A DNA stretch of 37,430 bases from a virus (Duplodnaviria; Caudoviricetes): the IMG/VR virus record IMGVR_UViG_3300020044_002313, positions 1 through 37,430 of that record; one strand, given 5' to 3'. Position 1 is the stretch's first letter. Every line of letters begins with the position of its first letter. A program made the position numbers and the translations under genes. This document shows positions 1-37,430 of this stretch, piece by piece. The notes beneath the pieces are model-generated. The model saw nothing but the letters and a program-made list of their open reading frames with translations, did not search any database and was not told the DNA's origin.

Positions 1-121
1 ATAGCTTCGACCCAGGATGCCGAATGGAGCATTGGCGAGATGCGCATTGATCTGACAAGCGGGGGTGGTCGATGAAAGTCAATCTTCCGCCAGCACCGGC
101 TAAATATGAGCCTGACTACTT
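1..121. repeat. Terminal direct repeat, copy 1 (circular assembly overlap)
   Basis: Bases 1-121 are identical to 37310-37430; the ORFs read continuously across the junction. Confidence 0.97.
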
Positions 122-302
122 TATCAGGGCGTTTGCGGCCATCGATCGGATCTTTAGCAGGACGGTTTCTACCATCGAGGTGACGGATTCCATCCTGCTT
201 CAGTCGCCGAACGGATCAGTGTATAAGGTGACGGTTGGAAACACTGGAACTCTCACAACGACGTTGGTGCCACTTGGACAAACAGGCGCACCTAATTACT
301 AA
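72..302 (+). CDS. Small virion-associated protein following the tail hub gene
   Basis: On the circle its ATG overlaps the stop of 35642..37384 (ATGA); position in the structural operon. Confidence 0.7.
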   Translation: MKVNLPPAPAKYEPDYFIRAFAAIDRIFSRTVSTIEVTDSILLQSPNGSVYKVTVGNTGTLTTTLVPLGQTGAPNY

Positions 303-648
303 GCTTCAGATCGCGCTCGATCACGGTGGCAACACCCATTCGGTCGAAGACGTGTTTGAAGCTTTGCAATCCGGCCAGATGCAAATGCTCTGGAAGGAGA
401 ATTCTGGCGTTGTGACGATGGTAAGCCAGTATCCTCGTAAGCGGGCGATGACGGTTTTCTTGGTCTTTGGCGATATGGACGAGGCGATGACGATGCAGCC
501 TCAGTTGGTCCAGATGGCAAAGGATATGGGCTGCGAGTTTATCGAGATGAGTGGACGAGTGGGCTGGAGCAAGGTTCTGCCCAAATATGGCTGGCATCAA
601 ACGGGCATTTCTCATGCTCTGCCTATTATGGAGATGACACATGGGTAA
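274..648 (+). CDS. Putative GNAT-fold (acetyltransferase-like) morphogenesis protein preceding the ejection proteins
   Basis: Probable TTG start at 274 within ORF 235..648; C-terminal AKDMGCEFIEMSGRVGW pattern; synteny with podovirus gp13/gp14-like genes. Confidence 0.55.
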   Translation: MDKQAHLITKLQIALDHGGNTHSVEDVFEALQSGQMQMLWKENSGVVTMVSQYPRKRAMTVFLVFGDMDEAMTMQPQLVQMAKDMGCEFIEMSGRVGWSKVLPKYGWHQTGISHALPIMEMTHG

Positions 649-1576
649 GAGCGCACCATCGTCTCAGACGGTTGTAAACAAGACAGAACTGCCTCAGTGG
701 GTCCAGGAAGCTGGTCAGAAGAACCTTGCTGCGGCCTACGATGTGTCGGCTAACATGCTTGGCCCATATGAAGGCCAGCGGGTTGCCGGTCTAACGCCTG
801 GCACGGAGCAGGTGGTTGGCAACATCACGCAAAATGCGGCCATGTCGCAGCCTGCCTTTGCCTACGCTCAACAACTTGCGGCGCAAGCTGGCGGGTATCA
901 ACCGACGCAGGTTCAGCCTGGTCAGCTCTCCCAAACCGATCTGTCCCAGTACATGAACCCCTACACGCAGGCGGTTCTTGGGACTTCGCTTGATGTGCTA
1001 AACCAGCAGCGGCTGACCGGGTTGAACCAAGCCTATGACGCGGCTCTGAAGGCCAAGGCTTTTGGTGGATCGCGGCAGGCCATCCAAGAAGGCGTTGTGA
1101 ATGCTGCGGCGCAACAGCAGGCTGGGCAACTGGCGGCGCAGTTGATGGCGCAGAACTATGGGCAGGCGCAGACGGCGGCGCAGGCTGACATTACACGGGC
1201 TATGGAGGCTCAGCGTCTTAATCAGCAGGCTGGTCTATCTGGCGCCCAGTTGGGCATCCAGGGCGCTGGTGCTCTTGGTCAACTGGCTGGCGCTGGTCAG
1301 GAAGCCTATCTAACAGGGCAGACAGGGGCGCTGACGGCTCAATCGCTATTGCAGGCCCAGCAGCAGGCTCAACTTGATGCGGCCCAGCAGGCCTATCGTG
1401 AAGCCCAGCAATTCCCCATCCAACAGCTTCAGATCCCGATCCAGGCTCTTGGTGCAACCCCATATGGCTCTACAAAGACAGAGACAGGGCCAGGGATGCA
1501 GAGCAGTCCATTGCTGAGCGGTCTTGGCGGTGCAGCGTCTGCCGTGTCGATCATGGCCGGACTGGCTTCACTGTGA
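641..1576 (+). CDS. Internal virion/DNA ejection protein (P22 gp7-like position)
   Basis: 311 aa, Q/A/G-rich and helical, Gly-rich hydrophobic C-terminus; SD GGAGA; synteny. Confidence 0.7.
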   Translation: MGKSAPSSQTVVNKTELPQWVQEAGQKNLAAAYDVSANMLGPYEGQRVAGLTPGTEQVVGNITQNAAMSQPAFAYAQQLAAQAGGYQPTQVQPGQLSQTDLSQYMNPYTQAVLGTSLDVLNQQRLTGLNQAYDAALKAKAFGGSRQAIQEGVVNAAAQQQAGQLAAQLMAQNYGQAQTAAQADITRAMEAQRLNQQAGLSGAQLGIQGAGALGQLAGAGQEAYLTGQTGALTAQSLLQAQQQAQLDAAQQAYREAQQFPIQQLQIPIQALGATPYGSTKTETGPGMQSSPLLSGLGGAASAVSIMAGLASL

Positions 1577-2262
1577 TTGATACTGCGCTCCAGTTCTCGG
1601 GCGGCAAGGATAGCCTTGCCTGCCTCTATCTCTATCGTGAGCGATGGGATGATCTCTATGTGGTCTGGCTGGACACCGGGGCATCCTATCCAGAGATGTT
1701 GGAATATATGGAGCGTTGGTCGAAGCGGTTGCCGCATTTCATCCATCTGAAATCGGATCAGCCTGCGAACATTGCGGAAAGAGGATGGCCGGTTGACGTT
1801 CTGCCGATTGAAAACACGGCTCTTGGCAAGGCGATCAGCGGGAATGAAGGCCCAACGATGCAATCTTGCCTGGAGTGTTGCGCGATCAACATCTGGATTC
1901 CCCTATATCAGGGGATCAAGGATCTGGGCTGCACGAAGATCATTAAGGGTCAGAGGATGGATGACAGGCGCAAGTCAACGTCCAAGAATGGACAGATCAT
2001 CGACGGCATCGAGTACATCATGCCGATTGAGGACTGGACCGAAAAGCAGGTGTTCGATTATCTGGCGCAGGTTGGTGCGGATATGCCGCCCGGCTATGGG
2101 CTCGGCGAGAAAACAGGCCGCGATTGCTGGAATTGCACTGGCTTTCTGGACGACAACCGCAAACGCATCCATAATCTGCCAGACAGCAAGCGTGAAGAGA
2201 TGCTGCGCCGCTTGGCAATCATCGACAAGGCAATCGACGACCAGAGGGTGCGTTATGGCTGA
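1573..2262 (+). CDS. PAPS/APS-reductase family PP-loop protein
   Basis: FSGGKDS PP-loop, WLDTG, ECC, KGQRMDD, PIEDWTEKQVFDYL, DCWNC; GTGA coupling to the upstream gene. Confidence 0.85.
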   Translation: MIDTALQFSGGKDSLACLYLYRERWDDLYVVWLDTGASYPEMLEYMERWSKRLPHFIHLKSDQPANIAERGWPVDVLPIENTALGKAISGNEGPTMQSCLECCAINIWIPLYQGIKDLGCTKIIKGQRMDDRRKSTSKNGQIIDGIEYIMPIEDWTEKQVFDYLAQVGADMPPGYGLGEKTGRDCWNCTGFLDDNRKRIHNLPDSKREEMLRRLAIIDKAIDDQRVRYG

Positions 2263-3223
2263 CAATCTGTTTGGCGATCTTGAGCGGCAATATGGTCTCC
2301 CGTCTGGGTTTCTGGCGCGGACGTATCAGATTGAGAGCGGGAGCGGGGCAAACCTCTACAACCCATTGTCAAAAGCTGCTGGCGGTTTCCAGTTTATCCC
2401 AAGCACTGCAAAACAATATGGATTGAAAGACCCATATGATCTTGCGCAGTCGGCTGATGCGGCGGCAAGGCTTGCGGCTGACAATCGTGCTGCATTGCAG
2501 AAAGCTGGGATCGAAAGTCCATCCGCCGCGCAACTCTATCTTGCCCATCAGCAAGGCGCATCTGGCGCGAACAAACTGCTTGGTGGCGCAGATACCAAGG
2601 CCACAGACATTGTGGGCGAAAAGGCTGTTCTTTGGAACGCTGGCAAAGCCTCGATGACAGGCCCAGAGTTTGCCGAGCGCATCATGGCGAAGTTCGAAGG
2701 AACAACGCCTGCTGCGGCTCCTGTTAACTATACGGCTCCCTGGTCAAATGCAGCCAGCGCGTTGGGTGATGTGGATCAAAGGTATCTTGGCGGAAGTCTT
2801 GGATTGCTTCAAAAGCAGGCATCCAATCTGCTGGGCATGGTGACGCCAGAAGGATCGGCATCTTTGCCTGCTGCGGCGCCATCACCCATAGGCTTTACAG
2901 AGCCTGGGCAGAGGTTTGGGGCAAGCCTGCCGCAGTCGCTAATGGGATCTCAGCCACCGGGTGGCGTTGGGCCTATGGCAACGGCTGGAGGCGGTCAGGC
3001 GGCAATGGCGGCTGTTCCTTTAGCTCCAAAGGATACGGGCTTCAGCATCGACAATATGACGGCTGGACAGGCCGCAGGGTTTGCCGGGCTTGGGAATGCT
3101 CTGATAGCAGCGGGCGCCCCAAAGATGACTTGGAAGCCCAGCGGCGAGGCAGCACCAGCCTTTCGAGGGCAGTGGCGTGATGACATCTTTGCCGGGCTGC
3201 TTGGCCCGCGTTCTTGGGGATAA
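2255..3223 (+). CDS. Internal virion protein with N-terminal lytic transglycosylase (SLT-like) domain
   Basis: Start ATG 2255 within ORF 1772..3223; QIES catalytic motif, AAGGFQFIPST, LYLAHQQG; low-complexity C-terminal half. Confidence 0.85.
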   Translation: MADNLFGDLERQYGLPSGFLARTYQIESGSGANLYNPLSKAAGGFQFIPSTAKQYGLKDPYDLAQSADAAARLAADNRAALQKAGIESPSAAQLYLAHQQGASGANKLLGGADTKATDIVGEKAVLWNAGKASMTGPEFAERIMAKFEGTTPAAAPVNYTAPWSNAASALGDVDQRYLGGSLGLLQKQASNLLGMVTPEGSASLPAAAPSPIGFTEPGQRFGASLPQSLMGSQPPGGVGPMATAGGGQAAMAAVPLAPKDTGFSIDNMTAGQAAGFAGLGNALIAAGAPKMTWKPSGEAAPAFRGQWRDDIFAGLLGPRSWG

Positions 3224-3228
3224 CAGAC

Positions 3229-3573
3229 ATGGCGACAATCGAAGACATCAACAGCATGTATCTCGGTCTGACCGGCACCCCCGGCGATCCGCAGATCCTC
3301 GGCTATCTCTATGACGCCATCAACAATGGCAGAATGACGATCGGGGACGTGCGAGCAATGATCGCCCCGCAACAGGCTATGCCTGCTGGTCTGCTTGGTC
3401 CAGCGCCTCAGCAGGCGCCGCAGATCAACCCAGAGATCGCCAATGCCTTCATGCAATCGCTGCTCTATCAATCGCAGTTGCCGGGCATGAATCGCATGGA
3501 GAACCCAACTGCCAGAGGTCAGGCATATACGCCTCCTATGCCAACGCCAACTCGTGTAAGCTGGTCGAAATAA
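3229..3573 (+). CDS. Small P/Q/M-rich protein, probable internal virion protein
   Basis: ATG 3229 just after the previous stop; lies between ejection-protein genes. Confidence 0.65.
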   Translation: MATIEDINSMYLGLTGTPGDPQILGYLYDAINNGRMTIGDVRAMIAPQQAMPAGLLGPAPQQAPQINPEIANAFMQSLLYQSQLPGMNRMENPTARGQAYTPPMPTPTRVSWSK

Positions 3574-3611
3574 CTGCTGGGTGTCCCGGCTACAGATGAT
3601 GAGGACGACAC

Positions 3612-5261
3612 ATGGCTGAGAATGACTTCCTGAGCGGCCTTCTGGGGGGCGCAAAAGACGTTGGCAGTTCGATCTATGGCTTCCTGGGTGGCGGCGAGCA
3701 GACGCCTGCTGCTGGTGGGCAGATGCCTGATAGCATGTCGATGATGTCACAGGCTGATCAAAGGCGGCTGATGTTCTCGACATTGGGTCAGGTTGGTGCG
3801 GCGTTGCTGGCTGCTGGCGCCCGTCAGTCGCCGGAAAGCAGGGCGCAGGCGTTGGCTCAGCTTGGCAAGATCGGCCCAGGCATTGAGGAGTCGATGCAGA
3901 GGAATGCGGCGCTTCAGCAGCAGAGGATCGCGGCGCAGCGGCAGAATGAGCTTTTCCCCATACAACTTGCAGCGGCAAGGGCTGGGCTCGCACAGCAGAA
4001 CATTGGGCAGGCTAAGAGTATCCTTGAACTTCAAGGGCAGGCATCGGCCTTGCAAAGACAGATTGCTACTTACGATCAAATCGGCCTTCCAGACCAGGCA
4101 AATGCGGCGCGTGGGCAGCTTTCCAATATCCAGCAGGTAATCAGGTCATTGCCTTCTGGTGGTGGCGCTCCTGCTGGTGCGCCCGCTCCTGCTATGGGGC
4201 AGACATTGCCAACTATGGCGACTCCTGCCGCAATCACTCCTGCTCAGCCAACAGTGACAACCGTTCCTGCGCCTGTTCAGATTACTGGAACAGAACTTCC
4301 TCCTCCTGTTGAGGGTGCGCCTGCACCTATGGTTCCGGCGCCTGCGGTTCCTGCGCCTCCTGTTACTCAAGCACCTGCTGTTTCACAGTTCGATCAATAT
4401 GTGAAAACAAATCTTCCCTATTTAACATCTGAGCGGGTTCGGTCTGTATTTGCTGCAAAGCCTGGAGACCCGGCTGGTGCGATGGCTGATCTTCTGAAGT
4501 TGAATGAAGATTCCCAGCAGCAGCAGTTGACGAATGAAACAAAAGTCAGAAATGACTTCAGCCCAAAAGCTGACCGATATGACACAATCCAGAAAGCATA
4601 TCTCACGCTTCCGAACTTAGGAGACCTGAAGAGCGGCATATCTGACCATGCTCTGATCCTATCCTATTACAAAATATTTGATCCGGGATCTGTTGTCTCG
4701 ACAAACGAAACAGGACAACTGCAAGCATCAAGCGGCGCACTTGATAGCGCATTGCAAGGCAGATTGAACAAGGTGCTGACAGGTGAGTTGCTGACTCCAA
4801 AAGAGCGGATGGATCTCTACGCATCAGCAAAGGCTAAATTCGAGCAGGAATATACCTCCTATGAGAAGGCTTATGGATCGGCAGTCAAGAATGCAGAAGC
4901 GTTCAAGCTAGATCCAGAACGGTCAGTGCCTGATGTTCGTGATCCTCAGGTTATTTCAACAGTTAGACGTGAGCGTGATCTGGCTGACATTTCCAGAAAG
5001 ATCAGCGCAAACGAGGTTATGACACTTGGACTAGAAGACCTTAACCTCCTGGACCCAAGCAAGATGACTAAGCCTGCAAGGGATGCAGCAAAAGCACAAC
5101 TTGATCGGCTCCAAAAAGCTGCAATGGTTCCGCCTCCTGTAGCCACAACAGAACAGCCACAGCAAGGCTACGGGCTTGGGCAGAACCCGTTGCGCGGCGC
5201 AATGCAAAATTATCCTCGCGGTCTTCTGCGTGAGAACCAACTTCCCCCCGTTGGATACTGA
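3612..5261 (+). CDS. Internal virion/ejection protein (gp20-like position)
   Basis: 549 aa; Q/A-rich N-terminus, Pro-rich linker, helical C-domain; SD GAGGA. Confidence 0.7.
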   Translation: MAENDFLSGLLGGAKDVGSSIYGFLGGGEQTPAAGGQMPDSMSMMSQADQRRLMFSTLGQVGAALLAAGARQSPESRAQALAQLGKIGPGIEESMQRNAALQQQRIAAQRQNELFPIQLAAARAGLAQQNIGQAKSILELQGQASALQRQIATYDQIGLPDQANAARGQLSNIQQVIRSLPSGGGAPAGAPAPAMGQTLPTMATPAAITPAQPTVTTVPAPVQITGTELPPPVEGAPAPMVPAPAVPAPPVTQAPAVSQFDQYVKTNLPYLTSERVRSVFAAKPGDPAGAMADLLKLNEDSQQQQLTNETKVRNDFSPKADRYDTIQKAYLTLPNLGDLKSGISDHALILSYYKIFDPGSVVSTNETGQLQASSGALDSALQGRLNKVLTGELLTPKERMDLYASAKAKFEQEYTSYEKAYGSAVKNAEAFKLDPERSVPDVRDPQVISTVRRERDLADISRKISANEVMTLGLEDLNLLDPSKMTKPARDAAKAQLDRLQKAAMVPPPVATTEQPQQGYGLGQNPLRGAMQNYPRGLLRENQLPPVGY

Positions 5262-5269
5262 GGTGATTT

Positions 5270-7288
5270 ATGGCTGACGACAACATTCTTGATCGCCTGA
5301 AGTCCTACAGAACGGCAGGGCAACCTGAGACGGCTGTTGGCCCTAGTGCGGCTGATGCAGCGCAGGCTGAGATGCTGCGCATTGCACAGACGCGCTCTAA
5401 GTTTGGCTTGCAGCCATCTAGTAGCATTTGGCGTGATGTCGTTGGCCGTGGAGTTATCGGGCAAGGACTGGCAATGGGCGGTGGCGATGAAGTTGAAGCC
5501 TATGCACGGTCTTTGGTTTCTGGAACGCCTTATGAGTCAGAGCTTGCAAAAGTTCATGGCGAGATTGCTGTTGCTAAGGCTGAGCGCCCTATAGCGATGG
5601 GGGCTGCTGAACTAGGTGGCGCTGTTCTTCCTGCTGCTGCGACGTATTTCATCCCTGGTATGCAAGCAGCGGCTCCTGCTGCAACTGCAAGGACTGCTGG
5701 GCTGGTTGCGCAGATCGTTCGTGGTGCTGGTACTGGCGCTGTTGTTGGCGGTGGTACAGGAGGCGTTGAGGGCTTCCTAAAGGGTGAGGGTGGGGCAGGC
5801 GCACGGCTTGATAAGGCGGCTGAAGGCGCAATGATGGGCGGCTTGTTTGGCGGCACTATTGGCGGCGCTCTGCCGCTTGCAAAAGGTGCCTTACAAGCGT
5901 TCAACGCTCCTGCTGAACAGGTTGCGGCAACTCGTTTGCAGAACGTCTTGCAGCGTGAAGGAACTGACATCGAGGCCGCAACCCAACAATATATGGCTCG
6001 TCAGGCAACTGGTGCAAAACCTGAAATCATGGCTGATGTGTATGCTGGCGGTCCCGTGTTTATGGAGTCGCGCCGGGTTGCCAATATGCCTGGTGAAGCC
6101 ACTGCATTGGCACAGCAAACGTTGAGCGAGCGAGCAAAGACACAAGGTCCGCGCATCCAGTCTGCTTTTGAAGAGATGGCTGGGACTGATGCTAAATTCT
6201 ATCCTGTGATGAAAGAACTAGAGACAGTTCGCAGCACAACTGCTGCGCCTTTGTATAAAGAGGCATATCCGCAGCCTGCTCGATCTGCCGCAATTGATGA
6301 CGTATTGATACGCGTTGAGGACTCCGTGTTTGACGAGGCCAGGAAGGCTGCTCGGGATGAGAAGCTGATCTTCCCAAACCTTGTTCAGCGCAATGTAGGT
6401 GGGGAAGCCAAGGTTGTTGGCGACTACACCATCAAAGAAGTCGATATGGTGAAGCGTGGACTGGACTCTATCATTGAAAGTGGAACCGATATAACCGGGA
6501 AACTGAATGAGTCGGCTCGACGTGCTTTCCGTCAAAAACAGCAGCTTACCAAGGCGGCTGATGAGGCTGTTCCAACTTATGCTGCGGCTCGATCTGCCTG
6601 GGCTGGACCCAGTGCAGTTATGGACTCGATGAAAAAGGGACAGCGCATCTTTAATGAACGTGCTGAAAATTCATTGAGCGATATTGTCAGCATGGGCAAG
6701 TCTGAAAAGGAAGGCTTTCTTGTCGGCGTCTTGGATTCGGTCCAGCAGCGCATTGATGCTGTTATGGCCGGAACAGATACCAGCAGGCGCTTCCTTTCTG
6801 GTCTGAACAAAAAACAGATCGAAGCGGCGGCATCTGCTGTTGCCAAAGACCCTGTTGAAGCCAAGGTTATCGCGAATAAGTTGATCGACAACATTGAGCG
6901 CGAGTTTCGCATGGCTGAAACAAAGCGTGGCATCAAAGGTGTTTCGGCTACAGCAGGATTGCAGGCAGAGCAGCAATCAGCTTTGCAGCAGGCTGGCACG
7001 GCTGGGAGCATACTGACGCAGCTTGCACAAGGAATGTCGCCAACGTCTATGGCGGCTCGCGGCGTTCAGGGTGGGCTGAGCCGATTGGCAACTGGTGTGA
7101 CCGGCAAGCGCATGGAAGATGTCAACCAGGAGCTTGCCAAGTATCTATATGCTAAAGATCCAGCGGCATTGCAGGCCCAGACTAGCCGCCTGATGCAGGC
7201 TTTGCAGCAAAAAGGGCAACAGGCAATGCCGTCCAGGCGCGAGCAACTGATCCCTGGCTTGCTAGGTGGGTCATACGGCTCACGCTGA
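5270..7288 (+). CDS. Large internal virion/ejection protein (gp16-like position)
   Basis: 672 aa; Gly/Ala-rich membrane-like segments; last gene before the terminator; SD GAGGTG. Confidence 0.7.
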   Translation: MADDNILDRLKSYRTAGQPETAVGPSAADAAQAEMLRIAQTRSKFGLQPSSSIWRDVVGRGVIGQGLAMGGGDEVEAYARSLVSGTPYESELAKVHGEIAVAKAERPIAMGAAELGGAVLPAAATYFIPGMQAAAPAATARTAGLVAQIVRGAGTGAVVGGGTGGVEGFLKGEGGAGARLDKAAEGAMMGGLFGGTIGGALPLAKGALQAFNAPAEQVAATRLQNVLQREGTDIEAATQQYMARQATGAKPEIMADVYAGGPVFMESRRVANMPGEATALAQQTLSERAKTQGPRIQSAFEEMAGTDAKFYPVMKELETVRSTTAAPLYKEAYPQPARSAAIDDVLIRVEDSVFDEARKAARDEKLIFPNLVQRNVGGEAKVVGDYTIKEVDMVKRGLDSIIESGTDITGKLNESARRAFRQKQQLTKAADEAVPTYAAARSAWAGPSAVMDSMKKGQRIFNERAENSLSDIVSMGKSEKEGFLVGVLDSVQQRIDAVMAGTDTSRRFLSGLNKKQIEAAASAVAKDPVEAKVIANKLIDNIEREFRMAETKRGIKGVSATAGLQAEQQSALQQAGTAGSILTQLAQGMSPTSMAARGVQGGLSRLATGVTGKRMEDVNQELAKYLYAKDPAALQAQTSRLMQALQQKGQQAMPSRREQLIPGLLGGSYGSR

Positions 7289-7310
7289 TAACTCACTGAT
7301 TATTAACGAT

Positions 7311-7358
7311 AAATGGCGGTTGTGGAAAAAATATCCATGACCGCCATTTTTCCTGTTT
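7311..7358 (+). terminator. Intrinsic terminator ending the late operon (possibly bidirectional)
   Basis: AAATGGCGGT-TGTGGA / TCCATG-ACCGCCATTT stem with G:U pairs, followed by a T-rich tail. Confidence 0.75.
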
Positions 7359-7384
7359 ACAAAATCTTTTTTGCATAATAAATT
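7356..7384 (+). promoter_or_regulatory. Sigma70-like early promoter
   Basis: TTTACA-N17-TAAATT in an AT-rich intergenic region upstream of the early genes. Confidence 0.6.
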
Positions 7385-7434
7385 ATTTTACATGGGCTGG
7401 TGATTCGCACCGCCCTGCAACGGGGTCAAACGAT

Positions 7435-7584
7435 ATGTACGCAGTTCTTTACCGTCCCAAGGATGCCGGATGGCGTCATGTTGGCGATCATGCCGCAATG
7501 TTCAACACGCTGCGCGATGCCTGCCGCTACGCAATCAAGATGAATGGAGACCGCACCGGTCCTTTCTATTATTGGGTGGCGTGA
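7435..7584 (+). CDS. Hypothetical early protein, 49 aa (MYAVLYRPKDAGW...)
   Basis: Translated by hand; TGATG coupling to the next ORF. Confidence 0.65.
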   Translation: MYAVLYRPKDAGWRHVGDHAAMFNTLRDACRYAIKMNGDRTGPFYYWVA

Positions 7585-7772
7585 TGAAGATCGAAAGCGA
7601 GTTTCCTACAGAATACATTGAGCTTCAGATAGCCGCCCGCAACATCGCTGACTGCTCTTTGCTGGTTTACTATGCCACGGATGAGGCCGCGCAACTGCGG
7701 CACAAGCTGGAACTCCAGCATCATCTGAAGCGGTTCAAGAAGATCATGGAGGAACTGGAATGTCAGGGATGA
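7584..7772 (+). CDS. Hypothetical early protein (MKIESEF...)
   Basis: ATG overlaps the previous stop; 3' part of ORF 7470..7772. Confidence 0.65.
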   Translation: MKIESEFPTEYIELQIAARNIADCSLLVYYATDEAAQLRHKLELQHHLKRFKKIMEELECQG

Positions 7773-7969
7773 AGCAAGCCCACTATTGGCAGCGGCAGGA
7801 GGATCGCTGGCATCAGCAGTATCTCTTGGCAGAACGTCTTTGCGACACATTGGAGCAGCGCATCTATGAACTGGAACAGGCTATCATCGACGCTGACAAA
7901 TATCCGATGCCGTTGGAGCTTCGGGAAAAACTTCGCAGTGTTCTGGGAGGCAATCATGCGGGTCAGTAG
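7760..7969 (+). CDS. Hypothetical coiled-coil protein
   Basis: SD GGAGG at 7748-7752; heptad pattern. Confidence 0.7.
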   Translation: MSGMKQAHYWQRQEDRWHQQYLLAERLCDTLEQRIYELEQAIIDADKYPMPLELREKLRSVLGGNHAGQ

Positions 7970-8153
7970 CGTCAACCGTCCGATCTTCAATATGCGGTTC
8001 AACAGGCCGCTCATGCAGCGCAAATGCCCACTCTGCAATCTGACGACAGGTGTTCTGATTCCGCAGAACCAGGCTCTCAGGGAGTTGGGGATCTACGGTG
8101 GCACACATGCCCATCTAGTTTGCGTCCAGGATGCAAGGGAGCAACGGCAATGA
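7956..8153 (+). CDS. Small putative Zn-binding protein
   Basis: SD GGAGG; CPLC...HLVC; coupled to the next gene. Confidence 0.6.
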   Translation: MRVSSVNRPIFNMRFNRPLMQRKCPLCNLTTGVLIPQNQALRELGIYGGTHAHLVCVQDAREQRQ

Positions 8154-8359
8154 AGGCAACTTTAAATGGGGCAAGCATCCGTTCAGAACTGATGCATAAG
8201 ATTGAGACCTATCTGGTCAAAAACAAAGTAAGCGCGACGCGCTTTGGTTACATGAGTACAGGCGACCCGTCCTTGATAACCAAGCTTCGAAACGGCGGCG
8301 ACATCCGCCTGCAAACCCTTGAGAAAATCATGCAATTTATGATGGATCAGAAGAAGTGA
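8150..8359 (+). CDS. Cro-like HTH DNA-binding protein
   Basis: IETYL..NKVSATRFG...GDPSLITKLRNG.DIRLQTLEKI pattern typical of alphaproteobacterial phage HTH proteins. Confidence 0.75.
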   Translation: MKATLNGASIRSELMHKIETYLVKNKVSATRFGYMSTGDPSLITKLRNGGDIRLQTLEKIMQFMMDQKK

Positions 8360-8784
8360 CTGAAGCATCACGGGCTCAAAAACTGCTCATCCAGCAGAAC
8401 GATGAAATAAATGTGTTAAGAAATCGAGTCGCAGAATTGGAGGAGGAGAACCGCCAGCTCCGTAAAGAAATGATCGGGACAGATTATGTGTTCTTTGACT
8501 TTCTATCTAACCACCAGACGAAGCTCTTGATGGGAATTTATAACCGCCCTGTAGCTGACTACGCCTACCTCGACAGGATCACCGAGCAGGGCGAAAAATA
8601 CAACCGCTACACCGACATCAACCATGAGGCTTTGCGCAACAGAGTGTCGATCTGGATGCTGCGCAAGAAGATGCGAGAACACGGCATCGAGATAAAGACG
8701 TGGCGTGGTGTCGGCTACTATCTGGATGATGAGAACAAGGCAAAACTGCGTGGCCTACTTAACACATCCGCAGAACGTGTTTAA
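8356..8784 (+). CDS. Coiled-coil plus OmpR/CtrA-type winged-helix DNA-binding protein
   Basis: C-terminal IWMLRKKM...IEIKTWRGVGYYL; no receiver domain. Confidence 0.75.
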   Translation: MTEASRAQKLLIQQNDEINVLRNRVAELEEENRQLRKEMIGTDYVFFDFLSNHQTKLLMGIYNRPVADYAYLDRITEQGEKYNRYTDINHEALRNRVSIWMLRKKMREHGIEIKTWRGVGYYLDDENKAKLRGLLNTSAERV

Positions 8785-8803
8785 AAAACGGGAGAAAGTT
8801 AAC

Positions 8804-9073
8804 ATGAGCGATGATCTTGTGAAGCAACTGCGGGTCGAAGCGCTGATCGCCGACGAGGACTGGACCGGGATTTATCAGATCTCGCCTAATCTGGCGTTTG
8901 CCGCAGCCAACCGCATCGAGAAGCTGGAGGCGGAGTTACATCACTGTTTTCACCGTATTGAAGAACTACAGGCGGCGCTGCGAGAGATAGCTGAAGATGC
9001 AGAAGATGAGTTTGCGTCAGCAAAGGACATGGGGTGGATCGCCCGCAAAGCACTGGAGGGGAAAGATGACTGA
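8804..9073 (+). CDS. Mini-gene array member 1 (MSDDLVKQLR...RIEKLEAEL...ALEGKDD)
   Basis: SD GGAGA; motifs shared with the next two ORFs. Confidence 0.7.
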   Translation: MSDDLVKQLRVEALIADEDWTGIYQISPNLAFAAANRIEKLEAELHHCFHRIEELQAALREIAEDAEDEFASAKDMGWIARKALEGKDD

Positions 9074-9296
9074 CTATGATTGCAAAACAAACGGTCATCA
9101 TTGGATAGACCACCCTGAAGACGGGCGGTTTTGTTTTTATTGCGATGAAAAATACGATTTTGTGCAACTTTATAATCGCATCGAGAAGCTGGAAGCGGCG
9201 CTGCGGACTGTAAAGGAGTGGCACGGCTATGGTCTACCACTGGAGACAACTCGCATAATCGACGCAGCTCTGGAGGGTAAAGATGACGTTGATTGA
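9066..9296 (+). CDS. Mini-gene array member 2 (Cys/His-rich N-terminus, RIEKLEAAL...ALEGKDD)
   Basis: SD GGAGG; start overlaps the previous gene. Confidence 0.7.
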   Translation: MTDYDCKTNGHHWIDHPEDGRFCFYCDEKYDFVQLYNRIEKLEAALRTVKEWHGYGLPLETTRIIDAALEGKDDVD

Positions 9297-9483
9297 AATG
9301 CTCCGCGCCAACGGGAGTTGGGAAGCTGATGCTGCGGCAGGCAAATTACAATTACAAGCCGACCGCATCGAGAAGCTGGAGGCGGCGTTAAAAAAGATAG
9401 CGTTGGACGAACCAGACTGCTGCATGGTTGCAGACAGGATGCGCGAAACCGCTGAAATTGCACTGGGGTTGAAAAATGACTGA
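9283..9483 (+). CDS. Mini-gene array member 3 (ADRIEKLEAAL...IALG)
   Basis: SD GGAGG; shared motif. Confidence 0.7.
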   Translation: MTLIEMLRANGSWEADAAAGKLQLQADRIEKLEAALKKIALDEPDCCMVADRMRETAEIALGLKND

Positions 9484-9613
9484 TTATCAACTGGCGCTTC
9501 TTAACATCGCAGCAACCATGTTCACGCTGGTAATCGTGATCGGCTGCAACGGGGCAGTCTTGTTCCTCGGATTAATGATTTGGCAACTTATTCAAGATAA
9601 GTTCGATCTGTAA
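9476..9613 (+). CDS. Small membrane protein, 45 aa
   Basis: Hand-translated MTDYQLALLNIAATMFTLVIVIGCNGAVLFLGLMIWQLIQDKFDL; long hydrophobic stretch. Confidence 0.6.
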   Translation: MTDYQLALLNIAATMFTLVIVIGCNGAVLFLGLMIWQLIQDKFDL

Positions 9614-9634
9614 CGCAAACACGGGGTCAAAACG

Positions 9635-9727
9635 ATGAAAACGGTTATCTATGAAATCGCCAATATGCTCGCTGCATTCGCGGCAGTCGCCATGATCTTC
9701 ACCGCCTGCATAGTTTTGGGAGGTTAA
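9635..9727 (+). CDS. Small membrane peptide, 30 aa
   Basis: Hand-translated MKTVIYEIANMLAAFAAVAMIFTACIVLGG; preceded by the GGGGTCAAA motif. Confidence 0.55.
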   Translation: MKTVIYEIANMLAAFAAVAMIFTACIVLGG

Positions 9728-9728
9728 G

Positions 9729-9917
9729 ATGAAACCAATCACATGCGAAATAGGGTTTGACGGTGTCTATTCCGTCAAATACTTTAACAGGCAGATCGGA
9801 TGGATACAGCAAAGCAGGGTCAAAAAGATATGGAGGGCGCTCAGTTGGAACGGGGACTTGAAACACACAAAAACGCTTCGAGAGGCACGACGCTACCTGG
9901 TGGAGAATTTCAGGTAA
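9729..9917 (+). CDS. Hypothetical basic protein
   Basis: SD GGAGGT; 62 aa. Confidence 0.7.
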   Translation: MKPITCEIGFDGVYSVKYFNRQIGWIQQSRVKKIWRALSWNGDLKHTKTLREARRYLVENFR

Positions 9918-10417
9918 AGGATTGGGAGCAGCACTACAAGGATGTTCGCAACAGGCTCAACGGCATCAAGGCCCAGCCAAAGCAGATCGAGATCATCATT
10001 CCACCGGCTGAGATGCTGGCTCTTCCAGAGCCAGAGCCTGAAACACCAAAGCCAATGTTCTCCCGTGATGACCTGCTGATAACGCAGGGTTGTCTTCGGG
10101 ATAGGGTCAGGCAGATCGTTCTTCCGATCCTGCACAAACACAAGATGACATGGAGGCAATTAGTTGGACAATCAAGAACACGACCACACATCCTACTCCG
10201 ACGCGAGGCTTGGTTCGCTCTTATCTCAAATGGATACGGATTTGCGGAAACAGGTCGATTATGCGGTAGAGACCACACGACCATCTTACATGCAGTCAGA
10301 CAATGGAAGCTCAATAATGGATCAGAATATCGACACTATCTTATCGACGAGGGAGATGACCCACGGCTCGTATGTGGAGCAATCAACGGCATCGCAGACG
10401 CTAAAACGCCTATGTGA
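9800..10417 (+). CDS. Protein with DnaA C-terminal (domain IV)-like HTH; start uncertain
   Basis: SRTRPHILLRREAW...ETGRLCGRDHTTILHAV matches the DnaA-IV signature GxDHTTVxHA. Confidence 0.75.
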   Translation: MDTAKQGQKDMEGAQLERGLETHKNASRGTTLPGGEFQVKDWEQHYKDVRNRLNGIKAQPKQIEIIIPPAEMLALPEPEPETPKPMFSRDDLLITQGCLRDRVRQIVLPILHKHKMTWRQLVGQSRTRPHILLRREAWFALISNGYGFAETGRLCGRDHTTILHAVRQWKLNNGSEYRHYLIDEGDDPRLVCGAINGIADAKTPM

Positions 10418-10613
10418 GCAGGCGAGGAACTGGGATCAGATGCCGTGTTATATGCGTGAGAGCGTTCACCTGATCCAACAGAAAGTCGCTCGCATCATCT
10501 GTGGCGATCCATTCGAGCGCGATCATTGGGTTGACATCATGGGCTATGCAGCGCTGGTGCTGCGGGAATTGGACAGGTTGCAACAGGAGGGCAGAAATGA
10601 CGGATCAGCCTAA
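10317..10613 (+). CDS. DUF6378-like small helical protein (possibly nucleotide metabolism)
   Basis: IL..RE.THG....K.ARI..GD....DHW.DI.GYA.L pattern. Confidence 0.7.
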   Translation: MDQNIDTILSTREMTHGSYVEQSTASQTLKRLCEQARNWDQMPCYMRESVHLIQQKVARIICGDPFERDHWVDIMGYAALVLRELDRLQQEGRNDGSA

Positions 10614-10872
10614 CAGCCAACTGACACGCATCGTCGAGCGCATCGAGAAGCAGGAGGACGAAATCAGCCTTCTGAAGCAGGATGTGAAAGACATCTATAC
10701 CGAGGCCAAGGGCAACGGATACGACATCAAGATCATCCGCAAGATCATCGCCATGCGGAAGATGGACGAGACAAAGCGCAAGGAAGAAAGCGCGATCCTT
10801 GCAGCCTATATGCGCGAAATCGGGATGACGCCTTTAGAGATGGTTATCCAAAAAAACAGGGATGCTGAATAA
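10597..10872 (+). CDS. gapR: GapR / DUF2312 nucleoid-associated protein homolog
   Basis: QL..IVERIE..E.E......D.KDIY.EAKG.GYD.KIIRKIIA.RK.D pattern; SD AGGAGG. Confidence 0.88.
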   Translation: MTDQPNSQLTRIVERIEKQEDEISLLKQDVKDIYTEAKGNGYDIKIIRKIIAMRKMDETKRKEESAILAAYMREIGMTPLEMVIQKNRDAE

Positions 10873-11084
10873 TGGAACGCAATACAGAAACCTGCCTGAC
10901 TTGCCGCTTCACCAAAGAGAAGACGGGCGGTTCTCTCACCTGCCTGCGCTACCCAAACCAAACAAGGGTCGCCAGGACGCAATGGTGCGGCGAGTGGCAG
11001 GCAGACAAGATCCCTACTGAGCGGCGTAAGCGCTCTGCAATGGAGATCGCTGATCCCGTTCTGAGCAAGGAGGCCGAGGAATGA
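10872..11084 (+). CDS. Small Cys-rich protein
   Basis: CLTC...CLRYP...WCGEW motif common in phage small proteins. Confidence 0.7.
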   Translation: MERNTETCLTCRFTKEKTGGSLTCLRYPNQTRVARTQWCGEWQADKIPTERRKRSAMEIADPVLSKEAEE

Positions 11085-11293
11085 GCTACCGCGTTCGCAA
11101 CACGCAGGACTTCTTCAGGATCATCGAGAAGGAGCGCAAACGGCAGGAGAAATCCACCAGAGCGGTCAGTGACGAAGCCAACGTGTCTTCGGCAACCTAT
11201 TCTGCCTCGATGAAGTCTGGATCTTGCACCCTGAAGACAGCTCTGGCCTATGCAAAGGTCATGGGCTTTGAAGTGAGGCTCGAATGGCCGTGA
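11081..11293 (+). CDS. XRE-like HTH protein
   Basis: RKRQEKSTRAVSDEANVSSATY....SG..TLKT...YAKVMG; SD GAGGA. Confidence 0.7.
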   Translation: MSYRVRNTQDFFRIIEKERKRQEKSTRAVSDEANVSSATYSASMKSGSCTLKTALAYAKVMGFEVRLEWP

Positions 11294-11754
11294 TACTTGC
11301 AATTGATCCAGGCGCATCAGGGGCGCTGGCGTTCTTCAACCCAGAGACTGGTATGCTCGACGTTGAGGACATGCCGACGCTGGAGGTCAAACGCGGAAAC
11401 AAGATGAAGCGCGAGATCAGTCCTCAGATGCTGGCAGGGATCATTGCATCACGCAAACCAGACAGAGCCATCATCGAACTGGTGGGGGCAATGCCTGGTC
11501 AGGGCGTTACCAGCATGTTCGCCTTCGGGAAATCCTACGGTCTTTGCATCGGTATTTGCGCTGGCCTACAGATCCCGGTGGAGCATGTGACTCCCATCAA
11601 GTGGAAGAAAGCAGTCGGCGCCCGCGAGGGCAAAGATGGAAACAGGATGCGGGCGGCAGAGTGCTTCCCCGCATATGCCCACCTGTTTCGACGGGTCAAA
11701 GATGACGGCAGGGCAGACGCTGCTCTGATCGCCTTCTGGGCAGCAACGCAATAG
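11284..11754 (+). CDS. RuvC-like Holliday junction resolvase
   Basis: ILAIDPG, IIE, FAFG..YG, VTP.KWKK, DGRADAAL motifs. Confidence 0.88.
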   Translation: MAVILAIDPGASGALAFFNPETGMLDVEDMPTLEVKRGNKMKREISPQMLAGIIASRKPDRAIIELVGAMPGQGVTSMFAFGKSYGLCIGICAGLQIPVEHVTPIKWKKAVGAREGKDGNRMRAAECFPAYAHLFRRVKDDGRADAALIAFWAATQ

Positions 11755-11764
11755 GAGAGGACAA

Positions 11765-12559
11765 ATGGAAAATAAGTATTTCACACTGGAGGCTCTATCA
11801 GCCTCTGGAGCAAAACTGATCGCCCGCTCGCCAGCGCATTACCAGGCTGCGAAGTATATGGATCGGATGCCAACGCCAGCGCAGATCTTTGGAACCGTGG
11901 TTCACGCCATGATTTTGGAGCCGCACAAGTCTCACGCCAGCATGTTCAGCGTCAAAGAGCTGAACTGGACGACCAAGGAAGGAAAGGAAGAGAAGGCAAA
12001 GTTGGAGCGGATGGGGCTTCCCATCATATCTACTGCTGATCTCGATAAGGCGCTGCGGATGCGCGATAGTGTGTGGGCGCATTCCCACGCTGCTGAGTTG
12101 TTGACGAATTGCCGCACTGAGGTTGAAACCTTTTGGACCGGCTATGAGGCGAAGGTCAGATGTAAAGGCGGCATAGACGCCATTGGCCCATGTGGGATCG
12201 TTGATGTGAAAACCACAATCGACGCATCGCCAGAAGCATTTGCCAGAGCCATCAGGCAATATGGCTACTATATGCAGGCCGCTCATTATATTGACGGCAT
12301 AGCAGAGATCGAAGGCGGCATCGCGCCTTTCACATTTATCGCTGTTGAGAAGCAGCCACCATATGCGGTTGCCTGTTATACGCTTTCCAACGATAGCCTC
12401 GCGGCTGGCTGGTCAGCGATGAACAGGATCGCCAAGATATATTCCGACTGCATCTCTACGGGGATCTGGCCGGGATATGAAGGGAAGTCTCGCGAGCTAT
12501 CAATCCCGATCAATCTGGATACGGCAGCGGTTGCCGATCTGGAGCTTGAAGACTTCTAA
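11765..12559 (+). CDS. PD-(D/E)XK exonuclease, RecE/exonuclease VIII-like (DUF3799)
   Basis: LSAS..K, GT..HA.ILEP, CKG.ID, DVKTT, YGY..QAAHY, FIAVEK.PPY. Confidence 0.88.
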   Translation: MENKYFTLEALSASGAKLIARSPAHYQAAKYMDRMPTPAQIFGTVVHAMILEPHKSHASMFSVKELNWTTKEGKEEKAKLERMGLPIISTADLDKALRMRDSVWAHSHAAELLTNCRTEVETFWTGYEAKVRCKGGIDAIGPCGIVDVKTTIDASPEAFARAIRQYGYYMQAAHYIDGIAEIEGGIAPFTFIAVEKQPPYAVACYTLSNDSLAAGWSAMNRIAKIYSDCISTGIWPGYEGKSRELSIPINLDTAAVADLELEDF

Positions 12560-12585
12560 AACGTCGAACCGAAGGAAACGGTAAA

Positions 12586-13173
12586 ATGGAAAACGCAAAT
12601 ACACGCATTGTCGTCAAGGATGCTCGTTTCGCCTATGTCCACCTGCTCGAGCCTCGCGCCGCGGCAGAGGGTGCGGAAGCCAAGTACAGCGTCACCCTGA
12701 TCATTCCGAAGACGGACGAAGCAGGCATCGCAGCGATCAAGGCTGCGATGAAGGCTGCGGTGTCCAAGAAGTTCGGGGACAAGCCGCCAAAGGGTCTGCG
12801 CAACCCGCTGAGGGACGGAGACGAGAAGGATGCCGAGTCCGGCGAGTACATGAAGGGCGATGAGTTCCGGGGCAACTGGTATCTGTCAGCATCCAGCAAG
12901 AAGCCAGTTCGCGCTCTTGCGGGCAAGGCTCGCCTTCCAGCTACAGAAGATCATCTGCAATCCGGCAACTATGGGGCGGCAGAGTTGAACTTCTACGGCT
13001 ACGATGCTGCGGGCAACCGGGGTGTCGCGGCTGGGTTGAACGGTGTCTGGATCACTCGGAAGGGTGAGCCTCTGGGTTCTGGCGCAACCGATTGGGGCGT
13101 GATCGAGGCAGAGGACTTTGGAACGCCTGCAACCGCAGCAACCGCCAGCATGTCATCGGATGACGTGTTCTAG
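12586..13173 (+). CDS. Single-stranded DNA-binding protein (DUF2815, T7 gp2.5-like)
   Basis: RFAY.HL.EP, KYSVTLIIPK, NPLRDGD, GNRGV.AGLN, acidic C-terminus ending in F. Confidence 0.88.
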   Translation: MENANTRIVVKDARFAYVHLLEPRAAAEGAEAKYSVTLIIPKTDEAGIAAIKAAMKAAVSKKFGDKPPKGLRNPLRDGDEKDAESGEYMKGDEFRGNWYLSASSKKPVRALAGKARLPATEDHLQSGNYGAAELNFYGYDAAGNRGVAAGLNGVWITRKGEPLGSGATDWGVIEAEDFGTPATAATASMSSDDVF

Positions 13174-13186
13174 TCTCTGAACGAAA

Positions 13187-13220
13187 GACGGCGCAGCGGG
13201 GGTCAGTCTGCTGCGCCGTC
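13187..13220. other. GC-rich intergenic stem-loop (no U tract)
   Basis: GACGGCGCAGCGG...CTGCTGCGCCGTC. Confidence 0.6.
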
Positions 13221-13255
13221 AATCGCCTCAAAGCCGGGGAGGAGGGGCCGAGGCA

Positions 13256-13534
13256 ATGGCTAAATTTAACACTCTCAAGGACACGCTGCAAATTGCAGAC
13301 GAGTATTTTGGCTATGTCGAGCTTTATGCACGGCTGGCACGGGACTTTGTATCAGTTGGAGATTTGCCTGGAGCAAACTACGCTCAGAGATCCTTGGTCG
13401 CCTATGTCCGCGCCGCCCAGCGAGAACTGGTTGCCGCGATGGACATCAGCATCGAGGCCAAGGAACAGGCGGGAATAGATGCGGTCGCCGGTCAGGGTGA
13501 CGAGGTCAGCGCAGACGATGATTGGTGGAAGTGA
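13256..13534 (+). CDS. Hypothetical protein
   Basis: 92 aa with SD; coupled to the helicase gene. Confidence 0.7.
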   Translation: MAKFNTLKDTLQIADEYFGYVELYARLARDFVSVGDLPGANYAQRSLVAYVRAAQRELVAAMDISIEAKEQAGIDAVAGQGDEVSADDDWWK

Positions 13535-14898
13535 TGGGGAATACCTTCGATGACGACGATTTCTTTGCAGACTTGCAACACGATCTGGACGCCAAGTCAG
13601 ATGCGCTAGAAGCCAAGAAACCGAAGAAGCAGGTGGCTGGCAACACGCCAGAGGAACAGCCAATCAAGCGCACCCTGTTTCTCGGCGATCCCTGGGAAGA
13701 CAAGTTGGTTGTCGACCCAAAGGGATGGGCGATCAGCAACCACGCCAATCTGGCCCATACGATCCGCAACCATGGCGAATGGACGGAGGCGCTGGCATAC
13801 AACAGCTTCACAGGCCGCAAGATCCTGTTGAAGACCGTGCCAGGCACCCCGGCGAATAAGCAATTCAAGCCGCGGGAGATCGAGGATCGGGACATCCTGA
13901 GCGCTACAGCTTGGTTCAACCGGAACCTTTTCCCCAGAGCAGCCAAGAACCAGGTGGCCGACGCGATCGACGATGTGGTGCATGACGCCATCATCAACCC
14001 GGTGAAGCACTTCCTGGAGGACTGCGAAGCGGCATGGGACCAGCAACCGAGGTTGGATAAATGGCTCTTCACCTATTGCGGGGTGGAAAGTGAAGATCCG
14101 GCGCACAGCAGCTACATTGAGCAGGTAGCAACCAAATGGGCCGTCAGCGCGGTAGCAAGGGTCATGGAGCCCGGCTGCAAGGCTGACGGTGTTCTGATCC
14201 TCGAAGGAAGCCAAGGGGCTGGGAAGAGCACCGCAGCCAAGGTGCTGGCCGGACCTGAGTTCTTCGGCGATAGTCTGCCTCCGATGCATAGCAAAGAGGC
14301 CAGCGGCTACGTCCGAGGGCGCTGGATCATCGAACTTGCCGAGCTTGCCAACGTCTCCAAGGCAGAGGTGGAGGTGGTCAAGGCGTTCATCAGCAGATCA
14401 GAGGAACGGTTCAGGCCGCCCTATGGACGCAACGAAGTCACGTTTCCCCGGCAGTGCGTCTTTATCGGTTCCACCAATCGGACGGACTATCTGCGGGACG
14501 ATACGGGCAACAGGCGGTTCTGGCCCGTGAAGGTGGGTAGGATCGACACAGAGGGCCTACAGAGGGATCGGATCCAGATCTGGGGGGAGGCAGTCCATAG
14601 ATACCGCCAGGGCGAGCAGTGGTGGCTTACAAGGTCTGCGGAGACCATCGCAGCGCAGGAGACCAAGGCGAGGCTCATAGACGATCCCTGGACATCTGAG
14701 GTGCTATCCAAGGTGCTGGGGAAGACAGAGACCTGCGTAAGCCAGATCCTGAGCGATATGCTGATCGAGGTCTCCAGACGGGACAGGCTGATGAGCAACC
14801 GGGTTGTCTCGATCCTGCTTCAGAATGGGTGGGCGCGGGATGGTCAGTTCAACACTGCCGTCAACAGGGGGCAGGCAAGGTTTATCAAGAAGGGGTGA
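13534..14898 (+). CDS. VapE/VirE-family P-loop ATPase (SF3-like replicative helicase)
   Basis: GSQGAGKST Walker A, WIIELAEL Walker B, FRPPYGR, FIGSTN, DDTGNRRFWP. Confidence 0.92.
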   Translation: MGNTFDDDDFFADLQHDLDAKSDALEAKKPKKQVAGNTPEEQPIKRTLFLGDPWEDKLVVDPKGWAISNHANLAHTIRNHGEWTEALAYNSFTGRKILLKTVPGTPANKQFKPREIEDRDILSATAWFNRNLFPRAAKNQVADAIDDVVHDAIINPVKHFLEDCEAAWDQQPRLDKWLFTYCGVESEDPAHSSYIEQVATKWAVSAVARVMEPGCKADGVLILEGSQGAGKSTAAKVLAGPEFFGDSLPPMHSKEASGYVRGRWIIELAELANVSKAEVEVVKAFISRSEERFRPPYGRNEVTFPRQCVFIGSTNRTDYLRDDTGNRRFWPVKVGRIDTEGLQRDRIQIWGEAVHRYRQGEQWWLTRSAETIAAQETKARLIDDPWTSEVLSKVLGKTETCVSQILSDMLIEVSRRDRLMSNRVVSILLQNGWARDGQFNTAVNRGQARFIKKG

Positions 14899-14903
14899 GG
14901 GGG

Positions 14904-15794
14904 ATGGCCGCTTTCTACAATGAAATTGACCAATACGCCGCAGAATGGCTGCGCAACCTGATCAAGAAAGGACTGATTGCAGATGGCGAAGTCAGCACAC
15001 AATCAATTGTCGATCTTCAACCTTCCGATCTGGCAGGTTTCACTCAATGCCACTTCTTTGCAGGCATCGGCGGATGGAGCCACGCATTGCGCCTCGCTGG
15101 ATGGTCCGACGACAGGCCGATCTGGACAGGATCTTGCCCGTGCCAACCGTTCAGCGTCGCAGGAAAAGGCGCAGCGCAGGCAGATGACCGCCACCTCTGG
15201 CCCGTCTTCTTCAGACTCATTGCCGCCTGCCGTCCTCCTGTCGTCATGGGAGAGCAGGTTGCGGCAGCGGTTGGCAAATCTTGGCTCGACGGAGTGTGTG
15301 CTGACCTGGAAGGAATCGGTTACGCCACAGGGGCGGCGGTTGTCCCGGCTTGCGCCGTCGATGCGCCTCACCGTCGAGATCGACTATGGTTTGTGGCCGA
15401 CGCCAACCATGACGGATGGAAGCCGAGGCATTGGGACGATCAGGCCGCACGATACGGGGATACCGTTGCCACAACGGGTGGCTCAGACGGTGGCGATGTG
15501 GGCGACACCAATGGCTCACGAGGCGAGGCTTGGTTATCAGCGTCGGGTGGGGGACACGAAAGGATCGCAGAAATCACTGACGACAGAAGCGACCGATGCT
15601 CTGGGGCTTGGGGAAAACATAACTGGCTTACGGGAGCAGACGGAAAAGCCCGGCGCGTTGAACCCAGCATTCGTCTGCTGGCTCATGGGATTCCCGGCAG
15701 AGTGGGACGCCTGCGCGCCTACGGTAACGCCATCGTCCCGCAAGTCGCGGCAGAAGTGATTGCCGCATTTATGGAGGCCGATGGGTGCAGATAG
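14904..15794 (+). CDS. C5 cytosine DNA methyltransferase, large (alpha) chain
   Basis: FFAGIGG (I), PCQPFS (IV), GEQV (VI), HRRDRLW (VIII), YGNAIVPQ (X). Confidence 0.9.
   Translation: MAAFYNEIDQYAAEWLRNLIKKGLIADGEVSTQSIVDLQPSDLAGFTQCHFFAGIGGWSHALRLAGWSDDRPIWTGSCPCQPFSVAGKGAAQADDRHLWPVFFRLIAACRPPVVMGEQVAAAVGKSWLDGVCADLEGIGYATGAAVVPACAVDAPHRRDRLWFVADANHDGWKPRHWDDQAARYGDTVATTGGSDGGDVGDTNGSRGEAWLSASGGGHERIAEITDDRSDRCSGAWGKHNWLTGADGKARRVEPSIRLLAHGIPGRVGRLRAYGNAIVPQVAAEVIAAFMEADGCR
15184..15759 (+). CDS. Overlapping +1-frame ORF, probable methyltransferase beta chain (TRD plus motif IX); start uncertain (frame open from 14977)
   Basis: WPTP/WATP repeats and LNPAFVCWLMGFPAEW, a motif IX-like segment missing from the main frame. 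Confidence 0.7.
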   Translation: MTATSGPSSSDSLPPAVLLSSWESRLRQRLANLGSTECVLTWKESVTPQGRRLSRLAPSMRLTVEIDYGLWPTPTMTDGSRGIGTIRPHDTGIPLPQRVAQTVAMWATPMAHEARLGYQRRVGDTKGSQKSLTTEATDALGLGENITGLREQTEKPGALNPAFVCWLMGFPAEWDACAPTVTPSSRKSRQK

Positions 15795-16015
15795 GATGCA
15801 GACAGGATGCAGATAGAACCGCTCCAAAATGAGGTGGCTATCTGCATCCTGAACATGCAGATAGATGCAGATAGAATTCTACTTATCTTTTTAAAGTATA
15901 TAAGTTATTGATATATAGGCATAATATATTTAACAGCAGATAGCCTCATTCCTATATCATGCACTTAGCATAGAGTGGCAAAGTTCGTAGAATTCTGTCT
16001 GCATTGTCTGCATCG
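15786..16015. promoter_or_regulatory. Putative replication origin: TGCAGAYAG iterons, AT-rich core, IHF-like site
   Basis: Direct copies at 15786, 15797, 15808, 15856, 15866, 15936; inverted at 15838 and ~15996-16012; AT-rich 15871-15935; TAAGTTATTGATA at 15901. Confidence 0.7.
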
Positions 16016-16047
16016 GCATCAGGCGGGGTCAAAAACAGGGTCAACCA

Positions 16048-16617
16048 ATGCAAAGGACAAACATCTTGATGGCCGACAGAACCACAAACAGAGCAAAGAC
16101 AGCACGAGACGCTGGCCTGTGGGCGGCGATCCAAGTCGCAGACCAAGCCGCCATCAAATATGAAGGCGAATGGGGAATCGGACGCCTGGAGCGCATCGTC
16201 CCGCCTGAACTCGCAGCCAAGTTCGCAATCGCCAGACACCAGCTAGACGAGGCTATCATGGCCGTGGACATCGAGCTGGCCGGGCAGAAGGCAATGGCGA
16301 TGGCAAGGGGCTGGGAGGCGCTGGACAGGGCTGCAAGGGCCGCAGGGCATAGACCCGAGGATAATGCCTACGTGTGGTTCCACGGCTCTCCTGACGGCAG
16401 GAAACGCTATGCCTTCGCCAAGTCGGTCCACGACATCCCAGAGATCGCCAAACGCCACCCAGATCACATCGTCATATCCTTCGACGAGATCGTGGGCCTG
16501 TTCGAAAGGCCAGATGCAATGGCGACCATTGCAGAGATCAAGAGGCAGTTTCCAGGGGCATACGTCCAGAACAAGAACCCGACGAACACGCTCTTAAACG
16601 ACGCCATACCATTTTGA
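16048..16617 (+). CDS. Hypothetical protein (alternative start 16069)
   Basis: 189-aa ORF ending in DAIPF; normal codon usage. Confidence 0.8.
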   Translation: MQRTNILMADRTTNRAKTARDAGLWAAIQVADQAAIKYEGEWGIGRLERIVPPELAAKFAIARHQLDEAIMAVDIELAGQKAMAMARGWEALDRAARAAGHRPEDNAYVWFHGSPDGRKRYAFAKSVHDIPEIAKRHPDHIVISFDEIVGLFERPDAMATIAEIKRQFPGAYVQNKNPTNTLLNDAIPF

Positions 16618-16699
16618 TGATGAAGACCCATTTTGGGTCATGGAAACCATTTTGAGGATGCAAACCTAATTTGACGAAATAGCCTCATTTTGCAATAAA
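16608..16699 (+). promoter_or_regulatory. Degenerate ~19-bp tandem repeats (CATTTTG core) overlapping a candidate late promoter
   Basis: Units at 16608, 16627, 16646, 16664, 16683; TTGACG at 16671 with TG-n-AATAAA 17 bp downstream. Confidence 0.5.
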
Positions 16700-16728
16700 C
16701 AGGGAAACCGGAGAAAAGCAGGGTCAGC

Positions 16729-17385
16729 ATGGCAAGAGTGATGACGGAGGAGCAGATCGCTGCAAGGCGAGCCAGGATCGAGAGACGGGCAAATCGTCCG
16801 CCGACTCGGGTGAAGATGGCTGAGGAAGTGTCTGTAAAACAAACGAAAATCCTCGGTAGACCGTCAAAGATGACGCCAGCAGTCATAGACGAAATCATCG
16901 TTGGCGTGGCTTCAGGGCTGTCCCTCGCCAATGTATGCCGCGATAACCCGAGAACGCCTGAATTGTCTACGGTGTATAGGTGGATGCAGGCAAGCGACGA
17001 CTTCCGGGATGCCTACCTCCGCGCTTGTGCCAACAGAAGCTTGGTATACGCGGACACCATTGGGGACATAGCTAAGGCCACTTTGAGCGGAAAAGTGGAC
17101 CCAAATGCCGCGAGGGTTGCAATAGGCGCATACCAATGGCTTGCGATGAAGCTTGTGCCTACCGTCTTCGGGGAGCGGCAGGAGGTGCAGGTAACGCACC
17201 AGCACCTGCATCTCCATGCACTGCGGCAACTGTCAGAAGCGGCTAAGGTGGGGCAGGCAGCCATTGCTCAGAGGGAGCTGGAGCTACAAGCCATAGAGAT
17301 AGGGGACACAATAGGGGACAGCAGTAATGACGACCTGCAACCCATTGAAATCATTACACCTAGGGCGGATGATATATCCGTATAA
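16729..17385 (+). CDS. terS: Terminase small subunit (Sf6/P22-like HTH)
   Basis: GRPSKMTP...EI...VASGLSL..VCR......TVYRW.....FR.AY.RA; W...KL.P..FGER. Confidence 0.85.
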   Translation: MARVMTEEQIAARRARIERRANRPPTRVKMAEEVSVKQTKILGRPSKMTPAVIDEIIVGVASGLSLANVCRDNPRTPELSTVYRWMQASDDFRDAYLRACANRSLVYADTIGDIAKATLSGKVDPNAARVAIGAYQWLAMKLVPTVFGERQEVQVTHQHLHLHALRQLSEAAKVGQAAIAQRELELQAIEIGDTIGDSSNDDLQPIEIITPRADDISV

Positions 17386-17770
17386 CCGTGATGAGGGACA
17401 GATGGGGGACAGGTGGGACGGGGACACAGGCGGCATCAGCAGGCGTCCGAGGTCACGCTGGGATGGGGACGTGTCGGGAGCCCCCCCCGGTCCCCCAGGC
17501 GGCGGGGGGCGGCTGCTGGTGCAGCACCCTCTGCTCACAGATACCATTTCACCCCCAGCTTCACCTGCATCCACGGCATCCACGGCATCCACGGCATACT
17601 CTGCATCCACGGAACCCAAGCCACCCACAGAACCCCCCTCAACCCCGCAAACGTCTGTCCCTTTTTACAATACAAAACCCCCTGTAACAGGTTAACAGGC
17701 AAGCAGGGTGGACCCCCCTCCCCCCCGGTTGCCTTGGTCCGCCCAATCTTCCAAAAAAAAGGAAATTGAC
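17386..17770. other. Non-coding G-rich then C-rich region, candidate packaging-initiation region
   Basis: Repeated GGGAC motifs, homopolymer G/C runs, no credible ORF; directly after terS. Confidence 0.5.
17567..17611. repeat. 9-bp tandem repeat GCATCCACG (5 units, one degenerate)
   Basis: Read directly from the sequence. Confidence 0.9.
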
Positions 17771-17773
17771 TGC

Positions 17774-18577
17774 ATGAAAGTCTTGAGCCTTGGGGCGGGT
17801 GTCCAGTCAACCACGCTGGCGCTGATGGCGGCGGCAGGCGAGATTGAGATGCCTGATTGCGCGATATTTGCGGACACTGGTGCGGAGCCAACGTCTGTTT
17901 ATGATCATCTGCGGCGTCTGGTTTCTGTGCTTCCCTATCCCGTTCATATGGTGAGCGCGGGAAACATCAGGGATGATCTTGTGCGAGGGGCGAACAGCGG
18001 CGGGTCTAAGCGGTTCGCTTCTATCCCGTTTTTTATGGATCGAGGCCGCGATGGAATTGGGATGGCTCGGCGGCAATGTACTTCTGAATACAAGATTAAG
18101 CCGATAGATAAGGAATTGAGGTTGCTGCTTGGTTATGCTCCGAGGGCCAGGATACCGGCGAAATCTGCGGAGGTGTGGATTGGCATCTCGACAGACGAGG
18201 CTATTCGGATGAAACCTTCGATGGTCAATTGGAAGGTTAACCGCTGGCCGCTGATCGAGCGCGGCATGAGTCGGATGGCTTGCCATGATTGGTTATCGAA
18301 GCATGGGTGGACTGCTCCGAAGTCGTCTTGCACGTTTTGCCCATTCCGGTCTGACGAGAGCTGGATCAATATGAAGGCGACGGATGAAGAGTCGTTTGCG
18401 GATGCGGTGAACGTTGACAGGGCTTTACGATCCAGCGGCATGATGGGGAGTTTTAAGGCGGTTCCATATCTGCATCGAAGCTGCAAACCTCTTGATGAGG
18501 TTGATTTGCGCACCAATGCAGAGGTTGGGCAGCCTGATCTGTTCATGAACGAATGCGAAGGCATGTGCGGCGTTTGA
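17774..18577 (+). CDS. Second PP-loop / PAPS-reductase-like protein (LSLGAGVQS subtype)
   Basis: VLSLGAGVQST, IFADTGAE, RQCTSEYK, WIGISTDE, KSSCTFCPF, C-terminal ECEGMCG. Confidence 0.8.
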   Translation: MKVLSLGAGVQSTTLALMAAAGEIEMPDCAIFADTGAEPTSVYDHLRRLVSVLPYPVHMVSAGNIRDDLVRGANSGGSKRFASIPFFMDRGRDGIGMARRQCTSEYKIKPIDKELRLLLGYAPRARIPAKSAEVWIGISTDEAIRMKPSMVNWKVNRWPLIERGMSRMACHDWLSKHGWTAPKSSCTFCPFRSDESWINMKATDEESFADAVNVDRALRSSGMMGSFKAVPYLHRSCKPLDEVDLRTNAEVGQPDLFMNECEGMCGV

Positions 18578-18594
18578 TATTAGGAGGAAACAGA

Positions 18595-19872
18595 ATGTCA
18601 GGGTCAGCGAAGAGCAGGAAGTATGAGATCACATGGCGGTCGGTGGATCAACTGATCCCCTATGCCCGCAACAGCCGGACGCACAGCAAGGATCAGGTTG
18701 CGCAGATTGCAGCTTCGATCCGAGAGTTTGGCTGGACCAATCCTATCTTGGTTGACGGGGATGGGACGATCATCGCAGGTCACGGGCGCGTTATGGCGGC
18801 TAGGAAGCTTGGTGAGAAGGATGTTCCTTGTATTGAGCTGGGGCATCTGACGGATGCGCAGAAACGGGCATATGTGATTGCCGATAACCAATTGGCGTTG
18901 AATGCTGGCTGGGATGCGGAGATGCTGAAGGTCGAGATTGCCGAATTGGTGGATGCTGACTTTGATCTGGGGTTGCTGGGTTTCGATGATGCGATGCTGG
19001 CAGGGTTAACGGGGGTTGAGACGGAGGGCCTGACCGATCCTGATGATGTGCCCGAAGCGCCTGCTGTCCCGGTGACTGTGCTTGGCGATGTTTGGGTTAT
19101 GGGACGGCATCGGATTATCTGCGGATCTTCCACCGAGGCGGACACGGTTGCTAAGCTATTGCTGGATGTTAAGCCGCATCTGATGGTGACAGATCCGCCT
19201 TATGGGGTGGAGTATGATGCAAGCTGGCGCAACAAAGCGTTGCGCTCCGACGGCTCTCCCATCGGTGCTAGAGCCGTCGGAGCGGTGCTGAACGACGACA
19301 AGGCAGACTGGCGAGAAGCATGGGCGCTTTTCCCCGGCGATGTGGCATATGTATGGTGTGATCCTGGGTCATTACATTGCGTTGTCCACGATAGTTTAAT
19401 TGCTGTTGGTTTGATCCCGAGAACGATGATCATTTGGGGAAAATCGCACTTTGCGATTGGCAGGGGGCATTACCATCCGCAGTTTGAGCCATGCTGGTAC
19501 GCAGTTAAAAAAGGCGGGACTGGACATTGGAATGGTGATCGCAAGCAAACCACGCTCTGGCAGATCGACAAGCCACGCAAATCAGAAACAGGCCATAGCA
19601 CCCAAAAGCCCATCGAGTGCATGAAGCGGCCAATCGAGAACAATAGCAGTCCAGGCCAAGCAGTCTATGAGCCGTTCAGCGGATCTGGCACGACCATCAT
19701 CGCAGGCGAGATGACCGGACGACACATATATGCGGTTGAACTGAACCCAGCCTACGTCGATGTGGCGGTTAAACGTTGGCAAGATTTCACCGGCCAACAG
19801 GCGATCCTCGATGGCGATGGCCGGACGTTCGATGAGATCGCCGGAACCAGGTTGCAAAAGGCAGCAGAATGA
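18595..19872 (+). CDS. ParB-like N-terminal domain fused to an N6-A/N4-C DNA methyltransferase
   Basis: LIPYARNSRTH, FGWTNPIL, IIAGHGR; TDPPY; HSTQKP; EPFSGSGTT; SD AGGAGG. Confidence 0.92.
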   Translation: MSGSAKSRKYEITWRSVDQLIPYARNSRTHSKDQVAQIAASIREFGWTNPILVDGDGTIIAGHGRVMAARKLGEKDVPCIELGHLTDAQKRAYVIADNQLALNAGWDAEMLKVEIAELVDADFDLGLLGFDDAMLAGLTGVETEGLTDPDDVPEAPAVPVTVLGDVWVMGRHRIICGSSTEADTVAKLLLDVKPHLMVTDPPYGVEYDASWRNKALRSDGSPIGARAVGAVLNDDKADWREAWALFPGDVAYVWCDPGSLHCVVHDSLIAVGLIPRTMIIWGKSHFAIGRGHYHPQFEPCWYAVKKGGTGHWNGDRKQTTLWQIDKPRKSETGHSTQKPIECMKRPIENNSSPGQAVYEPFSGSGTTIIAGEMTGRHIYAVELNPAYVDVAVKRWQDFTGQQAILDGDGRTFDEIAGTRLQKAAE

Positions 19873-21272
19873 ACAAGCCAATCAACGACGCTGACGCCTA
19901 CATCGACTTCATCCGCACCTATGCGGCTGATCCCGTTGGTTTCGTGATCAATGTTCTGAAGGCTGATCCTCTGCCGTGGCAGAAGGACTTCCTGAACAAG
20001 ATTGCCAAGGGCGAGCGCCGCATCAGCGTCAGAGCCGGTCACGGGGTGGGCAAGTCCACCGCTTGTTCGTGGGCATTGATCTGGCATATGACGTGCCGCT
20101 TTCCGCAGAAGGGTGTGGTTACGGCTCCGACTGCGGCGCAGTTGTTCGACGCCCTGTTTGCCGAGTTGAAGTCATGGATCAACAAGCTTCCACCTGTTCT
20201 CAGGGAAAGCTTCGAGGTGTTCTCCGACAAGATCGTGCTGAAGGGTGCGCCTGAAAGCAGCTTTATATCGGCCAGGACCAGCAGCGCGGAAAGACCGGAG
20301 GCGCTGGCCGGTGTTCACTCCGAGCATGTTTTGCTGGTGGTCGATGAGGCGTCTGCTGTTCCAGAGGCGGTCTTCGAGGCGGCGGCTGGATCCATGTCCG
20401 GCCACTCAGCCACAACCATAATGATCTCGAACCCCACCAGGTCATCCGGCCTGTTCTACAAGACGCACCATGAACTGGCGTCCGACTGGAACCGGATGCA
20501 TGTCAGTTGCTTGGATAACCCCCTGGTTTCCACAGACTTTGTGCGACAAATCGCCGCAACATATGGCGAGGCATCCAACGCCTTTCGCATCCGCGTTCTC
20601 GGCGAGTTCGCCCTGGGCGATGATGACACCCTGATCCCGGCAGAACTGGTCGATGCAGCCTTCGACCGGGATATTACGGCGCCCATGTCTGAGCCTATTA
20701 TATATGGAGTGGACGTTGCCAGGTTTGGTTCAGACCGGACGGCGCTCTGCAAGCGGCGCGGCAATGTTGTTGTCGAGTTGAAATCATGGGGCGGCCTCGA
20801 TCTGATGCAGACCGTGGGCGCGATCGTGAATGAAGCCAAGATGGACGCGCCGGACGAAATCTGCGTCGATACCATCGGACTTGGTTCCGGCGTTGCCGAT
20901 CGACTGCGGGAACAGGGCTACAACGTCAGGGACGTGAACGTGTCGGAAAGCTCCGCCATGAACCCCAACGCCAACAGGCTGCGGGATGAACTCTGGATCT
21001 CGGTAAAGGATTGGCTGGGAACCAGGGCAGTTAAGTTGCCGAGGGATGAGGCGCTGCGGCATGAACTGGTCGCCCCCCGCTACACGTTTTCCAGTTCTGG
21101 TAAGCTTGTGGTAGAGTCCAAGGACGGAATGAGAAAACGCGGGATGCGTTCGCCCGACTTGGCGGATAGCCTGTGTTTGACGTTTGCCGGAACTGCCGCT
21201 GGTGTGGGCGGTCGAGCATTTGCATGGCGTCCCGGCAAACCGCTGCGGCGCTCAATTAGTGGGATCGTGTGA
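19869..21272 (+). CDS. terL: Terminase large subunit
   Basis: AGHGVGKS Walker A, VVDEA Walker B, ISNP, GVDVARFGSD and SPDLAD nuclease motifs. Confidence 0.95.
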   Translation: MNKPINDADAYIDFIRTYAADPVGFVINVLKADPLPWQKDFLNKIAKGERRISVRAGHGVGKSTACSWALIWHMTCRFPQKGVVTAPTAAQLFDALFAELKSWINKLPPVLRESFEVFSDKIVLKGAPESSFISARTSSAERPEALAGVHSEHVLLVVDEASAVPEAVFEAAAGSMSGHSATTIMISNPTRSSGLFYKTHHELASDWNRMHVSCLDNPLVSTDFVRQIAATYGEASNAFRIRVLGEFALGDDDTLIPAELVDAAFDRDITAPMSEPIIYGVDVARFGSDRTALCKRRGNVVVELKSWGGLDLMQTVGAIVNEAKMDAPDEICVDTIGLGSGVADRLREQGYNVRDVNVSESSAMNPNANRLRDELWISVKDWLGTRAVKLPRDEALRHELVAPRYTFSSSGKLVVESKDGMRKRGMRSPDLADSLCLTFAGTAAGVGGRAFAWRPGKPLRRSISGIV

Positions 21273-21574
21273 TGGCGAAGACCCCGGCATGGCAGAGATC
21301 GGAAGGCAAAAACCCCAAGGGCGGGTTGAACGCCAAGGGCCGCGCATCTGCAAAAGCTGAGGGCATGAACCTAAAACCTCCTGTGAAGGCTGGCGATAAT
21401 CCTCGCCGTGCTTCATTCTTGGCTCGGATGGGAAACATGCCGGGGCCAGAACGGGATGAAAAGGGAAAGCCAACACGTTTACTTCTATCGCTGCAAGCGT
21501 GGGGTGCGAGTTCAAAGGCGGATGCCAAGGCCAAGGCAAAAGCCATCTCGACGAGAAATAAAGGAAAGGCTTGA
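21272..21574 (+). CDS. Small basic protein (DUF6321-like)
   Basis: PAWQR.EGKNP.GGLNAKGRAS...RRASFLARM motif common in aquatic phages. Confidence 0.75.
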   Translation: MAKTPAWQRSEGKNPKGGLNAKGRASAKAEGMNLKPPVKAGDNPRRASFLARMGNMPGPERDEKGKPTRLLLSLQAWGASSKADAKAKAKAISTRNKGKA

Positions 21575-21576
21575 AT

Positions 21577-21729
21577 ATGAAGAAGCCTGTCTGGAAAACC
21601 AAAGATCCCACGAAGTCAGACAAGAAGCTGACGCCAGCTAAAAAGGCTGCTGCAATGGCGGCGGCGAAAGCGGCTGGTAGACCCTATCCGAACCTCATCG
21701 ACAATATGCGGGCGTCCCGCAAGAAGTAG
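21577..21729 (+). CDS. Small Lys/Ala-rich protein, 50 aa
   Basis: Hand-translated MKKPVWKTKDP...AGRPYPNLIDNMRASRKK. Confidence 0.7.
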   Translation: MKKPVWKTKDPTKSDKKLTPAKKAAAMAAAKAAGRPYPNLIDNMRASRKK

Positions 21730-21738
21730 GAGAATGAA

Positions 21739-21978
21739 ATGGCTTCCTTTTTGATGAACGGTCGCACGTTTGATGATGCGGTCGCGATCACAACTTCCGC
21801 CACGGCGGACAACAGCTTTGGATCAATCTATGTTGGCGGCGCCGGAAACGTGGCGGTTGTGACTGAGAAGGGCACAACAGTGACGTTTAACGCGGTTCCT
21901 GTTGGAACGATCCTCCCGATCCGCACTTCAAAGGTGCTGGCGACATCAACAGCCACTCTCATGGTTGGCTTCAAGTAA
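21739..21978 (+). CDS. Small beta-rich putative virion protein
   Basis: IYVGGAGNVAV...F..VP.GT.LPI...KV.AT; SD AGGAG. Confidence 0.7.
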   Translation: MASFLMNGRTFDDAVAITTSATADNSFGSIYVGGAGNVAVVTEKGTTVTFNAVPVGTILPIRTSKVLATSTATLMVGFK

Positions 21979-21989
21979 GGATCACGCTC

Positions 21990-22526
21990 ATGCCGCGCAT
22001 GATGGAAGACAATATGGGCATGGGACCGGAAGAGCCCATCAACATGGAAGACAGCGAGCGCGGCGATGCCTGCCCGCAGGCTACCGGCGACATCACCCTG
22101 AACATGAAGAACAGGGGCAAAGCCATTGATAAAGCTGACTATGGTCCAATGGACCCAAATCAGCCTAATGACCAGTATTGGCGCAGAATGGGTCAGCGTT
22201 GGAAGGTCTCAGGTGAAGAGGCTAAATCCATGCGCTGCGGCAATTGTGCTGCTTTCAACCAGAAGCAGCATATCATCGACTGCATCGAGGAGGGGATTGG
22301 CGATGGAATGTCTGACGACGCAATGGAGGTCATCGAAGCAGGTGATCTTGGCTTCTGTGAAATCTTTGATTTCAAGTGTGCTGCGAAGCGTACCTGCGCT
22401 GCATGGATTGTCGGAGGCCCAATCAAGGACGGGGCCGAGGGTGAAGATTCAGATGAGTATGATGACCAAGACGGGGCTGAAGGCGATGAGCCTGGATTAG
22501 CCATCATCATTGGGAGAAAGTCATGA
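21990..22526 (+). CDS. Cys-rich protein with HiPIP-like cysteine spacing
   Basis: RCGNCAAF...LGFCEIF...KCAAKRTCAAW; acidic tail. Confidence 0.65.
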   Translation: MPRMMEDNMGMGPEEPINMEDSERGDACPQATGDITLNMKNRGKAIDKADYGPMDPNQPNDQYWRRMGQRWKVSGEEAKSMRCGNCAAFNQKQHIIDCIEEGIGDGMSDDAMEVIEAGDLGFCEIFDFKCAAKRTCAAWIVGGPIKDGAEGEDSDEYDDQDGAEGDEPGLAIIIGRKS

Positions 22527-22699
22527 AAAAACCTAGCAAATCCGCATCCAAGATCGCCAAAGTGATGGGCGAATATAAAGCTGGAACGCTTCACGCTGGC
22601 GTCAACCCCAAGGGGCCGAAGAAGGCGCCGCTGGCTGGTAGCCGGAAACAGGCGGTCGCGATTGCGCTCAGCGAAGCTGGCAAGTCGAAGAAGAAATAA
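22523..22699 (+). CDS. Small basic protein (DUF6496-like), 58 aa
   Basis: Hand-translated KIAKVMGEYKAGTLH...SRKQAVAIALSEAG. Confidence 0.75.
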   Translation: MKKPSKSASKIAKVMGEYKAGTLHAGVNPKGPKKAPLAGSRKQAVAIALSEAGKSKKK

Positions 22700-22710
22700 G
22701 GATTGAAATC

Positions 22711-24954
22711 ATGGCGAATCCCGTCACGTCATTCGGCGCATATAACCCCGATCTGATCCCGATCAGCGCGGATGGCGTTCAGGACTCGGCTTACAACAGT
22801 GAGACCGGGTTTCTGACGCCTTATGATGTGCCAATGACGGACGAGGAGTTCCGCTATCGCGTTGCCCAGGCCATCGAGGACGCTACAACCTACATCGACA
22901 GCTACATTGCGCCGGAACGTGAACGCGCAATGTCGTTCTATCTTGGCGATCTCTTTGGAAACGAGGAAGAAGGCCGCTCTCAGGTCATCATGACGGAGGT
23001 GCGGGACACCGTCCTGTCCATGATCCCGTCACTTCTGCGCATTTTTACCGGCGGCGACAAGCTTTTGGAGTTCATCCCGAAGTCTGCCGAAGACGTTGAG
23101 AGCGCAGAACAGGCCACAGACCTGATCAACTACATCTTCATGCAGGAAAACCCCGGTTTCCGCATCCTTCATGACGCTATCAAGGATGCTCTGATCCTGA
23201 AAACAGGCGTTTTGACATGGTATGTGCGCACCGATGAGAAGGTGGAATATTATTCCTATTCCGGCATCTCGCAGGCAGAGGCAAACTTCATCGCTCAGGA
23301 CAATGAGGTGTCGGTTGAGGAATACGCCGAGGAAACAGACCTTCTGACGGGTGAACAGCGCATCACAATGCGCATCAAACGTACCAAGAGAACGCCTCGA
23401 TATGTGGTCGAATGCGTTCCGCCTGAGCAATTCCTGATCGACAACGAAGCCACCTGCATCGCAGACGCGATTTACGTGGCTCGGCGCAAGCTTGTGACGA
23501 TTTCTGAGCTTGTCGAGATGGGTTACGACCGCACAATCATCGAAGAGAACGCCGGAACAGGCGGATTCGAGATGAACAACGAGGTCATCGTTAGAAACCC
23601 CGCAGATCAGTCATTTTTTGGGCTAACGGCGCAGAATGACGAGGCTACAACTAAAGTCTACTATGTCGAAAGCTATATGCGGATCGACAAGGATGGCGAC
23701 GGCATCGCAGAACTGCACAAAGTCTGCTCGGTCGGCAATGGATCTTACATCTTGCACGATGAGGTGGTGCAATATGCGCCGTTCTCGCTGCTTGAGCCTG
23801 ATCCAACGCCTCACACCATCTTCGGCAAGTCGATTGCTGACCAGACGATGGATCTGCAACTGATCAAATCCTCGATTATGCGCAACACGCTTGATAGCCT
23901 GGCGCAGTCGATCCACCCGCGCATGGTCATCGTCGAAAATCAAGTCAACATCGACGATGTAATGAACGTGGAGACGGGAGCCATCATCCGCGCTCGCGCC
24001 CCTGGCATGGTCTCGCCTCTGGTTGAGCCGTTTGTGGGCCAGCAGGCGCTTGGCGTGATGGCCTATCTTGATGAGGTGAAGACCCAACGCACCGGCATCT
24101 CCCGCACTTCGCAGGGTTTGGATGCTGACGTGCTGCAATCGACCACTCGGGCGGCAGTTCAGGCGCAGTTGTCTGCATCGCAGGACCGCATCGAGATGAT
24201 TGCGCGGCTGTTCGCTGATGGGATCAAGCTCTGTTTCCAAGGTCTCCTGCAACTGGTTATCCAGCACCAGGACAAGGCGAAGATCATCCGTCTGCGCAAC
24301 AAGTTTGTGCCCGTCGATCCCCGTGGCTGGGATCCAGGCATGGATATGGTGGTGAATATCTCGCTGGGGCGTGGCTCAGATGAAACCCGCCTGATGGGTC
24401 TGACGCAAATCGCCCAGATGCAGCAAGGCACCATCGAGAAATATGGGCCGAACAATCCGCTAGTGGATCTCGCGCAGTTCCGCAACACGCTGGCGCAGAT
24501 GACAACCTTGCAGGGCTTCCAGGATGCATCGCAGTTCTGGAAGGAAGTGAACCCGCAGGAAGTTCAGGCGTTCATGATGCAGATGCAGGCTGGTTCCAAT
24601 AAGCCTGATCCCGCGCAGCTTTTGGCTGACGTTGAGGCTGAGAAGGTGAAAGCCGACATCATCATCAATGCGGCCAAGCAGGAACTGGACCGGCAGAAAG
24701 CCATCGCCGAGAACGATTTCAAGCGCGATCAGATGTTCATCAACGCAATGCTTCAGGCGGCTGAGATCCAAGCCAAGTATGGGGCGCAGGTGGACATGGC
24801 GGTGATCAAGGCCGAGGTGGATCGCCAGCGAACCGAGATCCAGGAGGTGTTCAAGACGGCGCAGGCATTTGCGCCTCCTGCCGCGCCGCCCCCTGTTCCA
24901 ATGCCGCAGGCGCCCATGATGCCAACTGGGATGATCCCTCCGGGAGTTCGATAA
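22711..24954 (+). CDS. Portal protein (P22-like)
   Basis: 747 aa; EEEGRSQV, DAL..K.G, G.SIAD...DLQ motifs; helical Q-rich C-terminal barrel; position. Confidence 0.9.
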   Translation: MANPVTSFGAYNPDLIPISADGVQDSAYNSETGFLTPYDVPMTDEEFRYRVAQAIEDATTYIDSYIAPERERAMSFYLGDLFGNEEEGRSQVIMTEVRDTVLSMIPSLLRIFTGGDKLLEFIPKSAEDVESAEQATDLINYIFMQENPGFRILHDAIKDALILKTGVLTWYVRTDEKVEYYSYSGISQAEANFIAQDNEVSVEEYAEETDLLTGEQRITMRIKRTKRTPRYVVECVPPEQFLIDNEATCIADAIYVARRKLVTISELVEMGYDRTIIEENAGTGGFEMNNEVIVRNPADQSFFGLTAQNDEATTKVYYVESYMRIDKDGDGIAELHKVCSVGNGSYILHDEVVQYAPFSLLEPDPTPHTIFGKSIADQTMDLQLIKSSIMRNTLDSLAQSIHPRMVIVENQVNIDDVMNVETGAIIRARAPGMVSPLVEPFVGQQALGVMAYLDEVKTQRTGISRTSQGLDADVLQSTTRAAVQAQLSASQDRIEMIARLFADGIKLCFQGLLQLVIQHQDKAKIIRLRNKFVPVDPRGWDPGMDMVVNISLGRGSDETRLMGLTQIAQMQQGTIEKYGPNNPLVDLAQFRNTLAQMTTLQGFQDASQFWKEVNPQEVQAFMMQMQAGSNKPDPAQLLADVEAEKVKADIIINAAKQELDRQKAIAENDFKRDQMFINAMLQAAEIQAKYGAQVDMAVIKAEVDRQRTEIQEVFKTAQAFAPPAAPPPVPMPQAPMMPTGMIPPGVR

Positions 24955-25212
24955 ATGTCCAGCTTTGAGCAGGAAGACTTATGGAGGTCAGCCAAGGCGC
25001 TGGCGTCAGATAAAGCCACCGGCACGGTCTTGGATCGCTTGGAACAGCGATACATTGACGAATGGCGGCAATCTGATCCAGCGGACCTTGAGGGGAGAGA
25101 TGCCGCGTATTTTATGGTGCGCGCCATAGCCGCGTTTAGGGGAGAGCTGAATGCACTTGCTTCAGAGCCTGATATTACGCGGTTTAACAACCGCTTGAAG
25201 CGGGCAAACTGA
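24955..25212 (+). CDS. Small conserved head-module protein
   Basis: 85 aa between portal and scaffold. Confidence 0.75.
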   Translation: MSSFEQEDLWRSAKALASDKATGTVLDRLEQRYIDEWRQSDPADLEGRDAAYFMVRAIAAFRGELNALASEPDITRFNNRLKRAN

Positions 25213-25225
25213 TGGGGTAACTTAT

Positions 25226-26239
25226 ATGTCAAATGCTGAGCAGTCGCAGCCTAGCGAAATCAGCCTAGCAGAAGCCGCTGACCGTATTTCTGCAATGGAA
25301 GGCCCCCCGGCCCAAACCAGACCAGATCGAAGGCAGAGGGCTAATGCCGAAGTCGATCAGACAGAGGCGGCGCTTGATTATGCCGATGAGACGTCCGAGA
25401 CGGAGAACGAGGCAGCAGATGATTATTCATCTGAGTTCGAAGGCGAGGATGAGGCAGACTTAGGCGCGGACGACAATGGTGGCAAGGATAAACCTCTTGA
25501 TCCGAACCGGCTCGTAACCGTCAAAATCGACGGAAAGACAGTCGAGGTTCCGCTGAAGGAGGCTTTGGAAGGCTACCAAAGGCAGTCCGATTATTCACGC
25601 AACTTCAACCAGTTGAGACAGGAGAAACAGCAGCTAGAAACTGAGCGGAGCCAGATGCAACAGGCTCTCAGCGCGGCAATCCCGATCCTGCAATCGCAGA
25701 TCGAACAGGAACCGGACTGGGTGCGGATACATCAGGAAGACCCGATCAATTATCCTCTCATTCGCGATCAATGGAACGACCGAAAACACCAGCTTGCAAT
25801 GATGCAGCAGGAACAGGTTAGGCTCCAGATGGTCGAGCAAGAGCGGGAAATGGCTGCTAGACGGCAACTTGTAGAAGAGGGCCAGAAGTTTCTGGTTTCC
25901 ACCTTCAAGGAGTGGTCTGATCCAGAGAAAATGCAGGCTTCGACCAAGAACCTTCGGGAATACGGCCAAAAAGTAGGCTTTACCACTGAAGAATTGGCGC
26001 AGGTGTATGATCCTCGTTATGTCGTCATCCTCGAAAAGGCCAGACGATATGATGCGCTGAACGCTAACCGTCCTAAGCCGAAACAGGCGGAAGGACCAAG
26101 GCCGATGCGGGCAGGTTCCACAACGTCTAATCCCCAACGCGGTAATGATATGGCGCGAATGCAACAACGTCTCAAAGCATCAGGCAGCGTCAATGATGCC
26201 GCTGCTTTATTTGGTCTGATGGACTCAAGGAGAAGGTAA
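25226..26239 (+). CDS. Capsid scaffolding protein
   Basis: Acidic N-terminus, TVKIDG...EV.L.E...GYQRQ.DY motif, coiled coils; precedes the capsid gene. Confidence 0.88.
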   Translation: MSNAEQSQPSEISLAEAADRISAMEGPPAQTRPDRRQRANAEVDQTEAALDYADETSETENEAADDYSSEFEGEDEADLGADDNGGKDKPLDPNRLVTVKIDGKTVEVPLKEALEGYQRQSDYSRNFNQLRQEKQQLETERSQMQQALSAAIPILQSQIEQEPDWVRIHQEDPINYPLIRDQWNDRKHQLAMMQQEQVRLQMVEQEREMAARRQLVEEGQKFLVSTFKEWSDPEKMQASTKNLREYGQKVGFTTEELAQVYDPRYVVILEKARRYDALNANRPKPKQAEGPRPMRAGSTTSNPQRGNDMARMQQRLKASGSVNDAAALFGLMDSRRR

Positions 26240-26240
26240 C

Positions 26241-27224
26241 ATGGCATCTCTCAGCAAAGTCACCACCTACGACGCGGCTAACGAAATCCGCGAAGACCTC
26301 TCGAACATCATCTACGACATTTCGCCCGTAGATACGCCTTTCATGTCCAACATTGGGCGTGACACATGCAAGAACACCTACTTCGAGTGGCAGGTGGATG
26401 CGCTCGCTGCGGCCAGCACGGCTAATGCGGCTGTTGAAGGCGCGGCTGCTGGCAACGCTGACTTCACGGATACCGTCCGTGTCGCCAACTATACCCAGAT
26501 CAGCACCAAGGTGATCTCGGTCTCCGGCACCGACGATGCCGTGGACAACGCTGGTATGCGCACCCAGATGGCCTATCAGACCGCGAAGGCTTCCAAGGAG
26601 CTGAAGCGCGACATGGAAGCCATTATGACCAGCAACCAGGCTGGCGTGGCTGGTAACAGCTCGTCCACCGCCCGCAAGACTGCTGGTCTACCTACCTGGC
26701 TGATCACCAACTCGCAGGCCAATGCCGCGACTGTCTCGGCCATGTCTGGCTCGGGCGGCAACGGCTATCCCAGCACCGCCTGGACCGGCCTTTCCACCTC
26801 GACGGACGTGGCTCTGACCGAAACCATGCTCAAGACTGCCATCCAGCAGGTCTGGGAGCAGGGTGGCGACGCCAAGATGTTCATGGTGAACGCCTACAAC
26901 AAGACTGTGGCGTCTGCCTTTGCTGGTCTTTCCCAGCAGCGCCAGATGAACACTGGTGTTGCTCCGCTCAAGATAATCGCGACGGCTGATATTTATTTGG
27001 GGGATTTTGGTGAGGTATCCATTGTCCCAAATCGCTTCCAGCCTGCGAACTTTGCGTTCGTTCTGGACCCTGAGTATATCAGCGTGGCGTACCTGCGTCC
27101 GTTCCAGACCTTCGACATCGCCAAGACCGGCGACTTTGACAAGAAGGAAATGGTGGTTGAGTACGGTCTCCGCATGAAGTCTGAAAAGGCCAACGCGGTG
27201 ATTGCTAACCTCATTCCTTCCTGA
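26241..27224 (+). CDS. Major capsid protein (DUF5309/SU10-like)
   Basis: REDLSNIIYDISP.DTPF, EWQ.D.L, NYTQI, ELKRDME, DFG, AKTGD; strongly biased codons. Confidence 0.92.
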   Translation: MASLSKVTTYDAANEIREDLSNIIYDISPVDTPFMSNIGRDTCKNTYFEWQVDALAAASTANAAVEGAAAGNADFTDTVRVANYTQISTKVISVSGTDDAVDNAGMRTQMAYQTAKASKELKRDMEAIMTSNQAGVAGNSSSTARKTAGLPTWLITNSQANAATVSAMSGSGGNGYPSTAWTGLSTSTDVALTETMLKTAIQQVWEQGGDAKMFMVNAYNKTVASAFAGLSQQRQMNTGVAPLKIIATADIYLGDFGEVSIVPNRFQPANFAFVLDPEYISVAYLRPFQTFDIAKTGDFDKKEMVVEYGLRMKSEKANAVIANLIPS

Positions 27225-27231
27225 CAATAAA

Positions 27232-27265
27232 GGGAGCCGGGTTAACCCCCGGCTCCTACCTTTCT
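27232..27265 (+). terminator. Probable terminator/attenuator after the capsid gene
   Basis: GGAGCCGGG/CCCGGCTCC stem followed by TACCTTTCT. Confidence 0.65.
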
Positions 27266-27276
27266 GGGAGAGACTG

Positions 27277-27606
27277 ATGGCTGAGAACTTCGCGCCAGGA
27301 TCATTCGATCTGGCCTATGATTCGCTCACTGGCACACGCCAGCAGATGCACTTCACAACAGATAACAAGATCGTCCTCGAAACCACGGTCGAGATCGACC
27401 AGATTGCCGAGCAAAACAAGGCAATCAGGAACGAGATCAGCAGGACGGACAAGCTTCCTGATGGGATGGTTAAGGTCGCATCAATTCCAATGGTCCTCTA
27501 TATGGATCTAAAGCAACGTGGTATCCTTGGGGACAAGACCGCACTGCGGAAATGGCTGGCGACAGATGAGGCCGCTCCGTACAGAACGCACTGGATGACG
27601 AGCTAA
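27277..27606 (+). CDS. Conserved hypothetical protein after the capsid gene
   Basis: ATG 27277 with SD GGGAG; KVASIP...KWL motif. Confidence 0.75.
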   Translation: MAENFAPGSFDLAYDSLTGTRQQMHFTTDNKIVLETTVEIDQIAEQNKAIRNEISRTDKLPDGMVKVASIPMVLYMDLKQRGILGDKTALRKWLATDEAAPYRTHWMTS

Positions 27607-28226
27607 TGGGCACAATCACAAACTACGCCACGTTGCAGTCAGCCATTGCTGACTATCTGAACCGTGCTGATCTAACGTCTCAGATCCAGACCTTCATACA
27701 GTTTGCCGAGGCTGATCTGAACACCAGGCTGCGCAGCCGGGAGATGATCGTCAACGCAACGGCTACCAGCGACGGGCAGTTTGTGGCGCTTCCTCCTGAT
27801 TGGCTAGAAGCCATCAACATGATGATTGTTGGCGGTCAAAGCCCCCTGCGCTACATCACGCCTGATGAGGCTGATACAATCATCAAGGCGCAGACCTACA
27901 CCAGCACCAGGTTCTACTCGATGACCACTGGCATCATCGAACTGGTTCCGCCTGCCGTGGACGATATAACCATCGACATGGTCTATTATGGTAAGATCCC
28001 TGCATTATCGACCGCCAACACAACAAACTGGCTGCTGACCAAGGCTCCTGATGTTTACCTCTATGGCGCCCTAACCCATGCAGCGCCATTCCTGATGGAC
28101 GATCAGAGGATGGGTGTCTTTAGTCAGATTTATCTGGCTCGCGTTCAGTCATTGCAGGATGAATCACAGAAAGCACTGCATAGCGGATCGCCGCTTATCT
28201 CTCGGCCACGCGGCGTCTACGGTTAA
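27606..28226 (+). CDS. Head-tail adaptor protein
   Basis: TNY..LQ.AIADYLNR.DL...I..FI..AE..LN..LR; NWLL..APD.YLYG.L. Confidence 0.8.
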   Translation: MGTITNYATLQSAIADYLNRADLTSQIQTFIQFAEADLNTRLRSREMIVNATATSDGQFVALPPDWLEAINMMIVGGQSPLRYITPDEADTIIKAQTYTSTRFYSMTTGIIELVPPAVDDITIDMVYYGKIPALSTANTTNWLLTKAPDVYLYGALTHAAPFLMDDQRMGVFSQIYLARVQSLQDESQKALHSGSPLISRPRGVYG

Positions 28227-28235
28227 GGAGCTATC

Positions 28236-28664
28236 ATGTCCAAATCAAATGCCTTCGAAAACTCGCTGCTGAAGCTGATCTTCAACGCGACAGCCATCGC
28301 CAATCTGGCGGACAATGCAGCGTCTTCACCGCTGACCAATCTCTATGTGTCGCTCCACACGGCAGATCCTGGTGAGGCGGGTGACCAGTCCACCAGTGAA
28401 GCCACTTACACCAGCTATGCTCGCGTGGCGGTTCTTCGTACATCTGGCGGCTGGACGGTGACGAACAACAGCGTTTCGCCGGTTGCGAACATCGACTTTC
28501 CCAACTGCACAGGCGGCACCAACACGATCACCTATTTCGGCGTTGGGACGGCATCGAGCGGCGCTGGCGTCCTATATTACAGCGGCACGGTCAGCCCCAG
28601 CATCTCTGTCAGTTCTGGCGTGACGCCTCGTCTGACGACTGCATCGACGATCACTGAGGACTAA
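28236..28664 (+). CDS. Tail structural/fibre-associated protein
   Basis: LYVSLHTADPGE....E..Y.SYAR.AV motif. Confidence 0.75.
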   Translation: MSKSNAFENSLLKLIFNATAIANLADNAASSPLTNLYVSLHTADPGEAGDQSTSEATYTSYARVAVLRTSGGWTVTNNSVSPVANIDFPNCTGGTNTITYFGVGTASSGAGVLYYSGTVSPSISVSSGVTPRLTTASTITED

Positions 28665-28669
28665 AGCCA

Positions 28670-30256
28670 ATGGCATTTGTAACCGCAGATCGTGTTCGAG
28701 ACACATCGACCACGGCTGGTTCTGGCGCGTTCTCAGTGTCTGGGACAGCGCCAACCGGATACCGGACATTTTCTGCGGTTCTGTCTGTCAGCGACACCTT
28801 TTACTATTCGATCCAGCATCAAACGCTGAACGAGTGGGAAGTAGGACTTGGAACCTACTCGTCTGCAAACACGTTCTCGCGGACAACCATCTATTCGTCA
28901 TCCAATGCAGGTTCTGCCGTCACCTTCTCGGCAGGGACCAAGGATGTTTTCATTACGATGGCTGCTGCGCGGTCTCCGCAGTTAAACGCATCAGGCAATG
29001 TGACGGCTCTAGGAACCCCAGTTTCTGCAACTTTGACAAATGCTACTGGGCTCCCGCTGACAACAGGTGTCACTGGAGTTTTACCATTTGCTAATGGCGG
29101 ATCGTTGGCATGGCAGTCTGTGCAGACCGGCAACTTCACGGCTGTGGCAGGGAATGCTTATCCGGTCAACACAACATCTGGTGCGGTGACTGTGACGTTG
29201 CCTGCGAGCCCGTCTGCGGGCAACATCGTGCAGTTGACGGACTATGCTGGCACATTCAAAACCAATGTCTGCACTATTAACCCAAATGGCGGAAAGATTG
29301 CTTCGTCAACGGCTAACGTGATCCTGACGCTCAACAGATCCAGCTATGCATTTGTTTACATTGATTCCACGCAAGGTTGGATTGCATATTCCGGTCTCAC
29401 GACTAGCCCACTGACATATACGGTGGCTTATCTAGTTGCAGCCGGCGGCGCTGGTGGCGGTGGTAGCGCGGTAAATGGCGGCGGCGCTGGTGGCGGCGGT
29501 GCGGGCGGATTGCTGGCAAACAATGTCTCGTTAAACCCCGGAATCGTTTACACTGTTATCGTTGGCGCTGGCGGCACAGGCGGCGCTGGGGCTTCTGTGC
29601 CAACAAACGGCGTTGCATCGTCAATTTCTGGCTCAACTATATCTACCATCAGCACTACTGGCGGCGGATATGGTGGCTATTGGCCAAACAATGCTGTTTC
29701 TTCAGCCGCCGCATCCGGCGGCTCTGGAGGAGGCGCGGCGGGCACAGCCAGTGGCACTGCAACAGGTGCTGCTGGAACATCAGGCCAAGGGTTCAAAGGC
29801 GGCGACTCTACTGCTCTTTCCTCAGGCGGCACATCTGGCGGCGGTGGCGGGTCTAGTGCTGTTGGGCAAAACGCTGTTTCGTCCGGTGTTGCTGGCGCTG
29901 GCGGCGCTGGAACTGCGTCATCCATCACAGGCTCTTCAATTACTTACGCTGGCGGCGGTGGTGGTGGAATGTACACTGGTGGTACATCTGGCGCTGGTGG
30001 AAGTGGTGGTGGCGGCGCTGGCAGAACAGGCGGCGGCACAGCAACTGCTGGCACGGCTAACACGGGCGGCGGCGGTGGTGGGTGCGGCGCAACAGCGGTA
30101 GCAACAGGCACTGGTGGTGCAGGTGGCTCCGGCGTTATTATTTTATCGGTTCCAACCATTAACTACAGCGGAATTGTCACGGGCTCACCAACTATAACCA
30201 CAAGTGGGGCTAACACAATTTTGACGTTTACATCTTCAGGGAGCTACACGGCATGA
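28670..30256 (+). CDS. Tail fibre with C-terminal glycine-rich domain
   Basis: ADRVRDTSTT.G.G N-terminus; VNTTSGAVTVTLPASP domain; YLVAAGGAGGG...YAGGGGG...GGSGVII. Confidence 0.82.
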   Translation: MAFVTADRVRDTSTTAGSGAFSVSGTAPTGYRTFSAVLSVSDTFYYSIQHQTLNEWEVGLGTYSSANTFSRTTIYSSSNAGSAVTFSAGTKDVFITMAAARSPQLNASGNVTALGTPVSATLTNATGLPLTTGVTGVLPFANGGSLAWQSVQTGNFTAVAGNAYPVNTTSGAVTVTLPASPSAGNIVQLTDYAGTFKTNVCTINPNGGKIASSTANVILTLNRSSYAFVYIDSTQGWIAYSGLTTSPLTYTVAYLVAAGGAGGGGSAVNGGGAGGGGAGGLLANNVSLNPGIVYTVIVGAGGTGGAGASVPTNGVASSISGSTISTISTTGGGYGGYWPNNAVSSAAASGGSGGGAAGTASGTATGAAGTSGQGFKGGDSTALSSGGTSGGGGGSSAVGQNAVSSGVAGAGGAGTASSITGSSITYAGGGGGGMYTGGTSGAGGSGGGGAGRTGGGTATAGTANTGGGGGGCGATAVATGTGGAGGSGVIILSVPTINYSGIVTGSPTITTSGANTILTFTSSGSYTA

Positions 30257-30621
30257 CACACTTCGCGAAGTGCCTAGACGGTAAAGTCATTCAGGTCATC
30301 GTTGCTGAACCGGAGTTCTTCGATACGTTCGTGGACTCGTCGCCGGGCCAGTGGCTTCAGACCAGCTACAACACCCGTGGCGGGGTCCATTACGAGCCAG
30401 ATGGTGAGCCTGATGGTGGCGTTGCTCTCCGGGGCAACTACGCTGGGATTGGCTACACCTACGACGCTGTGAACGATGTGTTCTACGCGCCGCAGCCATT
30501 TGCCAGTTGGGTTCTGAACCAGACTACATGGCTCTGGGACGCGCCAGTGGCGTATCCTGATGACAATCAGCGGTACGTCTGGGATGAAGCTACGACAAGT
30601 TGGGTGATCGCAACTGAATGA
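30253..30621 (+). CDS. Companion protein of the glycine-rich fibre
   Basis: HFAK...V.QVIV, WLQTSYN, RGNYAGIGYTYD, PQPF.SW; coupled start. Confidence 0.75.
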   Translation: MTHFAKCLDGKVIQVIVAEPEFFDTFVDSSPGQWLQTSYNTRGGVHYEPDGEPDGGVALRGNYAGIGYTYDAVNDVFYAPQPFASWVLNQTTWLWDAPVAYPDDNQRYVWDEATTSWVIATE

Positions 30622-30651
30622 AAAACCCCGGTCAGACCGAACTGACCGGGG
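30621..30651 (-). terminator. Intrinsic terminator on the minus strand
   Basis: Minus strand reads CCCCGGTCAG-TTCGGT-CTGACCGGGG-TTTTT. Confidence 0.75.
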
Positions 30652-30741
30652 CAAGTCTCGAACAAATCACTGAAGGATCTAGGCGCACAAGCGGCTACGC
30701 GAAACCATTCGCCGAATGTAGACCAAGGACCATTCCTTGAC
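30621..30741 (-). ncRNA. Putative ~120-nt small RNA
   Basis: Minus-strand TTGACA-N16-GACATT upstream, 5' hairpin CAAGGA/TCCTTG, terminator at the 3' end, no convincing ORF. Confidence 0.5.
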
Positions 30742-30780
30742 GCATCTAATGTCGCATGGTCTTCGATGGTGTCAATCGTT

Positions 30781-30809
30781 TTGACCGAGAAGCCCACACA
30801 ATGTAGAAT
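30781..30809 (+). promoter_or_regulatory. Sigma70-like promoter for the lysis cassette
   Basis: TTGACC-N17-TAGAAT. Confidence 0.7.
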
Positions 30810-30835
30810 TCAATGGTGCAACTCGGGGCATAGAG

Positions 30836-31081
30836 ATGGACACGCAGACGTTAATCAACTTTGCCTTGGGATCATTGCTTGCCTTGATAGGATGGCTTGC
30901 GCGGCAACTCTGGGAAGCAGTTGAGCGTCTGAAATCAGACTTGCACCAGATCGAGGTGGATCTTCCAAGCCGTTATGTCCGGCGTGAAGAGTTCTCCGAA
31001 TCATTGAAAGAGATCAAAGACCTTTGCAGGCAGATTTTTGACAAGGTAGACAGCCTAGAGAAGCGGAAGGCGGACAAATGA
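30836..31081 (+). CDS. Small membrane protein (one N-terminal TM plus coiled coil), holin/antiholin-like
   Basis: LINFALGSLLALIGWLA; first gene of the lysis cassette. Confidence 0.65.
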   Translation: MDTQTLINFALGSLLALIGWLARQLWEAVERLKSDLHQIEVDLPSRYVRREEFSESLKEIKDLCRQIFDKVDSLEKRKADK

Positions 31082-31551
31082 GCACCACGGAAGAGAAACA
31101 GGAGAAGTTTGCTATTGAGATGGCGGCAAGCGCCAGCAAGGGCGCGTTGGTCGAGAAAATCACCTTTGCCGGTATCCCCATCCTGTTCTCCTGCGTAGTC
31201 TATCTGATGAGTGCGCTTTCCTCCGCCAACAATGAGATCATTCAACTAAAGTCCAAGGTTGCGGTGGTTGTAAACGCTGATAACAAGGCCATCCCTCCGC
31301 AGGGGACGACCATCGACATGGCGCAGATCCGCGAAAACCTAAGCGAGCAAATCTCCAAGGTTGAGAAAGAGAGTGCCCTGGCCCGCGCTGCTATGACGCT
31401 CGACCGTGAACGCTCGATGGCGGCTATCGAGAAGAGCCGCATGGACATGGTGGCAGATGCCGCTGCTGCGCGTGCCGCCATCCGGTTTGACACAGCACAA
31501 CTGATCGCAGCGCTTGATAAGCGCATCACCCTGCTAGAAAAGGGTAGATGA
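31078..31551 (+). CDS. Membrane-anchored coiled-coil protein
   Basis: TM segment ITFAGIPILFSCVVYLM; heptads. Confidence 0.65.
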   Translation: MSTTEEKQEKFAIEMAASASKGALVEKITFAGIPILFSCVVYLMSALSSANNEIIQLKSKVAVVVNADNKAIPPQGTTIDMAQIRENLSEQISKVEKESALARAAMTLDRERSMAAIEKSRMDMVADAAAARAAIRFDTAQLIAALDKRITLLEKGR

Positions 31552-32015
31552 TGGACCCACTTACCCTCCTAGCAGCAGCCAAGGTCAGCTATGAAGCCAT
31601 CAAGGCTGGCATAGCTGTTGGCAAAGAACTGCAAGGGATGGCGAAGGATCTTGGATCGCTGTTCGATAGCATTGCGGCCATCACTCGTGCCGCTGCTGAT
31701 CCAAAGGGAAGCATAATTGCAGGCAAGTCTGCCCAGCAGATTGCGATGGAAGCCTATGCCGCCAAGGCAGAGGCTGATGCAATGATGGAAGACTTGAAAA
31801 ATCACTTCATTGGAGAGTTTGGAATAGCAGCCTGGGATCAGGTGCTGTCACACACAACACAGATCAAGAAAGATATAAAGGCTGCGGCTCTTGAGGCCCA
31901 GAAGCAACAGGAAGAACTGGCGCAGACCATCATGACATGGGGCGCAGTGTTCTTGTCCATCGTTTTGGTCATTGTGTGCATAGTTCTAATCGCAATCGGT
32001 CTTGTCAGCAGATAG
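31548..32015 (+). CDS. Helical protein with C-terminal TM segment
   Basis: MDPLTLLAAA N-terminus; WGAVFLSIVLVIVCIVLIAIGLV. Confidence 0.65.
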   Translation: MMDPLTLLAAAKVSYEAIKAGIAVGKELQGMAKDLGSLFDSIAAITRAAADPKGSIIAGKSAQQIAMEAYAAKAEADAMMEDLKNHFIGEFGIAAWDQVLSHTTQIKKDIKAAALEAQKQQEELAQTIMTWGAVFLSIVLVIVCIVLIAIGLVSR

Positions 32016-32024
32016 GGGCATCGG

Positions 32025-32549
32025 ATGAACTTGCTTGAAAGCTTTGGGCCTTTGCTTGGTCAGCTTGCTCCTACCATTGCCACAGCGCTGGGAGGCCCGC
32101 TGGCAGGGGTTGCTGTGAAGACCCTATCCAATGCTCTATTCGGCCATGAAAACGCCTCAGAAGACCAGATTTCCGAGGCTATGGCGTCTGCAACGCCAGA
32201 TCAGCTTGCGGCAATCAAGAAGATAGATGCTGATTTCAAGGTGCAGATGAAATCGCTCGACATTGATCTGGAGCGCATCTCGGCGGGTGATCGAGACAGC
32301 GCCAGGCAGATGCAGCGCGAGACAAAGGATTGGGTTCCGAAAGTTCTCGCCATTGTCATCACACTGGGCTTCTTTGGCATCCTGATCTGGATGCTGCTCA
32401 ATGGGATGCCAAAGACAGGCACCGAGGCGCTCCTGATGATGCTTGGCGCTCTTGGAACAGCATGGACTGGCGTGATCAACTTCTATTATGGGTCATCGGC
32501 TGGATCAAAAGCCAAGACAGATGCAATGACTGCTAAAGGTGACAAATGA
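32025..32549 (+). CDS. Putative holin (GTA 3TM-like)
   Basis: APTIATALGGPLAG, DRDSAR, two TM segments, FYYGSS; directly before the endolysin. Confidence 0.75.
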   Translation: MNLLESFGPLLGQLAPTIATALGGPLAGVAVKTLSNALFGHENASEDQISEAMASATPDQLAAIKKIDADFKVQMKSLDIDLERISAGDRDSARQMQRETKDWVPKVLAIVITLGFFGILIWMLLNGMPKTGTEALLMMLGALGTAWTGVINFYYGSSAGSKAKTDAMTAKGDK

Positions 32550-33064
32550 GAGAGAATTGGGATGAATGCTTCGAGATGGTCCTGAAGCACGAAGGTGGCT
32601 ACGTCAACGATCCTCGTGATCCTGGAGGCCGCACGAACCTGGGTGTTACCCAGAGAGCTTGGGAAGCCTACTGGAACCGCAAATCTTCTGAAGATGAGAT
32701 GCGGAAACTGACGCCAAACATCGTCAAGCCGTTCTACAAGGCTATGTATTGGGACAAGATCAGGGGCGATGACCTGCCGTCTGGGGTGGACTACGCGGCC
32801 TTCGATCTGGCGGTGAACTCAGGAGTTGGTAGAGCCGCAAAATACCTACAGCAGATTGCCGGGGTGACGGCGGATGGCGTGATCGGGCCTAAATCGCTGG
32901 AGGCCATTAAGGTTTGCGACCCCAAGGAAACAGCGGATGCAATCTGCGACATGCGGATGGACTTCCTGAGACGCCTGCCAACATTTGAGACATATGGCAA
33001 AGGATGGAGCCGCAGGGTGGCGGAGGTTAGCGTCAAGTCTGCGGAAATGGTACAATCTGGCTGA
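32546..33064 (+). CDS. Endolysin, glycoside hydrolase family 108 with peptidoglycan-binding domain
   Basis: HEGGYVNDPRDPGG.TN.GVT, FD.AVNSG, DG.IGP, GW.RR. Confidence 0.93.
   Translation: MRENWDECFEMVLKHEGGYVNDPRDPGGRTNLGVTQRAWEAYWNRKSSEDEMRKLTPNIVKPFYKAMYWDKIRGDDLPSGVDYAAFDLAVNSGVGRAAKYLQQIAGVTADGVIGPKSLEAIKVCDPKETADAICDMRMDFLRRLPTFETYGKGWSRRVAEVSVKSAEMVQSG
33048..33056 (+). promoter_or_regulatory. Possible extended -10 promoter for the second tail module
   Basis: TGgTACAAT 26 bp upstream of the 33083 start; weak -35. Confidence 0.35.
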
Positions 33065-33082
33065 ACAGATCAGGTGATCTAA

Positions 33083-34114
33083 ATGGCTGACTTCGGCATT
33101 GCAGCATTACCTATTGCCGCCTTTCCCATATCTGGATCGGCGCAGCAGGCGGCTGCGGCTGAGTCCGTTGGAACAGCCACAGGGACATCGACGGCAGCGG
33201 CGGTTAGCGAAGTCATCGCGTCTGGCGTTGCATCTGCCGCAGGAACTTCGACAGCATCAGCAACCAGTGAAATCATTGCGTCTGGCGTTGGTTCTGCGGT
33301 TGGGACATCGACAGTTCAGGCGGTTAGCACCCAGATATTCGAAGCAGTTGGGTCTGCGGCTGGAACCTCAACGGCGGATGCCGCCGGGACTTCTGTTGCG
33401 GCATCTGTAGGGTCTGCGGCTGGAACATCAACTGTCCAGTCGGTTGCAGCCCCGATTGCTGCATCTGTTGGATCGGCGGCAGGGACATCGACTGTTCAGG
33501 CGGTTGCGGCTCCAATTGCGGCGGCGGTTGGATCTGCGGCAGGAACATCAACTGCCCAGGCTGTTGATATTGCAATCGCATCGGCGGCTGGGTCAGCCAT
33601 TGGAACATCAACGGTCCAGGCGGTTGGCGCTCTTATCTTCCAGGCTGTTGGGTCAGCTACCGGGACATCAACGGCAGCGGCAAACAGCAACACAATCATC
33701 GTGGCTGTTGGGTCTGCCGCAGGGACATCGACGGCATCGGCAGTCGGCGACGGGATTAACTTTGTCACCGGCGTTGGCTCGGCAGCAGGCACCAGCACGG
33801 CATCCGGCGTCCTTGCAGCCACCGCCATCATGGTTGGCTCGGCAGCAGGAACCAGCACGGCGGAAGGCGTTCTGCGGGCAACTGCGGCAGCGGCTGGATC
33901 AGCGGCAGGAACTTGTGTAGTATCGGCAGAAGGAAAAGACATTGGCTGGCATCCTCTGCCAACGCCGGTCAGCGCTTGGGATGATATAACCCCGCCGACC
34001 GATACTTGGGGAGCTGTTACGCCACCCGTCAGCACTTGGAACAATATTAGCCCGCCTGCCAATAGCTGGAACGATATACCTAAACCAAACAACACATGGC
34101 AGAAGGCTGCGTAG
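33083..34114 (+). CDS. Repeat-rich structural (fibre-like) protein
   Basis: About 13 x 20-aa repeats with GSAAGTST core; five 10-aa Trp repeats at the C-terminus. Confidence 0.75.
   Translation: MADFGIAALPIAAFPISGSAQQAAAAESVGTATGTSTAAAVSEVIASGVASAAGTSTASATSEIIASGVGSAVGTSTVQAVSTQIFEAVGSAAGTSTADAAGTSVAASVGSAAGTSTVQSVAAPIAASVGSAAGTSTVQAVAAPIAAAVGSAAGTSTAQAVDIAIASAAGSAIGTSTVQAVGALIFQAVGSATGTSTAAANSNTIIVAVGSAAGTSTASAVGDGINFVTGVGSAAGTSTASGVLAATAIMVGSAAGTSTAEGVLRATAAAAGSAAGTCVVSAEGKDIGWHPLPTPVSAWDDITPPTDTWGAVTPPVSTWNNISPPANSWNDIPKPNNTWQKAA
33160..33930. repeat. Degenerate 60-bp coding tandem repeat
   Basis: GGRACATCRAC recurs with a 60-bp period. Confidence 0.9.
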
Positions 34115-34124
34115 GAGCTAACCG

Positions 34125-35282
34125 ATGGCTGATTCATATACCGCCAATCTGAATATGACGAAGCCGGAGGTTGGCGCGTCTCGCGATACCTGGGGCACCA
34201 AGCTCAACACTGATCTTGATACGCTAGATGCTCTGTTCAACGCGGCTGGAACTGGAACATCCGTTGGGTTAAATGTTGGCTCTGGCAAGACGCTGAGTGT
34301 TGGTGGGACGCTAACGGCCACTGGAGCTGCATCGTTTGTTAATGCAACCCTGAGCGGAACGCTGAGTGTTGGTGGGACGCTAACGGCCACTGGAGCTGCA
34401 TCGTTTGTTAATGCAACCCTGAGCGGAACGCTTACGGCACCAGCAATCACTAGCCCATCAGCAACTGCTCTTAGCATTAAGTCGGCTGGCACGACTGCGA
34501 TGACGATTGATACGAGCCAGAATGTAGGGATTGGGACGAGTTCGCCGGGAGCAAAACTTGAAATTGCAACAACAAACCAGTCAATGAAGATCACTGGTTC
34601 TGGCGCTGCAAATTGGACAACCGTAGCGAACACATCCCGCAGTTTTAACTATGGCGTTGATGCTACTGGTTTCAACATTTACGATAATACTGCTGCTTCT
34701 TATCGAATGATCATCGACGCCAGCGGCAATTTGCTGGTGGGCCTTACAAGCCCACTTGGGAACGAAAGAATTTCGGTTACAGGCTCAGGAACTTATGTTG
34801 GTGTTTTCCAGCAAAACACCAACACAAGTGGGTATCATGTTCTCCGTTGCGGCCTTCAGCAGAATGGCGGCAATACTTCTTCGTATTTCCTTTGGGGGAA
34901 CACTAACAATGTCGGCAATTGGTATCTGTATGGAAACGGCACTACCTCTTTCTCGTCGGACCAGCGGCTAAAGAAAAACATTGAAACGACCCGTGATGGC
35001 TATCTTGAAGATGTGGCAAAGCTTCGTGTCGTTAAATATAATTGGCGAAATGATGAAGATGGAACTCCAAAAGAGCTTGGCCTGATTGCGCAAGAAGTTG
35101 CAGAAGTCTTCCCCGGCCTTGTGCAGGACGATATAAGCAAAATTTCTGAAGAGGACGATACTGTGTATAAGCAGTTGAAGAGCAGCGTTTTGCCCTTCAT
35201 CCTCTTGAAGTGCATCCAAGAACTAACCGCCAAGAACGACGCGCTTGAGGCTCGTCTTGCTGCGCTGGAGTCTAAGCAATGA
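34125..35282 (+). CDS. Tail fibre/spike with C-terminal intramolecular chaperone (peptidase S74-type)
   Basis: KPEVGAS.DTWG.KLN N-terminus; NVGIGTSSP repeat; [16 protein letters not shown], terminal coiled coil. Confidence 0.88.
34290..34432. repeat. Perfect 69-bp tandem duplication
   Basis: 34290-34358 equals 34359-34427; encodes [23 protein letters not shown] twice. Confidence 0.93.
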
Positions 35283-35611
35283 GCGTGACGAACACTTGGG
35301 TCATCGAACAGATGGATTGCTACCCGCAAGCTGAAGGGCAGACGGATGTTGTGTTCAATGCTGATTGGCGGGTCATAGCAACCGATGGGACATATCAAGC
35401 CAGAAGCAATGGATCGCAGCCAATTACATACAAGGCTGGAACACCGTTCACTCCATATGGCGCATTAACTCAGGATCAAGTTATCGGCTGGGTCCAAAAT
35501 GCTATGGGATATAAAGAAGTCAATGCAATCCAGGATCGTCTGGTGGTAGAAATACAGAACCAGTCAACGCCTCCTGTAGTGACGCCTCCACTGCCTTGGG
35601 GTAAATCTTGA
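35279..35611 (+). CDS. Tail-fibre-associated small protein
   Basis: TW.I..MD.......DVV....W, F.PY..LT.DQVIGWV, PLPW; coupled to the fibre gene. Confidence 0.7.
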
Positions 35612-35641
35612 AATGTTGGACTGAAATAAAAGGCTCAGAAT

Positions 35642-37384
35642 ATGCCACTTGCACCAATCACCATTCCTCCTGGTGTCGTAAAGACAGCCACGCCTTTGCA
35701 GGTGAAGGGGCGCTATTGGGATGCCAATCTGGTGCGTTGGCGCTCTAACAAGCTGCTTCCTGTTGGCGGGTGGCAGCGTATCACGGCAACCCCTCTTGCA
35801 AGTACCCCTCGCGCCTTGTTCACCTGGACAACCAACTCAGGGACGCATCTGACGATGGTTGGCTGCGGTGACACTCTTTATGCGCTTGAGGGTGCAATTT
35901 ATACAGACGTCACGCCTGCCAACTTTGTAGGTGAAGAAGCTGGATCAGTTGGTGGCTATGGCGCCTGGAACTATGGGACGCTGCTTTATGGCGATGACAC
36001 TGATGCCACCTATCCAAGGCCGCAGTCTGCCTATTTCATACCGTCCTTTTCGTGGACCTTCGACAATTGGGGCGGCGATGTTCTGGCTGTTGCATCGAGC
36101 GATGGCCGGTTGCTGCATTATGGTGAGGGTGAGGATCAGGCGCACCCTGTTGGCTACAATGACATTGCAACTGCTGTCAGGGCTTCCAACGTCATAACGA
36201 TCACCACAGACCATCATCATGGGTTCATTGTTGGTCAATCTGTGGTCATTACAGGAACCAGCGTTGGTTCGATGAATGGCACGTTTACGATTGCAACGGT
36301 TCCAACTGATTCATCATTTACCTATGCCAACTCAGGGACAAATGCCTCTGGGACAGGTGGCGTGGCAAAGTCTGCTAATGCCGATCTTCCTCCTATCAAC
36401 AACCGTGGCGTCATTGTTACAGCAGAACGCCATGCAGTCTTGATTGGCGCAGGTGGAAACAATCGCCGGGTGGCATGGTCAGCCTCCGAGGATTACACCA
36501 ACTGGGATTATGCCGACACGACGATAACCTCTGGCTATCTCGATCTAGATACATCAAGCGGGATCATCATGTGCGCGGCAGTTCGCGAAGGCACCCTGAT
36601 CTGGACCGAGGATGAGGCATGGCTGATGCGCTATATAGGCCTTCCCTACATCTACGCTATCGAGCGCATTGGATTTGGCTGCGGTTTGATCGCACCGAGA
36701 TCATTCGCCACGTTTGCCGGTCGATGCATCTGGATGGGGAAAGAAGGCTTTTGGCTCTATGACGGCGGCGTTGTGAAGCCTCTGCCGTGCGATGTTGGCT
36801 CCTATGTCTTTGACAACATCGACCCTGATGCGGGCATCCTCTACACGCACGGGGCGGACAATAGCGTCTTTCCAGAAGTTTGGTTCTGGTATCCAGCAGA
36901 TGGCGAGGAAAATCCAAACCTGTATGTCTGCTACAATTATGCAGAAAACTGGTGGTCCATTGGCGAGATGGAACGTACAGCGGCACAAGGCGCTGGGATC
37001 TATCAATATCCGATGACCGGCGACAGTTCTGGCGAGTTGTACTTCCAAGAGAACGGCTGGACGGCTGCTGGCGTCCCGATCACCACTGGCCGCTATGCCG
37101 AGACATCCAGCATCAACGTCACCAATGGATCGACGCTTGCCCATGTAAAGCAGACGATCACGGACAGCGGTTATGGATACTCCAGCACTCAATTGACGTA
37201 TTTCAGCAGCTTCACGCCAGAAGGGACGGAGTACACATCTGGCCCGTTTAGCCCGCGGTCCAATGGTTACTGCGATACCCGCGTGACCGGGCGCGACTTC
37301 CGTGTGAAGATAGCTTCGACCCAGGATGCCGAATGGAGCATTGGCGAGATGCGCATTGATCTGACAAGCGGGGGTGGTCGATGA
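35642..37384 (+). CDS. Tail hub / DNA stabilisation protein (P22 gp10, tail tubular B-like)
   Basis: 580 aa beta-rich; VAWS..ED...W, GCGLI, EVWFWYP, YNY.EN.W; precedes the ejection module on the circle. Confidence 0.8.
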   Translation: MPLAPITIPPGVVKTATPLQVKGRYWDANLVRWRSNKLLPVGGWQRITATPLASTPRALFTWTTNSGTHLTMVGCGDTLYALEGAIYTDVTPANFVGEEAGSVGGYGAWNYGTLLYGDDTDATYPRPQSAYFIPSFSWTFDNWGGDVLAVASSDGRLLHYGEGEDQAHPVGYNDIATAVRASNVITITTDHHHGFIVGQSVVITGTSVGSMNGTFTIATVPTDSSFTYANSGTNASGTGGVAKSANADLPPINNRGVIVTAERHAVLIGAGGNNRRVAWSASEDYTNWDYADTTITSGYLDLDTSSGIIMCAAVREGTLIWTEDEAWLMRYIGLPYIYAIERIGFGCGLIAPRSFATFAGRCIWMGKEGFWLYDGGVVKPLPCDVGSYVFDNIDPDAGILYTHGADNSVFPEVWFWYPADGEENPNLYVCYNYAENWWSIGEMERTAAQGAGIYQYPMTGDSSGELYFQENGWTAAGVPITTGRYAETSSINVTNGSTLAHVKQTITDSGYGYSSTQLTYFSSFTPEGTEYTSGPFSPRSNGYCDTRVTGRDFRVKIASTQDAEWSIGEMRIDLTSGGGR

Positions 37385-37430
37385 AAGTCAATCTTCCGCC
37401 AGCACCGGCTAAATATGAGCCTGACTACTT
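37310..37430. repeat. Terminal direct repeat, copy 2
   Basis: Identical to 1-121. Confidence 0.97.

Follow-up and report, generated by a model that had tools for sequence, protein, structure and literature searches.

A PAPS-reductase-fold enzyme gene alternates with the Peptidase_S74 domain at the C-terminus of a phage DNA-ejection protein

What does an enzyme with the fold of a PAPS reductase do among the DNA-ejection genes of a phage? The question arises from the window analyzed here (the whole stretch, positions 1..37,430), which is a complete 37.4-kb phage. A PP-loop enzyme of 229 aa with a GTG start is encoded on its plus strand at 1573..2262 (PF01507, E 3.2e-16), in the late operon and 3' of the genes for a GNAT-fold protein and a gp7-like ejection protein. 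The family to which it belongs is routinely labelled CysH or PAPS reductase and, in the accessible part of the literature, is taken for an "auxiliary metabolic gene" of sulfur metabolism or for a moron. The evidence says that this sulfur-metabolism reading is wrong for the enzyme family. Our best reading is that the enzyme is made late, stays out of the virion, and uses ATP to mature the C-terminal tail of the ejection protein, a link that we infer and a chemistry that we predict.

The operon genes around the enzyme all lie on one strand, and the enzyme gene overlaps both neighbors. Its GTG start and the TGA with which the upstream gene (641..1576, plus strand) terminates overlap in the string GTGA, and the downstream gene begins with an ATG at 2255, giving an 8-nt overlap with the enzyme stop (ATGGCTGA). 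The upstream product is a Gln/Ala-rich, gp7-like DNA-ejection protein of 311 aa with the N-terminus MGKSAPSS (phrog_4287, "DNA ejection protein", 5e-15). The downstream product (2255..3223, plus strand) is an internal virion protein of 322 aa with an N-terminal lytic-transglycosylase-like domain (phrog_22520, 5.5e-30; transglycosylase phrog_4067, 1.6e-14; Pfam SLT weak at 0.0049, under the curated cut-off), and this gene slot was variable among relatives. The GNAT-fold protein (235..648, plus strand) is listed with 137 aa, the true start being perhaps ~11 codons later, and had no match in Pfam. Its AF2 model (pLDDT 85.3) was closest to the Ard1 N-terminal acetyltransferase 4r3k (VIA Z 11.5), followed by NatA and RimI, and all 50 rows of the VIA search were GNATs.

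Three motifs define the enzyme family: the PP-loop SGGKDS (residues 9-14, 1597..1614, plus strand), invariant in alignment A1; the Cys-Cys pair C102/C103 (1876..1881, plus strand), conserved at 100% and 99% in 134 family representatives; and a CxxC formed by C185 and C188 inside the string DCWNCT (2125..2136, plus strand), both at 100% in the same representatives, with D184 and T189 at 93% each. Conservation within the PP-loop was 98% for D13, 97% for G11, 96% for S9 and S14, and 90% for G10, and residue 12 was K in 109 of the 134 and R in 15. SGGKDS is placed after strand 4-7 in the AF2 model (pLDDT 94.7). Two further cysteines were set aside: C99, in the local string CLECC, is not conserved, and C17, a candidate catalytic Cys that is invariant in the close set, is Cys in just 72 of the 134 representatives. 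Residues 189-229 hold zero Cys; with none past C188, there is no ECGLH-type catalytic cysteine, the C-terminal motif of CysH. The aligned C-termini of 39 A1 sequences likewise lack a catalytic Cys (a single Cys lies in a long, non-aligned extension). An earlier note on this DNA had described an ORF with SGGKDS and CC...CxxC that overlaps both neighbors and lacks the ECGLH motif, and both statements were confirmed, with family matches far beyond chance (PF01507, 3.2e-16; phrog_424, 2.6e-24). The family is large, with 685 homologues at E<=0.001 (739 candidates scored) and 301 clusters at 50% identity (E<=1e-30), and the Atlas clusters closest to it are 78-95% viral.

By its SGGxDS motif and the Rossmann-like alpha/beta fold of its model, the enzyme is probably a member of the PP-loop ATP pyrophosphatase superfamily; in a comparison set of GMP synthase, TilS, QueC, and NAD synthetase, the fold matched at Z 12.3 to 2dpl, 11.6 to 1ni5, 10.3 to 3bl5, and 9.9 to 3p52. 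The best structural matches were CysH PAPS/APS reductases (7rge, 2goy, 6vpu, and 7lhr; Z 13.8-15.4 over 163-177 residues), with VIA Z-scores of 15.4 to 7rge, 13.9 to 2goy, and 13.8 to CysD 1zun, and PF01507 is common to them and the enzyme (60.3 bits versus a cut-off of 22.5). The CC...CxxC pattern resembles the site that binds [4Fe-4S] in APS reductases; a profile alignment of enzyme residues 92-189 to residues 131-228 of the M. tuberculosis APS reductase was weak (E 0.19).

The enzyme has the PAPS-reductase fold but is not CysH. Where solved PAPS reductases have the degenerate loop SFGIQA, the aligned loop of the enzyme is the canonical SGGKDS; unlike CysH, the enzyme also lacks a C-terminal catalytic Cys, and it is 15-19% identical to the solved proteins. 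The database name, the Pfam domain, and the papers on phages JC1 and CSP3, which describe the homologue as a moron or a CysH for sulfate reduction, all speak for a functional PAPS/APS reductase by which the phage would enhance sulfate assimilation in its host. The curated scores, however, lie about 5-9 fold under their cut-offs: 36.7 bits versus 154 for NCBIfam PRK02090, 30.9 versus 165.1 for TIGR00434, 29.3 versus 254.2 for TIGR02057, and 22.7-26.3 versus 235.3 for TIGR02055 (APS reductase). The ATP-type PP-loop, which is not the degenerate CysH form, the missing C-terminal catalytic Cys, and translational coupling within a structural operon, in which neither a promoter nor a terminator was found for the gene itself, argue in the same direction. 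In a scan of positions 1..8000, promoter-like and terminator-like matches were not clearly above shuffles, and none brackets the enzyme gene. An auxiliary metabolic role is thus hardly credible, and the view of the earlier note that this is not a sulfate-assimilation gene holds, given the failed curated models, the canonical loop, and the absent cysteine.

CysD, the small subunit of ATP sulfurylase, whose partner is CysN, comes closer in one respect: it keeps SGGKDS as the enzyme does (1zun; Z 13.8, rmsd 2.5). In the CysD reaction, an oxygen nucleophile receives AMP from ATP. It differs in lacking a Cys cluster in the sequences seen (the CysD-like relatives L187 and L173), and the enzyme scored 27 bits versus a cut-off of 195 with the NCBIfam CysD models. 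Both relatives came from a profile search of genome contigs that covered 2 of 64 parts and returned relatives at 22-27% identity; the pattern FSGGKDS was too general, and neither prophage context nor an APS reductase for alignment came from these parts. LarE (8cnz), TtuA with TtuB (5gha), and the Dph6-like 3rjz have the fold in common with the enzyme (Z 9.3-11.0), but they are structurally further than CysH or CysD, show no sequence-level family match, and act on cofactors, tRNA, and EF2.

Kinship through PF01507 and structural neighbors such as NcsA, TtuA, LarE, and QueC (VIA Z 9-11) would also suit an enzyme of nucleic-acid or nucleotide modification, namely DndC/SspD-like phosphorothioation, QueC-like base synthesis, or tRNA thiolation, whose place in the late operon would be incidental. 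PADLOC returned weak matches to SspD (1.9e-5), BrxP (1.5e-4), and QueC (2.1e-4), which, however, cover the PP-loop or the CxxC stretch only. A full-length match to DndC or SspD failed (SspD 1.9e-5 over residues 6-58; DndC 0.04 over 35 residues); the QueC family PF06508 gave no match at E<=0.01, and NCBIfam QueC gave 16 bits versus a cut-off of 378. A precomputed PF06508 tag was present on 2 of 120 listed enzyme homologues. PHROG annotation of the 45 submitted ORFs of the 37.4-kb genome revealed no Dnd/Ssp partner genes (cysteine desulfurase, DndD/E, or SspA/B/C), which argues against this reading. The phage carries a second gene of the PAPS-reductase family, which is SspD-like (1.1e-14), adjoins a ParB-methyltransferase gene, and is the better candidate for DNA modification than the enzyme at 1573..2262. 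A nucleic-acid target, which would also leave the fixed place behind one protein's tail and the exclusivity described next unexplained, is improbable.

That place became clear from comparing relatives of the ejection protein, in which a Peptidase_S74 domain (PF13884; detected with an HMM) can occupy the position of the enzyme. The union of four seeded samples, three of them seeded with the enzyme or an S74-bearing protein and with contigs overlapping among samples, gave 244 loci and 158 distinct ejection proteins whose downstream DNA could be assessed; of these, 76 had the enzyme, 66 the S74 domain, 16 neither, and 0 both. The S74 domain begins at the spot where the enzyme gene would begin. 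The sample seeded by the ejection-protein core alone was scored as 31 enzyme, 24 S74, 11 neither, and 0 both; two "neither" contigs carry the enzyme, giving corrected counts of 33, 24, and 9. In MW202496, phiM5, OH, and DB2, the S74 domain was confirmed by Pfam, and the enzyme was found in none of these; the S74-bearing protein of MW202496 and the ejection protein of the window share 60% identity. The start of the enzyme gene lay 0-3 nt from the ejection-gene stop in 75 of the 76 distinct cases. The neighborhood survey thus bore out the earlier note's claim of a late gene tied to the ejection gene, with homologues that are not randomly placed.

On a tree of the ejection core, the enzyme is gained or lost at least 10 times, and five of these changes are forced by supported branches (FastTree and IQ-TREE). 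Enzyme and S74 were opposite in all five supported independent pairs (10 pairs when every branch is counted), and a sign test on the five supported switches gave p 0.0625. A recombination hot spot at the gene boundary could yield part of the alternation pattern. A strict requirement for one or the other was rejected because 16 of the 158 have neither device, which is also a counterpoint to the tail-maturation reading. The tails of these proteins are mostly of a glycine-zipper kind (for example, ...GGLLGLLG), and the nine such loci of the ejection-core sample mostly run straight into a lysozyme-like gene.

The common element of the two arrangements is the hydrophobic, Gly/Ala/Ser-rich C-terminal tail of the ejection protein, which in the window is encoded at 1508..1573 (plus strand) and ends ...LLSGLGGAASAVSIMAGLASL (alignment A3). 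Among 56 distinct enzyme-type tails, the last residue was L in 31, F in 16, M in 8, and I in 1, and the penultimate residue was S in 34, A in 11, and T in 5. The cleavage serine of S74-type relatives comes after the equivalent tail; an S74-type end reads ...GLGAASSIASIIGML/SD (slash, cleavage position), and the similar enzyme-type end reads ...GLGAAASAASLIGTIASL-stop. The S74 domain, an intramolecular chaperone otherwise found in tailspikes and fibers, is released by self-cleavage and, like the enzyme, is not expected in the mature virion; it differs in having an unrelated fold and chemistry, and it acts in cis with no need for ATP. Alternation with S74 at the tail therefore narrows the link of the enzyme to the C-terminal tail of the ejection protein. 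The suggestion in the earlier note that the enzyme modifies ejection proteins or DNA survives in its first half, refined to the tail of one protein, while its DNA half gained no support.

Since the enzyme gene stands behind the ejection gene exactly where relatives have S74, it likely helps finish the hydrophobic end of the ejection protein. We put at roughly 40% the probability that this PAPS-reductase-fold PP-loop enzyme, with its four invariant cysteines and distinct from CysH, acts on the tail of the upstream ejection protein, with a predicted ATP-dependent adenylation of the terminal carboxylate by which the end is capped or processed before packaging. The enzyme would meet the same need as S74, the handling of a C-terminal tail, nonpolar and unstructured, for as long as the protein is in the cytoplasm before assembly, and translational coupling would bring it to the tail during synthesis. 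Alternation with an intramolecular chaperone domain would be explained most directly if the enzyme were itself a nucleotide-dependent assembly chaperone that, in trans, binds the tail or aids oligomerization as S74 does in cis, without covalent change; translational coupling and absence from virions fit as well. A full catalytic PP-loop and four-Cys site kept across 134 representatives, together with methyltransferase fusions that point to chemistry over mere binding, nevertheless make a chaperone unlikely, and we know of no PP-loop protein that acts as one.

The opposite end of the ejection protein was also considered. Ejection proteins begin MGK, MGG, or MSG, which would suit a different late target of the enzyme, such as the glycine-rich N-terminus of another virion protein, a lipid, or a component of the envelope; a recombination hot spot would then have placed the gene next to the tail by accident. 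The variable downstream gene suggests a shuffling boundary, and published QueC-family enzymes act, according to the accessible part of the reports, on N-terminal glycine motifs. On the other side, among loci with upstream sequence, a GNAT-type gene precedes the ejection gene in 80 of 81 of the enzyme type and 55 of 58 of the S74 type. Since both this gene and the N-terminal motifs are the same in the two types of phage, the enzyme varies with the C-terminal state and not with the N-terminus. N-terminal lipidation (a Met-Gly start plus a GNAT) was rejected as an explanation for the enzyme on the same ground, the starts being mixed, with MD, MP, and MA also present. A different late target is accordingly rather unlikely, the more so as the enzyme remains associated with a tail even when no homology between the upstream proteins can be detected.

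Such cases are found among distant homologues. Bcep22 gp73, JC1 gp65, CSP3 orf41, and a Ralstonia phage "cysH" are 37-40% identical to the enzyme over 96-98% of its length and carry the same motifs (Bcep22 gp73: 39.8% identity, 96% of length, E 8e-45; blastp 3e-54). The gene order of Bcep22-like phages is that of the window, with an acetyltransferase-type gene, a virion protein of ~280-330 aa with a Gly/Ala-rich hydrophobic tail, the enzyme, and virion proteins; these phages differ in size (~60 kb versus 37.4 kb) and have a giant DarB-like protein downstream. In Bcep22 and Heva, too, the enzyme directly follows the tail-bearing virion protein, and the C-terminus of Bcep22 gp70 reads ...GTIAGAGIMAF. 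No homology between the neighbor proteins of Bcep22 or Heva and those of the window was found by hhalign, blastp, or hmmsearch, so the synteny is positional and architectural only. Among distant members (30-50% identity; Bcep22-like phages and methyltransferase fusions), the preceding ORF has a Gly/Ala-rich hydrophobic tail with F, I, Y, L, V, or M as its last residue in ~64 of 79 cases; only 3 of the upstream ORFs were detectably homologous to the ejection protein of the window, and S74 was found in 0 of 72. The linkage proposed in the earlier note thus extends to distant members as an upstream virion-type protein with the same kind of tail.

The earlier note had also proposed co-injection, for example of an anti-defense factor. 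The gene does sit among those for ejected or internal virion proteins, and in Bcep22-like phages a gene for a DarB-like antirestriction protein lies two genes downstream. Virion proteomics of JC1 (Table 6 of that paper; 16 proteins from CsCl-purified particles) nevertheless detected the flanking products gp64, gp67, gp68, and gp69 and not gp65, the homologue of the enzyme, which speaks against the proposal and makes co-injection very unlikely. Counterparts of the ejection protein itself are present in virions, namely JC1 gp64 (by position) and phiM5 p27 (a sequence relative, according to its record note). As to the note's claim of an undescribed system, annotations of Bcep22-like phages already include the enzyme gene at this place, where it is called a moron or CysH, and only the claim to novelty of function stands, in that a literature search found no paper on the function of the enzyme-family gene. 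What is new here is the comparative evidence, the alternation of enzyme and S74 among 158 relatives.

From family chemistry only, a PP-loop enzyme is predicted to adenylate an oxygen nucleophile with release of PPi, and the obvious candidate nucleophile on the tail would be the free alpha-carboxylate after the conserved L, F, or M. From the adenylate, the product would be an amide, a thiocarboxylate, or an ester. Carboxylate-activating PP-loop enzymes, some of which carry Fe-S clusters, are known: LarE produces thiocarboxylates, Dph6 amidates a carboxylate carried on a protein, and the active site of TtuA takes the C-terminal tail of TtuB. Of 17 longer enzyme homologues, 16 are SAM-methyltransferase fusions, which suggest an extra methylation step; these fusion-type relatives were found with profile A5, and a single-sequence search with the fusion protein P0124 gave no matches. 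The four cysteines are predicted to bind a [4Fe-4S] cluster of the APS-reductase kind or perhaps, like QueC, zinc; with all four as cluster ligands, no iron site would be free for sulfur transfer. It is a tentative and somewhat doubtful proposal that the enzyme caps the alpha-carboxylate, first by ATP-dependent adenylation and then by amidation, thiocarboxylation, or, in forms with the fused methyltransferase, esterification; such a cap would be a post-translational modification of a new kind in virion assembly, and the enzyme would stand in for S74 without being orthologous to it. A chemical cap is not obviously needed, because S74 cleavage leaves the tail with an ordinary free carboxylate.

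PP-loop enzymes that work on flexible protein termini have precedents in Cap9-CdnD (9nto) and QatC-QatB. The nearest solved relatives of the enzyme act on nucleotides or sulfate, not on proteins. Cap9 (type IV CBASS) and QatC (QatABCD) are described, in the accessible part of the reports, as QueC-family enzymes acting on a flexible end of a partner protein, where they target N-terminal glycines and conjugate deazaguanine, whereas the link of the enzyme is to a C-terminus. Cap9 has the PP-loop fold in common with it (Z 10.6 to the Cap9-CdnD complex 9nto), and the Cap9 profile matched the CxxC region of the enzyme at E 0.0052. If the target is a protein C-terminus, the protein-directed roles of PP-loop enzymes would extend from N- to C-termini, and if the capping reading is true, many viral "cysH auxiliary metabolic genes" are mislabelled. 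Ejection proteins are the least understood parts of podophage virions; the repeated swap of the enzyme gene and S74 at one C-terminus points to an unrecognized step in their making and gives a concrete, testable substrate.

Around this core, the block is headed by a conserved small ORF of 76 aa (72..302, plus strand) that had no family match in Pfam or PHROG; a tblastn match to it was found 5' of the GNAT-like gene in 74 of 83 other tabulated loci, the misses being mostly loci without upstream sequence. The operon contains three more late genes (119, 549, and 672 aa; 3214..7288, plus strand) that likely encode internal or ejection proteins (phrog_13634 and phrog_5880, both of unknown function), and the counterparts of this region in relatives are annotated as internal virion or DNA injection proteins. 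The operon ends in a strong terminator-like hairpin with a 16-bp stem and a T tail (7311..7349, plus strand), located by sequence scan.

The complete 37,430-bp IMG/VR record carries direct terminal repeats and has all its genes on the + strand. PHROG and Pfam scans placed in it a late region of the P22/Bcep22 style, comprising a 580-aa virion structural protein (35642..37384), a 76-aa ORF reached 3' of it across the permuted ends, a 137-aa GNAT-like protein (235..648), a 311-aa gp7-like ejection protein (641..1576; phrog_4287, 5e-15), the PP-loop enzyme under study (1573..2262, GTG start, 229 aa), a lytic-transglycosylase-like internal protein (2255..3223), and three further genes, with a strong terminator at 7311-7349 closing the block. 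No promoter or terminator was found bracketing the enzyme gene; its GTG start shares GTGA with the ejection-gene stop, and the ATG of the downstream gene (2255) lies 8 nt ahead of the enzyme's stop. As read from the DNA, the gene is late and operon-embedded, with its start coupled to the stop of the ejection gene. ORF reading confirmed what the earlier note had seen, namely the PP-loop, CC...CxxC, and the overlaps with both neighbors; it puts SGGKDS at residues 9-14, Cys-Cys at 102-103, and CxxC at 185-188, with no cysteine in the remaining C-terminal residues. Among 134 family representatives, C102, C185, and C188 were kept in 100% and C103 in 99%, while conservation of the PP-loop residues was 90-98%; C99 of 'CLECC' was unconserved, and C17 was a cysteine in only 72. 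The four conserved cysteines would most simply form a metal site, which by analogy with APS reductases would hold [4Fe-4S], with QueC-like zinc as the alternative.

The enzyme matched PF01507 PAPS_reduct (Pfam, 3.2e-16) and phrog_424 (PHROGs, 2.6e-24) and missed all curated NCBIfam models widely: CysH PRK02090 (36.7 bits vs 154), APS reductase TIGR02055 (26.3 vs 235.3), CysD (27 vs 195), and QueC (16 vs 378). The AlphaFold2 model (39 sequences) was confident (pLDDT 94.7, pTM 0.88), and an all-against-all structural search placed it nearest to the PAPS/APS reductases 7rge (Z 15.4), 2goy (13.9), 6vpu and 7lhr (both 13.8), with CysD 1zun (13.8) and the PAPS-reductase-like domain of FAD synthase also among the nearest, followed by GMP synthase (12.3), TilS (11.6), LarE with [4Fe-4S] (11.0), NcsA (10.8), Cap9 (10.6), and QueC (10.3); Foldseek was consistent with this. 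Solved PAPS reductases have a degenerate SFGIQA at the position aligned to SGGKDS, whereas CysD, the ATP-using relative and neighbor of CysH, retains SGGKDS as the enzyme does. The protein is thus a PP-loop enzyme of the ATP type, built on the scaffold of PAPS reductases but without their catalytic cysteine. The CysH scores far under their cut-offs, the ATP-type loop, and the missing cysteine bear out the earlier claim that this is not a sulfate-assimilation gene. The JC1 paper labels the homologue a moron and gives it a likely role in sulfate reduction, and the CSP3 paper likewise ties it to sulfate; this published reading fails the tests made here.

Homologues numbered 685 at E<=0.001 among 739 candidates (90% clusters), with 301 clusters at E<=1e-30 in an exhaustive search of 50% clusters, and the nearest Atlas clusters were 78-95% viral. 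The GenBank phage collection held 43 records with the enzyme (31 Ralstonia, 10 Burkholderia, 1 Aeromonas, and 1 uncultured). A profile scan of bacterial genomes (loci L170-L249) returned mostly distant relatives (22-27% identity) sharing FSGGKDS, and two inspected matches were CysD; with about 33,000 stretches in bacterial genomes estimated to match that pattern, the scan is uninformative on prophage or host origin. The enzyme belongs to the family of Bcep22 gp73 ('PAPS reductase-like protein'), which lies in the order gp69 (acyl-CoA N-acyltransferase), gp70 (virion protein), gp73, gp74 (virion protein), and gp75 (DarB-like protein), an order repeated in Ralstonia phage Heva. In Bcep22-like phages the gene and its position were already known, and in this respect the system is not undescribed, as the earlier note had proposed; the alternation with Peptidase_S74 and the association with a tail type were not found in print, and no literature linking PAPS reductases with ejection proteins or intramolecular chaperones was found.

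Among 80 IMG/VR loci collected with the enzyme profile, the order of small ORF, GNAT-like gene, ejection gene, and enzyme gene was kept in nearly all with sufficient flank; the gene downstream was variable, and the enzyme was often more conserved than its neighbors. The 412-aa ejection protein of MW202496 (60% identity to the window's over 305 residues) ends in Peptidase_S74 (PF13884, 9.5e-9), a self-cleaving intramolecular chaperone domain that begins exactly at the serine in ...ALLALLGG/SDERLKTDV; the enzyme gene is absent there, and an internal virion protein follows directly. The same arrangement, S74 on the ejection protein and no enzyme, was found in phiM5, Ochrobactrum phage OH, and Octadecabacter virus DB2, while Microcystis phage MJing1 has neither. 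Further samples of 80 loci each were seeded with an S74-type protein, with the ejection-protein core alone, and with a profile built from distant fusions of methyltransferase and enzyme. The first two samples and the named phages gave 83 loci with enzyme only, 60 with S74 only, 7 with neither, and 0 with both (in this set the ejection gene was cut short at 5 loci, and the DNA beyond it was unknown at 6). The core-seeded sample was scored at 31, 24, 11, and 0, respectively, and corrected to 33, 24, 9, and 0, as the enzyme was seen in other samples on the contigs of 2 loci among the 11 scored 'neither'. The samples are seeded and mutually overlapping; when the first three and the named phages were dereplicated (244 loci, fusion-seeded loci being analyzed separately), the 158 distinct assessable ejection proteins comprised 76 with enzyme only, 66 with S74 only, 16 with neither, and 0 with both, a further 21 being truncated or without downstream DNA. 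The enzyme and the cis-acting, self-removing chaperone are thus mutually exclusive at the same tail. The gene-neighborhood survey proposed in the earlier note found the linkage conserved, the enzyme's first profile position projecting to 0-3 nt after the final base of the ejection-gene stop in 75 of 76 cases, that is, with overlapping or abutting codons. The GNAT-like gene was present in both types (80/81 and 55/58) and is therefore constant; only the enzyme alternates with S74.

Loci with neither device (L348, L355, L358, L367, L370, L384, L386, L390, L406, and L088, which is MJing1) mostly have glycine-zipper ejection tails (...GGLLGLLG, ...LLGGIAGA), and in most with a readable flanking ORF a lysozyme-like gene comes straight after; MJing1 has an extra 113-aa ORF with no assigned function between the two. 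In two close relatives the ejection ORF is longer than the usual ~310 aa: at L021:3026-4126 (366 aa) the frame continues over the enzyme start because a stop was lost or the frame shifted, which may be an error of assembly, and at L010:3907-5004 (365 aa) the tail is normal and the extra length lies elsewhere.

A tree was built from 129 distinct ejection-protein cores after the S74 part had been cut away. It requires at least 10 changes of the enzyme state (5 forced by supported branches) and at least 12 of the S74 state (7 forced), against means of 43 and 41.5 changes after label shuffles. Independent contrasts yielded 5 pairs when only supported branches counted and 10 when all did, and enzyme gain coincided with S74 loss in every pair; the sign test on 5 pairs gave p 0.0625, a number of pairs that cannot reach 0.05. 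The numbers were unchanged with IQ-TREE on 117 rows with long branches left out. Well-supported switches number only five.

Ahead of the S74 serine, the tail agrees with the C-terminus translated from enzyme-type genes (e.g., ...GLGAASSIASIIGML followed by SD, vs ...GLGAAASAASLIGTIASL-stop). S74 cleaves before this serine, and with matching tails its self-cleavage would therefore yield roughly the C-terminus that an enzyme-type gene encodes outright. The last residue of 56 distinct tails in the close set was L (31), F (16), M (8), or I (1), with S (34), A (11), or T (5) as the main penultimate residues; ahead of the S74 serine the penultimate residue was mostly G. The C-terminal end is constrained in the close set. 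The fusion-seeded sample reached enzymes 30-50% identical, many on ~60-kb Bcep22-like contigs; the ORF directly upstream had a Gly/Ala/Ser/Met-rich hydrophobic tail ending in F/I/Y/L/V/M at about 64 of 79 loci, and none of 72 upstream ORFs carried S74. A separate methyltransferase ORF intervened in 7 loci, and 7 had no upstream ORF >=150 aa by the rule used. The window's ejection-protein profile matched only 3 of these upstream ORFs, and Bcep22 gp70 (...GTIAGAGIMAF) and its Heva counterpart (...GTIGGAALMAF) showed no homology to the window's protein by blastp, HMM, or hhalign. What the enzyme travels with is thus a type of tail rather than a single protein family.

A nonpolar C-terminal tail whose carboxylate is free marks a protein for degradation by ClpXP, FtsH, and Tsp, and membranes take up tail-anchored segments. 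Arguing from this general knowledge, we suggest that the enzyme and S74 cope with the same liability, a nonpolar, unstructured tail that has to last in the cytoplasm until it arrives at the procapsid. Where S74 is present, the tail becomes terminal only once the trimer has folded and cut itself; in enzyme-type phages it is terminal from the outset, and the enzyme, translated on the same ribosome, would encounter it immediately. We give a functional link between enzyme and tail a probability of about 0.65. Adenylation is the PP-loop class reaction on carboxylates (QueC, NAD synthetase, LarE, and Dph6), and the predicted chemistry is adenylation of the tail's terminal alpha-carboxylate, with the adenylate then resolved into an amide, thiocarboxylate, or ester. 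That the link includes such covalent, ATP-dependent chemistry is put forward tentatively, at somewhat under even odds. The carboxylate is also free after S74 cleavage, and the need for a cap is therefore not obvious. About a tenth of the relatives do without either device, which counts against a strict requirement. The solved relatives act on nucleotides and sulfate, which counts against a protein target. A purely chaperone role, against which the conserved PP-loop and cysteines speak, is a less likely alternative, as are a nucleic-acid target and an unrelated late target. Published work describes PP-loop enzymes acting on flexible protein ends, namely Cap9 with CdnD and QatC with QatB. Table 6 of the JC1 paper, on CsCl-purified virions, lists gp64, gp67, gp68, and gp69; gp63 (acetyltransferase) and gp65 (the enzyme homologue) are missing from that virion list. 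We class the protein as a PP-loop enzyme of the PAPS-reductase fold with a predicted role in protein maturation.

Among longer homologues, 16 of 17 were class-I SAM methyltransferases fused N-terminally to the enzyme, with PP-loop and cysteines retained and a methyltransferase part generic by sequence; in these forms methylation would follow. Fused and split forms occur among homologues P0122-P0138 and loci L250-L329, the split form at 7 loci; one longer homologue, P0134 (411 aa), has an unassigned N-terminal domain in place of the methyltransferase.

In the product of a second PAPS-reductase-family gene (17708..18577, +, 289 aa) the loop is degenerate (SLGAGVQS), and CTFC and, C-terminally, ECEGMCGV are present; the protein matched phrog_424 (4.1e-45) and the PADLOC SspD model (1.1e-14) and had no Pfam match. 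It looks unrelated to the first, with marginal similarity only (best blastp E 0.002 over 32 residues), and its gene is flanked on one side by the small terminase region and on the other by a ParB-N/DNA-methyltransferase fusion (18553..19872; phrog_498, 3.3e-140), directly after which comes the large terminase (19869..21272); another DNA methyltransferase gene lies at 14829..15794 (phrog_363, 8.3e-83). Its product is likelier to be a DNA-directed enzyme than that of 1573..2262.

The 137-aa protein was modeled as a GNAT fold (pLDDT 85.3) and had no Pfam or PADLOC match; its best 50 structural rows were all GNATs, with Ard1 and NatA, both N-terminal acetyltransferases, and RimI at the top (Z 10.9-11.5; Foldseek in support). 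Its start codon is uncertain: the listed TTG overlaps the 76-aa ORF by 68 nt, and ORF calling in close relatives puts the start ~11 codons later (126 aa), with the first codon read as Cys in the protein alignment. The ejection protein downstream begins MGK, MGG, or MSG in most relatives. Residues 9-34 of the transglycosylase-like protein (26 residues) share 46-50% identity with the C-terminus of Bcep22 gp67 and with a small protein of Heva (L003:131-379; blastp E 1e-4 to 5e-4) and may be a shuffled short module.
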